A DNA stretch of 64,000 nucleotides, taken from the NCBI GenBank assembly GCA_030668485.1, contig DAOUTW010000007.1, positions 5,060 to 69,059 on the forward strand. Direction: 5' to 3'. The position numbers and the translations under genes were made by a program. The notes under the pieces were generated by a model that saw only the letters and a program-made list of their open reading frames with translations, was not told where the DNA came from and did not search any database. The DNA comes from Candidatus Zixiibacteriota bacterium. GTDB taxonomy: Bacteria > Zixibacteria > MSB-5A5 > GN15 > JAAZOE01. Positions 1-64,000 of this stretch are shown piece by piece; position 1 is the first letter of the stretch, and the number at the start of each line of letters is the position of its first letter.

Positions 1-524
1 TTCATTACAATTACGATACCCATCTGGATAATGACAAGTTTTCGGCTCAGCAAACGGAATTGAATGAAGTTACCGGACGGACGACCAGGGTCGGGCGAGC
101 CCATTACCTGCGGTTCGATCATGCAAAATCATTTGACTTCTGGGCCGCCCATGATATTACGACCGATGAATCAGTCGGGTATCCCGACCGGATCGGATAC
201 CGTTGCGGTATCGGTGGATGTTTTCAGCCGTATGATATTGACTTCGAACAACCTCTGAAATTTCGAGAAATTCCGATAGATATTATGGAGGCGACGCTTT
301 TGTCTCAGTATGGAGACGGAGCGGTGGATGCCTTCGAGCGGATGTTGCGCCATCTAAAGCAGGTCGGCGGCGCGGTCAGCATGGTCGTTCATCCGGGAAT
401 GTTTTTCAATCCGGAATTTCCCGAAACGCGCGGCTTTTATCATCGCCTGCTGATTGTTTGCCGGCGTCTCGGGGCCGTATCGCAAACCGCTTCGGTTATT
501 GCCGACAATGTTCATCCTCGCTAA
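1..524 (+). CDS. hypothetical protein, C-terminal fragment (gene starts upstream of the window)
   Basis: The frame is open from base 3 to the stop at 524. The listed Met at 60 is internal. No motif was recognised with confidence. Confidence 0.4.
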   Translation, partial: HYNYDTHLDNDKFSAQQTELNEVTGRTTRVGRAHYLRFDHAKSFDFWAAHDITTDESVGYPDRIGYRCGIGGCFQPYDIDFEQPLKFREIPIDIMEATLLSQYGDGAVDAFERMLRHLKQVGGAVSMVVHPGMFFNPEFPETRGFYHRLLIVCRRLGAVSQTASVIADNVHPR

Positions 525-547
525 ACTTTTACTACGGAGTTATCATC

Positions 548-1018
548 ATGGCCGGCAACATCCGATTCGAAGCGGTGACAAGAGACAACTGGGAAGAGGC
601 GATGAAAATGGCCGTCAAACCGGAACAGCAAAAGTTTGCCCCATCGGTGGCCGAATCTCTGGCGGCAGCCTATGTCAAGCCATGGGATGAGGCGCTCGAT
701 CCATACATAGTTTATGCCGATGACACCATGATTGGGCTTTTCTATATCTCATACACGCCGGAGAGTGTCGACAACTATTGGATAGGCGGCTTCATCATCG
801 ATCAAAAATATCAGAATCAGGGTTATGGTAAGGCGGTCCTCCGCCAGATACTGCAATTTATCCCCTCAATTCATTCCCAATGCCGCGAAATGAAACTGAC
901 TGTCGAGAAAGATAATGTGATCGCACAGAAGTTATATAAAGGCATGGGCTTTTCCGACACCGGCGAGGAAAACAAATACGGCGAGATCATTTATACCTTG
1001 CCGGTGGATGCTTCATGA
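548..1018 (+). CDS. GNAT-family N-acetyltransferase
   Basis: ATG at 548 follows a GGAG Shine-Dalgarno at 536-539. The approx. 156-aa protein has the GNAT core (QNQGYGKAVLRQIL ... KLYKGMGF). Confidence 0.75.
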   Translation: MAGNIRFEAVTRDNWEEAMKMAVKPEQQKFAPSVAESLAAAYVKPWDEALDPYIVYADDTMIGLFYISYTPESVDNYWIGGFIIDQKYQNQGYGKAVLRQILQFIPSIHSQCREMKLTVEKDNVIAQKLYKGMGFSDTGEENKYGEIIYTLPVDAS

Positions 1019-1110
1019 TTATAATTGGATGAATTGTAAAATACGTTGATGTAATAACAGAAATGTCTTAACACAAAAGTATTTCAATATTCCTCAGCGA
1101 CATAGGACTA

Positions 1111-1362
1111 TCAAGTCGCGGATTCACTTCTGGGCACAGGTAGAAGTGGAAGTTCAATCTTTTCAACAGACGATCCCTTGCGGAGCAATAAATCATAGCC
1201 GTCGATACGTTTTTCCAAAAACCAGGCAAATAGGCGCAATGAATTCTTAATCAGTTCCGCACGTGTCGTTGCTTGAGAAATATCCTTCAATTCATCCAGT
1301 GCCTTCAAAGCCTCAGGAGTCAGATCAAATTGTATTCTTTGCTTTTTGGATGAATTACTCAT
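1111..1362 (-). CDS. ribbon-helix-helix (CopG/Arc-like) DNA-binding protein
   Basis: Internal Met (MSNSSKKQRIQFDLTPEALKALDELK) is preceded by AGGAG. The N-terminus is an RHH beta-strand plus two helices. The protein is 83 aa. Confidence 0.5.
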   Translation of the reverse strand: MSNSSKKQRIQFDLTPEALKALDELKDISQATTRAELIKNSLRLFAWFLEKRIDGYDLLLRKGSSVEKIELPLLPVPRSESAT

Positions 1363-1375
1363 TTTATCTCCTTTA

Positions 1376-1720
1376 CTAAGGTGCAGGACCCCTATCTTCA
1401 AAAATAACTCTTAAAAGATATCCTACCAATGGTCCAACAAACATCCACCATAATCGGGCTGGCTCAAAATCGTCTCGGAATAATCCGATGACGAATAACA
1501 AAGCCAAAAATATCAAAGACCCGAACAAAATGAAGTTAGCGATTCTCCGCTTATGTTGTCCCGTCTTTTGCCGCTCCTGAAGATGAATACGTTCCCGAAG
1601 CAATCCGATTTGCTTCTCAAGATCAGTGAGGTAAAGATCCTCCGATCCATGTAGGTAGAAATCTTCTTCAGAATCCGACGATTCCCTAAATTCGCTGAAG
1701 TTGCAAAAGAAGCGAGCCAT
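1376..1720 (-). CDS. hypothetical membrane protein
   Basis: 114 aa with an acidic N-terminus, an amphipathic segment and one or two TM helices (FILFGSLIFLALLFVIGLF). Co-oriented with the RHH gene. Confidence 0.45.
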   Translation of the reverse strand: MARFFCNFSEFRESSDSEEDFYLHGSEDLYLTDLEKQIGLLRERIHLQERQKTGQHKRRIANFILFGSLIFLALLFVIGLFRDDFEPARLWWMFVGPLVGYLLRVIFEDRGPAP

Positions 1721-2006
1721 TCTCTACTCCTCCTTGCTCCAGATCCGTTTCCCTAGCTGGAGTCAAATGGGTTTACTATTTTGCCAATCATGCTAACCTC
1801 CAGGTTATTTTGATGGTGTACTTAAAAATATTTGATGCTGCACTTTACGCAATCACAAGTTAGGGAGTATTGAACATTTTGTCAAGTAAAAACTTCAAAT
1901 AATGAGTATATTATGAGTAGATATTAATATAAGATAGCCTAAGCTCCTGCGAGGCAATTGATAATGGCAAATTGTGTTAAGGCCTTATAAAGGCCATTTT
2001 CTACTA

Positions 2007-2044
2007 GAGAAAACGCCCCTGATAAAAACCAGGGGCGCCTTTTC
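2007..2044 (-). terminator. Rho-independent terminator downstream of the cytochrome gene
   Basis: 8-bp stem CGCCCCTG/CAGGGGCG with a T-run on the minus strand. Confidence 0.5.
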
Positions 2045-2119
2045 AATAAAGAAATATATCAATATTGCAGTCCGCGATCCGTGTGATCCCGGGAATTTAT
2101 GCTGTGAATCGCGGTTGTG

Positions 2120-4000
2120 CTACATCCGGTCTTCCTGAAGCGATTCGACTTCGCTATCATCATATCCGAGCGCCTTGAAATCCATGACACCAAAAGGTGA
2201 ATGGCAACTCTTGCAGGTTAGGGCGCCTTCCCGCCGAATGGCGTGGCTGGCTTCCAGCAGAGCATCCTGTGGAATCCAGCGCGCCTCTACCTGACGGAGG
2301 TTTTTGGCGTCCTCGTACGAATCGGTGTTCCAACCATCGGCGTCCATGAAGGTCATGAACTTGTCCATCATGTACACCTTGAACATCCATCCATACATCA
2401 TCTCCATCATCGGATGCTCCATCTCAACCATTGCTGCTTTGTCGGGATCGCCGGTTTTATAATAAGTCGGCAGATTGTACGGCAGGTACATACCGCCGAA
2501 GGGAGTGATATTCTGAAGGTCGATATGCTGTTTGCCATTAAACAGCTTCATCGGATAAATCTTGGAGGGGCGGCCGTCCTGAGCGATTGGACGCATTACC
2601 TCTTCATACCAGGTTGCATAATCAAAATCGGAAAACTCCGGCCAGATTTTATCCGGCTGGTAGAAACTGTAAAGGTTTTTGCCGTTGGGATTGTCGCCGA
2701 TCGGATTGCCGAGGAAGGTGGCATCGCCGTTCCACCAGGCATATATGATTCCCTTACCCGGTTCGGTCTCTTTGTGAGTGTCGGTGTACACATAAATACC
2801 GGGATGCTCCTCGAACATCGGAGTATTGAAATCGCGATAAGTGGCATTGTCCTCATGGAGGCTCGGAATATGGCAGGTCTGGCAGGCGATCATGTCAGTG
2901 TGGTCGTTATAGAAATCGGCGTATTCTTCGTCTTCGGAATGCGGCGCATTGGTATGACAATTTTCACAGGCGACTTCAACTTCCGGAAGATCGTTAGCCA
3001 TCATAGTCGTCGTGTGAGTCCCTTTGGCGATATAATGACCTTCGGTTTTGTGACATTCGATACAATCAACTCCGGCGGCGGCGTGAACATCCCATTCAGG
3101 ACTAAAGGGGGTTCCCCTTTTACTGCCGGGATGGGCGACACGCGGGCGTTCCTTGCCGACTTCAATGAGACTCTGATGGAAGGTCGGGTGATTCTCGTCG
3201 ACAAAAATATCGCCGCCAAAATTATGCTGATGGCAGCGCAGACAGGTTTGGGAAGTAGGTGTGGTAACTGACAGGGCAGCCGTCATCGAACGGTCCTGAT
3301 CCCAATACCAGCGACCTTTCTCAGTCGATACCACTTGTTTGCGGTTCATGTCGTATCCGACCGAATGGCAAATCAGGCAATCGATAGCGTCTTTTTCGCT
3401 GTCGCTGGTGCTGTATCCGGGCATCATTTCACCCAGCGGAGCGGTTGGCTGACCGCCGATATGGCATTGTCCGCAGCCCTCAGAAAGAGTATCGCCGCTG
3501 GCCAGAACGACTGGGGCGGCCCAGGCTGTCATCGCAAACGAACCCGGCTTGGGGCAGGGGCGGTTGATTTTACCCATCCGGAAATCATCGGCCAGTTCAC
3601 CGTTGAAACCATATACATTGGGATGCTTGGTGGTATAGAACCGGTAATGAGCCGAGGTAGTGAGGTTATGCATCAGATCATCTTTCTTGATCTCACCGGT
3701 TTTGGCATCCTCGTATTCAATATCCTCATGGCATTTCAAGCAGGTTTTCGGTCCTTCGTAGACAAAAATTCCCGCCTCGCGAAAAGCCTCAATATGAGGG
3801 AAATCATAATCATGGGCGGCCATCAAATCGGTGGCGATACGGTCATATTCCTCAGCCGTCACCTTTTCGGAGATAAAAGTAACTTCGGTCGGCCGGCTAT
3901 TGGCGGGCATCATTTTATTAATCGCTCCGGACCAGATATCACAGCCGCTGATGGCAAAAGCGATCAGCACCACTGCAATAGTTTTTATGATGGTTACCAT
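2120..4000 (-). CDS. octahaem c-type cytochrome, lipoprotein
   Basis: Eight CxxCH motifs: CLKCH, CGQCH, CLICH, CLRCH, CIECH, CENCH, CQTCH, CKSCH. N-terminal lipobox signal (AFAISGC). 626 aa. Confidence 0.8.
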   Translation of the reverse strand: MVTIIKTIAVVLIAFAISGCDIWSGAINKMMPANSRPTEVTFISEKVTAEEYDRIATDLMAAHDYDFPHIEAFREAGIFVYEGPKTCLKCHEDIEYEDAKTGEIKKDDLMHNLTTSAHYRFYTTKHPNVYGFNGELADDFRMGKINRPCPKPGSFAMTAWAAPVVLASGDTLSEGCGQCHIGGQPTAPLGEMMPGYSTSDSEKDAIDCLICHSVGYDMNRKQVVSTEKGRWYWDQDRSMTAALSVTTPTSQTCLRCHQHNFGGDIFVDENHPTFHQSLIEVGKERPRVAHPGSKRGTPFSPEWDVHAAAGVDCIECHKTEGHYIAKGTHTTTMMANDLPEVEVACENCHTNAPHSEDEEYADFYNDHTDMIACQTCHIPSLHEDNATYRDFNTPMFEEHPGIYVYTDTHKETEPGKGIIYAWWNGDATFLGNPIGDNPNGKNLYSFYQPDKIWPEFSDFDYATWYEEVMRPIAQDGRPSKIYPMKLFNGKQHIDLQNITPFGGMYLPYNLPTYYKTGDPDKAAMVEMEHPMMEMMYGWMFKVYMMDKFMTFMDADGWNTDSYEDAKNLRQVEARWIPQDALLEASHAIRREGALTCKSCHSPFGVMDFKALGYDDSEVESLQEDRM

Positions 4001-4388
4001 GCCATACTCTCCTGTATGTAAATCTGTCTCGCGGATTGTTTGTGATATATTTCACATACTCAACTATCAGGATAACATTATGAAGTCACTCTGTCAAGAG
4101 CATATGGACGGGTGGCCGAGATCTTTGATCGCGGTTTACAAACCCAGCTTTAGGTCATCCGCGCGATAGCCGAAAATCGGCTTCTGCCGGGTGGATGGCG
4201 GACATCACGAAGCTTTCCCATAAATCGGTTAAAACCGTTTTGGCGGATTTTGATCCGCCTTGGCCGCCCGTGACGAGTGACTCGCCGGTAAGTCATGATT
4301 AAACAACAGGTTATCCGATTGCGGCGGTCAGCAAAATGTCAGAACGGCCGCGCAAAAAGCCAACTTAGACTTTTGGGACAACATTTCG

Positions 4389-4724
4389 TCAAGTGCGATC
4401 GTCAATCGGGGCGCCGGGAGCGTCGTCTTTAACGGCGGCGATTCCATTATCTCTGGCCGCCGTGGTAGTATACATTTCGCTGACACCAATTATTTCATGA
4501 TTGGCGGCTCGAAGATTGAAATAATACTGACCGTCTTTTGATTGTTCGCGGACGTATCGTTCTTCTTTAGTAGCATTTTCCTTCACGCTCTCGATTCCAT
4601 TATCTGCGCCAGCCTTGGTCTTGTATCCTTCGCTTTGCAGAATCGGTTCACCGTTTGCGGCCTGCAGTCGGAAGTAGTATTGATTATCTTCGCCGGTAAA
4701 AAGTACAAATTTGGGATTATCCAT
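4389..4724 (-). CDS. YegP/DUF1508 (UPF0339) family protein
   Basis: Two tandem DUF1508 repeats (YYFRLQAANGEPILQSEGYKTKAGADNGIESVK / YYFNLRAANHEIIGVSEMYTTTAARDNGIAAVK). Confidence 0.8.
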   Translation of the reverse strand: MDNPKFVLFTGEDNQYYFRLQAANGEPILQSEGYKTKAGADNGIESVKENATKEERYVREQSKDGQYYFNLRAANHEIIGVSEMYTTTAARDNGIAAVKDDAPGAPIDDRT

Positions 4725-4926
4725 GACGGTTCTCCTTCATTGTTTTGCTTATTTCAGAAAATTATGCCCAGGATGAATGTTTCTTTACACCGGTAGTATT
4801 CTATGGAAATCAATTATAATTGTCAAGCAGAATCGGGGGAGACATAGAAGTGAATATTTTTCTATTGGTTGACAATATATTATGAGATGTATATTTTAAT
4901 CTAAACCCCGGATAACGGAGCCGTTG

Positions 4927-5325
4927 ATGAAGTGTGTGTCCTGCAAAGCTACTATGATAGTCCTCGAACTGGATCAGGTTGAGGTTGACTATTGCCTTGA
5001 GTGCGGCGGAACCTGGCTCGACTCCGGCGAACTGGAGTTGCTCCTGGAAAATCCGGATGAGGTCAAAAAACTCCTGCATCATCCGGCCCTGAGCGGCAAG
5101 GCGGAGCGTGGCGACAAAAAATGCCCCATCTGCCAAAAAGGTATGAATGAAATCGCCCTCGGTTCCGGAAAGCCGGTTCATATCGACCTTTGCCGGAAGG
5201 AGCATGGCCTCTGGTTTGATCGCGGTGAGTTGAAAGAAATTATCGACATCCTGGGCGGAGAGGTCAATGTCAAAGTAGCCGATCTGTTGCAGGATATTTT
5301 TGGAGAAAAGAAAAACAAAATATAG
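4927..5325 (+). CDS. double zinc-ribbon (zf-TFIIB-like) protein
   Basis: Two CxxC...CxxC modules (CVSCK..CLECGG and CPICQ..). GGAG lies 8 nt upstream of ATG 4927. Confidence 0.6.
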
Positions 5326-5339
5326 ACTGGAGGCAGAAA

Positions 5340-5894
5340 ATGGAACTGATCGTTCTGCTGATAATATTTTTCATAGTGGCGATTTTTGTTGTAAGCATCT
5401 ACAATTCGCTGGTCCGCTTGCGCAACCAGGTCAAGAACGCCTGGTCGCAGATTGACGTACAGTTGAAACGGCGACATGACCTGATCCCTAACCTGATGGA
5501 AACGGTCAAGGGGTATATGAAGCATGAGCGCGAAACACTGGAAAATATTACCAGCGCCCGCAGCCGCGCCATGGGAGCCGAAACTGTCGGTGACAAAGCC
5601 AAAGCCGAAGGCGAACTTAATGGTGCCATGAGCAAGTTCTTTCTGGTGGTGGAAAATTATCCCGACCTGAAAGCGAATCAGAATTTCCTCTCCCTCCAGG
5701 AAGAGTTAACCTCGACTGAAAATAAAATATCGTACTCACGTCAGGCATATAACGATCAGGTTTTGTTCTTCAACAACAAAATCGAGGTTTTCCCGTCGAA
5801 CATTATCGCCGGCATGTTCAATTTCAAACAGTCTGAATTCTTTGAGATTTCAGATCCGGGTGAGCGGGATGTACCGAAAGTAGACTTTTCATAA
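5340..5894 (+). CDS. LemA family protein
   Basis: N-terminal TM helix followed by the LemA signature ([31 protein letters not shown] ... [12 protein letters not shown]). Confidence 0.85.
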
Positions 5895-5956
5895 ACGATG
5901 ACAACTATTGAGTATGTAGAACGAGACAATAAAATCAGGTTACGGAACAACCGACC

Positions 5957-7402
5957 ATGTGGGAACTGATTCGGCAAAACCGGCGCAAGTCGTTTATCCT
6001 TTTCATTATGATGGGCATTTGCCTGCTTTTGCTCGGTTATCTGCTGGGGATGGCCTTTTGGGGCGAGGGCGGCGGCCCGGCCGGTCTGGCTCTGGCCTTT
6101 ATTATCTGGGCCGTACTGTCGCTGGTCAGTTATTTCTCCGGTGATTCTATCATGCTCAGGATGGCCGGCGCCAAATTGGTCACTCCCGACGTTCACCCGC
6201 AACTGTTCAACGTCGTCGAGGAAATGAAAATCGCCGCCAGTCTGCCGGTGATGCCAAAAGTTTATATCATCGACACGCCCGCCCCCAATGCCTTTGCCAC
6301 CGGACGCAACCCGGAAAAAAGCGCTATCGCCGTCACCGCCGGACTGCTGACCAGATTGAATCGTGATGAACTTCAGGGAGTGGTGGCGCATGAAATGTCC
6401 CATATCCTCAATCGCGACATTCTGTTCATGACCTTTGCCGGTATCATGCTGGGAAGTATCCTGCTTCTTTCACGCATGTTCCTATACAGCGGCGGCGGCC
6501 GCGGCTCGCGGCGAATCGAATCCAAAAAATCCTCAGGCGGCGGCGGAGTCCCGATAGTTGCCATTATCGCTATTATATTTGCCATCCTGGCGCCGATTCT
6601 CGCCCATTTTCTCTATATGGCGATATCAAGGCAAAGGGAATACCTGGCCGATGCCTCGGCCGTACGGCTGACCCGTTACCCCGAAGGGCTCGCTTCGGCC
6701 CTGGAGAAGATATCTCGAAGCGACAAGGAAATTCCGAATGTCAACAAAGTAACGGCGCCGATGTATATCGCCAACCCTCTCAGGGCAAAAGGTAAGAAGG
6801 CGGCCAATCTCGGCAGCACTCACCCTCCGATCAAGGAAAGAATCAGGATTCTGCGCACCATGTCGCATGGCGCCGATTTTGCCCAGTATCAGGAGGCTTA
6901 TCAAAGCGTCACGGGCAAGGATGAAAACCTGATCCCTTCATCAGGGCTCAAAGATGCCGCCGCGATACCGATCCGGGGCCGCGAGACAGCCGGTGTGGAA
7001 CCGCCCGATCCAAACAGCAAAACCGGAACACGCCAGCTTAATGATTTGATGCGGGCCGTCAACGAATATCTCTTTGTCGCCTGTGTCTGCGGCCTGAGGT
7101 TCAAGCTTCCGCCCGATTTTAAAAAGAAAGAATTTTCCTGCCCTCGTTGTCAGCGTAACATTGTGGTCCCGACCGCCGAACTTGCTGCCGCGGCAGTGGT
7201 TCTCGATCAATTGGAAGCCAAAGATAAAATCACGGCTGACGCCAAACAGACATCGATAGATAAAACCTACCACCGCACTGGCACCGGCTGGGAGACACTG
7301 TCGTGTCCCTCATGCGGCCATAAGCTGCAATTATCACCTGATTTTGAAGGGGATTCTATTAAGTGCGGCAAATGCGGCACAGAGATTAAAATTGAAAAAT
7401 AA
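5957..7402 (+). CDS. M48 (HtpX-like) zinc metallopeptidase with C-terminal double zinc-ribbon extension
   Basis: HEMSHI zincin motif plus the downstream E (REYLADASA). TM helices present. The C-terminus carries two CxxC..CxxC ribbons (CVCG..CPRC and CPSCG..CGKCG). Confidence 0.8.
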   Translation: MWELIRQNRRKSFILFIMMGICLLLLGYLLGMAFWGEGGGPAGLALAFIIWAVLSLVSYFSGDSIMLRMAGAKLVTPDVHPQLFNVVEEMKIAASLPVMPKVYIIDTPAPNAFATGRNPEKSAIAVTAGLLTRLNRDELQGVVAHEMSHILNRDILFMTFAGIMLGSILLLSRMFLYSGGGRGSRRIESKKSSGGGGVPIVAIIAIIFAILAPILAHFLYMAISRQREYLADASAVRLTRYPEGLASALEKISRSDKEIPNVNKVTAPMYIANPLRAKGKKAANLGSTHPPIKERIRILRTMSHGADFAQYQEAYQSVTGKDENLIPSSGLKDAAAIPIRGRETAGVEPPDPNSKTGTRQLNDLMRAVNEYLFVACVCGLRFKLPPDFKKKEFSCPRCQRNIVVPTAELAAAAVVLDQLEAKDKITADAKQTSIDKTYHRTGTGWETLSCPSCGHKLQLSPDFEGDSIKCGKCGTEIKIEK

Positions 7403-7413
7403 AACCTGCCATT

Positions 7414-8250
7414 TTACGAAACGGTATCAATAGTCTCCGTCGCAACCTCAGGCTCGGCATTACCATTAAGCTGATTATAGGCCGCCAAAAATTTCTCATA
7501 GGCGACACCTTTACCGCGCGGCTCGGACAATTCCGGCAAGACCTGGATATTACTCAGCGCCGACTCCAACTCGCTCAATTTCAAATCAAATGATTCAACT
7601 AACCCGGTAATAAACTGCTCGAAGTCGAATGATGATTCTTCAACCGGAGCGGCTATTTCATCTTCTATCACAACATCGGCCTTTAATGTAACAGCTTCGG
7701 GATTGGTGACAAGTTCCGGGGATTCGACAGCTTCTTCAGTACCGGTTTCGGTTTCCGGTTCAAAGATAAAATTCAAGGATGTTACTAACTCATCGAACCC
7801 GGCTCGTAAATTGGCAGTAGAATTATTAACTTCCGATGGGGAATTGAAAACACTCTGAACTTCGCTAATGGCAGTAGCGGCCTGCTCGCTGACTTCACCC
7901 GACTGAACCAGGGCGTCAAGTTCGGAATTTACATATTGCATGATATCGGAGACACCTTCACCGGCTACCCGTTCGGCCTCAGCCTGCTCCATCGCGGCGA
8001 TTTCATCATGAAAATTGATCCTCAGACGAACATCGGCGACACCCTTGAAATGACCGTTCATCAGGTTACGGATAACCCCTTTTACCTTAGGGCCGTCATT
8101 GGTAGCTACATCGGCGGATTCATCGGGCGTATCGGAGGGTTGAGGAGCAATCGCGGGTTCTTCCCTTGGTGCGACCTGTCCATCGCCGGTTGTGGCCGGA
8201 ACGATGGTATTATAAGCCAGCATCGAATTATCGACGGCATTGATAATCAT
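7414..8250 (-). CDS. acidic hypothetical protein
   Basis: Clean 278-aa ORF, very rich in D/E, no recognised motif. Confidence 0.45.
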   Translation of the reverse strand: MIINAVDNSMLAYNTIVPATTGDGQVAPREEPAIAPQPSDTPDESADVATNDGPKVKGVIRNLMNGHFKGVADVRLRINFHDEIAAMEQAEAERVAGEGVSDIMQYVNSELDALVQSGEVSEQAATAISEVQSVFNSPSEVNNSTANLRAGFDELVTSLNFIFEPETETGTEEAVESPELVTNPEAVTLKADVVIEDEIAAPVEESSFDFEQFITGLVESFDLKLSELESALSNIQVLPELSEPRGKGVAYEKFLAAYNQLNGNAEPEVATETIDTVS

Positions 8251-8322
8251 TTTTTAAGACTCCTCAAAATAGATAGCCCTTTTGGAAATATATCGGCAAA
8301 TCGGGACAATTATTATAGGCAA

Positions 8323-8360
8323 TAAAAAAGCCGGGCGATATCGGCTTTCTATCGCCCGGC
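8323..8360 (-). terminator. Rho-independent terminator for the 8402-10774 gene
   Basis: 11-bp perfect stem GCCGGGCGATA/TATCGCCCGGC followed by TTTTTT on the minus strand. Confidence 0.65.
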
Positions 8361-8401
8361 CTGAAGGAAAAGGCCCGAAATGATCGCCGGGGAGGCGATT
8401 G

Positions 8402-10774
8402 TCAGGTCTGAAAAAGATATTGGATTTTCATAAAGTACTGCCGGTTGGTCAGCCTCCAGCGGTCTTTGCCGTCGGTCATGCTCTCGACATGGAGAATATC
8501 ACTCGTTGAACCAAAGTAGAAAACCGAGAAGGAACTGAGCCGATAAGTCAGCAACGGATCGCCTTCCCATGTTTTTCTCTCGTATCCCGGTAACCGCAGG
8601 TGATTGTACTGAACCACCATGCGCAGGGAAAGCTGCCGATTGATCTGCAGCCGGAATCGTGACCGGAGAATTATCTGCCGAAATAGTTCGTCACCATTGT
8701 CGATATCGGTGCTCTGTGCATAATTAATAGTAGGTTCGATGACCAGACGGTCAATCGGTTTCCAGTCGATTGACGCATATCCGGAAAGTTCATCACCCTT
8801 GGTTCCCTGGAAATAGGCGATATCGCGGCCGACGGTAACTCCGAAGCCGAAATTGAATTGACTGCTCGGACGACCAAACACATTTACACCGGAGGACCAA
8901 AGCTGATCGAACATCGTCCCCTCATACATTTCTTCTTTGATATTTCCCGTTACGCTGAAGCCGATTTGAGCCACATTGAGGCTGTTACTGACGGCAAAGT
9001 TGGCCATTTGCAGTTTCTTGGTACCGTCAAAATTCCAGCGACTGAGGGTGTAGAACTGAGGCGTTATCCGCGTGAACAGGTTGTCTTCGGGATAAATGTT
9101 GTATGAGGATGAAATCGAAAAATTGCGATAATTTATATAAGGGTCAAACCCGGTTTCGGTGCGGTAGGACGGACTGACCTGATTGTAATCGAGCATGAAA
9201 TTCCAGTGACGTGCCCGTCTACTGAATCGGGTGATCAACCCGGTCCCGGAATACGATTCGCCGTCAAAGGCAAAGGTGTTGGACGAATCGGGCAGCCGGG
9301 ACAGATTATAAATATATGGGTCTGCGAATGCGGCATTGACTTCATCCTCGGTGTACCCGTACGGAGCCTGGTCCTTGAAAAAGGAAAAAGGAGCATCATC
9401 TTCCGGCTCCTGCGTATGAGCCACAAGAAACTGGCCGTCGATACTGTAATTCCGGTTCAAACGAATGTCGCCGTCGACTCCGACAATCGTTCCGGAAGCA
9501 TTATCCTTGAAGCGCCGGTCGGAGACGATTAAACCGACATGAGTGTCATCCCCGATGGTGCGTAGCGCCCGAACGACGTTAACGAAGCTCTCGCCGCCGT
9601 TGATGGTGATGGTGCGTTCTTCAGTGGGGACGACATAAGGTGATGTCTCATCATAAGCGGATAAAAAACCGATAGTGGTCCTCTCCATGCGCGTCGTCAG
9701 TTTGGCTGTGAATATCGGGTCGTTTACTGTGCGGGTATAAAAGGAGTTGAACAGAGTCCGGAAAATATCCCGCCCCTCCTGAAAATACGGCCGTCGTTCA
9801 GGATAGAACAAAGCGATAGGAGAGTTAACATTGACCTGGGCCGCATCCGATTCAATCTGGCTGAAATCGGGATTAACCGAGGCGTCAATAATTAGATCGG
9901 AGGACAACGAATATTTGATATTGAGGGATGGCTCGCCCATGACATCGCCATTGGATATCTTCGAGTCAGGCTCATACCGGGAAGGCAAGGTACCCGATTC
10001 ATTGGCCACAAAAGCCGGCATGACTTCCAGCCCTTTACCCTGCTGGACGTCCTGGATACCTTTGACCGTGCCCCATTGGCAAACCCAGCATTGCTCGTTA
10101 CGGTCATACGCCGCCCATGAATACTGGAAGGAACTTTCGCGGGGACGGTTGCGCCAGAAATCCATTTTCCATGTCTGTACATCCTGATTGGGAAATCGGA
10201 GACTGGAAAAAGGTATCGCCATTTCAACGATATAACCGGCATCGGTTATTTGCGCCGCAGAATGCCAGATCAGATCGAATCCGCCATCTTCGCCGCCGAC
10301 ACTTGACCAGAGACGATCTTTCTGGATTCCATAGGGATTGACGAAAAACTCATAAGCCCGGGTGGCGTCGCCGAAAGTATCGAGCAGAAGACAAACATTA
10401 TCGTCTCCGTAAAATTGATCACGCTGGCACATGGTCGCCCGGATGTCGCTGGGATCGTCATGACACACAAAAGCTACATATAGATTGTTGTTGTCATAAG
10501 TCACAAAAACCTCGGTCTCAACCTCCGGCTCGATCATATCACCCGGATTGCGTTCCACAAAACCGGTTGCTTTTCCAGCCGATTTCCAACCGGGGTCATT
10601 GAGGTTGCCGTCGATATCGATCGATTGGCCCGTCTTTGAGACTTGAAGGGTGGGGTAATGGACTGGCTTAAAAGTATTGGACGCATAGGCGGGAGAGCAT
10701 ATTAATACTATCGCCGTGAACATTAGAATATAGCGGCCTGCTACTTGGACTAAATCAGATCGTTGCATTTTCAA
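8402..10774 (-). CDS. CBM9-like/DUF5916 outer-membrane (beta-barrel) family protein
   Basis: Signal peptide. N-terminal CBM9/DOMON-like region (LYVAFVCHD, IVEMAIPFSSLRF) is followed by about 550 aa of amphipathic beta-rich sequence. The protein ends in F (...QYLFQT). Confidence 0.65.
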   Translation of the reverse strand: MKMQRSDLVQVAGRYILMFTAIVLICSPAYASNTFKPVHYPTLQVSKTGQSIDIDGNLNDPGWKSAGKATGFVERNPGDMIEPEVETEVFVTYDNNNLYVAFVCHDDPSDIRATMCQRDQFYGDDNVCLLLDTFGDATRAYEFFVNPYGIQKDRLWSSVGGEDGGFDLIWHSAAQITDAGYIVEMAIPFSSLRFPNQDVQTWKMDFWRNRPRESSFQYSWAAYDRNEQCWVCQWGTVKGIQDVQQGKGLEVMPAFVANESGTLPSRYEPDSKISNGDVMGEPSLNIKYSLSSDLIIDASVNPDFSQIESDAAQVNVNSPIALFYPERRPYFQEGRDIFRTLFNSFYTRTVNDPIFTAKLTTRMERTTIGFLSAYDETSPYVVPTEERTITINGGESFVNVVRALRTIGDDTHVGLIVSDRRFKDNASGTIVGVDGDIRLNRNYSIDGQFLVAHTQEPEDDAPFSFFKDQAPYGYTEDEVNAAFADPYIYNLSRLPDSSNTFAFDGESYSGTGLITRFSRRARHWNFMLDYNQVSPSYRTETGFDPYINYRNFSISSSYNIYPEDNLFTRITPQFYTLSRWNFDGTKKLQMANFAVSNSLNVAQIGFSVTGNIKEEMYEGTMFDQLWSSGVNVFGRPSSQFNFGFGVTVGRDIAYFQGTKGDELSGYASIDWKPIDRLVIEPTINYAQSTDIDNGDELFRQIILRSRFRLQINRQLSLRMVVQYNHLRLPGYERKTWEGDPLLTYRLSSFSVFYFGSTSDILHVESMTDGKDRWRLTNRQYFMKIQYLFQT

Positions 10775-11036
10775 ACCCTCTCACATAAGCGTGGTGTAAA
10801 CCCATAATCTTTTTTGTCCATGCTGTCATGATGATTCGTCTTCGGCCCAATTACCGGAACCGACGACGAAAGGAGGGTTTGAACAAGGTGCTTGGATCGT
10901 CAGTTAGTTTCTATACGATTAATAGATGGGGATGTTCAGGAAAAATGGAATAATATGATTACCAACTTTTTGACGATCCGCCCTGGCGGACGGATCGTCT
11001 TGTCTGAAAAATTTATAGGTACCGCAGATAACCGAC

Positions 11037-11219
11037 TTATAAGCCCATAGTTAATCCCTTGCGGTGAGAGACTCCGAGTATGGATCGGCAATGGGGGCAG
11101 AAATAAAGGCAGCGTTTACCCAGGTCGCCGCGCATCTCCCTGTACCAGATATTGTTCAGATCTTTTTTGCAATGCTGGCAAATCGGCATAACAGCATCGT
11201 TCTTTTCAAAAGTAATCAT
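11037..11219 (-). CDS. small zinc-ribbon protein (61 aa)
   Basis: Internal Met is preceded by a perfect AGGAGG. The protein has CQHC..CPHC. Confidence 0.4.
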   Translation of the reverse strand: MITFEKNDAVMPICQHCKKDLNNIWYREMRGDLGKRCLYFCPHCRSILGVSHRKGLTMGL

Positions 11220-11380
11220 CGCAAACCTCCTTAGCAATAATTTCCGGCGGGCCTGCAAAATATACCAGCCAATTTCGATATTATTCAATAAAAAGAAATG
11301 GGCCGTACTTCCCAATTGACAACGTTGTAACCTTTTGCAAGACCTCTCGTTTATAGAAGAAATACTGGGAGGTATTACTA

Positions 11381-13240
11381 ATGAAATGCTGGAAGAAAGT
11401 CGCTCTTTATGGGGTAATCGCTCTGCTGGCTGCAACAACCGCCGGAGCCCAGGGAAATCTCACCGATCCTTTTGAAATTCTGGATCGTCACATTGAAGTC
11501 AACGGTGGACTTGGCCGCCTGAAGGCGGAACGAAGCCAATATATCGAGGCCGATATTGCTGTGGCCGGACTTCAGGGAACCCTCAAAATCTGGACCGAAA
11601 AACCGAATCGAACCCGCACCGAAATCGACCTTGGTATACTGAAAATTACACAGGGAGATAACGGCGAATTCAGTTGGTCCTTGGATGCCAATGGCAAACT
11701 TCAAAAAACGACCAATTTCGACGAGGCCACCCTTAAGCGAAGAGATTTACAAAATCGGATAGCTGAGTTTGAACAGTTGGACAAAAACTCCGATATTTTC
11801 ACGGTTACTTTCGACGGCATCGAGAAGGTCGATGACAAAAACTGTTATGTGATAGTCGTCAAAAACAATATCAATATCGATGTGCACACCAGTTATATCA
11901 ACACCGTGAACTTCCTTCTGGAAAAAAATACTGCCATCCAGGGCGAAAACAGCTCCGATTCCTACTATGCAGATTACCGGGAAGTAAATGGGTTGATGGT
12001 CGCCTATGGGACAAAAGAAGTCATGCGTGAAACCGGACAGGAGCAGGATATTACCATCACTAAATATATCTCCAATCCGGATATTGATCCTTCCCTCTTT
12101 GAACCGCCGGAGGAAGGCGGCAAGGATTTTCGTTTCACCAACGGTAAAAACGCCGAGAACATCCCCTTCCGTTTCATCGGCAAACATATTTACATCCCGG
12201 TTACCGTCAATTGCAAAGAACGACTCTGGGTTCTCGATTCCGGAGCCGGTATGTCGGTAATCGATAAGGAGTATGCCGATCTCCTGGGGGTGGAGCTTGA
12301 GGGAAATATCAAGGGCAGAGGAGCCGGCGGGACGGTTGACGTCAGCCTCACCAATCTTCCACCATTCAGCCTGGAGGGGATTGAATTCGACGAGCAGGCG
12401 GTGGCGGTAATCGATATGTCCGACCTTATTCGCCTGCTGGGCGTCGATATTGCCGGTATTCTCGGTTTTGATTTTCTGTCGCGCTTTGTAACCAAGGTGG
12501 ACTATGCCAATGAACTGGTATCATTCTATGATCCGGAAACTTTTGAATATTCCGGAGACGGTCATGAGCTGGATGTACATATGAAAAATGGCATCTTCAT
12601 GGTCAAGGCTACTATTGAAGATGAACATACCGGCACCTTTCTTTTTGACCTCGGCGCCGGTTCCTCATCACTAAATGGCGCCTATGCGTTGAAAAATAAC
12701 TTCGCCGAGCGAAAAGGCGTCGTGGGCTTAAGCCACGGAGCCGGGAATGCCTTCCAAACCAAGAGCATTATCTGCAAATCCATCGGTTTTGCCGGCTTCA
12801 CCGTCAACGATCCGTTTATCAATTTTTCGTACGGAGAAATTGACACGACCATTACTTCCGATGATATTGGCGGTCTGGGCAATACCCTCTTCCGCAATTT
12901 CGTGCTCTATCTGGATTATGCCGACGAACGGGTTATCGCGGAAAAAGGGGCAAACTTCAATAACGATTTCCCCGAAGACGGTTCCGGCCTCAAACTGACT
13001 CGCGGCGAAAATGACGAAATTATTGTCAAGTTTATATCACCCGAGACGCCCGCGGCAAAAGCCGAGTTCAAAGAAGGCGATATTCTGAGATCGATAAACG
13101 GCGTTGAGGTGGAATACTATAAAGGAATTATTGCCATCCGGAAAATGTTCATGAAAGCACCTGGAACCCAATATACCATTGTCGTCGACCGCAATGGAGA
13201 AGAGAAAAAAATGAAGCTCAAGCTGGCCGATTTGTACTGA
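11381..13240 (+). CDS. secreted LolA-like / tandem retropepsin-like aspartic peptidase / PDZ protein
   Basis: Signal peptide. N-terminal LolA/DUF4292-like fold. Two retropepsin-like motifs (LDSGAGMSVID, FDLGAGSSSLN). C-terminal PDZ (GSGLKLTRGENDEIIVKFISPETPAAKAEFKEGDILRSINGVEV). Confidence 0.7.
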   Translation: MKCWKKVALYGVIALLAATTAGAQGNLTDPFEILDRHIEVNGGLGRLKAERSQYIEADIAVAGLQGTLKIWTEKPNRTRTEIDLGILKITQGDNGEFSWSLDANGKLQKTTNFDEATLKRRDLQNRIAEFEQLDKNSDIFTVTFDGIEKVDDKNCYVIVVKNNINIDVHTSYINTVNFLLEKNTAIQGENSSDSYYADYREVNGLMVAYGTKEVMRETGQEQDITITKYISNPDIDPSLFEPPEEGGKDFRFTNGKNAENIPFRFIGKHIYIPVTVNCKERLWVLDSGAGMSVIDKEYADLLGVELEGNIKGRGAGGTVDVSLTNLPPFSLEGIEFDEQAVAVIDMSDLIRLLGVDIAGILGFDFLSRFVTKVDYANELVSFYDPETFEYSGDGHELDVHMKNGIFMVKATIEDEHTGTFLFDLGAGSSSLNGAYALKNNFAERKGVVGLSHGAGNAFQTKSIICKSIGFAGFTVNDPFINFSYGEIDTTITSDDIGGLGNTLFRNFVLYLDYADERVIAEKGANFNNDFPEDGSGLKLTRGENDEIIVKFISPETPAAKAEFKEGDILRSINGVEVEYYKGIIAIRKMFMKAPGTQYTIVVDRNGEEKKMKLKLADLY

Positions 13241-13258
13241 TCTCACCTTCTATAAGTC

Positions 13259-13294
13259 AAAAAAGGCCGGGTCATCATCGATCCGGCCTTTTTC
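13259..13294. terminator. bidirectional Rho-independent terminator
   Basis: The sequence AAAAAGGCCGGgtcatcatcgatCCGGCCTTTTT gives a GC stem flanked by an A-run and a T-run. Confidence 0.55.
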
Positions 13295-13404
13295 ATTCAT
13301 TCCCGTCACCCCGTCATTAAATCTAATGCCATTCAATTGGATACTCCGAATCGCTACGATTTTTTTCTGGACATGGTTTCTCGTGGAACGCAAATTGAAA
13401 TTGA

Positions 13405-13413
13405 TGATATAAT
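13405..13413 (+). promoter_or_regulatory. candidate extended -10 promoter element (TGaTATAAT) for kup
   Basis: TGATATAAT lies about 75 nt upstream of the kup ATG. No good -35 was found. Confidence 0.3.
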
Positions 13414-13488
13414 GTTTCGGAATTTCTGCAACGAGACCATTAATCTCGATTGTTAACGATATTTGTTGAGATTGGCGATTTTGACGAC

Positions 13489-15384
13489 ATGCAACCACAG
13501 CAAGGCATAACCAATAACGGCAAACAGCATTCCCTCAAAGTCCTGTCACTGGCGGCGCTCGGTATCGTATTCGGCGATATAGGCACCAGCCCGCTTTATG
13601 CCATCAGGGAATGTTTCCACGGCGAATACGGTATCGAGGCGGCGCAGGATAATATTCTGGGCGTACTGTCGCTGATGTTCTGGGCTCTGACGATCATCGT
13701 CTCGCTGAAATACCTGACCTTTATTCTACGGGCCGACAATAAGGGCGAGGGAGGTGTCATCGCTCTGACGGCTCTGCTTGGCTCCGGAATCCGTTCGGCG
13801 AAAAAGGTTCGCCGCTTGCTTATCCTGGCCGGAATTTTCGCCGCCTGTCTACTGTACGGCGACGGCATGATAACCCCGGCAATCTCGGTACTGAGCGCTG
13901 CCGAGGGGCTTAAAATTATCACCCCCGATTTTGAACCGTATATCATACCGGCTACCATGATAGTCCTGGCCGGACTCTTTCTACTGCAACATCGAGGAAC
14001 TGCCCGAGTAGGTATGCTCTTCGGCCCGGTTATGGTTGTCTGGTTTCTTATCCTGGCGGTACTCGGTTTTCGAGAGGTTATAAATCACCCCGATATCTTC
14101 AGGGCCCTGTCGCCATGGTACGGTATCAAATTCCTAATCCACTCCGGTATCCAAGGGTTTACCGTGCTCGGCGCGGTTTTTCTGGTTGTCACCGGAGCCG
14201 AAGCCATATATGCCGACATGGGTCATTTCGGGCCCAGGCCGATCCGGTTGGCCTGGATATTTGTGGTATTACCGTCGCTATTGCTCAATTATTTTGGGCA
14301 GGGGGCGCTGCTACTCTCTCGTCCTGAGGAGGCATATCATCCTTTTTATGCTATGGTTCCGGCATGGGCGATTATCCCCATGGTGGTTATGGCAACCCTG
14401 GCGACCATTATTGCCTCACAGGCGGTTATCACCGGCGTGTTCTCGCTGACCAGACAGGCGGTTCAAATGGGATATTTGCCGCGGATAAACATAATCCATA
14501 CTTCATCAAAGCATTTCGGGCAGATCTATGTGCCTCAGGTAAACTGGATAATGATGATCGCTACCCTGACGCTGGTAGTCGGATTTCAGTCGTCCAGCAA
14601 ACTCGCCGCGGCTTATGGTGTGGCGGTGACATCGACCATGCTGATCGCCACCGTCCTTTTCTATGTCGTGGCACGGGAAAAATGGGGCTGGGGCAGGCTG
14701 GCTGCCGGGATTCCGGTGGCTCTCTTTCTTATCGTCGATATCAGCTTCTTCTCGGCCAACATTTCCAAAATATTCCATGGCGCCTGGTTCCCGCTGGTAG
14801 TAGGCGGTGCATTGTTAATGGTCATGACGACTTGGAAACGAGGCCGGGAAATTCTGGGTGAACAATTTCGGAATCTTTCGATCCACTTTCAGGAATTTCG
14901 TGAGAAAATGTCGCGGGATCGGATCGAGCGCATCAAAGGTAAGGCCATATTTATGAGCGGAAACGCCGATCTGGTTCCGATCGCCTTATCGCACAACCTA
15001 AGGCATAACAAGGTCGTCCATTCTCAGGTTGGCTTTCTCCATTTCCGCTCCAGAGATATTCCGCGGGTCCCCAATAAGGATAAACTTCAAATTGACAAAC
15101 TCGGCAACGGATTCTATCGAATCACAGTCTACCACGGATTTATGGAAGATCCCAGTGTTCCGATGGCGCTCTCTCTGGCCCACGGCCAGGGACTCGATTT
15201 TCCCCTGGATGAAACCAGCTTCTTTCTCGGGCGGGAAAAATTGATTTCGGGACAAGGCGAGTTGATGTGCCACTGGCGCAGCAACCTCTTTTCGTTCTTC
15301 TCACGCAACGCTTATGATGCCTCAGCCTACTATGGAATTCCTCAGGAGCAGATAATGGAAGTTGGTGTCAGGCTGAAAATATGA
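13489..15384 (+). CDS. kup: potassium uptake protein Kup (KUP/HAK/KT family)
   Basis: GDIGTSPLYA signature and 12 TM segments, 632 aa. Start chosen at the MQPQQ Met. Confidence 0.9.
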   Translation: MQPQQGITNNGKQHSLKVLSLAALGIVFGDIGTSPLYAIRECFHGEYGIEAAQDNILGVLSLMFWALTIIVSLKYLTFILRADNKGEGGVIALTALLGSGIRSAKKVRRLLILAGIFAACLLYGDGMITPAISVLSAAEGLKIITPDFEPYIIPATMIVLAGLFLLQHRGTARVGMLFGPVMVVWFLILAVLGFREVINHPDIFRALSPWYGIKFLIHSGIQGFTVLGAVFLVVTGAEAIYADMGHFGPRPIRLAWIFVVLPSLLLNYFGQGALLLSRPEEAYHPFYAMVPAWAIIPMVVMATLATIIASQAVITGVFSLTRQAVQMGYLPRINIIHTSSKHFGQIYVPQVNWIMMIATLTLVVGFQSSSKLAAAYGVAVTSTMLIATVLFYVVAREKWGWGRLAAGIPVALFLIVDISFFSANISKIFHGAWFPLVVGGALLMVMTTWKRGREILGEQFRNLSIHFQEFREKMSRDRIERIKGKAIFMSGNADLVPIALSHNLRHNKVVHSQVGFLHFRSRDIPRVPNKDKLQIDKLGNGFYRITVYHGFMEDPSVPMALSLAHGQGLDFPLDETSFFLGREKLISGQGELMCHWRSNLFSFFSRNAYDASAYYGIPQEQIMEVGVRLKI

Positions 15385-15408
15385 TCCCGACACCAACTTC
15401 GAATTTGA

Positions 15409-16806
15409 TTATACGTGGGCTATGCCGGTATGATCGGAAATTTCGCTGTTGGTGGTGCACAGGTCTGACATCGCCAGTCCATGCACATCATTGTTCCCGG
15501 TGAGCCGCGCGAACGCCTTCAATTCCTTGGTGCACACTCTTAGGAAATTTTCCAATCGCGCAGCCGACTTATCGATATCGAACCTCGCCCGAAGTTCCAG
15601 ATCCTGAGTCGCAATCCCGACCGGACATTTATCCGAATGGCATACCCGGTACTGCTGGCATCCGCAGGCCATCATCGCCGCCGAGGCAATCGCCACCGCG
15701 TCGGCCCCCATCGCCAGAGCTCTGGCAAAATCGGACGACACTCGCAGGCCGCCAGTAATGATCAATGATACATCAGACGCCCCCTGCTCATCGAGAAACT
15801 TTCGCGCCCGAGACAAAGCGAAAATTGTCGGAATCGATGTCGCTGCCTTGATATACCTGGGTGCCGCTCCGGTAGCGCCGGGCCGACCGTCGATGGTGAT
15901 AAAATCCGGCTCCGCCTTCAAAATTATGGCCAGATCATCCTCAATATTACCGGCCGCTATTTTAACTCCGATCGGTTTGCCTCCCGATTTCTTTCGCAGC
16001 CAGGAAACTTTCTTCTTCAGATCATCGGCCGACAGAATGTCATCGAAATGAGCCGGGCTGATAATATCCCGCCCCTTTTCAAAACCGCGAACTTCCGCAA
16101 TCTCTTTGGTGACCTTTTTACCGGGCAGATGCCCGCCCATGCCCGGCTTGGAAGACTGACCGATCTTGATTTCGATAGCATCGACTCTTTTGAGATTCTC
16201 GTCGGTCACACTGTATCGATTCGGCACATATTCGAAGATATACTTATAGGCATTTCCCAGTGAATCGGGCAGGATGCCGCCCTCGCCTGAGCACATGGCA
16301 GTTTTCGCTGCCGCGCTACCCCTGGCCAGGGCGATTTTGACCTCTCTCGAAAGGGCGCCGAACGACATATGGCTGATGTAAACCGGCGTCTCAATTACCA
16401 TCGGATGTTCGGCCTTCGGCCCGATCACGGTCTTCGTAGTCACCGGATCGCTTTCATTCAATGGTATGCGGGCAAGTTGCGCCCCCTTGATCAGGATATC
16501 ATCCCAGGAAACGACCGGCTTTCTCGTCCGCATCGGTTCAATGATCGACTCACCGGTTTCAGCCATGGCGTGAATATCGGCCATCACCGTTTCAAAATCA
16601 TCCCCTGGGCGACTGAAGTCGTCAGCCGATTGCGCCGCAGACGGTGCCTCTTCGGTGCCGGAATCCACACCGCCAACAGGCTTAAAATATAATTTAGCCG
16701 ATCCGCAAACAGGGCAGACCCAGTCGTCGGGAAGGGATTTCCATCCCTTCCCTTCTTTATCCTCATCATAGATATAATCGCAAATTTCGCATATGTAGGA
16801 AGCCAT
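15409..16806 (-). CDS. rubredoxin-fused glutamate-synthase-family FMN protein (GltS domain-2-like)
   Basis: N-terminal rubredoxin (CEICDYIYDE..WVCPVCG). C-terminal GltB FMN-binding domain with 4Fe-4S-type Cys (CGCQQYRVCHSDKCPVGIATQ). Confidence 0.8.
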   Translation of the reverse strand: MASYICEICDYIYDEDKEGKGWKSLPDDWVCPVCGSAKLYFKPVGGVDSGTEEAPSAAQSADDFSRPGDDFETVMADIHAMAETGESIIEPMRTRKPVVSWDDILIKGAQLARIPLNESDPVTTKTVIGPKAEHPMVIETPVYISHMSFGALSREVKIALARGSAAAKTAMCSGEGGILPDSLGNAYKYIFEYVPNRYSVTDENLKRVDAIEIKIGQSSKPGMGGHLPGKKVTKEIAEVRGFEKGRDIISPAHFDDILSADDLKKKVSWLRKKSGGKPIGVKIAAGNIEDDLAIILKAEPDFITIDGRPGATGAAPRYIKAATSIPTIFALSRARKFLDEQGASDVSLIITGGLRVSSDFARALAMGADAVAIASAAMMACGCQQYRVCHSDKCPVGIATQDLELRARFDIDKSAARLENFLRVCTKELKAFARLTGNNDVHGLAMSDLCTTNSEISDHTGIAHV

Positions 16807-16815
16807 CGGTTTCCC

Positions 16816-17337
16816 CTATAAATCCATATTGGCCGGCTCGTAGTACTCCTTGGGGTGCTTGCAGCAGGGGCATTTCGGAGGCGGCTCATTCCCTTCATGA
16901 ACATATCCACAAACAGCGCATTTCCACTTTATCGGCTTTTCACGTTTGTAAACCGTGCCGGCCTCGACCATTTCTATCAACCTCCGGTAACGGTCGCGAT
17001 GGTGAGCCTCCACTTTTGCGATTTGCTTAAACAATGCCGCCGCGGCCATATTGCCCTCATCTTCGGCATCTTTGGCAAAGGTGGGATACATTTCGACCGT
17101 CTCATAATGCTCGCCGTCCGCTGCATCTTTCAAATTGGCCAGGGTGTCGCCGATACCGTTAAGCAGCGCAAATTCATCTTTGGCATGGCGCATCTCATTA
17201 TCCGCCGTCTCTTCAAAGATTTTTGCGATATAATGATACCCTTCTTTCTTGGCAACCTTGGCCCAATAGGTGTACTTGTTGCGAGCCTGCGATTCGCCGG
17301 CAAACGCCGCCTTCAGGTTTTCTTCTGTCTTGCTCAC
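16816..17337 (-). CDS. rbr: rubrerythrin
   Basis: Ferritin-like di-iron E..H motifs. C-terminal rubredoxin-like domain (CAVCGYVHEG..CPCC). Confidence 0.9.
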   Translation of the reverse strand: MSKTEENLKAAFAGESQARNKYTYWAKVAKKEGYHYIAKIFEETADNEMRHAKDEFALLNGIGDTLANLKDAADGEHYETVEMYPTFAKDAEDEGNMAAAALFKQIAKVEAHHRDRYRRLIEMVEAGTVYKREKPIKWKCAVCGYVHEGNEPPPKCPCCKHPKEYYEPANMDL

Positions 17338-17557
17338 TTTTCGCCTCCTTTATATTCAGCATTATTCTGTTGTCTTGCCTCCAGCCGCCCCGAATGACAG
17401 ACGCCGGTAAAATTATCATGTAGATTATCACAGCCACCCGTATCAAATTTCCCATGGCTAATGTACGCAATTATTATCTAAGAATAAGTCCCGTTTGTCA
17501 AGAGAATGTGGCGAAAATGAAAATCAGGATAACGTCATTTTATAAATTGTAGGAGTT

Positions 17558-18529
17558 TCACAAAGATGAGCGTACCAGGCGAAAACCGCCGTGAAGAAAA
17601 CGGAAGTCGGGCTCAGCCTTGCCTCGATTGACTGTACGCATCGAATTTGTGAGACAGCCATACCCGACATCACGAGAAATACGCATGACCCCGGATGATG
17701 GACCACGGGGATTTTTCCCGGGGCTGCTGTGATAATACTCCTCGTCGTACCAATCCCAGCACCACTCGTAGACATTCCCCGACATATCGCATATCTCGGC
17801 TTCATTGGGAGCGAAACTGCCGGCCGGAGAGGTAAACAGATAACCGTCATCGTAATCTTTCCACCAGGTCTTGACATGCTCTTTCCATTCCCGCTTGGCC
17901 GTTTCGTCTCGGATATTGGCCGCTTTCCGGTTGCCGATATACGGCTCCCCATTGTCCCATGAGTATTTATTATCTTTGCCCCGGCTGCGAGCCGCAAATT
18001 CCCATTCTGCCTCGGTTGGCAGTCGGTAGCCGTTGGCCTTGAAGTTGCAAACTATGCTGTCACCGGACCCGCTGTAGCAATGCTGAAATCCCTCCCAACG
18101 GCTGCGCCAGTTGCAGTATTTGACAGCGTCATACCATGACACACAGACCACGGGATGATTTTTGTCCTGCTCGAAATTGACTCTCTTCCAGCAGGCCGAG
18201 GAATCATGCACCATCTTCTCGCCATCATATATCTCCGCCCCGCCGTCGATTTCGGCGGTGGTTCGATAGGCGGTGGCGGTAACAAATTTTTCAAATTCGC
18301 CGACCGTGACTTCATATTTTCCGATATAATATGAATCGAGGGTGACTTCATGAACCGGTTTTTCATCGCCTTTGCCGTCATCGAAAACGTCGCCCATATT
18401 GAACGATCCCCCTTCGATGGCAATCATAATTGTCTGATTTCGACCGGTCGATGAGACCTCGGGCGAACATGAGCAAAACCAGATTGAACCGAGCAGGAGG
18501 GCGAAAATCGCATGGAAGTAAGCTCTCAT
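17558..18529 (-). CDS. formylglycine-generating-enzyme (FGE/SUMF1) family lipoprotein
   Basis: FGE-sulfatase motifs (VSWYDAVKYCNWRS, GYRLPTEAEWEFAAR, C-terminal RVNRGG). Lipobox FCSCS. Confidence 0.8.
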   Translation of the reverse strand: MRAYFHAIFALLLGSIWFCSCSPEVSSTGRNQTIMIAIEGGSFNMGDVFDDGKGDEKPVHEVTLDSYYIGKYEVTVGEFEKFVTATAYRTTAEIDGGAEIYDGEKMVHDSSACWKRVNFEQDKNHPVVCVSWYDAVKYCNWRSRWEGFQHCYSGSGDSIVCNFKANGYRLPTEAEWEFAARSRGKDNKYSWDNGEPYIGNRKAANIRDETAKREWKEHVKTWWKDYDDGYLFTSPAGSFAPNEAEICDMSGNVYEWCWDWYDEEYYHSSPGKNPRGPSSGVMRISRDVGYGCLTNSMRTVNRGKAEPDFRFLHGGFRLVRSSL

Positions 18530-19152
18530 ATTTTTCTCCGTTCCAATAGAAGAGTGATATTTGGAGCGGAAATCTTACAAATTATTTTAAGCCCGGGGGA
18601 TAGTAGACAATTCAAAGACTGCAGGTTTGGAGTCCTGCGCCTTGGTGGCGCATCCGTGCGTTCTTACGTTCGGGTGGGGTCCCGCTATTGACAATTATCG
18701 AGTCATTATTTTCCTCAACTGTTCCCACTCATAAATTTCGATGCAAATTCGTCGGTAAATCGCTGTTAATCCCGGAAAAGTCCTGTATTGTGAAAGATAG
18801 TAGAAAGGTGGACTATTTGAGTGACAGGAACAATACAGCGCAGCATCAACAGGCGAATTACAAATTCGCCATAACTTCACCGCCGATTGGCGGACTCGGA
18901 AATGTATCAATGTACAAAACGAACCCAGTTCCTGACAAACCATCGGGCAATAACATCTTACACCAAATTTTGGAGGTTTGGAGACTACCTGTGGTAGTGT
19001 CCTCTTAAGTAACACCACCATATATGGGGCTCATAGATCGCCAAAAACAGGCCCCTGCCTGCGAGGGTGGCACCCTCAAACTTGTTTGGGGGTGTGGTTC
19101 AACTACAGCGATTGGCCATCTCGGCGACAGCAGAAAACAGGCCCCTGCCTGT

Positions 19153-19983
19153 TTATGCCAGCACGGTTTTGCTGAGTAACTCGCCACGGATGCCGACGAC
19201 TACCTCGGTGAGAGGAATATCGCGGCCACAAGCTTTGATCGCTTCGCGGGTGATGATGTTCAATCCGCTGCAACAAGGGACCTCCATGGTCATAACCGTC
19301 ACTCCGGTACATCCGGATAGTCTGAAGGTCTCCTCCAGCTTGCCCTGGTAATGATTGATATCATCCAACTTGGGGCATCCGACCAGAAGAGATTTTCCCT
19401 TGAGAAACTGCCGATGAAAATCGGCAAAGGCAAACGGACAGCAATCGGCCGCCAAAAGGATCTCGCGATCTTTCAAAAAGGGAGCTGTCGGCGGAACCAG
19501 CATCAACTGCACTGGCCACTGGGTCAGGGTCGATTTGATTTCGTCGGCGGGTGTCGTATCGTCGATGACTTCCTGCGACTCCTGGAAACTGCGCATCGCC
19601 GATCCGGGGCATCCGCCGCCATGGGCATGCGGTTGAGGAGCATGCGCGGCTGGCTGACCGGCTATCGGAAAAGCTGCAGGCTGAGGCGCCGGAGAAGGCT
19701 GATCCTGAGTCAGTGAAGCAGGAACATCAGGCTTGAAGGTCTTCAGGTGTTCCTCGACAATTGCCTCGTCGAATTCATCGGCTTTCTGCTTGGCAATGGT
19801 GATGGCGTCCTGCGGACAATCCCCGACGCAATTGCCGAAACCGTCACACAAGTTTTCGCTGACCAGCTTGGCCTTGCCGTCGATAAGCTGCAGAGCGCCC
19901 TCGGCGCAACTGAGAATACACTGTCCACAGCCGTCGCAGAGGTCTTCATCTATATAAATAAGGTCGCGTACTATCCTGCCCAT
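19153..19983 (-). CDS. 4Fe-4S dicluster domain protein with C-terminal Cys-rich domain
   Basis: CDGCGQCILSC and CDGFGNCVGDCP ferredoxin motifs. A Pro/Ala-rich linker follows. The C-terminal domain has CC/CP/CC motifs. Confidence 0.6.
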   Translation of the reverse strand: MGRIVRDLIYIDEDLCDGCGQCILSCAEGALQLIDGKAKLVSENLCDGFGNCVGDCPQDAITIAKQKADEFDEAIVEEHLKTFKPDVPASLTQDQPSPAPQPAAFPIAGQPAAHAPQPHAHGGGCPGSAMRSFQESQEVIDDTTPADEIKSTLTQWPVQLMLVPPTAPFLKDREILLAADCCPFAFADFHRQFLKGKSLLVGCPKLDDINHYQGKLEETFRLSGCTGVTVMTMEVPCCSGLNIITREAIKACGRDIPLTEVVVGIRGELLSKTVLA

Positions 19984-20068
19984 AAGAAACTCCTTATATG
20001 GATTTGTTATATCTACGATACTAAGATATAAATTGGGGGAAAAAGTTCCTTGACTCAGATCAAGAAGC

Positions 20069-20740
20069 TCAGATTTTCTCGCCGGAGGCTATTTCGCCCA
20101 ACCGGCTACGATCGAGGATCGAAATTTGCTGGCCATGGACGGAAATTATGCCCACCTCCGACAATCGGGAAAATGCCCGCGAAAGCGTTTCCGGGATCGT
20201 CCCAAGCAGAGACGCCATAACCATTTTCTTCTCAGTCAGCACGACGATATCGCATTCCTGTTCGGGCAGAAGACCGATGATATATCCTGCCAGGCGGGTG
20301 CTGACATCCTCCAGCGAAATCCGTTGAATCAGGCGGGTCAGATGATGCAGAAGCATCGACAGACGGGCGATCATATTGACGGCAATCGAGGGATTGGCAT
20401 GAATAAGGGCCATGAACTTCTCATGGGTGAAGTACATAAGCTCACTTTTTATGACTGCCTCAGCATTGGCAGGATAAATCTTACCGGCAAACAGCGCCGC
20501 CTCGCCAAAAGAATCTCCGGGACCGGCCATCATCAGGATCTGCTCTTTTCCGTCAGGAGAGGTTTTACCGATTTTGACTTTGCCCGATATGATGACATAA
20601 AAGCGATCGGCGGGATCATCCTGGAAAAAGAGAAAATTCCCTTTTTCGGCGGTGAAATATTTTCCGGCCTGTTCGATAAGTTTCAGGCCTTTGGAATCTA
20701 TTCCTGAAAATAGAATTGAGTCTGCCAGATGTTTTGTCAT
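20069..20740 (-). CDS. Crp/Fnr family transcriptional regulator
   Basis: cNMP-binding beta-roll (GDSFGEAALF) plus a C-terminal HTH (ETLSRAFSRL). Confidence 0.85.
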   Translation of the reverse strand: MTKHLADSILFSGIDSKGLKLIEQAGKYFTAEKGNFLFFQDDPADRFYVIISGKVKIGKTSPDGKEQILMMAGPGDSFGEAALFAGKIYPANAEAVIKSELMYFTHEKFMALIHANPSIAVNMIARLSMLLHHLTRLIQRISLEDVSTRLAGYIIGLLPEQECDIVVLTEKKMVMASLLGTIPETLSRAFSRLSEVGIISVHGQQISILDRSRLGEIASGEKI

Positions 20741-20803
20741 CCGGTGAATATAAAAAAATAACCCCGAAGGGCAAATAAGAACTTTTTGAAGGGAGGATGG
20801 CGA

Positions 20804-21163
20804 TTAGCCGATGACTTGCTTGAGCAGAGCTTCGATATCGGCCATTTTGAACGGCTTGTTAAGAAAACCGTCGGCCATATTCGACAGCAGGTTGCTGCCT
20901 TCGTCATCGAGGGCGTATCCGGAAATGACGACCACCGGGATTTCCGGTTTTGTCTCTTTGATTTTCCGGAGCAGGTCGAGGCCGGACATTTTGGGCATTC
21001 TCATATCGGTGATAACCAGACTGATGTCGTTTTTCTCTACCTTCTCAATCGCCTCCATACCGTCGCCGGCCCGGATCGACTCATAGTCAAAGACCTCCAG
21101 CATTTCTGCAAGCAGAGAAGACATATTGGGATTGTCGTCAACGATGAGAATTTTTCCGCTCAT
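20804..21163 (-). CDS. single-domain response regulator (CheY-like receiver)
   Basis: ILIVDD..D(54-equivalent)MRMP..K motif pattern. 119 aa. Confidence 0.85.
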   Translation of the reverse strand: MSGKILIVDDNPNMSSLLAEMLEVFDYESIRAGDGMEAIEKVEKNDISLVITDMRMPKMSGLDLLRKIKETKPEIPVVVISGYALDDEGSNLLSNMADGFLNKPFKMADIEALLKQVIG

Positions 21164-21220
21164 ATTATACCCTTTATTGTTCTGGGTATCGGCAAATCTC
21201 GCTCGTACATTAAGATAAAT

Positions 21221-22315
21221 TTAGGATAATCTGGACATTATTTCGGCCTTGAGGCGATTCAGGCCGGTGTTTTTCAATGCCGAAAGAGGGATAATTCCAT
21301 TGGAAGGAAGGGGCGGCGGCCCCGATCCATCGAGCAAATCTGTTTTATTATAAATAGTTATGCGAGGTACCTGACCGGCTCCGATTTCTTTCAAGACCGA
21401 GATCACAACCTCTATTTTGCGGTCCTTGAACGGATCGGAACAATCGGCTATCAGGAGGATTAGGTCGGCCAGATTGACCTCCTCCAGGGTAGATTTGAAT
21501 GAGGCAACCAGTTGGTGGGGCAGTTTTTCGATAAAACCGACGGTGTCGGTGATGACAATATCCTGAGGGTATTCGACCGATATAACCCGGGTGGTCGAAT
21601 CGAGTGTCGAAAACAGCTTGTCTTCTTCCATGACATCAGATCGGGTAAGGCGGTTGAACAGGGTCGATTTGCCGGCGTTGGTATAGCCGACCAGGGCGAT
21701 CTTGAAAAATCGCTGGCGGCCCTTGCGCTGAGTTTGGCGCTGGCTTTCTATTTTTTTTAATTTCTTTTTCAGATGAGCGATTTTTTTACCCACGCGGCGG
21801 CGGTCGACCTCAAGCTGGGTTTCGCCGGGACCCTTGGTGCCGATACCGCCTCGCTGGCGCGAAAAGTGTTCCCATAGCCCGGCCAGCCGGGGAAGGAGAT
21901 ATTCCATCTGGGCCAATTCGACCTGAAGTCTCGACTCGGCCGTCCGGGCATGCATCGCGAAAATATCGAGGATCAGCATCGGGCGGTCGATGACGCGAAT
22001 ATCGAGGTTTTTGCTCAGGTTGCGCAATTGGTTGGGGGAGAGGGGATCGTCGAAAACGACCAGGCTGGCCTCGTGTTCCTCGACAGCCGTCTTGATTTGC
22101 TCGACCAACCCCTTGCCGACAAAATAGGTGCCGTCCGGTTTGTTGCGGCTTTGCAGGAAGCGTTCGGCTTCCACCCCTCCGGCGGTTTCGGTCAGACGGG
22201 CCAACTCATCGAGTGAGTTTTCGGCCTCAATGCGGGAGCTTCGTCCCAGTATAGTCCCGACCAGTATTGCCTTTTCGGCGACCTGATCTTTTCCGGTATC
22301 ATACCCTTTCATCAT
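21221..22315 (-). CDS. hflX: GTPase HflX
   Basis: HflX N-domain plus G-domain (GYTNAGKSTLFN, DTVGF, NKTD). Start chosen at the MMKGY Met. Confidence 0.85.
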   Translation of the reverse strand: MMKGYDTGKDQVAEKAILVGTILGRSSRIEAENSLDELARLTETAGGVEAERFLQSRNKPDGTYFVGKGLVEQIKTAVEEHEASLVVFDDPLSPNQLRNLSKNLDIRVIDRPMLILDIFAMHARTAESRLQVELAQMEYLLPRLAGLWEHFSRQRGGIGTKGPGETQLEVDRRRVGKKIAHLKKKLKKIESQRQTQRKGRQRFFKIALVGYTNAGKSTLFNRLTRSDVMEEDKLFSTLDSTTRVISVEYPQDIVITDTVGFIEKLPHQLVASFKSTLEEVNLADLILLIADCSDPFKDRKIEVVISVLKEIGAGQVPRITIYNKTDLLDGSGPPPLPSNGIIPLSALKNTGLNRLKAEIMSRLS

Positions 22316-22348
22316 GCCAATATAATATGTTAATGCGGTTATGGTTGC

Positions 22349-22405
22349 ATAAAAGTTGTTTTGCAGGCAGGTGGCAGGGGCCACCTTTTTGGCTGTCGCA
22401 CAGAT
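22349..22405. repeat. approx. 46-bp repeat element, copy 1 (contains hairpin GGTGGC-aggg-GCCACC + T5)
   Basis: Near-identical to the copy at 22741-22792. Contains a terminator-like hairpin. Confidence 0.6.
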
Positions 22406-22740
22406 GATCGTACTATGGAGTCGTAATCGCATGAAGTCTTACATACACCAAGGCTACCATTATACTGCCCTAATAAGTTGTCGTGCAACAGCATATCGGG
22501 AATTTGGCTTTGTTTGCTCATTTTTAAAGAAATTTCTTTTTCTGAATCTTTTTCTGTCCCGCATTCAGTTGTAGTACTTGTGTGGCAATGGTTTAGGGTC
22601 CGTTTGTCATATTTAAGGTTTTTCCTTTTTTTGGCTTTGGATGGAACTTCCCTCTCGTTCGCGTGCATAGGTATTGTTTCCTTTAATCATCAGGTTCATC
22701 TATAGGGGAATGGACAGGATTTACAACGGTTCTACGTTGA

Positions 22741-22792
22741 TTTTGCAGGTGGCAGGGGCCACTTTTTGGCTGTCACGTAGATGATCTGAAGG
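22741..22792. repeat. approx. 46-bp repeat element, copy 2
   Basis: ttttgcaggtggcaggggccactttttggctgtcacgtagatgatc aligns to copy 1 with a 3-nt indel and about 4 mismatches. Confidence 0.6.
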
Positions 22793-22838
22793 CACCGCGA
22801 CCACCGGTCGCGGCCACCCGTCCGCTACAGAAAACTAT

Positions 22839-24110
22839 TTGTCTATTTTATTGAATCAGTTATCTTTTGATAAATGGTGTGAAAAATTAAGATTTCTAAT
22901 GAGAGAATTACTTTTAAAAAAAATACTTTCAAGCTTTAGTGAGAATTCATTCCGCGCGTTTGTAAAGGAATTTTTTGAGACAGATGGCGTACCTCTAGTT
23001 GCACATGAGGACATTGGGGAGGATATATTTTTCCGACCAATTATTGACTCATACGGGGGATCAATACATTCGGTATTTATGCTACATTTTATTCCGTTCG
23101 AATTATTTAAGGATCCATTAAATATTAAGATTGTCGATCCTCCCTTGAAAAATAACCTACAAAAAATCGAAAGATATTATAAAGGTAGAAAAGGCCAATG
23201 GGGAATGGTTTCTCCTGCTTTGACGGAAGATGATGCACTACAGACTCTGGCATTTCTTGTAAATATAGCGAATGTCTCAGAAGATGCATACCACGAATTT
23301 ATTATCCCAAAGTATTCACAAGCGGCGGCCGCATGCGGAATTAAGGCGGACATTTATGTTGGGTCGTATGATTCGTTTTTTGCCAAGAGCCCGAATTGTA
23401 CAGAGAATACTATAGAAAAGTATTTTGATAATTACCGTGAAGGTATATCAATAAATCTTAGCCATGATGAAGTCTACATCGATCAATATCTATCAGAAAA
23501 ATATATAATAAATGGTGTCCTTCCACATACTTTGAATCCATGCGAGCCTGTTATTGTAAATCGAACTGTGAAATTAAATCAGGTATTTGCGGAATTTACC
23601 AGTCTTTTAAAAGAATCGACGAAGGAAAAAGATTTGGAATGCTTTTTGTCGGCCCACTATAAAGAAATATTTGGCTACGTATATGATAGAATTGAGACTC
23701 AGTTATGGCTGAAATTTCCTGAGGTTGATATTGCCAATAAAAATAGAAGACTTGATATCTTCTTGAGAAACTGCATCGAAAATGATTGGGAGCTATTTGA
23801 ACTAAAAAGAATTACTCCATTGACAACAAGCTACAGAGATGTACCAGTATTCACCCGGGAAATTATGAATGCATTACAGCAAACAAAGAACTATGCCCGT
23901 ATTCTTTCGCAAGATTCAGTCAAAAAGAAATTGGCGGCACAAGGGATAGAATATTATGAACCTTCATTACGTCTGGTAATTGGAGGTAGACCTAACATGT
24001 CTATTCAACAATGGCGGTGGTTGAAAGCATCCAATGAAAGTAACATAAAGATAATTACTTATGATGACCTTTTAAAGGAATTGAAATTACGGATGGAGAA
24101 TAGAGCATAA
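22839..24110 (+). CDS. AT-rich orphan protein with PD-(D/E)xK nuclease core (DUF4263/Shedu-like or RecB/Cas4-like fold); candidate defence gene
   Basis: Long clean ORF at about 30-35% GC against about 52% for the flanks. C-terminal motifs: RRLDIFLRN...WELFELKR (D..E-x-K) and QQTKNY (QxxxY). Confidence 0.6.
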   Translation: MSILLNQLSFDKWCEKLRFLMRELLLKKILSSFSENSFRAFVKEFFETDGVPLVAHEDIGEDIFFRPIIDSYGGSIHSVFMLHFIPFELFKDPLNIKIVDPPLKNNLQKIERYYKGRKGQWGMVSPALTEDDALQTLAFLVNIANVSEDAYHEFIIPKYSQAAAACGIKADIYVGSYDSFFAKSPNCTENTIEKYFDNYREGISINLSHDEVYIDQYLSEKYIINGVLPHTLNPCEPVIVNRTVKLNQVFAEFTSLLKESTKEKDLECFLSAHYKEIFGYVYDRIETQLWLKFPEVDIANKNRRLDIFLRNCIENDWELFELKRITPLTTSYRDVPVFTREIMNALQQTKNYARILSQDSVKKKLAAQGIEYYEPSLRLVIGGRPNMSIQQWRWLKASNESNIKIITYDDLLKELKLRMENRA

Positions 24111-24142
24111 ATATAAAAATGAAGCTGAGAATAGACGCCGCA

Positions 24143-25264
24143 CTAATTTGCTAATTCTTCCAGTTTTTCCCTCGTCACACCCAGTGAGACCCCTGTCGAT
24201 AGGGCGACTTTTATTAGGTCGGAGTCGAGGGGGACGTTGCGGGATTTGCCGGAGACTTCGGAAAGGGGAACGGAAACAAGATCATCACCCTTGAGGGCAA
24301 CCATGTTACCAAACTTCTTTTCGGAAACAAGACGGACCGCCTCGCATCCATAGCGAGTAGCCAGCAGACGATCAAACGCGGTCGGTGATCCGCCGCGCAC
24401 CAGATGACCAAGAATAGTCACCCGCGTTTCCAGTTTCGTCAACTCTTCTATCTGCTCGCCAATGAGACGCGAAATTCCGCCAAGGCGAATGGCGTCAGGG
24501 GAATTTTCGATCATTCGCTTGATGACCATCTCGCCGCCTTCCGGCTTGGCACCTTCGCCGACAACGATGATAGAAAAGTTTCTGCCGATACTTTTGCGTT
24601 CTTTGATCTTCTCACAGATAGCATCGATATCATATGGGATTTCGGGAATGAGAATAATATCGCCGCCGCCGGCCAGACCGGAAGCAAGCGCCAGCCATCC
24701 GGCATAACGCCCCATGACCTCGATAATCATTACCCGGTGATGAGCCTGAGCGGTGGTATGGATTTTGTCGATAGCCTCGGTCGCCGTGGCAACAGCCGAA
24801 TCAAAACCAAAGGTTCGGTCGGTACCATACAAATCATTGTCTATCGTTTTGGGCACGCCAATCATATTGATGCCCAGGTCACATAAAGGCCCGGCGGCCG
24901 ACATGGTTCCGTCGCCGCCGATGACGATCAGCGAATCAAGGCCGAGCTTTTGGTAGTTATTGACCAGGTCGGCGGAGCGATCAAGGTAGACGTATTTGTC
25001 TTTTTGAAGGATGGGAAATTTGAAAGGATCGGCGCGGTTAGAAGTACCGAGAATCGTCCCTCCCCGACTCAAAATTCCGGAAACCGAATCCTTATCAAGA
25101 GCGATATAATTGTCGAGTACGAGACCCTCATACCCGTCCTTGAACCCGATTACCGACATATCATAGTCATTTATCGCGGTTTTAACCACCGCCCTGAGAA
25201 CAGCATTCAATCCGGGGCAGTCGCCGCCGCCAGTGAGAACTCCAATGCGCATCTGTTTGGCCAT
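24143..25264 (-). CDS. pfkA: 6-phosphofructokinase
   Basis: GVLTGGGDCPGLNAV, GGDGT/S, MGR motifs. 373 aa. Confidence 0.9.
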   Translation of the reverse strand: MAKQMRIGVLTGGGDCPGLNAVLRAVVKTAINDYDMSVIGFKDGYEGLVLDNYIALDKDSVSGILSRGGTILGTSNRADPFKFPILQKDKYVYLDRSADLVNNYQKLGLDSLIVIGGDGTMSAAGPLCDLGINMIGVPKTIDNDLYGTDRTFGFDSAVATATEAIDKIHTTAQAHHRVMIIEVMGRYAGWLALASGLAGGGDIILIPEIPYDIDAICEKIKERKSIGRNFSIIVVGEGAKPEGGEMVIKRMIENSPDAIRLGGISRLIGEQIEELTKLETRVTILGHLVRGGSPTAFDRLLATRYGCEAVRLVSEKKFGNMVALKGDDLVSVPLSEVSGKSRNVPLDSDLIKVALSTGVSLGVTREKLEELAN

Positions 25265-25556
25265 AATTTCTCTTAAGTCCTTTCAAATTCTTCCTTTGAC
25301 ATAACGTTTTTGTGGACCGGGAGCAAGAAAATACTGTTATGGAAATAGGAGTTGTTTTCAGGCGGTTACTTTCGTAACTTTTTGGGCCTGATACAGCCGG
25401 GACCGAATCGGCAGCGAATAAGGAAATTTCGCTAAAATGCCGATAATAAAAGGACTTATAGATTTTTAGACATTACACCGGCGCAGGAGATACAGGCGGT
25501 AAGGGGATAGATGTTCCCGCCGCCAGAGTATAAACTGCTTACACAGGGATGGTCAG

Positions 25557-28115
25557 ATGAAAATCAAGCCGATATTGGTACTTCCTTCACTCCCGGACAA
25601 AATCTCTCACCTTCAGGATTTATCACGCAACCTCTGGTATTCCTGGTCACCCGATTTGATCAGCCTGTTCCGGCGCCTTGATCGAGAAACCTGGGAGGTC
25701 TGCAATCAAAACCCGGTTCAGATGCTCGCTCAAGTGTCACAGGATAAATTGCTCGCCGCCGCTGAAGACGATTCTTTTGTGGCGCACCTGGAAAGAGTGT
25801 ATGGGGCCTTCAATCATTACATGGCACAGAAGAAATGGTTCGAAGCCCGCTTCCCGGTTTGCAAAGATTCCACGGTTGCCTATTTTTCATGCGAATACGG
25901 TCTCGACGTTTCGCTGCCGATCTATTCCGGCGGCCTGGGTGTCCTCTCCGGAGATCATCTTAAGTCGGCCTCCGATCTGGGAATTCCGATTGTGGCTGTC
26001 GGGCTGCTCTATCGGTACGGGTACTTTCAGCAATCGTTGAATGCCGACGGATGGCAGAATGAAAGCTACAAGGAGAACGACTGGTACAATATGCCGGTCA
26101 AGCTGGAAAAAGATGCTAACGATAAACCGATCCAGATATCCGTTAATATCGGCGATTCACCGGTCAGGGCACAGATATGGCGGGTGCAGGTCGGGCGAGT
26201 ACCGTTGTACCTTCTCGATACCAATATTCCGGAAAATCCGTCGATGCATCGCGAGATTACTTATCAATTATACAGCGGCGACAAAGATGTGCGAATCCGT
26301 CAGGAGATTATTCTCGGTATCGGCGGCGTCAGGGCGCTGGAGGCACTCGGTTATGAACCGAACGCTTATCATCTGAATGAGGGACATTCGATGTTCCTCT
26401 GCCTGGAGCGGATCAGGCGATTGATGGAAAAGGAGAAGCTTTCATTTGACGAGGCGACCGAGGTGGTCTGGTCGACCAATGTCTTTACTACCCATACTCC
26501 CGTACCGGCCGGAAATGAAGTTTTTGAGATCAAGCTGATGGAGAAATATTTGAGCCCGATGGCCAGTAGCCTGGGGATTTCATTCAAGGAAATGATTAAG
26601 CTGGGTCGAATCACCGACGCTGATCCGGCGGAGCCGTTTTCGATGACGGTCGGGGCGCTGCGTTTGTCGGCTCATTCCAACGGCGTTTCGAAGCTGCATG
26701 GCAAGACCGCGCGTCATATGTGGCAACATGTCTGGCCCGGTTTCACTGAAGAAGATGTACCGATTACCTCGATTACCAATGGTGTCCATACCTATAGCTG
26801 GATTGCGCCGAATCTCGGCGAGCTATACCGGACATATCTGGGACCGCGCTATATTGAGCAGCCGGAGGATCCGACCTGCTGGGATAATATCAATCGTATC
26901 CCCGACGGCGAACTCTGGAGATCGCATCAACAGAACAAGGAAAAACTGGTATTCTTCACCCGCGAAAGGGTGCACCGCCAGCTTCAGGAGAAAGGCAAAT
27001 CGCGCCAGGAATTGAAACGGACGGAAGAAATTCTGGATCCATACGCTTTGACAATCGGGTTTGCGAGACGATTCGCAACCTACAAACGCGGCTATATGCT
27101 CTTTTCCGACCTGGAACGACTCAAGAAAATGATTTCGGATGAAAAACGCCCCGTTCAATTGATACTCGCCGGGAAGGCTCATCCCAAAGACAACGCCGGC
27201 AAAGAAATCATCAAGTCGATTATGCATATTGCGCAGCAGGAGGAATTCCGCAACCGGATAGTATTTCTGGAAAATTACGATCTTGACCTGGCTTATAAAC
27301 TGGTAGCGGGAGTCGATGTCTGGCTCAACACTCCCCGGCGCCCGCAGGAAGCGTCGGGAACATCGGGTATGAAAGCGGCTCTCAACGGCGCTCTCAACTT
27401 GTCGATTCTCGACGGCTGGTGGGAGGAGGGGTACACCCCCGATACCGGTTGGGCGATCGGTAATCCGACCGATTATGCCAGCCGGGAAGAGGAGGACCTT
27501 GTTGAATCGCAGGCGCTGTATGATGCTCTTGAACGCGATGTTATTCCGACCTTTTATGACCATGGGAAAAAAGATTACTCTTCCAACTGGGTGAATATGA
27601 TGAAAAGCTCGATCATCATGGGCGGAAAGGATTTCTCGTCGCACCGGATGCTGCGGGAATATAGCGAAAAATTCTACATCCCTGCAATTCAGAGCTACGG
27701 CAATCTGGTCGGCGATGGTTATAACCTCACCCATGATGTAACCGAGTGGAGCCGACGGATATCCCAATTCTGGAACAAGGTTTCGGTTTCATCGATGGAT
27801 ATGCCTAATCTCAATGGTTCAAGTCAGGTGGGGCAATCGATCTTGGTGAAGGTTAAAGTGTTTCTCGGCGACCTCTCTCCGGATGATGTCAAAATCGAAA
27901 TCCTCCGAGGCAATTTGAACGCTCAGGACCAGATGGTCGATACCGAGGTATTTGCGGGGACTCTGGATGAGTCGATGCCGGATGGTCACCATGTTTATCA
28001 TGTCGAAATGGTCAGTACGCGATCGGGCCGGATGGGAATAACGGCGCGGGTGATACCGAACAACAACAGCCATCTAATCAAGCATCATCCCCGGCTGATT
28101 GCCTGGCACGAGTGA
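25557..28115 (+). CDS. glgP: alpha-glucan phosphorylase (GT35; glycogen/maltodextrin phosphorylase family)
   Basis: PLP-lysine motif EASGTSGMKAALNGALNLSILDGWW. 852 aa. Confidence 0.9.
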   Translation: MKIKPILVLPSLPDKISHLQDLSRNLWYSWSPDLISLFRRLDRETWEVCNQNPVQMLAQVSQDKLLAAAEDDSFVAHLERVYGAFNHYMAQKKWFEARFPVCKDSTVAYFSCEYGLDVSLPIYSGGLGVLSGDHLKSASDLGIPIVAVGLLYRYGYFQQSLNADGWQNESYKENDWYNMPVKLEKDANDKPIQISVNIGDSPVRAQIWRVQVGRVPLYLLDTNIPENPSMHREITYQLYSGDKDVRIRQEIILGIGGVRALEALGYEPNAYHLNEGHSMFLCLERIRRLMEKEKLSFDEATEVVWSTNVFTTHTPVPAGNEVFEIKLMEKYLSPMASSLGISFKEMIKLGRITDADPAEPFSMTVGALRLSAHSNGVSKLHGKTARHMWQHVWPGFTEEDVPITSITNGVHTYSWIAPNLGELYRTYLGPRYIEQPEDPTCWDNINRIPDGELWRSHQQNKEKLVFFTRERVHRQLQEKGKSRQELKRTEEILDPYALTIGFARRFATYKRGYMLFSDLERLKKMISDEKRPVQLILAGKAHPKDNAGKEIIKSIMHIAQQEEFRNRIVFLENYDLDLAYKLVAGVDVWLNTPRRPQEASGTSGMKAALNGALNLSILDGWWEEGYTPDTGWAIGNPTDYASREEEDLVESQALYDALERDVIPTFYDHGKKDYSSNWVNMMKSSIIMGGKDFSSHRMLREYSEKFYIPAIQSYGNLVGDGYNLTHDVTEWSRRISQFWNKVSVSSMDMPNLNGSSQVGQSILVKVKVFLGDLSPDDVKIEILRGNLNAQDQMVDTEVFAGTLDESMPDGHHVYHVEMVSTRSGRMGITARVIPNNNSHLIKHHPRLIAWHE

Positions 28116-28317
28116 TGATGGTATTTATTTCCCCGGACGGCTTCTAAAATTCCAGACTTTTCCCATGGCAGGCCCGGTGGGTCTGCCCCATCATTAGAAA
28201 ATCGTTGACAAATTGTGGATATATTTATATTTTATACTAAAGCTTACCCTCGCACCGGCAGGCATAATGAATCTTTGGAATGATTACCTTTAGAATTATC
28301 TGGCAGGGAGGCGTTCC

Positions 28318-30486
28318 ATGTATTTCAAGACCAGTTTAACGGTACCAGTACTCATCGCTCTGCATTTATGTTCGGTAGCGGTTCTGGCCCAGGCCCCTCA
28401 ATTCGTGTCCACCTCGCCGGAACAGAATGAATTGAATGTTTCGGCATCTTCCAATATCTCGGTTACTTTCGATATCGACATGGATGAAACGACGATCACA
28501 GGTTTGTCTTTTGTCGTCCACGCGGCGTATACCGGCTGGCATGAGGGCGCTATCAGCTACGACGCCGGTACCCGTACAGCGACACTCGATCCGAACAACA
28601 ATTTCCTTGACGGGGAGGTCATCACAGTAATACTCACAGATGATATTGCCTCATCCGGAGGGGCAACGCTTGAGGGTAGCCATATCTGGTCATTTACTAT
28701 CCTTATCAGTGGAGAAACCCCAGGTTTTATCCAATATAATTCTTCCTATGATGTTGATAGTGTAGCTCTTTCGGTTTACTCCGCTGATTTTGATAATGAT
28801 GGCGACCGTGATCTTGCCGTGGCTAATTCCGGCGCAAACAACATCTCGGTGTTAATGAACAATGGTGACGGGACCTTTGGTACTCAGACCAGCTATACCG
28901 TTGGTTCCCTACCCACGTCGGTATGCGCAGCCGATCTTAACAGAGATGGCGCCCTTGACCTAGTTTCAGCCAATGGTTTTTCTCATACGATTTCAGTATT
29001 GCTAAACAATGGGGACGGTTCCTTCACTCGTGATTCGGACTATGATATCGGCCACTTTCCGATTTCTGTCACAGCCGCAGATCTGGACGGCGACGGAGAC
29101 CTTGATCTGGCAACAGCCAACAACGTGACCAGCACAATGTCAGTCTTATTAAATGATGGAGAAGGATCTTTCGTTTGGCATCAGGAAATTCCGGTGGGCG
29201 TTAATCCCGGCTCGATCTCCCCGGGTGATTTTGACGGCGATGGAGACATTGACCTGGTTACGGCCAATTTGGGAAGCGACGATATATCCGTTTTGATGAA
29301 TTTTGGAAATGCTACATTTGCGTCCGAGGTGAGGTATCCAGTGGGTGATCGTACCCGGTGCCTTGTTACGGCCGACATCGACAATGACGGGGATATCGAT
29401 GCGATAGCGGCAAATTCTAATTCAAACGATGTATCGATTCTGCTGAATGACGGTAACGGGGTTTTTGTCACCGGCAATACATATAATATAGGTTCACGTC
29501 CACGATCTGTTTGTGCATCCGATCTGGATGGTGATGGCAGGCTCGATTTGATCGTTGCAAATCGGTATTCTCATAATTTGTCGATTATCAGAAATCTCGG
29601 TGGTGGGACTTTCGCAAACCACATGGATATTTACCTTGCAGGAGAACCCGCTTCAGCGTTCGCGGCAGATTTCGATAATGATGGCGACCTTGATCTGGTT
29701 GCATCATATTCCAATAGGGATAAGGTAGACATATTAATGAATCTTACCTGCGCAGATTCTGATGGCGACGGTTATGGAGATCCCGGTCATCCCGAAAACG
29801 AATGCCCCGATGACAATTGTCCATTGATAGCCAATACAGAGCAGACGGATACTGATAATGATGGTATTGGTGATGCGTGTGATGAGTGTACCGATACTGA
29901 TAGCGACGGGTACGGCAATCCCGGGTTTAATGCCAATACCTGCCAGATCGATAATTGTCCTGATATACCCAATCCGGATCAAACTGACAGTGATGGCGAT
30001 GAGCATGGTGACCTGTGCGACAACTGTCCTTTTGTCGACAATCCGACTCAGGAAGACATCGACAGAGATGGCGTTGGAGATGCATGCGATAAATGTACCG
30101 ATACTGATGGCGACGGATATGGAGACCCCGGCTACCCAACCGATACGTGTGAACTGGATAACTGCCCCGATGACTTTAATCCCGATCAGGCCGATTCGAA
30201 TGGGAATGATATGGGGGATGCCTGTGATCCCGTATGTGAATGCCGTCCCGGTGACTCCAACAGTGACGGTGGTGTTAATATCGGTGATGGGGTGTATATA
30301 ATTGGCTATGTATTCAAGGGGGGCCCAGCGCCAGAGCCATACGGGAACTGCAGCGGCGACGCCAATGGCGATTGCGAGACTAATATTGGAGATTGCGTTT
30401 ATGTCATCGCCTATGTATTTAGAGGCGGCCCGCCACCTAAATCATGTCATGAATGGATAGACGCATGCGGGTGGCCACTCCGTTAA
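28318..30486 (+). CDS. secreted FG-GAP repeat / thrombospondin-type-3 repeat protein with C-terminal dockerin-like module
   Basis: Signal peptide. More than 7 FG-GAP/VCBS-like repeats (DFDNDGDxDL..AN). TSP3 Ca-binding repeats (DSDGDGYGD..DNCP). The C-terminal double DxNxDGxxN loop lies at about 30235-30483. Confidence 0.8.
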   Translation: MYFKTSLTVPVLIALHLCSVAVLAQAPQFVSTSPEQNELNVSASSNISVTFDIDMDETTITGLSFVVHAAYTGWHEGAISYDAGTRTATLDPNNNFLDGEVITVILTDDIASSGGATLEGSHIWSFTILISGETPGFIQYNSSYDVDSVALSVYSADFDNDGDRDLAVANSGANNISVLMNNGDGTFGTQTSYTVGSLPTSVCAADLNRDGALDLVSANGFSHTISVLLNNGDGSFTRDSDYDIGHFPISVTAADLDGDGDLDLATANNVTSTMSVLLNDGEGSFVWHQEIPVGVNPGSISPGDFDGDGDIDLVTANLGSDDISVLMNFGNATFASEVRYPVGDRTRCLVTADIDNDGDIDAIAANSNSNDVSILLNDGNGVFVTGNTYNIGSRPRSVCASDLDGDGRLDLIVANRYSHNLSIIRNLGGGTFANHMDIYLAGEPASAFAADFDNDGDLDLVASYSNRDKVDILMNLTCADSDGDGYGDPGHPENECPDDNCPLIANTEQTDTDNDGIGDACDECTDTDSDGYGNPGFNANTCQIDNCPDIPNPDQTDSDGDEHGDLCDNCPFVDNPTQEDIDRDGVGDACDKCTDTDGDGYGDPGYPTDTCELDNCPDDFNPDQADSNGNDMGDACDPVCECRPGDSNSDGGVNIGDGVYIIGYVFKGGPAPEPYGNCSGDANGDCETNIGDCVYVIAYVFRGGPPPKSCHEWIDACGWPLR

Positions 30487-30512
30487 TTGACTGATTGTAC
30501 TAAGAGTTTATT

Positions 30513-30549
30513 CCGCCCGCCTTGTGGCCTGAAGGCGGGCGTTTTCTTT
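30513..30549 (+). terminator. Rho-independent terminator
   Basis: Stem CCGCCCGCC/GGCGGGCG followed by TTTTCTTT. Confidence 0.6.
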
Positions 30550-30632
30550 ACTGCTGAAAATATGGTTTGCCCGGGCACCGGGTTCGGAGAACCGGCCTTT
30601 TCGACCACCGCGTGATTTACCGGCCGGGTCAT

Positions 30633-31202
30633 TTACTCCCGGTAATTGACCTTGGAGAAAACCACGCCGTCATCCTCAAGAGCGGCCCAGAAGGTGCGCA
30701 CCTTAACTCCGGAAAAATCTTTCAGAATGGTCAGAGCGGCCGACTGCAAATCCAGCTTCCCTTTAAGAGGAAGCTGGATTTTTGTATGGTAACCTTTCAT
30801 TTTATCATACCAGTGACAATCCTCATGATTGATAATTATCACCTGGTTGATATCGCCGTCTTTGATCGCAAACTTGATCTGCTCCCATAGAATTTTGAAA
30901 TTTTTGGGCAAGAAGCTCTGAAGGCCAAAAGCATGCACCCCGCCGCCGATGATGATTGGTGTATAGCTGGAAAGACCGAGTTCCTCGGTGATAAAGCGGC
31001 GGAAAGCGGACTGGAATCGAGGATCACCGCAATGGATGACCACCGCCTGCGGCTTTCGGGTGATGAGACCGTAGATCTTTTTCCCATCAGTTCGTAACGG
31101 CACCGCTTTGACATCGATAACTTCATCATCGATGTTGCTGCCCTGTGCCATAACTGCAATGGCAGGGTGAATCTCTTCCGATATATTTTTCTCATCGCTC
31201 AT
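30633..31202 (-). CDS. hypothetical protein with possible beta-carbonic-anhydrase-like motifs
   Basis: HCGDPR (compare CxDxR) and HEDCH (compare HxxC). First gene downstream of the floT-nfeD pair. The assignment is weak. Confidence 0.45.
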   Translation of the reverse strand: MSDEKNISEEIHPAIAVMAQGSNIDDEVIDVKAVPLRTDGKKIYGLITRKPQAVVIHCGDPRFQSAFRRFITEELGLSSYTPIIIGGGVHAFGLQSFLPKNFKILWEQIKFAIKDGDINQVIIINHEDCHWYDKMKGYHTKIQLPLKGKLDLQSAALTILKDFSGVKVRTFWAALEDDGVVFSKVNYRE

Positions 31203-31208
31203 GACAGA

Positions 31209-32792
31209 TTAGCCTGTCTCCGGTGTCGATTCGCCGGCTGCTGAAGCGGTTTCTCCATCCGGTTTGATACCCAGCTTACCCATCAGACCGGTGACATCGA
31301 TTCCGGCCGCTTTGGCCTGTTCGATCAGTTGAAACAGCATCAATGGGCCGGTTTGAGTAAAGCGGTTGAGAGCACCTTTATTGTCACCGTCGCCGCCGCT
31401 GTCGACTACAACCAGCTTATCGATATTGCCCATCGGCGCCGCGATCGATCCGAAGACCGTACCAAGCGATTCGATAGCCTGCGGCAGAACCTTGAGAACC
31501 TCGAGAGTTATCGCCGCCTCGTTGAACTGCTGATAAGCTTTTGCAAGTTCTGAAATCGATATCGCCCTGGCCAGTCCCTGCTTCTCGATAACATCGGCAT
31601 CCGCCAAACCGGTTGCCCTGGCAGCCGAGGCCTGTCCGTCACCTTCCACCGAAAGTTTATGTTGGGAAGCGTCGGCTCGGGCAATGGTTGCGTATTTGTC
31701 ACCGTCTGCCCGGGCGGTTTCGGCCTGTTTATAACCTTCAGCTTCTCTGACCTGGGCGTCGGCTTTGGCTTTGGCCGGAACAACGATCATAGCTTCCTGA
31801 GATTTTTGTTCACGAAGAATGTTTTGTTGCTCGACCGCAATTTGCGAACGTGAGCGCTCCTCGTCAATTTTGACTTCGGCCACGATTACTTTTTGCCTTT
31901 CACCGGCGGTTGACAGCGGACCGGCCTGTTCGGTTACTGCCGTCTCGCGGGCGATTTCGGCCTGATAAGTTTGCTTGGCCACCTTGGTATTTTTCTGGGC
32001 CTCGGCCTCTAATTTTTCGTTTTGCTGAGCGACAACCTCGGCCGCTCGTTCGGCGTCGGAAGACTTTTTCTTGGCTTCGGACAGAGCTTCGGCCTGACCG
32101 ATGGCGGCGTCACGCTGGACTTCGGCGGTACGCTTTTTACCAAGAGCTTCGATATATCCCTGCTGATCGGTGATTGACTGCGGGTTGAAAACGTCGATCT
32201 GCATTCCCAAACGGGAGAGATCCTCGGCAGCCTCCCCAAGTACCTGCTGGCGGAAGGCATCGCGATCCTTAATAAGCTGATCGACGGTTAGTGTACCCAC
32301 CACGCCACGAAGGTTGGCCTCCAGAGTTTCACGAGCCACACTCTGCACCTGATCCGAGCCCATTCCCAAAAATCGTGAGCCGGCCGCAAGAAGCGACTGG
32401 GCATCATCCTTGAAGCGGATATTGGCGACGGCTTCGACCGTCACCAGGACGCCATCGGTATTGGGCATGTTTTCAACTCTGATCTGGGGCAGAGAAATTT
32501 CGGTGAGGTCGAGAAACTGAACCTCTTCGATAATAGGCTTGCGAATACGTCCACCGCCGGTGACTACCACAGTTCCGGGTGGAAGCATTGTTACCGATGG
32601 GACCCCCGGTTCTGTGGAGGTTATAACTTTTTTGAGGCCTTTTTTACCGCTTCTGGCGCCATAAAAGAAAGCGGCTTTGTTGGGGGGAACTCTGATATAA
32701 AATGCCGAGAGCGCCTTCACAAGAGCAAAGAAGGCTATGACAATTGCTAGCCCGATAACGGGCCATGTCAGGTATCCCAGTGATTCAGCCAT
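31209..32792 (-). CDS. floT: flotillin-like SPFH/band-7 protein
   Basis: N-terminal TM, SPFH domain, and a long EA-rich coiled coil. 527 aa. Confidence 0.85.
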   Translation of the reverse strand: MAESLGYLTWPVIGLAIVIAFFALVKALSAFYIRVPPNKAAFFYGARSGKKGLKKVITSTEPGVPSVTMLPPGTVVVTGGGRIRKPIIEEVQFLDLTEISLPQIRVENMPNTDGVLVTVEAVANIRFKDDAQSLLAAGSRFLGMGSDQVQSVARETLEANLRGVVGTLTVDQLIKDRDAFRQQVLGEAAEDLSRLGMQIDVFNPQSITDQQGYIEALGKKRTAEVQRDAAIGQAEALSEAKKKSSDAERAAEVVAQQNEKLEAEAQKNTKVAKQTYQAEIARETAVTEQAGPLSTAGERQKVIVAEVKIDEERSRSQIAVEQQNILREQKSQEAMIVVPAKAKADAQVREAEGYKQAETARADGDKYATIARADASQHKLSVEGDGQASAARATGLADADVIEKQGLARAISISELAKAYQQFNEAAITLEVLKVLPQAIESLGTVFGSIAAPMGNIDKLVVVDSGGDGDNKGALNRFTQTGPLMLFQLIEQAKAAGIDVTGLMGKLGIKPDGETASAAGESTPETG

Positions 32793-32820
32793 AATTTATA
32801 CCCCTCCGTTGGGTGTTGTG

Positions 32821-33348
32821 TTATTTTCCGATTGGTTTAACGATGACGACACTTCCCGTTTTTTCGATTATGCGAACGGAAATGCCGCGGTTTATAGTTG
32901 AGCCATCGACCGACCGGGCCAGGTATGTTATTTCCCGTCCCCGGATGATGCAGGCCACCTGCCCATTCTGATTTTCACTCATGGTATCAATGACGTTGGC
33001 AGTCTGGCCGATTATATCCTGCTCCGATATGGTTGAACTTGTCTGGCTGGAATAAAACATTCTGATAATCAGATAACCGAGGGCGCCAATGGCAACAGCG
33101 CCGCCGATTCCTGCCATCGACGACTGAAACATAGACATTTCGGTCGTAGCCCTGAATCCAAATCCGACAGCGCCGAATCCGACCAGCAACAATGAAATAA
33201 TTCTCATGCTGAAGACACTCGGACCATGGCCGCCGTCAATATCATCGCCGACATCGGCGTCGGCGTCAGCGTCGGCATCCCCTCCGAAAATCAAATTTAT
33301 AATCAGAATCGCGAATCCTACACCGAAAATGGTCGCAAAGATTAGCAT
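32821..33348 (-). CDS. nfeD: NfeD-like membrane protein (OB-fold C-terminus)
   Basis: TM helices plus a C-terminal OB domain. Canonical partner upstream of flotillin. Confidence 0.7.
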   Translation of the reverse strand: MLIFATIFGVGFAILIINLIFGGDADADADADVGDDIDGGHGPSVFSMRIISLLLVGFGAVGFGFRATTEMSMFQSSMAGIGGAVAIGALGYLIIRMFYSSQTSSTISEQDIIGQTANVIDTMSENQNGQVACIIRGREITYLARSVDGSTINRGISVRIIEKTGSVVIVKPIGK

Positions 33349-33472
33349 CGGTTGGTCCTCCTTAGTGCCGCCTGATCAATAGGCTATTGGATATACCGGT
33401 ATTATGATAGATTATTCAAATGCCGGTGTCGAATACTTTTTTATGAGAAAATCGAAACAGAGAAATCCCGAT

Positions 33473-35161
33473 TCAGTCTTTTTTGGCCAATTCCCTCGGT
33501 TCGACCAGGATTGTTTTTTCATGCTGGATGGTCACCAGCCCCGGTTTGGCGCCGCGCGGCTTGCGCACATATTTCTTAAGCGTATAGCTAACCGGCACCT
33601 TGGCCGATTTGCGAGCTTTGCTGTAATAGGCCGCCAGCGCGGCTGTCTCCTCGATTTCCCATTTGGACGGCTCGAAATTTTTATTGGGATATTTCATGAC
33701 GACATGAGATCCCGGACATTGTGAGGCATGAAACCACAACTCAAACGGTTTGGCATAATCCAGGGTGAGGCGGTCGTTGTCGGCTTCGGTCTTGCCGACC
33801 AGAAGAGTTACACCAGTAGAGGTTTGATACTCCTTGTATGGTAGTCGGAGGGGGGCCACCGCCGTAGGTCCGCCGGTCGGGGAAGGCAGCAACTCGGGAA
33901 ACTCGTTTTGAGCAGTTTCAAAGTTGTTTTCGAAAGATTGCAAAGCCTCATTGAGAGACTCCAACTCCTGTTGAGTATTCTCTTTTCGCCTTTGAAGCAA
34001 AGCCAGTCCGTCTTTTCCCTTGCGATATCGTTTGGAATAGAGTTCGATATTTTCCGGGCCGGTCAGTTTCGGATCGAGGGGAATGGTAGTTTTCTCACCC
34101 GCCCCGAAAAGATCGTCGACTTCAATTTCGGACAGGCCGCGCTTTAGTTGTCCCAGACTGATCTTGAGAAGATCGGAATATTTCAGATACTTTTCATATC
34201 CTGTCGCCTCTTCAATATCGCTATCGAGGCGGGCCAGCAGACGCCTTGTCTTTTTTATGCGAGCCTGAATATGCTTCAATGTCCGGTCGCGCAACGATTC
34301 GGTTTCTGTCACCTCTTTGACGCCCGCCAGAACATCATTCTGGGCGCGCGATAATGATTTGTATTTTCCCAATGGCTCATAATCGGTAATTTTGATCGGG
34401 AAGTAACGGCTTTTTCCCTTGATGAAATAGGCATAGACCGAGCCGTCGGGGGAATTATAGGAGGCTATCACCTGATGCAAACGGCGGCGTAGCTTTTCAG
34501 CATAATCCTCGCCGTTGATATCATCATCAGGCAGAAGCGTCTGCGCCAGGTAATAGTCGATACCATAAATAGTCTTTTCCAGCAGCCGGGCCGGGTTGGC
34601 ATCGGGATGATCGGCAAATAATTGTTGAAGATTTTCAGATGTGACTTCGGCTGGATCAAGCTTTTCGGGCAGAGAGGGTGGGTCGTATGGCTGCGAGTCG
34701 GTAAATTGTTTTTGCCGCAACGACGCCGTCATCCTGCGATCGCCGTCCAGAAGCCATAAATTGGCATTGGGGCCGAGGATTTCGAATACCAGGTACCAGC
34801 GCTTATCGCCGCCGGAGATTTGTATCTCGACAATCCGGTCGTTGGGAAGCTGCCGGATCGCGTCGATGCTGCCGTCCCAAACCTCTTTGGCGAAGGGACG
34901 ATACTTCTCCGTTGTATCCAGCCGCGAACGGCCCGGACTCAGTACATAAAAGCCGCTTCGCTGCGGGTGAAAGGAGAGGGTCACGCAATACCGCTTATCT
35001 TTTTTTAGGTACAGTTGTACCGCCCGTTCCTTGCGATAATACTCAACGCCGGTTATATTGCCCTCGATAAGCACAGGCGATGACTCGGCCAGAATTCTGG
35101 TTATGTCGAGCGATGACAGCATGGCGCCAATATATGAAAAGTAATGTCGCCGAAGTAACAA
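33473..35161 (-). CDS. rqcH: NFACT-family ribosome quality-control protein (RqcH/FbpA-like)
   Basis: NFACT-N, coiled-coil and NFACT-R (ELWFHASQCPGSHVVM) domains. The true start may be at the internal MLSSL Met (35122). Confidence 0.8.
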   Translation of the reverse strand: MLLRRHYFSYIGAMLSSLDITRILAESSPVLIEGNITGVEYYRKERAVQLYLKKDKRYCVTLSFHPQRSGFYVLSPGRSRLDTTEKYRPFAKEVWDGSIDAIRQLPNDRIVEIQISGGDKRWYLVFEILGPNANLWLLDGDRRMTASLRQKQFTDSQPYDPPSLPEKLDPAEVTSENLQQLFADHPDANPARLLEKTIYGIDYYLAQTLLPDDDINGEDYAEKLRRRLHQVIASYNSPDGSVYAYFIKGKSRYFPIKITDYEPLGKYKSLSRAQNDVLAGVKEVTETESLRDRTLKHIQARIKKTRRLLARLDSDIEEATGYEKYLKYSDLLKISLGQLKRGLSEIEVDDLFGAGEKTTIPLDPKLTGPENIELYSKRYRKGKDGLALLQRRKENTQQELESLNEALQSFENNFETAQNEFPELLPSPTGGPTAVAPLRLPYKEYQTSTGVTLLVGKTEADNDRLTLDYAKPFELWFHASQCPGSHVVMKYPNKNFEPSKWEIEETAALAAYYSKARKSAKVPVSYTLKKYVRKPRGAKPGLVTIQHEKTILVEPRELAKKD

Positions 35162-35202
35162 AAATATGGGGGGGCGAGGCCCCTTTATGAAAGAGATGCT
35201 CC

Positions 35203-36246
35203 ATGTTGAATAAAAAAACCATATTTACCGGGCTGGTTCTTCTAATCTTGCTATCCCTGACTGGATTGGCCCTGGGTAAGGACAAACCGAGACGGACGAT
35301 CAAGGTCAAGCTGGTTGCCGACCAGCACTATGCTCGTTATGAACAATGGCAGCGCAAAGCGGCCCGGATGCTTCTGGATATCGCTGAGGAAGTGACCCGG
35401 AACTTGCAGATCGATTTTCAAATAGTAGGTTATGAAGAATGGAAACATGACCCGGAAGAAAACCTGTATAATCTGACTTCGGAGATGATCCGCGAGGTGG
35501 ATATCGATAGCGCCGATGCCTTGATCGGTTTCACTTATGGAACGTGCCCAGATGAAAACGTTCGGGCGCATACCGACGGTGTAACAATTCCATACCGGGG
35601 TATGATTATTAAGACTTATCCTGCCCGTTGCCGGCGCAATCTATATATTCCTTATGTGATGATTCATGAAATGGTTCATCTTATGGGGGGAGTACATGTC
35701 CGGGAACGCTCCCTGATGACGCCGGTCTTTACCGACACGGTTAGCCTGACCATCGACCGCCTAAATCAGAACATTCTGCGTCATACCCGGGATATCGATT
35801 TTCGGCAGGGTTATCGATCACTTTCGCGTGGATCGCTACGGAAGCTGGCGCAGAATTATCAATTGGCAATAAGTCAGGGCAATAATGAGTTACTGACACA
35901 CCATGAGCTGGGAAAAATGTTTATGGCGATGGGTAATTATGCCGATGCTATTTCAGTGCTGCAATCGATTGTCAACTTCGACTCTACCTATACCGATGCC
36001 TGGATAAATTTGTCCACCTGCTACTCCGAATTGGGAAGATCGGATCGAGCCATAGAGTTACTCAAGGGCGCCGTCGCTACGGCCGACCAGCGCGGTTTGA
36101 TTCATCATCGCTTGATGGAATTATATTTAACGATCGGCGATTCGGTCAATGCCCGTCAGGAAGCGACAAGATCCCAAAAACAGGGGATAGTCGTCGATTC
36201 GGTTCTTCTTAAAAGGCTTCAATTGCCAGGGGAAGATGATAATTAG
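35203..36246 (+). CDS. secreted metzincin-like zinc peptidase with C-terminal TPR repeats
   Basis: Signal peptide. Exact HExxHxxGxxH ([11 protein letters not shown]). TPR repeats at the C-terminus. Confidence 0.6.
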
Positions 36247-38045
36247 GTGCGCTCAAGCTTGAGGGCGGCCAGGAAGGCCTCCTGCGGAATTTCCACCGTA
36301 CCGATCTGCTTCATCCGTTTCTTGCCCTCTTTTTGTCTCTCCAGCAGCTTCCTTTTGCGCGTGATATCGCCGCCATAACATTTGGCGGTAACATTTTTGC
36401 GCAAGGCACGGACCACCGAACGGGAAATAATTTTATTGCCGATCGTTGCCTGGATAACAACCTCGAACATCTGCCGGGGAATAAGCGTTTGCAGTTTCTC
36501 GCACAGGGCTCGGCCGTAATAGAAGGCCTTGTCCTTGTGGAGGATCACCGACAGGGCATCGACCGGATCGGAATTAACCAGAATGTCGAGTTTGACCAGT
36601 TTGGCTGGAACATAATGAGGTATTGAGTAATCAAAAGAAGCATATCCCCGCGTGACCGATTTGAGCTTGTCATGAAAATCGAAAATCACTTCCGCCAAAG
36701 GAAAGGAAAATGACAGGTTGGCGCGGGTGGTGCTTAGATATTCGGTGTTTTTGTACTGTCCTCGACGGTCGCCGGCCAGTTTCATGATATTGCCGATATA
36801 TTCGGGAGGGGTGATGATCTGGCTGTCGACCACTGGTTCCTCAACCCGTTCGATATCACCCGGGGCCGGAAGCTGTGACGGCGAATCAACCCGTTTCTTT
36901 TCGCCGCTTTCGGAGTAGACGTGATATTCGACATTAGGGACGGTGTTGATGATGTATTGATTATATTCGCGAGCCAATCGTTCGGTGATGATTTCCATAT
37001 GAAGCAGGCCGAGAAAGCCACATCGGAAACCAAATCCAAGCGCTACGGAAGTCTCGGGGACAAAATCAAGTGAAGCATCGTTTAGCTTCAGTTTTTCCAG
37101 GGCGTCGCGCAACTGGGTATAATCCTCGGCCACCGCCGGGTAAATTCCGGCAAAAACCATCGGTTTGATTTCCACAAATCCCGGGAGCGGTTTGTCGGCC
37201 GGGCGAACGGCATCGGTAATAGTGTCGCCGACCTTGGCGTCACCGACATGTTTGATCGCGGCAAAGATATATCCGACCTGCCCGGTTTCCAGTATAGCGG
37301 TCGGAAAATATTTTAACCTCCGAAAGCCAACCTCGTCTACTTCGAATTCTTTGCCGTGCGATCTGAATTTTATGGTCATCCCTTTGCGGATGGAACCATC
37401 GACCACTCTGATATATGCAGCGGTGCCTTTATAGGGATCATAGGTCGAATCGAATATCATAGCTCGCAGAGGGGCGTCCACAGCGCCGCGGGGCGGCGGG
37501 ATCTGCCTGACAATCGTTTCCAGAAGATCATGGATACCGATTCCCTGCTTGGCCGAGCAGAATATAATTTCCTCTCTTTTGCATCCCAAAAGATCGATGA
37601 TTTCTTTGGCAACCTCGTCGGTGCGGGCAACCGGTAAATCTATTTTGTTGATCACAGGAATGATCTGAAGATCGTTCTCGATGGCAAGGTACAAATTGGA
37701 AACGGTCTGAGCCTCGATTCCCTGTGAAGCGTCGACAACCAATAGAGCCCCCTCGCAGGCCGACAGCGACCGGGAAACCTCGTAGGTGAAATCGACATGG
37801 CCGGGAGTATCGATCAGATTAAGATTATAAACTTCTCCATCGTCGGCCCGATAGTCGAAACGGATAGCGTGAGATTTGATGGTAATTCCGCGCTCACGTT
37901 CAAGGTCCATATCGTCCAGAGTCTGGTTTTTCATCTGGCGCTCATGCAGCGCCCGGGTCGATTCCAGCAGACGGTCGGCCAGGGTTGATTTACCGTGGTC
38001 GATATGGGCGATTATGCAAAAATTTCTGATCTGTTTCTGGCTCAT
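36243..38045 (-). CDS. lepA: translation elongation factor 4 (LepA)
   Basis: [20 protein letters not shown]-motifs. LepA C-terminal domain. 600 aa. Confidence 0.95.
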
Positions 38046-38172
38046 ATCTCAATCACTTACAAGTTACCCGCCTATATTACGGGAGCGCCAATATATCTAA
38101 AAAGAAGGGCGCTGTCAAAGCCAATGTAATAGATGAACACCAAATATCGGCCGAAGGTTCTCCTCAGGGCAT

Positions 38173-38205
38173 AAAAAAACCTGCCCGCCGGTTAGGGCGG
38201 GCAGG
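38173..38205 (-). terminator. Rho-independent terminator for the 38234-41437 gene
   Basis: 10-bp stem CCTGCCCGCC/GGCGGGCAGG followed by T7 on the minus strand. Confidence 0.65.
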
Positions 38206-38233
38206 AAAGGTTATAAAAACCTGAAATTAGATA

Positions 38234-41200
38234 TTACTTAAAAATCGGCTGTCCGCAAGCGCCTTCCCAGGTATCGCAATCAACCGGGGGAGGTCCGCCC
38301 TTAAAGACATAACTGATAGTGTATACAGCGTCACCGACGTTACAAGAACAGTCACCATTGCCGTCACCGCTGCAGGTTGCATACGGAGTCGGGGCCGGGC
38401 CGCCCTTGAAGACGTAACTGATTGTGTACACCGCATCACCAACGTTGACACTACCGTCGCCGTTGGCATCTCCGGGAACGCAATCGCAGACGAAGTCAAC
38501 GAAGATTTCCTGAGCAAGAGCCCAGGCGCGGGCCTGGTCTACCTGGTCGAGGTAGTCTTCTTCGCCTTCGTTGGTAGTTATCAGACCGATAACATACGTG
38601 TATTCCGCCTTGGCAGTCATATCGACGGCCTCGAAGGTCATACCGGAATGCAGGTCGATGGTGTCAAGTGCAGCCGGATTGTAACCACTGAGAGTGGTCA
38701 TCTGCGTATACAGGTATTCCTTATCGTAACCCGATCCGAGCTGATACTCGGCGTTCTCTTCTGTCCAGGCATTCAACGGGGTGCCCGTTTCGGTACCCTT
38801 GAAGAGAGCCACGCCGCCAAGACGATCGTTCTCATTGATCGGTGCGCCACCACAGGCGTCATAGTTATCCTCTTCGCCGGGGATGGTATCATATTCAGCA
38901 CCATACTGCCAGATCGTATTCCGAAGTGTATCCGCATCAAAACCGGTACCGTTATCGACGGCTTCATCGGCTGGGATATCCCAGTCGAGGACAAAGCCAA
39001 GATAGACTTCACTGGCGTCCTTGACCGGATTCCAGTTAAAGAAGGTGTATTTACCGACGACGAAGCAGTTGATTCCGTCAATCGGGGCATACATACTAAT
39101 GGCCACACCGTAAAGTGAATCGGAAGTCGTGACGGTGCACTGGAGCATTTCATAATCTCCAGGTACGGTAGTCCGGATCAGACCACTCTGGGGCCGGAAG
39201 GTACCAACTTCCGTGAAGTCCTGAGTAAACACGGTCGTATAGGCCAGATTCTCATCGCCGTTATTCCAGGTGATCATCGGGGAGGCGTCGTAGAGATACA
39301 TCAACTCATTCGGAGGAGTGTCGACCGAGTCGCAATCATCCGGAATATCGAGTGAGGCACCATCAGTGTCACCACCGAGACGAGCGGTATTATAAACCGC
39401 CAACTGCTTGCAGGTGGTATTGAGAATACTATCTTCAGGCATATTGAAATCAGAGGCCACGGTCAAGGCAATTTCAACAACATCGGGGCTCGAAGGAGCG
39501 TCATGAGTGATTGTGATAGTCGCATCATAGCTGGTACCCTCGGTGGTGAGTACACCGCCGGCGTTGAGGGTTATGTCGACTACGTCGAAGCTGCTGGTGT
39601 TGATAGCAGCCATGTGGCCGCCCATGGATATCCATGACGGATCGGCTCCGGCGCTATCGGATACGGCTATGCTGGCAATATTGAGAATCTCGTTACCGAT
39701 ATTGCTGATTTTAAGCGATACAACCAGAGGCACGCCAGGAGGCGTATGAGTCGGATCGATAAACTGAGTTGGCTCTAGCGAGAGTTTCGGGATGTGAGCC
39801 ACATCGCGGCACGGGAAACGATAGTGCATCACATTATTGACACACCAGGTACCGCTGCCCTGCGGAATACCGCCGGCATCCTTATCGTTGATATACATAA
39901 TATCGAGCGTATCATCGACAGTCTCATCACCGTAAACCATACCATACCTGCCCATCGACGACCAGTGATCGCTCTCACAGTAAGAGCTGTCGCAATTCGA
40001 CGTTCTGGTTTTGGTCAGGTTCCAGGCAGTATCCCAGGTTACGCCCATATCGTCGGAAGCGCCCAGGTACAATTCACCGTTTGCGAAGCCGGCCTGAGAA
40101 CAGTCTGCCAGAGCGCCCGGCTCATTGTCATCACCAAATTTGGTGTATAGAGCGTATAAATTGCCGTCGCAATACGACACCGATGGCTTGGCAATGTAAA
40201 GATTCCAGGCATCAGGGTCGCAGGGACGCGTCGGTGTCAACTGCATAACATAACGAGCTTCATCGATAATACTGCCCGTTGAAACGGTCTCAGACGTCAA
40301 CTCGACAGCCCAGTGAACCAGACGCGATTTGTAGTTTTCATAAGAACTCTGGCTGCGAAGCTCGCGAACCGGAGCTATGATATGAATGGAGTTGTCCTGG
40401 GTCGTGAATACTGCCGACAAGTCGGAATAAGCGCGCCACAGGGAGTCGTCTTCCTCCGAGTAATTGGACACGCATACCGGCAAATTCCAGTTGTCACCCT
40501 GATCGGTGGACAAAATGTAGTATACGTCGAGGTCAGTCTGGCTGCCCGATCCCTCTTCTTCACCAGGGCGATCGTCGGTATAGACAATGGCAACCTTGTC
40601 CGAATTGGCATCCGGGACTACAGTGTAGGCCAAGTCAGTCACCGTTTCGATGTACTGACCCTGATCCCAGTCTGCGGTACCCATTTTGCGGTAGAGGATC
40701 ATATCTTCGCTGCCCTCAAAGACGTGCGTAATCATGTAAATTACGTCTTCGGTCACACTCGGATGATCGGAATTATGTGTGGAGATAATCGGCCAGATAG
40801 TTTCCGGCTGATACCAATCGGCTTCCGCATCCGGGGAACAGGCATAGTTGTAAAAAATGAATGCAGGTACAGACGGATAACCGTCCCAGTAATAGGTTGC
40901 TTGATAAATACCGGTACCGGGATCGACATGGCAGCCAAAGGCCGCTTCACCATCTGCGCTCCAGGCACACGAAGTGTAGCCACAATAATCCGGATCGGTG
41001 GCAGCATAACCGCCTTCATCAAGCACATAGGTGGGTTCAGCCGCCCACGAATCATATGCCTGAACATAAACGCCGCGAGCGCCCGGTATTGTGAAATCGT
41101 CCTGTGCCATCCATACGATGAACACAAAACCATTATCCTTATTGGTCGCAACCTGACGACCCATCGATCCATTATGCTGGTAATCGTAAGTGGTCAATCC

Positions 41201-41437
41201 TGCCACATTACCTGGAGAGTTGGTTGGGGGGCCAGCCTTCAGGTTTAGTGGAATGTTACCTTTGGTTTGTACTGACATCCCATTCGTCTTTTCATACGGA
41301 ATCATGAACCTTGGTGCACGATCCGGATGGAAAGTAGTTTTCGGATGCAGATTATCAGCCGCATACACTAATGAAGCTGACAGGAACATACCAAAGAGGA
41401 ACGCGGTCATGAGTACAACGGAAAGCTTATTGCGCAT
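38234..41437 (-). CDS. large secreted protein (1067 aa) with C-terminal dockerin-like module
   Basis: Signal peptide. Unassigned approx. 950-aa beta-rich body. The C-terminal GDANGDGSVNVGDAVYTISYVFKGGP x2 with 4 Cys lies at about 38237-38470. Confidence 0.75.
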   Translation of the reverse strand: MRNKLSVVLMTAFLFGMFLSASLVYAADNLHPKTTFHPDRAPRFMIPYEKTNGMSVQTKGNIPLNLKAGPPTNSPGNVAGLTTYDYQHNGSMGRQVATNKDNGFVFIVWMAQDDFTIPGARGVYVQAYDSWAAEPTYVLDEGGYAATDPDYCGYTSCAWSADGEAAFGCHVDPGTGIYQATYYWDGYPSVPAFIFYNYACSPDAEADWYQPETIWPIISTHNSDHPSVTEDVIYMITHVFEGSEDMILYRKMGTADWDQGQYIETVTDLAYTVVPDANSDKVAIVYTDDRPGEEEGSGSQTDLDVYYILSTDQGDNWNLPVCVSNYSEEDDSLWRAYSDLSAVFTTQDNSIHIIAPVRELRSQSSYENYKSRLVHWAVELTSETVSTGSIIDEARYVMQLTPTRPCDPDAWNLYIAKPSVSYCDGNLYALYTKFGDDNEPGALADCSQAGFANGELYLGASDDMGVTWDTAWNLTKTRTSNCDSSYCESDHWSSMGRYGMVYGDETVDDTLDIMYINDKDAGGIPQGSGTWCVNNVMHYRFPCRDVAHIPKLSLEPTQFIDPTHTPPGVPLVVSLKISNIGNEILNIASIAVSDSAGADPSWISMGGHMAAINTSSFDVVDITLNAGGVLTTEGTSYDATITITHDAPSSPDVVEIALTVASDFNMPEDSILNTTCKQLAVYNTARLGGDTDGASLDIPDDCDSVDTPPNELMYLYDASPMITWNNGDENLAYTTVFTQDFTEVGTFRPQSGLIRTTVPGDYEMLQCTVTTSDSLYGVAISMYAPIDGINCFVVGKYTFFNWNPVKDASEVYLGFVLDWDIPADEAVDNGTGFDADTLRNTIWQYGAEYDTIPGEEDNYDACGGAPINENDRLGGVALFKGTETGTPLNAWTEENAEYQLGSGYDKEYLYTQMTTLSGYNPAALDTIDLHSGMTFEAVDMTAKAEYTYVIGLITTNEGEEDYLDQVDQARAWALAQEIFVDFVCDCVPGDANGDGSVNVGDAVYTISYVFKGGPAPTPYATCSGDGNGDCSCNVGDAVYTISYVFKGGPPPVDCDTWEGACGQPIFK

Positions 41438-41695
41438 TGCCCGTCCTCCTAATATGGTTATTAATTGCTGTTAAGACTTAAGAAAAACTGTGCAGTAACC
41501 TAAGCCTTTTCCTTCACGCTAAATATACTTCTTTGGGGCTGTTTGTCAAGTGATTAATAAACAGAGAGTTAACAAACTAAAAAGGTGGGTTTAAAAAATT
41601 CCCGTCATGAAAATTAGCAAAACCAAAATATTTTAGGTTGATAAGGAGCGATCACATTCGTTTATTAGTCCGATCACCGGTAAGGGAGGAAGACT

Positions 41696-43720
41696 GTGAG
41701 TATTAATATGGTTAAACGAAACTTTTATGGTATGCTTTCGCTTTTAATTCTTGTCGGGGCGTTGCCGCTCCTGTTGATCCTGTTGTCTTGCGACGAGTTG
41801 GAGCAAAAATATATCCGCCGCGATCAATTGTTTAAAATCGCCAATATCGAGGATTCCCGTATCTGGGATACCCTGCTGGTCGGCGGTAATTACCTTTCCG
41901 ATCCCGATCCGGAGATCCGCGCCCGGGCCGCGGTCGCGATCGGCCGTATCGGCGGGAGTCGCTATGCTGCTGCCCTGAATCAGCATTTGCGCGACACAGT
42001 GTCTTCGGCTGCCGAAGCAAAATATTTTGCCGCCGGTTTGATCGGTGACTCCATTTTATTCGATTCCGTTTATAATCTGGCCCGGTCTGAAACCATCGCC
42101 AGAGAGGCTGCGGTTGAGGCGTTGGGTCGCATCTCAAATGCCGCACAAGCTCCGATGCTGGCCGTTTTTCTCGATGATCCCGATACCACCGTTGTTTATC
42201 AGGCTATGTTGGCCCTGTGGCGCGCCGGTGATACGCTGCAAGCAATGAAAATGGCCCAGATCGGATTATTGACCGGTAGCCGAAAAGTGAAATACGGCAC
42301 CCTGTATTCCCTGGCGCGAGCCGGAAGGGCCGAAGGAGGGGAACTGTACCGCAGCCTGCTGTCCGATTCCGATCCGGAATTCAGGATGATGGCTTACACC
42401 GGGCTGGGGCGCACGCTGGATACGGCCTCTATCAAGCAAATCGCAGCCGGTCTTAACGATGCCGACGACCGCGTGGTGGCAGCGGCTATGACTGCCTTGA
42501 GCAAATTCGAAGACCTGGGATCAATATTTATCGGAGATAAAATCCGGGATCTCAAGGATGAAAAACTTCTGGCCCTGGGTTTGGATATTATCGGAACTAA
42601 CCATGGATTTAAGGGGGCCGCGCAGATTGTCCGGACAATACTGAAAAACGACTCTCGATATAATGTGCGAGCCGCTGCCGCCGGAGCATTGCTTCGAATC
42701 GATGGTCTCAATGGGTTGACGACAATTGATGAAATATTGAAAAACCCGACCACACATCAGAAAACAGTTGTCGCCGAAGCGGCCGCTACTCTCGATGCCA
42801 AAGTTGCCACAGCCCGTTTGACACCACTTTTCAATGATCCCTCACCGATCGTCAGGGCGACAGCTCTGCAGTCGCTGTGTGAAGTCGATTCGGCCTCATG
42901 TGCGCCATATTTGAAAACAGGTCTGGAGGATGACGATTACGTGGTGGTGTCTACCGCTGTCGAGTTGGCGGCCAAGCAAGGTCGGAAATCTCTGGTACCG
43001 ACCATAGCCGGTTTGTATCTGGATAATAGAAACACAATAGAGGACGACCTCAAAAGGTCTATTATCGATGCCTGCTCGACTTTCCCCGCCGATGCATCAT
43101 ATGACAGTCTGATCATTGCGGTCCTGGAGGAGGGTTGCAACGATGAATGGTTCCTTATTCGCCGGGAGTCAGCGGAGGTGCTGTGGAATAAATACAATAT
43201 CGACCGCCGAGGCCGAACTGCAGGCGCGCGTTCGTATATCGAGAAAGGTAATTTTCGGAATCTGTTTTACCGTTACGAGACCAATCCTCTGGCCATCTTG
43301 GAAACATCGCGCGGGACAATCACCATCGAATTGCTCTACGGCGACGCTCCGAAAACGGTTAACAATTTTATCTCGCTGGCGGAAAAAGGGATTTATGACA
43401 GCAGCAATTTTCATCGGGTGATCCCCAATTTCGTTATTCAGGACGGCTGTCCTCGCGGCGACGGCTGGGGCGGACCGGGATACACCATTCGATGCGAGTA
43501 TACCCGTCTGTCATATGAAACCGGAACCGTCGGCATGGCTCATTCCGGCAAGGATACCGGTGGGTCGCAGTACTTTATCAGCCTTTCGCCGCTCCCGCAT
43601 CTCGACGGTCGTTATACAATTTTCGGGCGGGTGATATCAGGTATGGATGTGGCCCGGCAAATCGTCCGCGGCGATTCGATTGAAACCGTGACCATCCAAT
43701 ATGACGGGGAGGAAACATGA
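41696..43720 (+). CDS. HEAT/PBS-lyase repeat protein fused to cyclophilin-type peptidyl-prolyl isomerase
   Basis: N-terminal TM helix, then more than 8 HEAT-like repeats. The C-terminus has the cyclophilin core (HRVIPNFVIQDG, FFISL). Confidence 0.8.
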   Translation: MSINMVKRNFYGMLSLLILVGALPLLLILLSCDELEQKYIRRDQLFKIANIEDSRIWDTLLVGGNYLSDPDPEIRARAAVAIGRIGGSRYAAALNQHLRDTVSSAAEAKYFAAGLIGDSILFDSVYNLARSETIAREAAVEALGRISNAAQAPMLAVFLDDPDTTVVYQAMLALWRAGDTLQAMKMAQIGLLTGSRKVKYGTLYSLARAGRAEGGELYRSLLSDSDPEFRMMAYTGLGRTLDTASIKQIAAGLNDADDRVVAAAMTALSKFEDLGSIFIGDKIRDLKDEKLLALGLDIIGTNHGFKGAAQIVRTILKNDSRYNVRAAAAGALLRIDGLNGLTTIDEILKNPTTHQKTVVAEAAATLDAKVATARLTPLFNDPSPIVRATALQSLCEVDSASCAPYLKTGLEDDDYVVVSTAVELAAKQGRKSLVPTIAGLYLDNRNTIEDDLKRSIIDACSTFPADASYDSLIIAVLEEGCNDEWFLIRRESAEVLWNKYNIDRRGRTAGARSYIEKGNFRNLFYRYETNPLAILETSRGTITIELLYGDAPKTVNNFISLAEKGIYDSSNFHRVIPNFVIQDGCPRGDGWGGPGYTIRCEYTRLSYETGTVGMAHSGKDTGGSQYFISLSPLPHLDGRYTIFGRVISGMDVARQIVRGDSIETVTIQYDGEET

Positions 43721-44493
43721 TGCGGCATGGATATGCTCTGGTCATCATGTTCTGTTTGCTTCCGGGGTTGGTGTGGTGTGGAGAACATCTCGATATAGAG
43801 GAGGTTATTTCCGGCACCTATGTGCGCGACAGCATCACGCGTGCCGAGATCGGGGTTATGTCGATGGAGGTCGAGTCATACGTTCGTTCGCTCAAGGGCA
43901 ACGGGGAGGTAAAAGAGGAAAAACAGTATTCAAGAAATTACTTCATCAAAGACACCCTGCTTAAAATAGAGTTCATCAATTATTACAAAGACGGGCAACT
44001 GCAAGACGAAAAGGAATTGCAGAAGCAGATAAAAGCCGAACGCGACCGGCGCAGAAAAGGCCGCAACCGCGACGCCTCGGTCAATCCGCGGCAGCCGTTT
44101 TTCCCCCAAAACAGGCAGCATTATTCGTTCAGTATGCCGGGAATAGAAAAGCAGCATGGTTGTATCTGCTATCATATTGTGGCCGATTGCCTGATGGAAG
44201 ATGAGGATATGCTGGAGGGGGATTACTGGTTCGAGGTCAACCATTTGAATCTGGTCCATGCCGAATTTCGCCCTGCCCGGATGCCGTCCAAGATCAAGCA
44301 ACTCGATATGACCAAGAGTTATGCGCCGGTGGAGTATGGCTATTGGTTGCCGGTTGGCTTTCATCTGCTGGGACGAGGGAAAGTCCTGCTTTTTATCAAG
44401 TTCAATTTCGAGGTCGAAGAGAAATATTTACGACATAAAATCAATGTCGAAGTTGCCGACGATTTTTTCGTGGAGGATGACGATGAAAAATAA
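43717..44493 (+). CDS. hypothetical secreted protein
   Basis: Signal peptide, 258 aa, no recognised motif. Shares a 4-bp overlap with the upstream gene. Confidence 0.5.
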   Translation: MMRHGYALVIMFCLLPGLVWCGEHLDIEEVISGTYVRDSITRAEIGVMSMEVESYVRSLKGNGEVKEEKQYSRNYFIKDTLLKIEFINYYKDGQLQDEKELQKQIKAERDRRRKGRNRDASVNPRQPFFPQNRQHYSFSMPGIEKQHGCICYHIVADCLMEDEDMLEGDYWFEVNHLNLVHAEFRPARMPSKIKQLDMTKSYAPVEYGYWLPVGFHLLGRGKVLLFIKFNFEVEEKYLRHKINVEVADDFFVEDDDEK

Positions 44494-44965
44494 ATCATAC
44501 AAAATTACCCCGGCCGAGGGTGAAAATATCATCTTTGGCATGTCGCATTTTATCAAGACGGTAGAAGATATTTATGAGATCATGGTCAACTCCTCGCCGT
44601 CGATTAAATTCGGTCTGGCTTTCTGCGAGGCCTCCGGGCCCTGCCTGGTGCGCAGCGACGGCAATGATCCCGACCTGATCAAACAGGCGGAGAAATACGC
44701 CTTCGATATCGGCGCCGGACATACTTTTATTATCATCATGCGTGACGGTTTTCCGATCAATGTTTTGCCGGCGTTGAAGGATTGCCGCGAGGTGTGCCGC
44801 ATCTTTTGCGCCACGGCCAATCCGATTGAGATATTGATTGCCGAAAGCGATCAGGGGCGCGGCGTTACCGGCGTCATCGACGGTTTTATGCTAAAGGGAA
44901 TCGAATCCGACGACGACAAAAAGCACCGAGTGGAATTTCTGCAGAAGATCGGGTATAAGAGATAG
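44483..44965 (+). CDS. conserved hypothetical protein (possibly adenosine-specific-kinase-like PF04008; tentative)
   Basis: GGAGG lies 7 nt upstream of ATG 44483. 160 aa. Confidence 0.5.
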   Translation: MKNKSYKITPAEGENIIFGMSHFIKTVEDIYEIMVNSSPSIKFGLAFCEASGPCLVRSDGNDPDLIKQAEKYAFDIGAGHTFIIIMRDGFPINVLPALKDCREVCRIFCATANPIEILIAESDQGRGVTGVIDGFMLKGIESDDDKKHRVEFLQKIGYKR

Positions 44966-45243
44966 TTGGATTAATCCGGTGCCAATCAAGCTTCTTATAT
45001 GATCAATATGACAGTGATATTATAAATTTGTGCTTGTCAAATTGTCTGTTTTGGACGTCTTTCTTGATAAGAAGGGTTACTTTGGCGACGCATCGGCCGC
45101 GAGACATTATATGTACTTGGGTCAGCCGGGTGGCGAGGATAAAAAAGTGCGCATCGGGGCTGGACAATAAATATGGACATTAATACTCAACATCGGGAGA
45201 CGGCAGAATAATATTTAAACCTGCAAAAGGAAAAGGGGCCGTT

Positions 45244-46968
45244 ATGAAATCTATCAGGCACTTAACGACAATCCTTTGGCTGCTGGCTATGGTCGTCGGT
45301 CAAACGGAATGGTCAGCGGCGACAAAGCCAAGCAGTCCATTTGTGGTAGTAAGAGAATTGGTGTCGCATTCTTCAGGTGGCGGAGCGACAACCGTGCTGT
45401 TGAGTATATCGCCAAGTTCCTCACATATAAAATGTGATGAGATCATTTTAAGTGTAGCCAAAATAGATAATCTGATATACGAAGGGCCGGATACGCTTGT
45501 GGGGTTCATAGTCGATTCCCTGCCGGCAGTATTTGAAATTAAGGTAAAGATTCCTGAAAACGATACGTCAGGTATGGAGTTTAATATAAGAGGTTGCAAT
45601 GAATCGCGTGGATGTGACATCTATATGGTCGCCAAGGATACCACTGTAGAAATTCATCCCGGAGATGTCAGGAAATCGATGGCTGCGCGTCAGGCCGGAT
45701 CGAAAATGGAGATAAGCACTTCGCATGCGGATTGGCTAAAAGAGAAATTTGGAGACACGCATGAGACAACAACGATCCTCGATGCGGAGGGCCGAATAGT
45801 ATACACCACCGACGACGGCTGGTTCGACCCGGACGGTAATTCCATATCTGAAGAAGAAGCCCAGGACCTTTATTATAGGAAGGAACCACCGGTATACGGA
45901 AGAATACAGCCTCGTATCGATGGATATGGTTGGATCAGGACTGACAGCGGTCTTGTCTATATGCCAAAGACCGAAGCCCCCACGAATGAGCAACTTAGAC
46001 TTAAAAAAATGAGAGAACTGGAAAAGGAGCCTCTTACAGACCACTCCGGGGAGTTATATAAAATTGGGGATACGGTGTATATTCGCGACAGTGGTTGGAT
46101 CGATGCCAATGGTAACCTTATGTCCGATGATGAGGTCATGGAATTATATAATAGGGATAGGGCGCAATCAGATATTGGGTGCGGGTTGCCATGGCCAATC
46201 AGTGTGGGGTTGGAGACCGAACCCAGTCCGGCCCAGCCCGGGCCGGTCAATCTTAGATTGACCCTGAAATGGCTTTTGCCCGACAAGGACTGTGATACTT
46301 TGGAGATCTTCGTCGATTCGATTGATAATTTGATTTATAATGGTCCGCAAAGCATCATTACTGCATTCGGTCGCGGTGAACCGACGGAACTGGAATTCCC
46401 GATTGTGCTCCCGGCGAACGATACCTGCGGTATGATTATCAAGTTCAAATGCGACCGGCCGGTACAGACTAAATGGGTCTACTGGGTCACGAAGAGTGAC
46501 ACCGTAGAATTTTATAATGGTGATCCGAGAACGAGTCAAAAGGCGCTCTATCCGCCGACCCCCAGAAGAATGATTAGCCCGGAAGAGAGGCCATATTGGG
46601 AAATGGAGCAGAAGGAGCAATGGCCCCATACCGGCAGTGAGCCCGAAATCTTTCTTGTTGGTGATAAAGGTTTTATACGAAACCCTGGAGAGTACAAATT
46701 TCGAGAAATGGACGCAATCGAAGATCCAAAAGAATATATGCGGCACATACAAGATTCTTTGCGTGCCGTTAGTCTAAGTCACATAAATATCAGAACGATG
46801 GACCTGAGCGATACCACAAAGTACCGAATTGCACGACAATATGCCGACAGCCTTTTGCCCACCGATCAACAAGGCGTTTATCAAGTATATTTTACTCCTT
46901 CGGATATTAGTCAATTACGCGATTGGCTTTTTGAGATACATAGGATTAAACCTGTACTTGACCAATAA
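45244..46968 (+). CDS. hypothetical secreted protein with two internally duplicated modules
   Basis: Signal peptide. Two repeated pairs: IDNLIYEGPDT... / IDNLIYNGPQS..., and DDGWFDPDGNSISEEEAQDLY / DSGWIDANGNLMSDDEVMELY. Confidence 0.55.
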   Translation: MKSIRHLTTILWLLAMVVGQTEWSAATKPSSPFVVVRELVSHSSGGGATTVLLSISPSSSHIKCDEIILSVAKIDNLIYEGPDTLVGFIVDSLPAVFEIKVKIPENDTSGMEFNIRGCNESRGCDIYMVAKDTTVEIHPGDVRKSMAARQAGSKMEISTSHADWLKEKFGDTHETTTILDAEGRIVYTTDDGWFDPDGNSISEEEAQDLYYRKEPPVYGRIQPRIDGYGWIRTDSGLVYMPKTEAPTNEQLRLKKMRELEKEPLTDHSGELYKIGDTVYIRDSGWIDANGNLMSDDEVMELYNRDRAQSDIGCGLPWPISVGLETEPSPAQPGPVNLRLTLKWLLPDKDCDTLEIFVDSIDNLIYNGPQSIITAFGRGEPTELEFPIVLPANDTCGMIIKFKCDRPVQTKWVYWVTKSDTVEFYNGDPRTSQKALYPPTPRRMISPEERPYWEMEQKEQWPHTGSEPEIFLVGDKGFIRNPGEYKFREMDAIEDPKEYMRHIQDSLRAVSLSHINIRTMDLSDTTKYRIARQYADSLLPTDQQGVYQVYFTPSDISQLRDWLFEIHRIKPVLDQ

Positions 46969-47062
46969 TCCACCCGCCACTGAAATTGCCAGTTTTTTGC
47001 TGTTGATTCCCGGCTTTTTTACGTTATATTTACATCCTGTCATCTTTGAAAAAGGGTTTGTC

Positions 47063-47806
47063 GTGCAGGGAATTATATTAACCGGCGGCCGGGGTACCCG
47101 GCTGATGCCGCTGACAAAAAATACCAATAAACATCTGATCGACCTCTGCGGCCGACCGATGGTCTATTATTCACTGTCGATCCTTGCCTCAGTCGGCATC
47201 ACCGACCTGACCCTGGTGACAAATCCGGAACAGGTCAACGACTTCGATAGCGCCATTACCGGTGGCTTTCGCGATCAGTTCGAACAGTTTCGAATCGTCC
47301 CGCAAACCAACAAACCGGGTATTGCCGGGTCGATCCAGATGATGCCGGAAGAACACCGGGCCGGACCGTATATGGTTGTCCTCGGCGACAATATCGTCGG
47401 CGGGTCGATCAGCGATATCAGAGACAGATTCCTGAAAAATCCCGACCGGGCCATGATTGTTCTCAGTAAAGTCGTATCGCCGGAGGCGTTCGGCGTCGCT
47501 CATATCGAAAAAGGGAAACTGCTGGCAATCGAGGAAAAACCGGAAAAAGCAAGATCCCACTGGGTAATCACCGGGATATACTTTTTCCCGACCGACCTGT
47601 TTGAGATCGCTTCTCAGTCGAAGCCGTCGAGGCGCGGCGAGTACGAAGTGACCGATATCCTGTCGGAATACCTGCGGCAGGATCGCCTTGATTACCATAT
47701 CCTGGAACCGTGGTGGATCGATGCCGGAACGCATAAATCGTTGGCCGAGGTTAAACGGAAGATTTGCGGCGATGGCGACAGCGAAGTGGAGGAAACCGAA
47801 GGATGA
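47063..47806 (+). CDS. rmlA: glucose-1-phosphate thymidylyltransferase
   Basis: GIILTGGRGTRL motif. Putative GTG start. The ORF-track start at 46829 overlaps the upstream gene. Confidence 0.8.
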   Translation: MQGIILTGGRGTRLMPLTKNTNKHLIDLCGRPMVYYSLSILASVGITDLTLVTNPEQVNDFDSAITGGFRDQFEQFRIVPQTNKPGIAGSIQMMPEEHRAGPYMVVLGDNIVGGSISDIRDRFLKNPDRAMIVLSKVVSPEAFGVAHIEKGKLLAIEEKPEKARSHWVITGIYFFPTDLFEIASQSKPSRRGEYEVTDILSEYLRQDRLDYHILEPWWIDAGTHKSLAEVKRKICGDGDSEVEETEG

Positions 47807-48258
47807 TTGCCGGAGTAAAAACCAAAACATTGATCACACATGCCGACGAACGCGGCTGGCTCTATGAAATCCTTCGCAACGACGACGAAATGTTCAAACA
47901 ATTCGGGCAGGTATATATTTCGGCGGTTTATCCGGGAGTGGTCAAGGCCTGGCATTGTCATGCCAGACAAACCGACAGCTTCACTATTGTATCGGGTATG
48001 GCCAAACTAGTCCTGGCCGATTTGCGCGAAGATAGCTCGACCAAAGGCGAGGTCAATGAATTTATTATCGGCGATGAAAACCGGATGCTGATACAGATTC
48101 CGACAATGGTTCATCACGGCATCAAAGGAATCGGAACCCAACCGGCGCTGGCGCTCAATTGCCCCGACCAGCCGTTCGATAAGGATAATCAGGATGAAAT
48201 CCGGCTGCCGCATAATACCCCCGAAATTCAATACGACTGGGAGATCAGGCACGGCTGA
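47803..48258 (+). CDS. rmlC: dTDP-4-dehydrorhamnose 3,5-epimerase-like cupin
   Basis: Cupin fold. 4-bp ATGA overlap with rmlA. Sits in the rml operon. Confidence 0.7.
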   Translation: MIAGVKTKTLITHADERGWLYEILRNDDEMFKQFGQVYISAVYPGVVKAWHCHARQTDSFTIVSGMAKLVLADLREDSSTKGEVNEFIIGDENRMLIQIPTMVHHGIKGIGTQPALALNCPDQPFDKDNQDEIRLPHNTPEIQYDWEIRHG

Positions 48259-49289
48259 TGAAATTGCTGATTACAGGAACCGCCGGATTTATCGGATCGA
48301 ACCTGGTCCGGTATCTTTTGAACCATGTCGACGATCTCCAAATCATCTCGCTCGACAGCCTTGAATATGCCGGTGACAAAATCAATCTCGAAAATATCCC
48401 CGGCGGGATCGAATCGGACCGGCATCGCTTTATTCACGGTTCCATCTGCGATACCAATCTGATCGATGAAATCGCCACTGAGGGTATCGATGGTATTATC
48501 AACCTCGCGGCGCACACCCATGTCGACCGGGCTTATTATCATCCCGGCGTTTTTATCAAGAACAATGTCGAGGGGGTGCTCAATCTCCTGCGAGCCACCG
48601 CCCGGTTCGATATCAAGCGGTATCTTCAGATTTCAACCGATGAAGTATACGGTTCGACCCAACCGGAACATCCCTTCGATGAAAAAGCGCCGCTTCGTCC
48701 CGGTAATTATTATTCGTCATCGAAAGCGGCGGCCGATTTGTATATCGCGGCGGCGATCAATACCGATGGTATCGATGCTGTGATAGTGCGCGGAACGAAT
48801 AATTTTGGGCCGTATCAGTTCCCCGAGAAAGTGATTCCGTTTTTCACCCGCCGGATTATCGATGGTGAAACGCTGCCGTTGTACGGCCATGGTCAGCAGA
48901 TGCGAGACTGGTTGTATGTCGAAGATTTCTGCCGCGCCATCTGGCTGGTGTTTACCAGGGGGGTGTGCGGGGAGATATACAATGCCGGAGCAGGCAATCA
49001 TACCAGCAATCTCGAGCTGTCCAAAAAATTGGTAAAAACCCTCGATGCCGATTATGGTCTGATCAAGCATGTCGCCGATCGGCCCGGCCATGATTTCTGC
49101 TATGCCGTTAATTCGGACAAAATCAGGAAACTCGGGTGGAGGCCGGATGCCGATTTCGATACCAAACTGACCGAGACGGTCATCTGGTATCGGGATAATC
49201 AGGAATGGGTCAATTCGATCATGACCAAATCCTCGGCCGATCCGGATGATGAATCGTTTTTCGAAAAGCATTACCGCCATCGCACATAA
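48258..49289 (+). CDS. rmlB: dTDP-glucose 4,6-dehydratase
   Basis: TGTAGFIGSN Rossmann motif and YSSSK catalytic motif. Confidence 0.9.
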   Translation: MKLLITGTAGFIGSNLVRYLLNHVDDLQIISLDSLEYAGDKINLENIPGGIESDRHRFIHGSICDTNLIDEIATEGIDGIINLAAHTHVDRAYYHPGVFIKNNVEGVLNLLRATARFDIKRYLQISTDEVYGSTQPEHPFDEKAPLRPGNYYSSSKAAADLYIAAAINTDGIDAVIVRGTNNFGPYQFPEKVIPFFTRRIIDGETLPLYGHGQQMRDWLYVEDFCRAIWLVFTRGVCGEIYNAGAGNHTSNLELSKKLVKTLDADYGLIKHVADRPGHDFCYAVNSDKIRKLGWRPDADFDTKLTETVIWYRDNQEWVNSIMTKSSADPDDESFFEKHYRHRT

Positions 49290-49297
49290 GAGGTCGC

Positions 49298-50215
49298 ATG
49301 CACTCCCAAAATGATTCACATGCGCGACTACTTCTGACCGGAGCCGGAGGGGTCCTGGGCCAAAGACTGGCGACGGGAGTAAGCGATAGTTATCACAGTT
49401 TCCTGCATTATCATCATCGGCCAACCGACGATGAAGCCACCAACGTTTATGTCGGCGACCTCAGTAATCCTGAGCAAGTAAAATCTCTTGCCAAGCAAAT
49501 CGACCCCGAGATTATTATCAACAGCGCGGCCTATGCCGATGTCGACCGTTGTGAGATCGAACCGGAAATATCGAAACGTGTAAATGTCGACGCGGTCAAT
49601 AATTTATTACAGTTTTTCCCACAGGCCAAATTTGTCCAGATTTCAACCGATTATGTTTTTGACGATCATGACCGGCGCGGATCATCTCCACCAACACCGG
49701 ATGATCCGACCCACCCTATGAATATCTATGGGAAACATAAGCTAGAGGCGGAGCAGGCCGCAATGGCGGCTTCAAATGACAATCTTGTTATTAGAGTTAA
49801 TACTCTTTTCGATCATACCGTCGAGAGGAATTTCTTTCGATTCGTTTATGATAGCCTGATGCGAAAGAAAAAGATTTTCGGTCTGACCGACCAGATATCG
49901 AATCCGATATCGGCCTTCGATTGCGCGAGATTGATAGTCAAACTGGTTGAAAAAGGCGCCTCCGGGATATTTCATATCGGGGGAAAGGAATTTATCAATC
50001 GTTATGAATTTGCCAAACAGATCGCGCGGTCGTTCGATCTGGATGAGGCCCTGATCAGTTCGGCGACCTCAGATCAACACTCGCGACCGGCCCGGCGACC
50101 TTCATATGCGGGGCTGGACTGCCGCATTACGGAAGAATACCTTGGTTTACCGATGCCTTCAATAGGTGACGGCTTTTCACGAATAAGAAAAGAAATGGAA
50201 GAGAAGCGGGCTTAG
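49298..50215 (+). CDS. rmlD: dTDP-4-dehydrorhamnose reductase
   Basis: LLTGAGGVLG Rossmann motif. RmlD family. Last gene of the operon. Confidence 0.8.
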   Translation: MHSQNDSHARLLLTGAGGVLGQRLATGVSDSYHSFLHYHHRPTDDEATNVYVGDLSNPEQVKSLAKQIDPEIIINSAAYADVDRCEIEPEISKRVNVDAVNNLLQFFPQAKFVQISTDYVFDDHDRRGSSPPTPDDPTHPMNIYGKHKLEAEQAAMAASNDNLVIRVNTLFDHTVERNFFRFVYDSLMRKKKIFGLTDQISNPISAFDCARLIVKLVEKGASGIFHIGGKEFINRYEFAKQIARSFDLDEALISSATSDQHSRPARRPSYAGLDCRITEEYLGLPMPSIGDGFSRIRKEMEEKRA

Positions 50216-50877
50216 GCGGCTTTGTGACCGTTGAAGAAAGCATGAATCTTTTCGGCCCGTTTCGGTCCGATCCCCTCGACTTTTTTAAGATCGGTTATCC
50301 GAGCGACAAAAAGCCGCGACAGTGATCCGAAATGCTGTAATAGTCCCGCCGCCAGCGACGGTCCGATTTCCGGCAAAGCCGCGATGATACTTATGCGCGG
50401 ATCGGCATTGTCAGCATTGATCGGAACAGCCGTCGGCGTGCCGTTGGCGGCCGATGCCATCTTCCAATCGACGCTGTTGCTGGTCTGAGCCGCCATCATA
50501 AATATCATCTGGGCCGTTTCAACATCGCTACTGGTCGTCAAGATAGGGACCCGGTTCGGGACCGAAGCATACAGTACCGCTCCCTGCATTGTGGCCAGGC
50601 TCACATCACTGTTATGAAACGGGTCATCACCCTCGACGATGATAACCAGGTCGGAGTATTCGCGCTTGAGCTCGAGGATTTCGCGATAGAAAGAGCGGTC
50701 CTCGATTGCGCTGATAAACTGCCCGGTCGAATAATACTTTATTCCGAATCGTCCGGCCAGCACGAACTCGCCGCGGCGTAGCGCGATGAAGCGGACGTCG
50801 GTACCAAGTTCCCCCAGCAGCTCGGCCACCGGGTTACTCTTCAGGCGGGACGATATGGTTATCTGAAAGGCATTCAT
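50212..50877 (-). CDS. ERCC4/XPF-like nuclease-fold protein with C-terminal (HhH)2, possibly catalytically degenerate
   Basis: GEFVL ... LVIIVEGDD arrangement. Clear tandem HhH (GIGPKRAEKI). The ERK signature was not seen. Confidence 0.5.
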   Translation of the reverse strand: MNAFQITISSRLKSNPVAELLGELGTDVRFIALRRGEFVLAGRFGIKYYSTGQFISAIEDRSFYREILELKREYSDLVIIVEGDDPFHNSDVSLATMQGAVLYASVPNRVPILTTSSDVETAQMIFMMAAQTSNSVDWKMASAANGTPTAVPINADNADPRISIIAALPEIGPSLAAGLLQHFGSLSRLFVARITDLKKVEGIGPKRAEKIHAFFNGHKAA

Positions 50878-51034
50878 CTTTCACCTGCCATTTATGTTTT
50901 TGATCTTTATGTATAATCGATTCCGGTTAGCGGAATCACAGACTCTATATATTATAACGGGCGGAAAGGGGAATTTGTTCTATCTCCGAGATGAAATTAT
51001 CCCGAAACATACCAACTACTGAAGCGGTGTACGG

Positions 51035-52306
51035 TCAGGTTTTACGTTCTTTTTTACGTGCGGCCGGGAACAGGATATTGTTCAGGATTAGACGATATCC
51101 CGGTGAATTTTTGTGAAGAGACAGCTCGGTCGGCGGATCGTTGATCATATGCTGATAATCTTCCGGGTCATGCCCGGAATAAAAAGTAAAGGTTCCTTTG
51201 CCGACATTGCCGTGGATATAGCGAACCTCATCGTACTCCAGCGGTTCGGCCAGGACGATGACATATTTTTTGAGAAGCGATTTGCGCAAGGCGGTACACT
51301 GGCCCATGAAACCGCTGATCATCGGAGTATGACATTGAACCAGCATACTCGGCACCGGGTCGAGTTTGGCCGAAAACTCGAAAAGGTAAAAGACATCCTC
51401 ATCGGGCATCATAAACCGCTCCGAGCGGTCCGGGTAAGTATCGATATTGGAGCGGCGATAAACCAGCGGTTCGAGGCTGACCGCAAAGTCGGTAAAGGCC
51501 ATTGTCTGAGTGTAATCGAGTTTCTCCAGGCATCCCGGGTCGGGCGGGTCGCCGTCGAATTCCGACGGGACAATATCGGTCGAATGCGCTGCCAGGGCGA
51601 TATCAACCGTTTCCGCCGCCGAGCACATGGCAAACACAAATCCGCCGCGGACGACATACTCTTTTATCTCGCGAGCGACGGCCTTTTTACATTCGGAAAC
51701 CTTGTTATAACCGAGCGACCGTGCCATCGCCTCATTGGTGGCGACATCCTGCTGATACCACAGTTGATTGTGAAAACTGGCGTAAAACTTGCCATACTGG
51801 CCGGTGAAATCCTCGTGATGCAGATGCAGCCAGTCGTATTCCTCCAATTTGCCGGTCAATACCTCGGCGTCCCAGAGGACATCATAATCGATTTCGGCGT
51901 ATTCAAGCGCCAGCCGGACGGCATCGTCCCAGGGCTGATGCGACGGCGGCGCATAGACAGCTATGGCGGGCGCTTTTTCGAGAAAAACCCGTTCCATGTT
52001 TTCGGCTTCGACGGTTCGGTAGATATCGGACGCGGCGGCGTTGCTGATTGCCTGATAAGTGACCCCTCGCATCAGGCACAGATCGCGGTTCCGATCGGTG
52101 TCCTTGATCAAGAAGGCGCCGTCCATGAAATTGAGCAGCCATTCGGCTTCCTGGTCGCGGGTCAGGCAGTTAAAGACGACTCCATATGCCTTGAGGTGGT
52201 CGGCCTGGTTTTCATCCATCGGAATCAGGATCATCCCGGCCCGGACAGTCAGAGGCAGAGCGACAAGGATTAGAGAGATGGTCGCGATGATCAGCAGTTT
52301 TTTCAT
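51035..52306 (-). CDS. hypothetical secreted protein (possible GATase1-like fold)
   Basis: Signal peptide (MKKLLIIATISLILVALPLTVRA). GGFVFAMCSAAE nucleophile-elbow-like motif. The assignment is weak. Confidence 0.5.
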   Translation of the reverse strand: MKKLLIIATISLILVALPLTVRAGMILIPMDENQADHLKAYGVVFNCLTRDQEAEWLLNFMDGAFLIKDTDRNRDLCLMRGVTYQAISNAAASDIYRTVEAENMERVFLEKAPAIAVYAPPSHQPWDDAVRLALEYAEIDYDVLWDAEVLTGKLEEYDWLHLHHEDFTGQYGKFYASFHNQLWYQQDVATNEAMARSLGYNKVSECKKAVAREIKEYVVRGGFVFAMCSAAETVDIALAAHSTDIVPSEFDGDPPDPGCLEKLDYTQTMAFTDFAVSLEPLVYRRSNIDTYPDRSERFMMPDEDVFYLFEFSAKLDPVPSMLVQCHTPMISGFMGQCTALRKSLLKKYVIVLAEPLEYDEVRYIHGNVGKGTFTFYSGHDPEDYQHMINDPPTELSLHKNSPGYRLILNNILFPAARKKERKT

Positions 52307-52607
52307 ATATATATCAGTCCCGGTCATTTTTCAGTCTACCTCATTAAACATCATCGCCCGCCGATCGGTTCGGCATTTTTTTGCAGTTGCCTGGCTCGCA
52401 GGTGGTAATGTAACCGAAAAAAGTCAAATGTAAACGACAAATATTTAAGAAGGGTACTGTAGCAGGCAGTGGTATTCGATTATGTCCTGTCTGCCAATGC
52501 TTTTTACTTGTCACTCTTAATCTGATCCGTCCGGATATAGCAGACTTGGGCGACGGCGACTTTGACTCCGTTATTTCTTGGCGAATAAGAAAACCGCCTT
52601 TTGACAG

Positions 52608-52680
<73 letters not shown>

Positions 52681-52689
52681 CTAATGGCG

Positions 52690-52764
52690 CATTTTATTTT
52701 GGTGAGGGTGGAAGGGATCGAACCTTCGACCACCTGCTTAAAAGGCAGATGCTCTACCCCTGAG
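52690..52764 (-). tRNA. tRNA-Lys (anticodon TTT)
   Basis: Manual cloverleaf: acceptor GGGGGTG/CACCCTC, anticodon loop CTTTTAA, T-loop TTCGATC, encoded CCA. Confidence 0.8.
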
Positions 52765-52869
52765 CTACACCCCCACACTTATTTTGGGTCAGAAATATAG
52801 GCTTTTGCGATAAAATGTCAACATTTTTTATCCGGACTCAGAGGGCTCAGGGCGGACAAAATAAACTGC

Positions 52870-52897
52870 TTGCAAAATAAAAGAATAAATCTATATT
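52870..52897 (+). promoter_or_regulatory. candidate sigma70-like promoter (TTGCAA-16-TATATT) for the paralog array
   Basis: Hexamers with a 16-nt spacer lie about 110 nt upstream of the P1 ATG. Confidence 0.3.
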
Positions 52898-53007
52898 ATT
52901 AATGGTGTCTCGTATCTTAATTTCTCCATTGCCGCGGCACCGCAGAATAGACTTACATCTGTTTGCATGTCATCATTACGGTAATTTATTCCACGAGGAG
53001 GAGTAAA

Positions 53008-53811
53008 ATGAAACTCATTATCATTTCCTTGCTTGCTGCAATTTGTATGATGTCATCGACTTACGCTCTTGACAATATTGTCGACATTAAAATGATTCGC
53101 ACTGCCGATATGGCCGAGGTCGATACCGTCTATATCGGTTCACGGCACCATTTTCAGATTTTGATAGAGAATGCCTGGATAATGGGCGGCATGTCTTTGG
53201 CTTTTCAGGTATATTCCGAAGACGGAGTGACCTGGAACTGGGACAGTCAGCCAAGCGGATTGCCCGAAGACGGCCTGAAGGCAGTAACCATTGTCCCGGG
53301 ATCGCGGATGGATAACACTCCCTGGGATATGACGGGGCATGATGTTACCGAAACCAATATGGACGGCGTAGGGTCGGATTCATTGATAATGGGCGGCGTG
53401 GCCCTGATGATCGGGTTGGTCCCGGGACCGCTTGAACCATCCTATGAAATGCATTTTACTCCCATTGATATGTCGTCGGAAGATATAGATATGATCTGTA
53501 TCGATTCGGCTTTTATCCCGCCGCATGGTGTTTTCAGTTTTGCCGATAATACTGGTATGTTAATCACAATTCAATTCGACGGGCCGTACTGCTGGCCGGT
53601 TAAACGATTTGTTATCGGTGATTTCGATATGGACGGTGCTATTACCGTTGGCGACGCAGTGGAGATAATTCAATTTATTTTCCTTGGCAAGCCGAACAAA
53701 GGCCCGATCGAGGCTGGAGATGTTAACTGCGACGGCTTAACCGATGTGGCCGACGCGGTTTATTTGATCAACTATATCTTCAGATTCGGACCGCCATTGG
53801 GATGTCTGTAA
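53008..53811 (+). CDS. secreted paralog P1: novel approx. 170-aa domain plus C-terminal dockerin-like module
   Basis: GAGGAGGAG RBS. Signal peptide. Conserved blocks WNWDSQPSGL, ICIDSAF, DGPYCWPV. C-terminal module GDFDMDG..GDVNCDG..FRFGPPLGCL. Confidence 0.75.
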   Translation: MKLIIISLLAAICMMSSTYALDNIVDIKMIRTADMAEVDTVYIGSRHHFQILIENAWIMGGMSLAFQVYSEDGVTWNWDSQPSGLPEDGLKAVTIVPGSRMDNTPWDMTGHDVTETNMDGVGSDSLIMGGVALMIGLVPGPLEPSYEMHFTPIDMSSEDIDMICIDSAFIPPHGVFSFADNTGMLITIQFDGPYCWPVKRFVIGDFDMDGAITVGDAVEIIQFIFLGKPNKGPIEAGDVNCDGLTDVADAVYLINYIFRFGPPLGCL

Positions 53812-53829
53812 ACGAGGGAGGGTTACAAA

Positions 53830-54648
53830 GTGAAATTTTACATTCTATTATTTGCCGGGATTTTGGTTCTGGGTATTTTTTCCACATTGGCGGCGTACGA
53901 AAATAGAGTTGCCGTACAGGCAATTCGTACCCTGGATGATACTCCCGTTGATACGCTTTACATTGATTCAAAACATCAAATACAGGTGCTCCTTGAGAAC
54001 GATGGTACTATGAGGCATATAAACCTGCCCTTTCAGATATACGCCGACGATAATTTAACCTGGACCTGGGATGCACAACCTGATGGTTTTCCGCTGGATG
54101 AGCATCAGGCGATTACAATGATTCCGCATAGTCGGCTGGAACATGCTTATGAGTATTCAGGTCAACCTGGTCAACCTCAAGTGTTTTTTTTCGAGTTGGA
54201 TATGGATGGTCAAGGAGCGGATACATTGGTAATATTGGGAATGGGTTACAACTTTTGGCTTAATTCGGGTCGTTTGATGCCTATGCTGGCTTTTCATTTA
54301 ACGCCGCGCGGGGATCAGATTAATGAAACGTATACACTATGCATTGACTCGTGTACGTCATTGGCTTCCCTACTATTTGAGGATCTTTACTATAGACCTG
54401 TACATCCCGAATTTGATAGGCCCATCTGCTGGCCGGTAAAACGCTTTGTGGTCGGTGACTTCGATATGGACGGCGAAATCACCGTTGGCGATCCGGTTGA
54501 GATAGTTCAGTTCATCTTCCTCGGCAAGCCCAACAAAGGTCCGATCGAGGCTGGTGATGTTAACTGCGACGGCTTAACCGATGTGGCCGACGCGGTTTAT
54601 TTGATTAATTTTATATTCAGATTCGGCCCGGCATTGGGGTGTCTGTAG
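53830..54648 (+). CDS. secreted paralog P2 (GTG start)
   Basis: GAGGGAGG RBS. Same architecture as P1 (TWTWDAQPDGF, CIDSC, RPICWPV, dockerin-like C-terminus ...GCL). Confidence 0.7.
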   Translation: MKFYILLFAGILVLGIFSTLAAYENRVAVQAIRTLDDTPVDTLYIDSKHQIQVLLENDGTMRHINLPFQIYADDNLTWTWDAQPDGFPLDEHQAITMIPHSRLEHAYEYSGQPGQPQVFFFELDMDGQGADTLVILGMGYNFWLNSGRLMPMLAFHLTPRGDQINETYTLCIDSCTSLASLLFEDLYYRPVHPEFDRPICWPVKRFVVGDFDMDGEITVGDPVEIVQFIFLGKPNKGPIEAGDVNCDGLTDVADAVYLINFIFRFGPALGCL

Positions 54649-54673
54649 GGAAAAAATAGAAAAGAGGTATACA

Positions 54674-55489
54674 ATGAAAGTCTCGATCATTTCTATTATG
54701 GCAGTTCTGCTTTGCCTGACATCAATTACCTATGCTCAGTTCAATAACAGCGTCAGCATCCAACTGATCCGCTCCGGTGATAATGCCGTAGTAGATACAG
54801 CATTTTCCGGCTATGATCACCAGTTTCGGTTTACGATTGAAAACGATTTCAGGGTTGGAGGTATGAGTCTCGGTTTCCTTATTTATTCGGACGACGGCGT
54901 TACCTGGACCTGGGATGCTCAACCGGATGGGTTTGGGGCTACGACACAGGCGGTGACTGTCATCCCGGGATGTCGTATGTATCCGCCTGAGAATGTCTTT
55001 GATATGACGAGTCTTCTGGCCACCGAGGTCGATGTAGACGGAGCAAGCCCCGATTCACTGATGTTTGGCGGAGTGGCCATGATGGCAGGATTAGAGCCCG
55101 GGCCGCCGGAACCGATGGTTAATTATCATCTAACACCTTACATTGTTGACGATTTGCCCGGCACTATATGTATCGATTCAACATTTATCCCCCCGACTGG
55201 CGCTTTTATCTTCATGGCTCCTTCAGACCCCGTCTTAGCTCCCAACTTTGACGGCCCGTTCTGTTGGCCGGTCAAGGAATTCGAACCGATATTGGGCGAT
55301 TTCGATCTGGACGGGCAGATCACCGTGGGTGATGTGGTCGAGATGATCCAGCATATTTTTAACGGTAAACCGCATTTTGCCCCGATCGAAACCGGTGATG
55401 TTAATTGCGATGGCCAGATGAATGTCGGCGACGTGATTTATATGATCGCCTATATCTTCAGATTCGGCCCGGCCCCGGGGTGTCCTTAG
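54674..55489 (+). CDS. secreted paralog P3
   Basis: Same architecture as P1, ending ...FRFGPAPGCP. Confidence 0.75.
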   Translation: MKVSIISIMAVLLCLTSITYAQFNNSVSIQLIRSGDNAVVDTAFSGYDHQFRFTIENDFRVGGMSLGFLIYSDDGVTWTWDAQPDGFGATTQAVTVIPGCRMYPPENVFDMTSLLATEVDVDGASPDSLMFGGVAMMAGLEPGPPEPMVNYHLTPYIVDDLPGTICIDSTFIPPTGAFIFMAPSDPVLAPNFDGPFCWPVKEFEPILGDFDLDGQITVGDVVEMIQHIFNGKPHFAPIETGDVNCDGQMNVGDVIYMIAYIFRFGPAPGCP

Positions 55490-55568
55490 GCAAGAGGGAA
55501 ATTTGACATGGCCATAATATGTAAATTATAGGTACTCATAGATCCAAAAACTATCAGGAGGGTAACTC

Positions 55569-56378
55569 ATGGGACTGAAAACACTGTATGGACTGCTTTC
55601 AATGCTGATACTGACATCTATGGTTTTTGCTGAGGAGGATGTCGTCAGCATCAAATTGATTCGAAGCGCAGACAATGCAGTCGTCGAAACCGCCTATTCA
55701 GGTTATGCGCATGAGTTTCAAATATCGATTGAAACAATCGGGTGGATCTATGAAAACATGCACCTCGGCTTCAAAATTTCATCTATCGATGGCATAACCT
55801 GGACGTGGGATGCTCAGCCATCCGGTTTGGGTAACCATATGGCTGTGACCGAAACCCCGGGCAGCAGAATGAATGATTGCTGGTCCATGACCGGATTATT
55901 GGTCAGTGAAACGAATATGGACGGCGTTTTGAATGACTCCATTGGCATTGGCGGCGTAGCATTTTTGGGAGCAGGACTGCCTCCGGGTCCGATGGAACCT
56001 ATTTGCGAATTTCATTTCACGCCGCAAATATCCGTCGAGGATGGCACGGGAACAATTTGTATCGATTCGGCCTTTCTCCCGCCGGCTGGCGCATGGTTGC
56101 TGGCCGTATCGTCGGACCCTTATAGTATTCCCAGAATCGACGGCCCGTTTTGCTGGCCGGTGGTTGAATTCGAACCGCTTCTCGGCGATTTCGATCTGGA
56201 CGGGCAGATCACCGTGGGTGATGCGGTCGAGATGATTCAACATATATTTCTGGACAAGCCACATTTTGCGCCGGTTGAAACCGGTGATGTTAATTGCGAT
56301 GGCCAGATGAATGTCGGTGACGCGATCTATATGATCGCCTATATTTTCAGATTCGGCCCCCCGCCGGGATGCCCGTAA
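55569..56378 (+). CDS. secreted paralog P4
   Basis: AGGAGGG RBS. Same architecture as P1, ending ...FRFGPPPGCP. Confidence 0.75.
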   Translation: MGLKTLYGLLSMLILTSMVFAEEDVVSIKLIRSADNAVVETAYSGYAHEFQISIETIGWIYENMHLGFKISSIDGITWTWDAQPSGLGNHMAVTETPGSRMNDCWSMTGLLVSETNMDGVLNDSIGIGGVAFLGAGLPPGPMEPICEFHFTPQISVEDGTGTICIDSAFLPPAGAWLLAVSSDPYSIPRIDGPFCWPVVEFEPLLGDFDLDGQITVGDAVEMIQHIFLDKPHFAPVETGDVNCDGQMNVGDAIYMIAYIFRFGPPPGCP

Positions 56379-56402
56379 TTTGAAAAGCATGAGGAAATGA
56401 TT

Positions 56403-57218
56403 ATGCATACTATGATCAAGATTTCGATACTGATTGGGGCCTGTCTGCTGGCGGCCAATGCGGCGGCCTTGGAAGATCGGGTATCCCTTCAGGCAGTTCG
56501 TTCCATGGACGGAGCTCAGGTTGATACCCTCTACTTTGGGCATGAACACCAATTTCAGGTTATGATCGAAAACAGCTTCGTTCTATTTCAATTCTCCCTC
56601 GGGTTTGCCATATACTCGGATAGTAATACCTCTTTGGAATGGAATGCTCAACCGGATGGGTATCCCGAAGACGGGCAACGAGCAATAACCGTGATTCCGG
56701 ACAGCCGCTTGGATTCCGTCAATATTGACGTCGGCCAGGTACGGATAGGCTTTATAGATGGTAGTCTTGATGAGCAATTGCCGGATTCGATGGCGGTGAT
56801 CCCCTGGTATGGCTTTGATTTACCAATAGGACCGATGGAACCGATGATGGCTTTTCATTTTACGCCGATACAAAACTTCCCTGATGAGGTCGGTGAGCTT
56901 TGCCTGGACTGGACATGGGCCGGGAGTGAATTTGTGTTCTTCTTCTATGATCAATGGATGTATTATACTCCCGAATTTGACAGGCCCTTCTGCTGGCCGG
57001 TCAAGGAATTCGAACCCATGTTGGGTGATTTCAATTATGACTGGCAGATTTCCGTTGGCGATATTGTTGCGATGATCCAGCATATTTTTGGTGGGGTGCC
57101 GCATGTCGCACCAGTTGGATCCGGCGATGTCAATTGCGACGGCCAAATGAATGTGGGTGACGCGATCTATCTGATTGCCCATATTTTCAGATTCGGTCCC
57201 GCGCCGGGATGCCCGTAG
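56403..57218 (+). CDS. secreted paralog P5 (most divergent)
   Basis: Same architecture, but the first Ca-loop is degenerate (GDFNYDWQ). Ends ...FRFGPAPGCP. Confidence 0.7.
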   Translation: MHTMIKISILIGACLLAANAAALEDRVSLQAVRSMDGAQVDTLYFGHEHQFQVMIENSFVLFQFSLGFAIYSDSNTSLEWNAQPDGYPEDGQRAITVIPDSRLDSVNIDVGQVRIGFIDGSLDEQLPDSMAVIPWYGFDLPIGPMEPMMAFHFTPIQNFPDEVGELCLDWTWAGSEFVFFFYDQWMYYTPEFDRPFCWPVKEFEPMLGDFNYDWQISVGDIVAMIQHIFGGVPHVAPVGSGDVNCDGQMNVGDAIYLIAHIFRFGPAPGCP

Positions 57219-57528
57219 GCAATTTGGCCATTATTTAGCAATGATTTAGCCTGATTTTCGTCCCAATTGTGAAGATTGACCCCCAATAATAAAAGGCGGG
57301 GTGTCTAATCCCGCCTTTCCTAGTAACAAAAGGAGAAAATGTCTAAGTTCCTCCGAAACCTCAGCAATGTCTTTCCTCATCTCTTTTTACGAAATTAACC
57401 CTTGAGGGTTCCACTAATTACAGAAAATTTCACCCTCAATAATTTGCATCCGGAGGCCTTAATTAGCTATATTTAGAGTGAAAATTAAATTTTTGCCGAA
57501 AAATCGAACAAACTTTTGAATCGTTTTA

Positions 57529-57990
57529 GTGGTTAGTGTATCTAAAAGCCTAAACCGAGTTGGGAGACTTGAAGTGAATAAAAGTATTCAATGGGAAGGT
57601 GGCCTGAAATTTACCGGTAAATCGAATTTCGGGTTGGATATAACGCTCGACGGCCCCAAAAAAGTCGGCGGCGACGAGGATGGGTATCAGCCTCTGGAGT
57701 TAATCGTCTTTGCTCTGGCCGGTTGCACCGGGATGGATGTGGTTTCGATCGCTAAAAAAATGAAGCAAAACGTCACCGGTTTCAATATCAATGTCGAAGC
57801 AGTGCAAAAAGAGGATCATCCCCGTTTTCTAACCAAAGCCCATATTGAATATGTTTTTACCGGAAAAGACCTGAAACCGGAAATGCTGGAGAAGGCCATT
57901 TTGTTGTCGGAAGAAAAATACTGCTCGGTCGGGACAACCATGTCGGGCATGACCAAAATCACGCACAGTATTAAGATAAACGAGGGATAA
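57529..57990 (+). CDS. OsmC/Ohr family peroxiredoxin-like protein
   Basis: OsmC fold motifs (PLELIVFALAGCTGMDV, EKYCSV). The true start may be at the internal GTG near 57574. Confidence 0.75.
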   Translation: MVSVSKSLNRVGRLEVNKSIQWEGGLKFTGKSNFGLDITLDGPKKVGGDEDGYQPLELIVFALAGCTGMDVVSIAKKMKQNVTGFNINVEAVQKEDHPRFLTKAHIEYVFTGKDLKPEMLEKAILLSEEKYCSVGTTMSGMTKITHSIKINEG

Positions 57991-57993
57991 AAA

Positions 57994-58383
57994 ATGAACA
58001 TGACCTACGAAATCGGATCGGATCGGCCGTTTGATGATGTGGTAGGCGATGTGGAAAGGCTGACGGCCGAAAAACAATTTCGTGTTTTGCACATACATGA
58101 TGTCAAGGCGACTCTGGAGGAAAAAGGTTTCCAGCGCGAATCGTTGAAAATTATCGAAATTTGCAACGCCAAATTCGCCCATGAAGCACTCGGCAAACAT
58201 ATGGGGGTGTCGATCTTCATGCCATGCAAAATCAATGTCTATACCGAAAACGGAAAAACTAAAATTATGGCCATGCGCCCGATTGCTATCGCCGATTTTA
58301 TGCCCGATGCCGACCTGAATGAACTGGCTGCCGGTGTCGATAAAATCGTAACCGAAATCGTCGACGGCGCGGCCCGGGGTTAG
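57994..58383 (+). CDS. DUF302 domain protein
   Basis: 129-aa typical DUF302. GAGGGA RBS. Confidence 0.75.
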   Translation: MNMTYEIGSDRPFDDVVGDVERLTAEKQFRVLHIHDVKATLEEKGFQRESLKIIEICNAKFAHEALGKHMGVSIFMPCKINVYTENGKTKIMAMRPIAIADFMPDADLNELAAGVDKIVTEIVDGAARG

Positions 58384-58395
58384 CGAGGTTAGAAG

Positions 58396-58605
58396 ATGCC
58401 ATTGTATGAATATAAATGTGGCCAATGCGGCCACAAATTCGAAAAACTGGTGACGGCGTCGGAGACGGTTCCGGAATGCCCTGCCTGCGGATCGAATGAA
58501 TGTGAAAAGCTGTTTTCCGCATTCTCATCGAATATCGGTCAGGGATCGCTATCGTCGACCGCCGGTAATTGCGAAGGTTGCAGCGGCGGCGGCGGTTTCA
58601 CATGA
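58396..58605 (+). CDS. FmdB-family zinc-ribbon regulatory protein
   Basis: MPLYEYKCGQCGHKFE ... CPACGS, the CxxC_CxxC_SSSS family start. Confidence 0.85.
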   Translation: MPLYEYKCGQCGHKFEKLVTASETVPECPACGSNECEKLFSAFSSNIGQGSLSSTAGNCEGCSGGGGFT

Positions 58606-58647
58606 GGATAAGCCAATGAATCCGCCGTGGGCGGAGGAGTAATAACG

Positions 58648-59181
58648 ATGAAAAAATCTGTTTTTTTAATAGTCGGCCTGTTTCTGGTCAGTATTTTTCT
58701 GATAAACGGTTTCAAGGGTGAGTTCGGCGGCGGGGGAGATGAATGGCAGGAGGGAATCAATTGGACGATGGCCTCGATTACAAAAGACGAAATTGTGGCC
58801 GCCGACAAACCGGTTTATCTGTTCGTCACCACCGACTGGTGTACCTTCTGCAAGAAAATGAAGGCCAATACATTCACCGATCCAAAAGTTCAAAAGCTTC
58901 TTAATGAGCTTTTTGTCGCCATCCCGCTCAATCCTGAAAAAACGGGAACAGCTAATTTTACCGGTGAGGCGCTGCCGTACTCCGATCTGGCCAAGAAGCT
59001 TCGCGTCAACGGATATCCCGCTTCGTTTTTCTTTGCTCCCGACGGCCAACTGATAGGCAGTCAGCCTGGTTATGTTGACGCCAAATCGTTTGCCGATATG
59101 GCCGAGTATGTCGGCGACGGCCATTACAAAAACTATTCTTTCGCCAAATTCCAGGCCTTACCTGCCGATCAGCGGCGGTAG
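58648..59181 (+). CDS. secreted thioredoxin-fold protein (thioredoxin_7/DUF255-like)
   Basis: Signal/TM segment, WCTFC CxxC motif, thioredoxin fold. Confidence 0.7.
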   Translation: MKKSVFLIVGLFLVSIFLINGFKGEFGGGGDEWQEGINWTMASITKDEIVAADKPVYLFVTTDWCTFCKKMKANTFTDPKVQKLLNELFVAIPLNPEKTGTANFTGEALPYSDLAKKLRVNGYPASFFFAPDGQLIGSQPGYVDAKSFADMAEYVGDGHYKNYSFAKFQALPADQRR

Positions 59182-59238
59182 GCAATAGAAATTGGCGATT
59201 CTCCTGATATCCCATAAATATTGATTCGGAAATAAAAA

Positions 59239-59267
59239 GCCCGCCAGATATTGGCGGGCTTTTTTTG
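59239..59267. terminator. bidirectional Rho-independent terminator
   Basis: AAAAAGCCCGCCAgatatTGGCGGGCTTTTTTT between convergent genes. Confidence 0.65.
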
Positions 59268-59297
59268 TTTGCATAGTATCGTACTCACACTTCCAGC

Positions 59298-62114
59298 TTA
59301 ATTTGAATCGACACAACCGCATGTCGGCGCCGGACCGCCTTTGAAGATGTAGCTGATCATGAAAACGGCGTCGCCGACATTGAAGGAACAATCGGAATTA
59401 ACATCTCCCTCATTGATGCATGGCGGCTCAGGTCCGCCCACGAATATGTAATTAATGGAAAAGACGGCGTCACCGATATTCATCTCGCCATCATCATTGG
59501 CATCACCCGGCAAATGGCAGCAACCCGCACCGGGAGAATCACCGAAGGCGTAATTGGTGTGAGCGGCAGCGATCAACAGATCGGTCGGATACTCAATACT
59601 GTTGAGCAAATCCTTTTTTCCACCCATTGGTACGGGATCGTCATCGCGGCTCGTACTCACATCGAATGCACTGACCGCCCAGTAAATTCCATCACATCCC
59701 TCGACCTGCCCTTCGACAATACTTAGGTCCAACTCGTCGGTAGTCTGACCGCTTTCCCATTCGCCATCGGCGAAACCATTGGGGTTTATCAGGGTGTAAG
59801 TGGCGAGGTTGACAGCGGTATAGATGGTGTCGTAATTCAAACCACCTACGGCAGGCAGCAGATCGGGCACCGACCAGGTGATATCGGGCGGCCCGTCGTT
59901 GATGTTGTAGGCGTATACATCACTGACTCCATTGGGGTGAATAATCGTCTGCCGCCATCCATCGGCGTCAGGAGTCTGGAAGAACATAAACTCCATGGGT
60001 TGATTGTCGAATTCGGGATGCACCTCCCGGAAGTCAAGTTCACCGGTATGCGATTCACCGAATTCCTCATCACTGCCTACAATTCGGTAAATATAATACC
60101 AGTCGGCATCCATCTGTTCACCGTTTTGATACCAGTTGAAGGTGAGCGCCTGAGACTGATTTATCACATCATAGACCATCATAAGATCTTCATCAACAGT
60201 TGCATTGGCCCCCGGGGCGAGCGCCACACAGCGTCCGGCTCCCGGCCCCACCCGGGGCGAAAACATGATATCATGTGGGCTATCGGCTGCGTTGAAAATG
60301 GTTGTCAGGTTTAGTGCAGAATCATGGTCGACCATTATCGTAGTGGTGAGGTAATAGTCACATGTCTCAACCCAGAAATTAAGCGCCATAGTATATCCGC
60401 CGCAATTGGAGTCATAGGCACAAGTTCCGAATTCCTCAAGCACGAGATATCCGTCGATAATATCCAAGTAGGCCGTGTACTCGCCCGGACATTCGTTTTC
60501 GTCGGCGGTTGTTGAGAATTTTTTCTCTCCTTCCTGCGGCGAAACATACACACTCCCACCGGATTCGACTTCGACAACGGTACCGGCGGGAAGAACCTGC
60601 CCCACTGTCAAAGGCTCTCCATTCGCCGTCGCTGTACCATTTACTTCCTTTACTACAACGGCTTCATCGACGTGATACTTGCCATCTTGGAGAGTGTACT
60701 TGTTTATACAGACCGCACATGTGTCACCGGCGATCCCGTCCTCTCCTTCATCACCGTCTTTACGAGTTCCTTCATCACCGTCTTCACCATAGAGCCCATT
60801 ACTTCCGTCAGCACCGCCAACACCGGGATCTCCGAAGTCGCCGAAGGGGCCAACATATCCGGTGCCGACAGTTCCTTTAGATCCACGACCTCCGCCGGGA
60901 GCACCGTCACCACCGTTACCACCATTACCGGCATTGCCGCCGTATCCGTCGCCTCCATTACCGCTATTCCCGCCGTTACCGCCATCGCCGGTTCCAAAAC
61001 CATTTCCTCCGGTTCCACCTTTGCCGCCGGTACCACCTTTGCCATCTCCTCCGTGACCACCTACATTGCCCCCTCCACCTGGACCATAGGGATCGCAACA
61101 CTTCCCGCCATCGCCACCATCGCCGGCATCACCCCCATGTCCATCGCCACCCTTTCCACCCTTGCCGCCGTTGGCGCCATTGCCATCGGCCGGTCCGGGA
61201 GCGTTATCACCGGGTCCACCCGGTCCTCCCTTACCGCCAATCCCGTCAATGCCTTCACTGCCTGGATATCCATGGTCACAGTCGCCACCATCATCGCCAT
61301 CAACGCCAATAACGCCAAAATCGTTGTCCCCGTCCGTCCCAGGCTCGCCGTCAGTAGTCGACTTGAGGACGATGTCGCCCCCATTTCCTCCGTTTCCCCC
61401 ATCTCCCGGATTGTTTGCAGCGCTGCCTTTACCTCCGGCGCCGCCATGGCCTGCATAAACCTTAGCATCATCTGATGAGGCCAGAATAGATCCGCCCAAA
61501 TATATATTGCCGCCGTTTCCCCCGTCACCGCCCGGTTCGCCCGTTTCTAATGTGGCTGAATTAGCCGGGGCATCATATCCCCGTCCGCCGTCACCGGCAT
61601 AGATGCTATGATTAATTATAATTTTGGGGGCGGAGATGACAAGATTGCCGCCATTCCCGGAGGCGATCCGAACGATCTCATCACCGCTCTGATTGGTTAG
61701 TAATGGCGCTGATATCTGTGCGCCATTTCCAGCTCTGACTTCCCCCCTAATTGTTATCTGTCGCTTGCTTTTCAGAGTTATCGAAGGACCTGTTACCGTT
61801 TCGGTGACCTGCACCCGTGCTGACCCCAGGATTGAGCCGTCGATGACGATTTCATCCTCACATGTGATACTGAGATCGTCAGAAACTCTAATTACCGCCG
61901 TGCCGTCAATGTTAAGGGATTTGAAATGAAATTCACCCTTGATCGGGGCGATGTTTTCCGAATCCCAAACGACATCTCCGAGATATTCCTCCCCCTGGCA
62001 AACGGATGAGTTTGAAATCGCTACACCGAGGCTGAGAGTGATTGTCATGAAAATGAAAATTACCGCGGTTGCGCATTTCTCGAAACTCCTATGTGGATAC
62101 ATTCGACCATTCAT
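59298..62114 (-). CDS. giant secreted Gly/Asp/Asn-rich low-complexity protein with C-terminal dockerin-like module
   Basis: Start at MNGRMYPH, preceded by GGAGGAG. Signal peptide. About 300 aa of GG(D/N/K)GG repeats. The C-terminal double Ca-loop module (GDANDDGEMNIGDAVF.., GDVNSDCSFNVGDAVF..) lies at about 59301-59560. Confidence 0.7.
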   Translation of the reverse strand: MNGRMYPHRSFEKCATAVIFIFMTITLSLGVAISNSSVCQGEEYLGDVVWDSENIAPIKGEFHFKSLNIDGTAVIRVSDDLSITCEDEIVIDGSILGSARVQVTETVTGPSITLKSKRQITIRGEVRAGNGAQISAPLLTNQSGDEIVRIASGNGGNLVISAPKIIINHSIYAGDGGRGYDAPANSATLETGEPGGDGGNGGNIYLGGSILASSDDAKVYAGHGGAGGKGSAANNPGDGGNGGNGGDIVLKSTTDGEPGTDGDNDFGVIGVDGDDGGDCDHGYPGSEGIDGIGGKGGPGGPGDNAPGPADGNGANGGKGGKGGDGHGGDAGDGGDGGKCCDPYGPGGGGNVGGHGGDGKGGTGGKGGTGGNGFGTGDGGNGGNSGNGGDGYGGNAGNGGNGGDGAPGGGRGSKGTVGTGYVGPFGDFGDPGVGGADGSNGLYGEDGDEGTRKDGDEGEDGIAGDTCAVCINKYTLQDGKYHVDEAVVVKEVNGTATANGEPLTVGQVLPAGTVVEVESGGSVYVSPQEGEKKFSTTADENECPGEYTAYLDIIDGYLVLEEFGTCAYDSNCGGYTMALNFWVETCDYYLTTTIMVDHDSALNLTTIFNAADSPHDIMFSPRVGPGAGRCVALAPGANATVDEDLMMVYDVINQSQALTFNWYQNGEQMDADWYYIYRIVGSDEEFGESHTGELDFREVHPEFDNQPMEFMFFQTPDADGWRQTIIHPNGVSDVYAYNINDGPPDITWSVPDLLPAVGGLNYDTIYTAVNLATYTLINPNGFADGEWESGQTTDELDLSIVEGQVEGCDGIYWAVSAFDVSTSRDDDPVPMGGKKDLLNSIEYPTDLLIAAAHTNYAFGDSPGAGCCHLPGDANDDGEMNIGDAVFSINYIFVGGPEPPCINEGDVNSDCSFNVGDAVFMISYIFKGGPAPTCGCVDSN

Positions 62115-62549
62115 AGCTCCTCCTTCCAAATTGTTGCGGCGATTGTCTGCAGAACTGATCCGATATAAGATGCTTTTCAATTACAGTGATGTCGCCAATT
62201 TTGCAAAAATTACCCCTGAGCCAACGACTTAAACAAACTGAATACAATCGCCGAAGATGCGATACTTTTGAGAAATATCAATTTTTATATGCGATGTGGG
62301 ATGCCAGGTGATGCTCTCGTTGCTCAATGATACTACATGCGGCGAACTCTGTCAAGTCGATAGTGTCGGTCGAACCAGCGCCGTGACGGAATGCGAAAGG
62401 TCCGGTTTGCCCTTGACAGATTAAGAAGCAGATGATATATAGTAATTACAGGTCAGGCATCTTATAATTTGCAAATCGGCATCGTATCCAGTGGAAGCGA
62501 ATACCTGCTCTTTGCATGGCAACAAACCGTAAGGAGGTCGGTCGTGCCT

Positions 62550-63131
62550 ATGTCTAAATTTAGGAAAATATCTGTATTTGTCGTCGCCGTTATCGTCACC
62601 ATCGGGGTGGCCTATGTCCTGGGCGTGGCGGCAGCAGGCATAGTACAGAAAGTGCGCACCAATAGGGCCAGAGCCAAACAAACCGAGGATATCCTGAAGA
62701 AAATGGGCAGCGGCCTCGCGGTAGGAGTCACATTACCGGATGCCGATCTGGAAGACCTGAGCGGCAATCCGGTCAAACTAAGCGATCTGGTCGGACCCAA
62801 ATCACTGGTGGCCATCTTTTCTCCCAGTTGCAGCTACTCCCTGGCCGAATTACAAATGATAAAAGAGGCCTCTGCCGATGCCGGCGAGGAAGCCAATTTT
62901 ATCATGATCTCGGATACCGATCCGACCGAATTGATGTATGTGCAGGATTCGCTGCAACTCCAGTGTCACCTCCTGTATGACCGGGACGGTAAATACCGAT
63001 CAAAACTGAACGTGTTTTCTTACCCGTTCAATTTCATCGTTGATCAATCGCTGGTGATTAAAGAAATTATCGTCGGGATGACCGACCAGGGGAAACTGGA
63101 AGAAATTATAAAAGAAAATCGGCAATCATAG
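62550..63131 (+). CDS. membrane-anchored thioredoxin-like (TlpA/redoxin family) protein
   Basis: AAGGAGG RBS. TM anchor. Thioredoxin fold with a single-Cys SPSCSYS motif. Confidence 0.65.
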   Translation: MSKFRKISVFVVAVIVTIGVAYVLGVAAAGIVQKVRTNRARAKQTEDILKKMGSGLAVGVTLPDADLEDLSGNPVKLSDLVGPKSLVAIFSPSCSYSLAELQMIKEASADAGEEANFIMISDTDPTELMYVQDSLQLQCHLLYDRDGKYRSKLNVFSYPFNFIVDQSLVIKEIIVGMTDQGKLEEIIKENRQS

Positions 63132-63214
63132 ATTGCCGATTCTGAAATTTGCCCGAAGCTGTACAACACCGGCGGGAAGTTACTCTATGTTATAAACCGT
63201 CGGTTATGGCATAA

Positions 63215-64000
<786 letters not shown>

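What the first reader, a model, noticed from the sequence alone, without database searches (positions are those of the whole stretch)
22839..24110. AT-rich orphan gene encoding a PD-(D/E)xK nuclease-fold protein wedged between hflX and pfkA: candidate single-gene defence island
This 1.27-kb ORF has strikingly low GC (many 60-nt stretches are 20-35% GC) against about 52% on both flanks. That points to horizontal acquisition. The 423-aa product has no signal peptide. Its C-terminal third carries a PD-(D/E)xK nuclease signature: RRLDIFLRN (Asp codon near 23754), WELFELKR (E-x-K codons near 23799-23807) and QQTKNY (QxxxY codons near 23877-23894). This arrangement is typical of RecB/Cas4-like and DUF4263 (Shedu-type) nucleases. 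The approx. 280-aa N-terminal region is unassigned and could be a sensor domain.
Basis: partly seen in the sequence, partly recalled or inferred. Interest (0 to 1): 0.7.

Follow-up and report, generated by a model that had tools for sequence, protein, structure and literature searches.

The report
Shedu-type defence nuclease gene cassette

Summary
An intact ORF lies at 22839-24110 (+). Its real start is most likely ATG 22899, giving 403 aa. It is the lowest-GC 1.2 kb of the window: GC 0.357 and GC3 0.317, against GC3 0.56-0.66 in the neighbours.

The product is a Shedu/SduA nuclease:
- Pfam SduA_C (DUF4263) scores above its gathering cut-off, and PADLOC SduA models match.
- PD-(D/E)xK motifs I-IV (E243, D286, E301-x-K303, Q328) are invariant or nearly so in 89 homologues.

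The N-terminal 180 aa form a confident restriction-endonuclease-like fold with no conserved lysine. This is probably a non-catalytic sensor domain, and it occurs only in this small Shedu subfamily.

The cassette (about 22841-24140) carries no integrase, tRNA or att repeats. The two relatives that keep pfkA and hflX together hold PDC-M41 (TcmP + DUF5131) in the same slot. Another relative has PDC-M24 after pfkA. The slot is therefore a defence hotspot.

Verdict: a new member of a known kind, of modest interest.

One side lead is worth noting. In 8 of 10 homologue loci this subfamily lies within 5 kb of a TcmP-like + DUF5131/SPL gene pair.

The parts
22899..24110 (+). sduA coding sequence (403 aa plus stop), a Shedu-family nuclease
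   Evidence: ORF. The start is set by the identical 403-aa database protein P0001 and by the homologue alignment. Pfam SduA_C and PADLOC SduA match.
22839..22898 (+). In-frame 5' extension from a TTG. It is AT-rich, not conserved in homologues, and probably the leader/promoter of the cassette.
   Evidence: Alignment A1 shows homologues starting at the position of M21. No convincing sigma-70-like promoter was found by the scan.
22899..23438 (+). N-terminal domain (aa 1-180): restriction-endonuclease-like alpha/beta fold without a conserved D...(D/E)xK, the putative sensor or regulatory domain
23439..23558 (+). Linker (aa 181-220): a beta-hairpin followed by a low-confidence stretch
   Evidence: pLDDT is 45-50 over about aa 183-218 in the full-length model.
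23559..24107 (+). C-terminal DUF4263/SduA_C PD-(D/E)xK nuclease domain (aa 221-403)
23625..23627 (+). Motif I glutamate, E243
   Evidence: Invariant in 89 of 89 sequences. It lies 43 residues before motif II, compared with 45 (E204 to D249) in B. cereus Shedu.
23754..23756 (+). Motif II aspartate, D286 (in RRLDIFLRN)
   Evidence: Invariant in 89 of 89 sequences.
23799..23807 (+). Motif III, E301-x-K303 (in ELFELKR)
   Evidence: Both residues are invariant in 89 of 89 sequences. The D-to-E spacing of 15 residues is the same as in B. cereus Shedu (D249, E264).
23880..23894 (+). Motif IV, Q328 and Y332 (in QQTKNY)
   Evidence: Q328 is present in 88 of 89 sequences and Y332 in 89 of 89. It corresponds to motif IV Q295 of B. 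cereus Shedu.
22841..24140 (.). Approximate extent of the acquired low-GC cassette: one gene, about 58 nt upstream and about 30 nt downstream
   Evidence: Left edge: homology of the hflX-upstream region with relative L090 runs up to about 22840. Right edge: the PFK C-terminus diverges from relatives, and is about 7 aa shorter, after '...EEL'. GC profile. The edges are approximate.
22316..22840 (-). Ancestral hflX-upstream region, not part of the cassette. It holds a 43-nt direct repeat (22367-22409 and 22745-22786) and a conserved core (22497-22527).
   Evidence: The repeat occurs only twice in the window. The same motif and core are found upstream of hflX in L090, and the core also in L086. 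No Rfam match.
21221..22315 (-). hflX (left flank, housekeeping, host-like GC)
   Evidence: Pfam GTP-bdg_N, GTP-bdg_M and MMR_HSR1. The start is set by homologues. GC3 is 0.633.
24143..25264 (-). pfkA (right flank, housekeeping, host-like GC), convergent with sduA across a 32-nt gap
   Evidence: Pfam PFK, E = 3.7e-108. GC3 is 0.57.

Best explanation
The gene encodes a Type-1 Shedu (SduA) immune nuclease. It was acquired horizontally as a minimal one-gene cassette, in a variable slot between pfkA and hflX of an uncultivated FCB-group (Zixibacteria-like) bacterium.

Shown here:
- The C-terminal 180 aa are a DUF4263 PD-(D/E)xK nuclease domain with a complete, conserved active site.
- The N-terminal 180 aa are a separate restriction-endonuclease-like domain without a canonical catalytic triad.
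- The gene is compositionally foreign.
- It stands alone among housekeeping genes.
- The same slot carries other candidate defence cargo in relatives.

Inferred from the two studied Shedu proteins (B. cereus and E. coli SduA):
- The protein assembles into a homotetramer through the nuclease domains.
- It is kept inactive by its N-terminal domains.
- When those domains meet an infection-specific nucleic-acid feature, it cuts or nicks the invading DNA and so stops phage replication. The feature could be a DNA end, an unusual or modified DNA, or another structure bound by the inactive-endonuclease-like fold.
For: Sequence and profile evidence:
- Pfam SduA_C scores 31.9 bits against a gathering cut-off of 27, covering the full profile 4-159.
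- Eight PADLOC SduA models match, the best at E = 4.3e-9.
- Most of the 120 listed homologues carry PF14082, and JGI names some of them 'antiviral defense system Shedu protein SduA'.
- Motifs I-IV are invariant or nearly so, with spacing like B. cereus Shedu.

Structural evidence:
- The top Foldseek matches are 8ti9 and 8ps5.
- The N-terminal domain model is confident and restriction-endonuclease-like.

Acquisition and context:
- Composition: GC 0.357, GC3 0.317, z = -5.4.
- All 10 homologue loci examined also have the gene below flank GC.
- The slot holds PDC-M41A/B in L004 and L086, and PDC-M24A/B follows pfkA in L002.
- No defence-family hits in neighbouring genes beyond generic domains.

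Mechanistic precedent: Gu et al. (10.1101/2023.08.10.552793) and Loeff et al. (10.1101/2023.08.10.552762).
Against: - No experiment bears on this protein or on any member of its subfamily.
- A sequence-profile search against PDB chains did not reach the solved Shedu proteins. The link rests on the Pfam/PADLOC profiles and on fold.
- The nuclease-domain model is only moderately confident (pLDDT about 60-84).
- Oligomeric state and the sensed signal could not be tested.
- No promoter or terminator could be identified, so expression is unproven.
- In 8 of 10 homologue loci the gene lies within 5 kb of a TcmP-like + DUF5131/SPL pair. The subfamily may therefore not be fully autonomous. This window has no such pair.
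Confidence: 0.8

Rival explanations
1. The nuclease is one arm of a larger system. This Shedu subfamily would normally work together with a TcmP-like partner plus a DUF5131 or SPL-family radical-SAM-like enzyme, for example a DNA-modifying module that marks self. The copy in this window would then be either an orphaned remnant or dependent on a module elsewhere in the genome.
For: - In 8 of 10 homologue loci such a pair lies within 5 kb. In several the genes are co-oriented with gaps of 10-110 nt (L082, L166, L169, L170).
- The partners hit PADLOC PDC-M41A/M30A and PDC-M41B/M30B.
- The same pfkA-hflX slot in sister genomes holds PDC-M41A+B.
Against: - Shedu is established as a single-gene system.
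- Two of the 10 homologue loci (L171, L172) and this window lack the pair.
- Gene orientations vary: divergent in L167, convergent in L165.
- Defence genes cluster in islands without being functionally linked.
- Ten loci is a small sample.
Confidence: 0.15
2. It acts as a stand-alone modification-dependent (Type IV-like) or sequence-specific restriction endonuclease. The N-terminal endonuclease-like domain would read modified or specific DNA, or itself cut DNA, rather than acting as an autoinhibitory infection sensor.
For: - The N-terminal domain resembles the cleavage or recognition domains of restriction enzymes and of AspBHI/MspJI-type enzymes.
- Gu et al. describe Shedu classes with restriction-endonuclease and modified-DNA-reading N-terminal domains.
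Against: - No conserved lysine and no D...(D/E)xK pattern in aa 1-200.
- No methyltransferase is nearby.
- This is a variant of the Shedu mechanism rather than a different family.
Confidence: 0.15
3. It is a housekeeping DNA-repair or recombination nuclease of the NucS/EndoMS, RecB or Cas4 kind that happens to be AT-rich.
For: - Gu et al. note EndoMS as the closest non-Shedu fold.
Against: - No Pfam or NCBIfam match to those families.
- The Shedu structures score far higher.
- The gene is absent from the same slot in relatives and is compositionally foreign.
- The family is rare and patchy across phyla.
Confidence: 0.03
4. It is a silent or decaying passenger gene with no present function.
For: - No recognisable promoter, Shine-Dalgarno sequence or terminator.
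- No partner module.
- The closest relative is only 48% identical.
Against: - The reading frame of 403 codons is intact, with every catalytic and nearly every family-conserved residue retained.
- FCB-group promoters and ribosome-binding sites are not covered by the scan used.
Confidence: 0.05

Closest known systems
Bacillus cereus B4264 Shedu (SduA; PDB 8TI8, 8TI9; Gu et al.)
   Same: - C-terminal DUF4263 PD-(D/E)xK domain with motifs I-IV at nearly the same spacing: E/D/ExK/Q at 243/286/301,303/328, against 204/249/264,266/295.
- Single gene, with an N-terminal regulatory region followed by a linker.
   Different: - About 16-17% identity in the aligned nuclease domain, with no sequence-level hit.
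- The B. cereus N-terminal domain is an sPC4/Whirly-type fold (Type 1A). Here it is a restriction-endonuclease-like fold.
- Octamer-based activation is unknown here.
Escherichia coli SduA (PDB 8PS4, 8PS5; Loeff et al.)
   Same: - Similar length (404-408 aa against 403).
- Same two-part layout.
- The catalytic E, D, ExK set was shown there to be needed for defence.
   Different: - Only about 190 residues (the nuclease domain) superpose.
- End-sensing and 5'-strand nicking therefore cannot be assumed.
Type 1G Shedu of Gu et al. (N-terminal DNA-binding domains, including inactive restriction-endonuclease folds)
   Same: A Shedu nuclease fused to an N-terminal endonuclease-like fold that lacks obvious catalytic residues.
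   Different: Whether this N-terminal family is one of their 79 clusters could not be checked, because the supplementary table is not held. The domain family found here is small: 122 representatives among 1.84 billion.
KELShedu two-component system (Sci Adv 2025, PMC12577705)
   Same: A precedent for a Shedu-type nuclease working with a partner protein. This is relevant to the TcmP/DUF5131 neighbourhood seen for this subfamily.
   Different: It is known to me only from the abstract listed. The partner there is a dsDNA-binding protein (KELA), not a TcmP/DUF5131 pair, and no partner is present in this window.

Membership tests
Shedu (SduA, DUF4263 / PF14082) | C-terminal SduA_C/DUF4263 domain detected by the family profile above its curated threshold | tested here: met
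   PF14082: 31.9 bits against a cut-off of 27, profile positions 4-159 of 159. Eight PADLOC SduA models match, the best at 4.3e-9.
Shedu (SduA, DUF4263 / PF14082) | PD-(D/E)xK active-site motifs I (E), II (D), III (ExK) and IV (Q) | tested here: met
   E243, D286, E301, K303 and Q328 are conserved at 99-100% in 89 sequences. The spacing matches B. cereus Shedu.
Shedu (SduA, DUF4263 / PF14082) | Nuclease-domain fold closest to solved Shedu structures | tested here: met
Shedu (SduA, DUF4263 / PF14082) | Acts as a single gene without an obligatory partner | tested here: inconclusive
   In the window the neighbours are housekeeping genes with no defence-specific hits. In 8 of 10 homologue loci, however, a TcmP-like + DUF5131/SPL pair is within 5 kb.
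Shedu (SduA, DUF4263 / PF14082) | Homotetramer through the nuclease domain, with the N-terminal domain restraining activity | not testable with these tools
   Only monomer predictions were possible.
Shedu (SduA, DUF4263 / PF14082) | Protects against phage | not testable with these tools
   This needs an experiment.
RecB / Cas4-like nucleases | Match to the family profiles (Cas4 / PDDEXK_1, with the Cys cluster) | tested here: not met
NucS / EndoMS | NucS profile and two-domain NucS fold | tested here: not met
Active restriction endonuclease (for the N-terminal domain) | Conserved acidic residues plus lysine, D...(D/E)xK, on the core strands | tested here: not met
Integrase-borne genomic island | Integrase or transposase gene, tRNA target, flanking att direct repeats | tested here: not met
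   The nearest tRNAs are 28 kb away. No mobility gene lies among the neighbours. The only direct repeat lies to one side of the gene and is conserved upstream of hflX in relative L090.

The most novel reading that the evidence does not exclude
This small Shedu subfamily, with its endonuclease-like N-terminal domain, may be the nuclease arm of an undescribed three-gene system. Its other arm would be a TcmP-like protein plus a DUF5131 or SPL-family radical-SAM-like enzyme (PADLOC candidates PDC-M41/M30), perhaps a DNA-marking module read by the nuclease. In this Zixibacteria-like clade the pfkA-hflX slot would then hold one or the other half.
Probability: 0.15. Interest if true: 0.6.

Novelty: new member of a known kind. 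Interest (0 to 1): 0.3.

Why it matters
- It adds a Shedu nuclease from a poorly sampled, uncultivated FCB-group/Zixibacteria-like lineage. Its N-terminal domain is confidently modelled, endonuclease-like and found only in this subfamily. That is a concrete candidate for asking what signals Shedu proteins sense beyond DNA ends.
- It identifies the pfkA-hflX interval as a small defence hotspot that exchanges cassettes without any visible mobility gene.
- The recurrent neighbourhood with TcmP + DUF5131/SPL pairs gives a testable lead on candidate systems (PDC-M41/M30) for which my literature search found no functional study.
- None of this changes current understanding of Shedu.

Tried and rejected
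1. The 43-nt direct repeat (22367-22409 and 22745-22786) looked like island att sites. I rejected this. Both copies lie on the hflX side of the gene. The motif, and the segment between the copies, are also conserved upstream of hflX in L090, and partly in L086.
2. Remnants of other cargo in the slot, or of sduA in relatives: none found.
3. Terminal repeats of the cassette: only a 7-nt inverted match (GTCTATT at 22841-22847, AATAGAC at 24128-24134), which by my estimate is about what chance would give in flanks of this size.
4. An empty pfkA-hflX site: none found. Only the window, L004 and L086 keep both genes together. More distant relatives have other housekeeping neighbours.
5. A sequence-profile search of PDB chains gave no Shedu hit.
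6. NCBIfam and PHROGs gave no hit.
7. The plasmid, phage and IMG/VR collections hold no relative.
8. Rfam found nothing in the 22250-22950 interval.
9. The N- and C-terminal domains are not a recent internal duplication (hhalign probability 0.6%).
10. The AlphaFold-database fold library was unavailable.
11. Gu et al.'s supplementary table is not held, so their N-terminal class could not be assigned.
12. PADLOC hits of the Crp-like and receiver-domain neighbours match only generic domains, so I dismissed them.

Full report
**Observation**

The ORF 22839..24110 (+) exists. The identical database protein, P0001, is 403 aa. In an alignment with 31 homologues the family begins at the methionine encoded at 22899, and the 20 residues from the TTG at 22839 are not conserved. 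I therefore take 22899..24110 as the gene.

Its GC content is 0.357 against 0.494 for the window. No non-overlapping stretch of the same length falls below 0.399 (mean 0.497, sd 0.026, z = -5.4). GC3 is 0.317, against 0.56-0.66 in hflX, pfkA, glgP and three further neighbours.

The flanking genes are HflX (21221..22315, -) and phosphofructokinase (24143..25264, -) by Pfam.

**What the protein is**

Pfam places aa 243-392 (403-aa numbering) in SduA_C / DUF4263. The score is 31.9 bits against a gathering cut-off of 27, and the match covers the whole profile. Eight PADLOC SduA models also match, the best at E = 4.3e-9. NCBIfam and PHROGs give nothing.

A database search returns 255 homologues at E <= 1e-3. 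Of the 120 best that are listed, most are 405-435 aa and most carry PF14082. JGI names several of them as the Shedu protein SduA. The closest non-self sequence is only 48% identical.

In an 89-sequence alignment E243, D286, E301, K303 and Y332 are invariant, and Q328 is present in 88 of 89. The spacing is 43, 15 and 25 residues. The corresponding spacing of motifs I-IV of B. cereus Shedu (E204, D249, E264/K266, Q295) is 45, 15 and 29.

**Domain anatomy**

No lysine is conserved in this part. The conserved polar residues (S51, Y52, H57, H63, D80, N122, D158, S159) do not form a D...(D/E)xK pattern. The domain is therefore probably not a canonical nuclease. I could not map the residues in three dimensions.

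A profile of the domain, searched against 1.84 billion representatives, finds only 122 proteins. They have the same roughly 400-aa architecture, or are fragments, or are about 620 aa long with an extra N-terminal extension of about 200 aa that has no Pfam match.

Residues 181-220 are a hairpin plus a low-confidence linker.

**Genomic context and boundaries**

The host is an uncultivated FCB-group, Zixibacteria-like bacterium. Its PFK is 65-77% identical to those of Zixibacteria-type MAGs.

Only two relatives keep pfkA and hflX together. These are L004 (PFK 73% identical) and the metagenome contig L086 (HflX 77% identical). In both, the interval holds two low-GC genes that match PADLOC candidates: PDC-M41A, which I read as the TcmP ('three-Cys-motif partner') type, and PDC-M41B, a DUF5131 protein. 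In L002 (PFK 77% identical) pfkA is followed by PDC-M24A/B (DUF6978 and DUF1828/1829) and synteny then ends. More distant relatives have ordinary genes next to pfkA or hflX. I found no empty site.

The 583 nt between hflX and sduA are mostly ancestral. A 43-nt direct repeat (22367-22409 and 22745-22786) and a conserved core (22497-22527) recur upstream of hflX in L090, and the core also in L086. The repeats are therefore not island ends.

Homology with L090 fades at about 22840. On the other side, the PFK C-terminus departs from its relatives after '...EEL' and is about 7 aa shorter. The cassette is thus about 22841-24140: one gene with about 58 nt upstream and about 30 nt downstream.

No integrase, transposase, tRNA or meaningful terminal repeat accompanies it.

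**The family elsewhere**

In all ten homologue loci examined, the gene is 0.04-0.13 lower in GC than its flanks. No relative occurs in the plasmid, phage or IMG/VR collections.

In eight of the ten loci, a TcmP-like gene (PDC-M41A/M30A) lies within 5 kb. It is paired with either a DUF5131 gene or an SPL-family (PF20903) gene. In several loci the genes are co-oriented with short gaps. The window has no such pair in its 64 kb. The sister genomes, however, carry exactly that pair in the same slot.

**Most likely mechanism**

Domain identity, an intact active site, foreign composition, solitary position and the hotspot context are shown here.

The rest is inferred by analogy. In B. cereus Shedu the N-terminal region holds a homotetramer inactive, and its removal activates DNA cleavage. 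In E. coli SduA the N-terminal domains clamp a free DNA end and the nuclease nicks the 5' strand at a fixed distance. By analogy, this protein should form a tetramer through aa 221-403. It should sense an infection-specific nucleic-acid feature through its endonuclease-like N-terminal domains, and then cut the invader's DNA.

What it senses is unknown. The fold suggests DNA binding, in line with the Type 1G class of Gu et al..

**Rivals**

- It may depend on a TcmP/DUF5131-type module.
- It may act as a Type IV-like restriction enzyme.
- It may be a repair nuclease of the NucS or RecB kind.
- It may be a silent passenger.

The last two fit the evidence poorly. The first is the most interesting reading that the data do not exclude.

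**Comparison and verdict**

Every defining feature of Shedu that could be tested by computation is met: the profile, the motifs and the fold. Oligomeric state and phage protection cannot be tested here. Autonomy is uncertain for the subfamily as a whole.

This is a new member of a known kind. The corrections are to the start codon, the 'orphan' label and the extent of the N-terminal domain. Interest is modest (0.3).

Noticed in passing
window 22316-22840 (minus strand, upstream of hflX); L090 250-766; L086 2602-3401: A conserved non-coding or small-ORF region lies upstream of hflX. It has two copies of a 43-nt motif (GATCATCYRYGYGACAGCC-AAAAAG-GTGGCCCCTGCCACC, which contains a hairpin). These flank a core (TTAAAAATGAGGAAACAAAGCCAA) that could start a short upstream ORF: MRKQ[ST]QR... 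in L090 and L086, MSKQSQ... in the window. No Rfam match. It might be an hflX leader or attenuator, as known for some hflX genes (this comparison is from my own knowledge). With only three sequences, coding versus RNA could not be decided.
   Followed up: partly
L082, L084, L165-L170 (homologue loci); L004 7302-8877; L086 889-2570: This Shedu subfamily lies within 5 kb of a TcmP-like gene (PDC-M41A/M30A) plus either a DUF5131 gene or an SPL-family radical-SAM-like gene in 8 of 10 loci. The SPL-associated partner also hits PDC-M30A, so the two pairs look like variants of one module.
   Followed up: partly
L086 2496-2601 and 3261-3366: A 106-nt direct repeat (93% identical) comprises the 3' end of the DUF5131 gene plus 30 nt. 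It brackets the 660-nt conserved hflX-upstream segment. L004 has the gene end directly next to hflX, with no such segment. The cause could be recombination between the repeats, an insertion, or an assembly artefact.
   Followed up: no
window 22316-22335 and the equivalent positions in L004, L085-L088, L090, L091: A conserved CGTA(T/G)TATATT box sits 3-15 nt before the hflX start codon in all close relatives. This suggests a promoter element with a very short leader or none.
   Followed up: no
window 24143-24160 (pfkA 3' end): PFK ends '...EELAN', about 7 aa shorter than in relatives ('...EELRKEQELVTA', '...QELRGEALAARQ'). The cassette junction may have replaced the last codons of pfkA.
   Followed up: partly
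P0020, P0035, P0050, P0067, P0074 and 15 others: About a sixth of the 120 listed homologues (580-640 aa) carry an extra N-terminal extension of about 200 aa. It has no Pfam match and is not a copy of the N-terminal domain.
   Followed up: partly
window 601-2400 and 57001-58200: Two further stretches of moderately low GC (0.43-0.44) in the window-wide profile. I did not examine them.
   Followed up: no
window 52617-52774 (-): Two adjacent tRNA-Lys genes (anticodons CTT and TTT). They are unrelated to the cassette.
   Followed up: no

Follow-up and report, generated by a model that had tools for sequence, protein, structure and literature searches.

The window, i.e. the whole stretch of DNA that was analysed, comprises 64,000 nt of Candidatus Zixiibacteriota bacterium (GCA_030668485.1, contig DAOUTW010000007.1, 5,060-69,059 of the forward strand). 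At 53008-57218 it carries five plus-strand ORFs, P1 to P5, of 267-273 aa each, separated by 18, 25, 79, and 18 bp. The array, its neighbours, and the other dockerin genes of the window are as follows.

28318-30486, plus strand: secreted Big_5 and FG-GAP repeat protein, 722 aa; C-terminal dockerin of the symmetric class, 30250-30447
38234-41437, minus strand: secreted protein, 1067 aa, no Pfam domain; C-terminal dockerin of the symmetric class, 38282-38473
52617-52691, minus strand: tRNA-Lys(CTT)
52700-52774, minus strand: tRNA-Lys(TTT)
53008-53811, plus strand: P1, 267 aa, ATG start (ORF call, N-domain and dockerin profile matches); cohesin-like N-domain 53071-53610, dockerin 53614-53805 (Pfam Dockerin_1, E 1.2e-7)
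53830-54648, plus strand: P2, 272 aa, GTG start, signal peptide (ORF and profile matches); cohesin-like N-domain 53899-54447, dockerin 54451-54642 (profile matches)
54674-55489, plus strand: P3, 271 aa, signal peptide, the protein used for structure modelling; cohesin-like N-domain 54743-55288, dockerin 55292-55486
55569-56378, plus strand: P4, 269 aa, signal peptide (ORF and profile matches); cohesin-like N-domain 55635-56177, dockerin 56181-56375 (profile matches)
56397-57218, plus strand: P5, 273 aa, signal peptide (ORF and profile matches); most diverged cohesin-like N-domain 56472-57017, dockerin 57021-57215 (profile matches)
57529-57990, plus strand: OsmC (Pfam)
57994-58383, plus strand: DUF302 (Pfam)
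58396-58605, plus strand: Zn-ribbon protein (Pfam)
58627-59181, plus strand: thioredoxin-like protein (Pfam; Thioredoxin_2/DsbH-type matches)
59298-62180, minus strand: Gly-rich secreted protein, 960 aa; C-terminal dockerin of the symmetric class, 59319-59507

All five genes follow one plan: downstream of a ribosome-binding site (RBS), each codes for a signal peptide, then for about 180 aa of N-domain, and finally for a dockerin at the C-terminus. A purine-rich RBS (GGGAGG, AGAGG, AGGAGG, or GAGG) lies 5' of every start. The start of P1 was placed at the ATG at 53008, which has AGGAGG directly 5' of it, whereas the longest mechanical ORF begins at a TTG at 52963; cleavage of its signal peptide is predicted between MKLIIISLLAAICMMSSTYA and LDN. 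A profile of the N-domain finds exactly five matches in the 64-kb window, namely P1 to P5 (E 1e-67 to 1e-87), and this pattern is not due to chance. In a Pfam scan of the five proteins no domain besides the dockerin was found. ORFs and profiles thus agree with the initial annotation, which described five co-oriented secreted paralogs 18-79 bp apart, each with its own RBS; the unrecognised domain that it reported is present in all five, at about 180 rather than about 170 aa. The tRNA-Lys pair is also found beside the array, with both genes on the minus strand, divergent from it, and ending 233 bp upstream of P1. At the tRNA-Lys/OsmC locus of two relatives (L002 and L003) there is one family gene instead of five, with tRNA-Lys directly upstream and the OsmC, DUF302, Zn-ribbon, and thioredoxin-like genes following in the same order.

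The N-domains of the paralogs share 34-56% identity; the earlier estimate of about 40-55% was too narrow, and the strong divergence it pointed to stands. Since the synonymous sites of the N-domains are saturated (pS 0.71-0.89 between paralogs), the duplications that made the array are old. The dockerins of P1/P2 and of P3/P4 are each 91% identical in amino acids, with pS of 0.41, whereas the N-domains of P1 and P2 are just 39% identical; for the two pairs of dockerins that have diverged least, pN/pS is about 0.1. The family had been called diversifying, which describes the old and diverged N-domains and not the conserved dockerins, which are alike between neighbours. Because the N-domain and dockerin trees disagree, and the five N-domains are combined with only two types of dockerin, no one-to-one pairing of the two modules is evident.

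An origin of the array in misassembly, or as a series of pseudogene copies in decay, is extremely improbable. An independent Logan assembly (L001, run SRR22839553) does break inside the array, at the repeated P4 dockerin sequence, but from the 3' end of P4 through the spacer and P5 into the downstream genes it is 100% identical to the window. The five ORFs are intact, and none lacks an RBS or a signal peptide; their N-domains differ at 44-66% of amino acids and are saturated at synonymous sites, the proteins retain the invariant Cys and the residues of the fold core, and the low dockerin pN/pS also argues against decay. This reading is therefore effectively refuted, and the same saturation, together with the reproduced P4/P5 junction, disposes of the recent assembly duplication named as a caveat in the initial annotation.

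The window contains eight dockerin modules, five in the paralogs and three in the large proteins. All five paralogs score above the gathering score of Pfam Dockerin_1 (PF00404) (23.7-32.2 bits against 22.9, E 1e-7 to 5e-5), and the family profile matches solved dockerins at E 1e-6. The paralog dockerins have two duplicated F-hand Ca2+ loops, DFDLDGQITVGD and DVNCDGQMNVGD, defined by D/N at positions 1, 3, and 5 and D at position 12, with a helix after each; in the P3 model, which shows the dockerin fold, the helices span residues 197-209 and 230-243. P5 departs from this pattern in its first loop (DFNYDW), where W occupies position 6 in place of G. By sequence the modules fall into two classes, the paralogs having an asymmetric first segment (ITVGD.VE.IQ.IF.GKP) and the three large proteins an internally symmetric dockerin (YVFKGGP). 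The 960-aa Gly-rich protein is a possible cargo or partner; no glycoside hydrolase or other carbohydrate-active enzyme cargo was found among the three large proteins. The window has no Pfam-recognisable cohesin, and our own HMM for the C-terminal sorting domain (CTD) of the type IX secretion system (T9SS) (PF18962, Por_Secre_tail) has no match in it, nor does Pfam find this domain in the paralogs.

At the sequence level the N-domain is not recognised by current libraries. Pfam Cohesin has no match in P1 to P5 at E<=1 or in 103 family members (9 long and 94 short) at E<=0.01, NCBIfam has no N-domain match, and searches of PDB sequences with family profiles return dockerins as the only matches and no cohesin. 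With hhalign, the N-domain family and the CipA cohesin (validated as 1aoh_A) align at a probability of 0.1%, in a comparison against CipA and not against a deep cohesin profile. Four Cys positions are invariant across P1 to P5, as first described, and the motif blocks listed with them hold as consensus, without strict invariance: TWTWDAQP.G appears as TWNWDSQPSG in P1 and as SLEWNAQPDG in P5, IPGSRM varies as IPHSRL, IPGCRM, and IPDSRL, and ICIDS is LCLDW in P5. Across the family N34 is conserved at 96%, D104 at 99%, and D145 at 98%, a near-invariant polar set that, together with R78 (88%), resembles a site for a metal or ligand more than it does a flat surface for protein docking.

The fold, by contrast, is not new, so that only the sequence-level part of the claimed novelty stands. 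Modelled alone with AF2, the P3 N-domain (pLDDT 93.9, pTM 0.90) is a cohesin beta-sandwich and superimposes on solved cohesins across almost the full length of the latter. In a Foldseek search cohesins rank first (E 1.7e-5), and two methods agree in giving them the best and fullest structural alignments, ahead of CBMs and adhesins; the module of Archaeoglobus fulgidus (2xdh) is among those matched. About 45 of the 182 residues lack a cohesin counterpart in the alignment, and some of the most conserved motifs fall there. The linker between N-domain and dockerin is near zero (CWPVKEFEP-ILGDFD), and because the full-length single-chain model of P3 has a pTM of 0.84, a fixed, essentially linker-free cis arrangement of the two modules is suggested. 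Cellulosomal modules are typically joined by flexible linkers, and cohesins bind the dockerin via the 8-3-6-5 sheet; in the modelled arrangement the dockerin could act as a fixed structural partner in cis.

An exhaustive profile search places the N-domain in a family of 832 clusters, mostly from FCB-group metagenomes. One N-domain with a terminal dockerin is found in 101 of 167 members (~60%), one N-domain with a T9SS CTD in 19, and two to four tandem N-domains with a T9SS CTD in at least nine, e.g. two in P0025 and P0076, three in P0022 and P0040, and four in P0087. The CTD stands in place of the dockerin in P0014, P0017, P0018, P0022, P0025, and others. Tandem repeats ending in a cell-anchoring module, a trait of cohesins, are therefore present in the family, P1 to P5 themselves being monovalent, and the multi-domain members resemble anchoring scaffoldins in this architecture. 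In 140 members the N-domain begins within 80 aa of the N-terminus, and in long members it is followed by stalk-type repeats (TSP_3, PKD, Big_9, filamin) and, at the C-terminus, by an anchor. In one member, the polyprotein P0118 (Doc-[Ndom-Doc]x3), the linkers measure 0-8 aa within a unit and 10 aa from one unit to the next. Co-oriented family genes in tandem also occur elsewhere (L004, L005/L009, L006/L010, and L007); in L004, an N-domain-dockerin gene comes after two N-domain-CTD genes.

The closest known architecture is that of the adaptor scaffoldin ScaC of Ruminococcus flavefaciens, which captures cargo dockerins with its cohesin and docks onto other scaffoldins with its own dockerin, the adaptor and cargo dockerins being of different types (PMC5429695). 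Like ScaC (cohesin 5lxv), P1 to P5 are small and secreted, with one N-terminal cohesin-fold module and a C-terminal dockerin whose class differs from that of the likely cargo, here as a difference of sequence class. Unlike ScaC, they have an N-domain without detectable sequence homology to any cohesin, carrying some 45 additional residues together with a conserved disulfide pair, and a near-zero linker; they are five tandem paralogs instead of one gene, known from sequence and models, in an FCB-group host and not a Firmicute, with no glycoside hydrolase cargo seen within the window. Experiments on Amy4 of R. bromii demonstrated that its cohesin binds dockerins, including that of Amy4 itself (PMC4611034). 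P1 to P5 likewise combine a cohesin-fold module and a dockerin on one polypeptide outside the classical cellulosome, which would permit self-association; Amy4 also bears a catalytic module, and its module and that of A. fulgidus (PDB 2xdh) are, unlike the N-domain, named cohesins in the literature and the PDB (PMC4611034). For the Cloacimonadota (Ca. Stygibacter), dockerin-tailed enzymes and a T9SS-CTD-anchored cohesin scaffoldin were proposed (PMC8542988). That system shares with the present one an FCB-group host with many C-terminal dockerins, a Gly-rich dockerin protein of ~950 aa (here 59298-62180), and, in some N-domain family members, cohesin-type repeats ending in a T9SS sorting domain. 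Its cohesins were identified by InterProScan, in a scaffoldin of 3,755 aa, whereas the N-domain family is invisible to current models and the genes of the window are single-module and dockerin-tailed, with no T9SS CTD.

With a signal peptide, one cohesin-fold module, and a dockerin, small and non-catalytic, P1 to P5 have, at the level of the modelled fold, the architecture of the ScaC type. We give an even chance to the view that they are five monovalent adaptors of a non-cellulosomal assembly system of the cohesin-dockerin type in Zixibacteria (FCB group). The LepA encoded in the window shares 69-82% identity with LepA proteins of Zixibacteria, which fits this host. Such a role is probable because a cohesin-shaped module is fused directly to a dockerin in each secreted protein, and the idea of self-assembly gains support since each thereby carries both predicted halves of a cohesin-dockerin pair. 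The dockerins of the three large proteins form a class distinct from that of the paralogs, which also favours adaptors and may parallel the adaptor-cargo difference in R. flavefaciens. The scaffoldin-like architectures in the family, the gene trio of L004, and the precedents of ScaC, Amy4, and the Cloacimonadota speak for adaptors too. After export, the dockerin of a paralog would plug into a cohesin-type receptor, candidates being other family members, including relatives with two to four N-domains and a T9SS CTD on the outer membrane. The cohesin-like module would in turn let dockerin-tailed proteins dock, such as the three of the other class in the window, and the five diverged N-domains may provide five docking specificities or build head-to-tail chains. 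We infer that the N-domain binds dockerins, as well as the pairing of partners and the location at the cell surface. The host is presumably diderm, and an outer-membrane export route for dockerin-only proteins is not evident in a window without a T9SS CTD, which counts against adaptors, as do the missing sequence-level tie to cohesins in the Pfam, PDB-profile, and hhalign comparisons, the ~45 family-specific residues and conserved polar set without a cohesin explanation, and the near-zero linker.

The N-domain may instead be a ligand- or substrate-binding beta-sandwich, adhesin- or CBM-like, that shares the cohesin fold, with the dockerin or T9SS CTD merely tethering it to the cell surface. 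On this reading, which we consider rather doubtful, the five paralogs would serve five ligands, e.g. polysaccharides, mineral surfaces, or other cells. The N-terminal placement, the stalk repeats, and the C-terminal anchor do form a tip-adhesin layout, conservation is highest at polar or acidic residues, which suggests a Ca2+ or ligand site, and sequence similarity to cohesins is lacking. However, cohesins remain the best structural matches; runs of three or four N-domains with an anchor (P0022, P0040, P0087) are scaffoldin-like and not tip-adhesin-like; and the many dockerins of the genome call for a receptor, while no Pfam-recognisable cohesin occurs in the window. Ig-like pilin, adhesin, and CLIPPER domains (8beg, 3kpt, 9ifr) are likewise beta-sandwich modules of secreted surface proteins, but they match with lower scores and less complete alignments and are not associated with dockerins, and P1 to P5 have no isopeptide or sortase features. 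In another scheme, which we hold to be improbable, the cohesin-like module and dockerin form a rigid two-lobed block that polymerises head to tail, dockerin into the next N-domain, to a surface fibre or lattice, the paralogs being alternative or successive subunits and not cargo adaptors. The near-zero linker, the pTM of the full-length model against that of the N-domain alone, the natural polyprotein P0118, the recurring tandem genes, and the documented self-recognition of the Amy4 type (PMC4611034) all suit this scheme. Against it, the discordant trees leave two dockerin types for five N-domains, a single copy suffices at the same locus in relatives, and a cis-packed dockerin would be unable to reach another subunit without rearrangement.

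Returning to adaptors, a broader proposal can be put forward tentatively. The N-domain family may be the main cohesin lineage, as yet unrecognised, of Zixibacteria and neighbouring FCB phyla, and the missing receptor for the very abundant orphan C-terminal dockerins of these phyla. Its T9SS-anchored multi-domain members would then serve as scaffoldins on the outer membrane, and the monovalent genes in tandem as specificity-switching adaptors, giving cellulosome-style display in diderms with non-cellulolytic cargo. Dockerins are annotated abundantly in uncultured FCB-group and other candidate phyla, and their role there is unclear because partner cohesins are often missing. If the 832 clusters are indeed a profile-invisible cohesin lineage, they would supply this missing partner, a route for surface protein assembly in diderms through T9SS-anchored scaffoldins and small adaptors, and additional orthogonal cohesin-dockerin pairs that protein engineering could use. 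In any case the N-domain family merits a profile model of its own, which would end the bare annotation of its members as 'dockerin domain protein' or 'hypothetical'.

The five tandem paralogs P1-P5, each of which encodes a signal peptide, an N-domain, and a dockerin, are co-oriented and separated by gaps of 18, 25, 79, and 18 bp.

53008-53811, + strand, P1, intact ORF
53830-54648, + strand, P2, intact ORF with a GTG start
54674-55489, + strand, P3, intact ORF
55569-56378, + strand, P4, intact ORF
56397-57218, + strand, P5, intact ORF

The gene structure given in the initial annotation is borne out by the ORFs, by reading of the RBS, and by Pfam. A purine-rich RBS lies 5' of each start codon, a Sec signal peptide with a K-rich n-region, a hydrophobic core, and an A-x-A-type cleavage site can be read from the sequences of all five products, and the C-terminal module of 5/5 products exceeds the Pfam Dockerin_1 gathering score. 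Lipoprotein anchoring was rejected, since the signal peptides as read have no lipobox before a Cys. A scan for sigma-70 promoters and terminators inside the array gave no interpretable operon signals. In the 64-kb window the N-domain profile matched exactly the five places of P1-P5 (E 1e-67 to 1e-87), and two tRNA-Lys genes (CTT, TTT) on the opposite strand end 233 bp upstream of P1.

In the paralog alignment, the four Cys positions described as invariant are indeed so. The sequence blocks described in the same way are conserved, but several are consensus only, with deviations in P2 and P5. The strong divergence of the N-domains likewise stands, with a computed pairwise identity of 34-56% in place of about 40-55%. 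The first dockerin Ca-binding loop of P5 (57021-57056) reads DFNYDW, with Trp at loop position 6, where Gly is usual, and P0006, another family member, shows the like (DFDLDW); judged from its sequence, this site of P5 may be degenerate.

By sequence, the N-domain is unrecognised, as had been stated. It has no match in Pfam at E<=1 or in NCBIfam, profile searches of the PDB with five or with 94 sequences matched the dockerin part alone, and hhalign gave no signal between the family profile and one authentic CipA cohesin (checked against 1aoh_A, E 1e-89). The last comparison is with a single CipA cohesin, as an attempted broad cohesin profile, built by word-indexed search, recovered only 11 close CipA relatives. 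The novelty claimed for the domain does not extend to its fold. An AlphaFold2 model from a 21-sequence alignment (A4) reached a pLDDT of 93.9 and a pTM of 0.90, and Foldseek independently ranked cohesins first (E 1.7e-5). Therefore, each paralog is predicted to consist of a signal peptide, a cohesin-fold module, and a dockerin. The modelled likeness to cohesins is one of fold alone, still compatible with convergence instead of homology, and for about 45 of the 182 residues of the N-domain cohesins have no equivalent.

Among 173 domain instances (numbering from NNSVS = 1 in P3), the most conserved residues are D104 (99%), G120 (98%), D145 (98%), N34 (96%), C143 (91%), R78 (88%), and C174 (88%). 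N34, R78, D104, and D145 (window positions about 54842, 54974, 55052, and 55175) form a near-invariant polar cluster (88-99%), and this conservation suggests a candidate Ca2+ or ligand site for which canonical cohesin function does not account.

A word-indexed search recovered only 21 relatives, which made the family look rarer than it is; searched exhaustively by profile, it comprises 832 clusters at E<=1e-3, 129 of them at E<=1e-30. In a Pfam census of 94 short members, 57 carry Dockerin_1, 11 carry a type IX secretion (T9SS) sorting domain (Por_Secre_tail, FlgD_ig, CHU_C), and none has a Pfam Cohesin match. Using profiles built in this analysis, the architectures of 167 members were found to comprise one N-domain with a terminal dockerin (101), one N-domain with a T9SS C-terminal sorting domain (CTD) (19), two to four tandem N-domains with a T9SS CTD (at least nine, including P0022, P0040, and P0087), multi-copy N-domains with a dockerin (at least six), N-domain repeats with an internal dockerin and a CTD (several), and one Doc-[Ndom-Doc]x3 polyprotein (P0118). 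In 140 of these 167 proteins, the N-domain begins in the first 80 residues. In P0118, a metagenomic protein of 833 aa, linkers measure 0-8 aa inside the N-domain-dockerin units and 10 aa between units; this natural polyprotein is in effect a fused form of the tandem gene array.

Synonymous differences between the N-domains of the paralogs are saturated (pS 0.71-0.89); therefore, the duplications are old, and recent tandem amplification was rejected. An independent Logan assembly (L001, run SRR22839553), whose contig begins within the repeated dockerin sequence of P4, is 100% identical over the P4 3' end, the spacer, P5, and the genes that follow. Due to this reproduction and the saturated synonymous sites, assembly duplication, a concern raised in the initial annotation, was rejected, and the reading of the array as an artefact or a set of pseudogenes is regarded as excluded.

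The genes around the array are chromosomal housekeeping genes. In a relative (L002, L003), a single family gene lies between tRNA-Lys and the following run.

57529-59181, + strand, OsmC, DUF302, Zn-ribbon, and secreted thioredoxin-like (Thioredoxin_2/DsbH-type) genes; also L002 6161-7762

Insertion of a mobile island at the tRNA was rejected, since relatives keep the order of tRNA-Lys, family gene, and OsmC. As a single family gene holds the same position in the relative, the five-gene array is a lineage-specific state at an ancestral locus. The single-copy protein shares only 35-45% identity with P1-P5, while neighbouring proteins are 60-88% identical; hence the family evolves faster than its neighbours. 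It is conceivable from this gene order that the thiol-disulfide protein oxidises the four conserved Cys, an association inseparable from plain synteny.

The history of the dockerins differs from that of the N-domains. The dockerins of the pairs P1/P2 and P3/P4 are 91% identical (pS about 0.41, pN 0.04-0.06), and the N-domains of the same pairs are 39% and 56% identical, respectively; the nearest N-domain paralog of P2 is P5 (42% identity), but its dockerin groups with that of P1. This points either to homogenisation of 3' ends between neighbouring genes or to an exchange of domains, and the dockerin is under strong purifying selection.

P1-P5 have the architecture of a monovalent adaptor scaffoldin, as exemplified by ScaC of Ruminococcus flavefaciens, whose cohesin recruits one set of dockerins and whose own dockerin, of another kind, docks into further scaffoldins (PMC5429695). 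In R. bromii Amy4, a cohesin and a dockerin are present on one polypeptide and self-association has been demonstrated (PMC4611034). A T9SS-CTD-anchored cohesin scaffoldin with dockerin-tailed non-cellulolytic enzymes has been proposed in Cloacimonadota, an FCB phylum (PMC8542988), and non-cellulosomal dockerin and multi-cohesin proteins have been discussed in ANME archaea (PMC9012536). Since the architecture is of the ScaC type and these precedents exist, there is about an even chance that P1-P5 serve as five adaptors in a surface assembly system of the cohesin-dockerin type. The folds and architectures, the family's distribution, the synteny, and the pattern of evolution are observed; N-domain binding of dockerins, the partners, and surface localisation are our inference. 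In such a system, the dockerins of P1-P5 would plug into a receptor, possibly the multi-N-domain anchored relatives, and the diverged N-domains would supply five docking specificities, such as for the nearby dockerins of the symmetric class. A difficulty for this assembly is that the route of dockerin-only proteins across the diderm outer membrane has no evident explanation.

An adhesin or ligand-binding module with a cohesin-like fold is a less probable, though still tenable, reading of the N-domain; its place at the N-terminal tip, the repeats of stalk type found in long members, and the invariant polar cluster beyond canonical cohesin function would all suit it. A rigid two-lobed block of N-domain and dockerin that could polymerise is suggested by the near-zero linker, a full-length pTM of 0.84, and the P0118 polyprotein, but is rather improbable; these features are also compatible with the dockerin as a fixed cis partner.

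The kind of system to which an adaptor role would assign P1-P5 is already known, with cohesin-dockerin modules, adaptors, and non-cellulosomal and FCB-group examples. What is new is a large family of predicted cohesin fold that current profiles do not detect and that includes about 45 family-specific residues and a predicted conserved disulfide, the direct fusion of the N-domain to a dockerin, the interchange of this tail with a T9SS CTD, and the five-gene tandem expansion in Zixibacteria. In the literature searched, no paper had Zixibacteria together with dockerin, no relevant paper was found for Latescibacteria and dockerin, and nothing useful was found on TTHA1873.

Three more secreted proteins in the window are dockerin-tailed, with dockerins that are internally symmetric and belong to a separate class.

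28318-30486, + strand, 722-aa protein with Big_5, six FG-GAP repeats, and a dockerin
38234-41437, - strand, 1067-aa protein with a dockerin and no Pfam hit
59298-62180, - strand, 960-aa Gly-rich protein with long GGxGG-type tracts and a C-terminal dockerin

The dockerins of the 722- and 1067-aa proteins, Cys-rich and unlike those of P1-P5, were not detected by Pfam at E<=1e-3 and were found by the family-derived dockerin profile (E 1e-20 and 2e-19, respectively). The 960-aa protein has no Pfam domain besides the dockerin and resembles a 944-aa Gly-rich 'halomucin-like' dockerin protein of Ca. Stygibacter (PMC8542988). No T9SS CTD was found within the window. At other loci, family and dockerin genes again stand in co-oriented runs (L004, L005/L009, L006/L010, and L007, of which L007 comes from a Zixibacteria genome); on the single contig L004, two N-domain-CTD genes are followed by an N-domain-dockerin gene.

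LepA (36243-38045) shares 69-82% identity with proteins that bear the names Candidatus Zixiibacteriota, Zixibacteria, GN15, or FCB group and places the window in Zixibacteria, while the nearest species-representative genomes with the family (L005, L006, L008) are labelled 'uncultured Ignavibacteriales'. Either these MAG labels are loose or more than one FCB lineage, indeed several, has the family. Just past the tRNA-Lys pair, a 430-aa protein (51035-52327, - strand) that has a hydrophobic segment at its N-terminus and matches nothing in Pfam or NCBIfam is kept at 75-88% identity in L002 (3-999). A 423-aa ORF (22839-24110, + strand) has a Pfam hit to SduA_C, the C-terminal domain of the Shedu defence nuclease (E 1.7e-7). 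It falls within the window's block of lowest GC (0.408 vs about 0.50) and is therefore probably a defence gene gained by horizontal transfer. A 626-aa multihaem cytochrome (2120-4000, - strand) with Cytochrome_C7 and MtrC/MtrF-like domains hints at a capacity for extracellular electron transfer.
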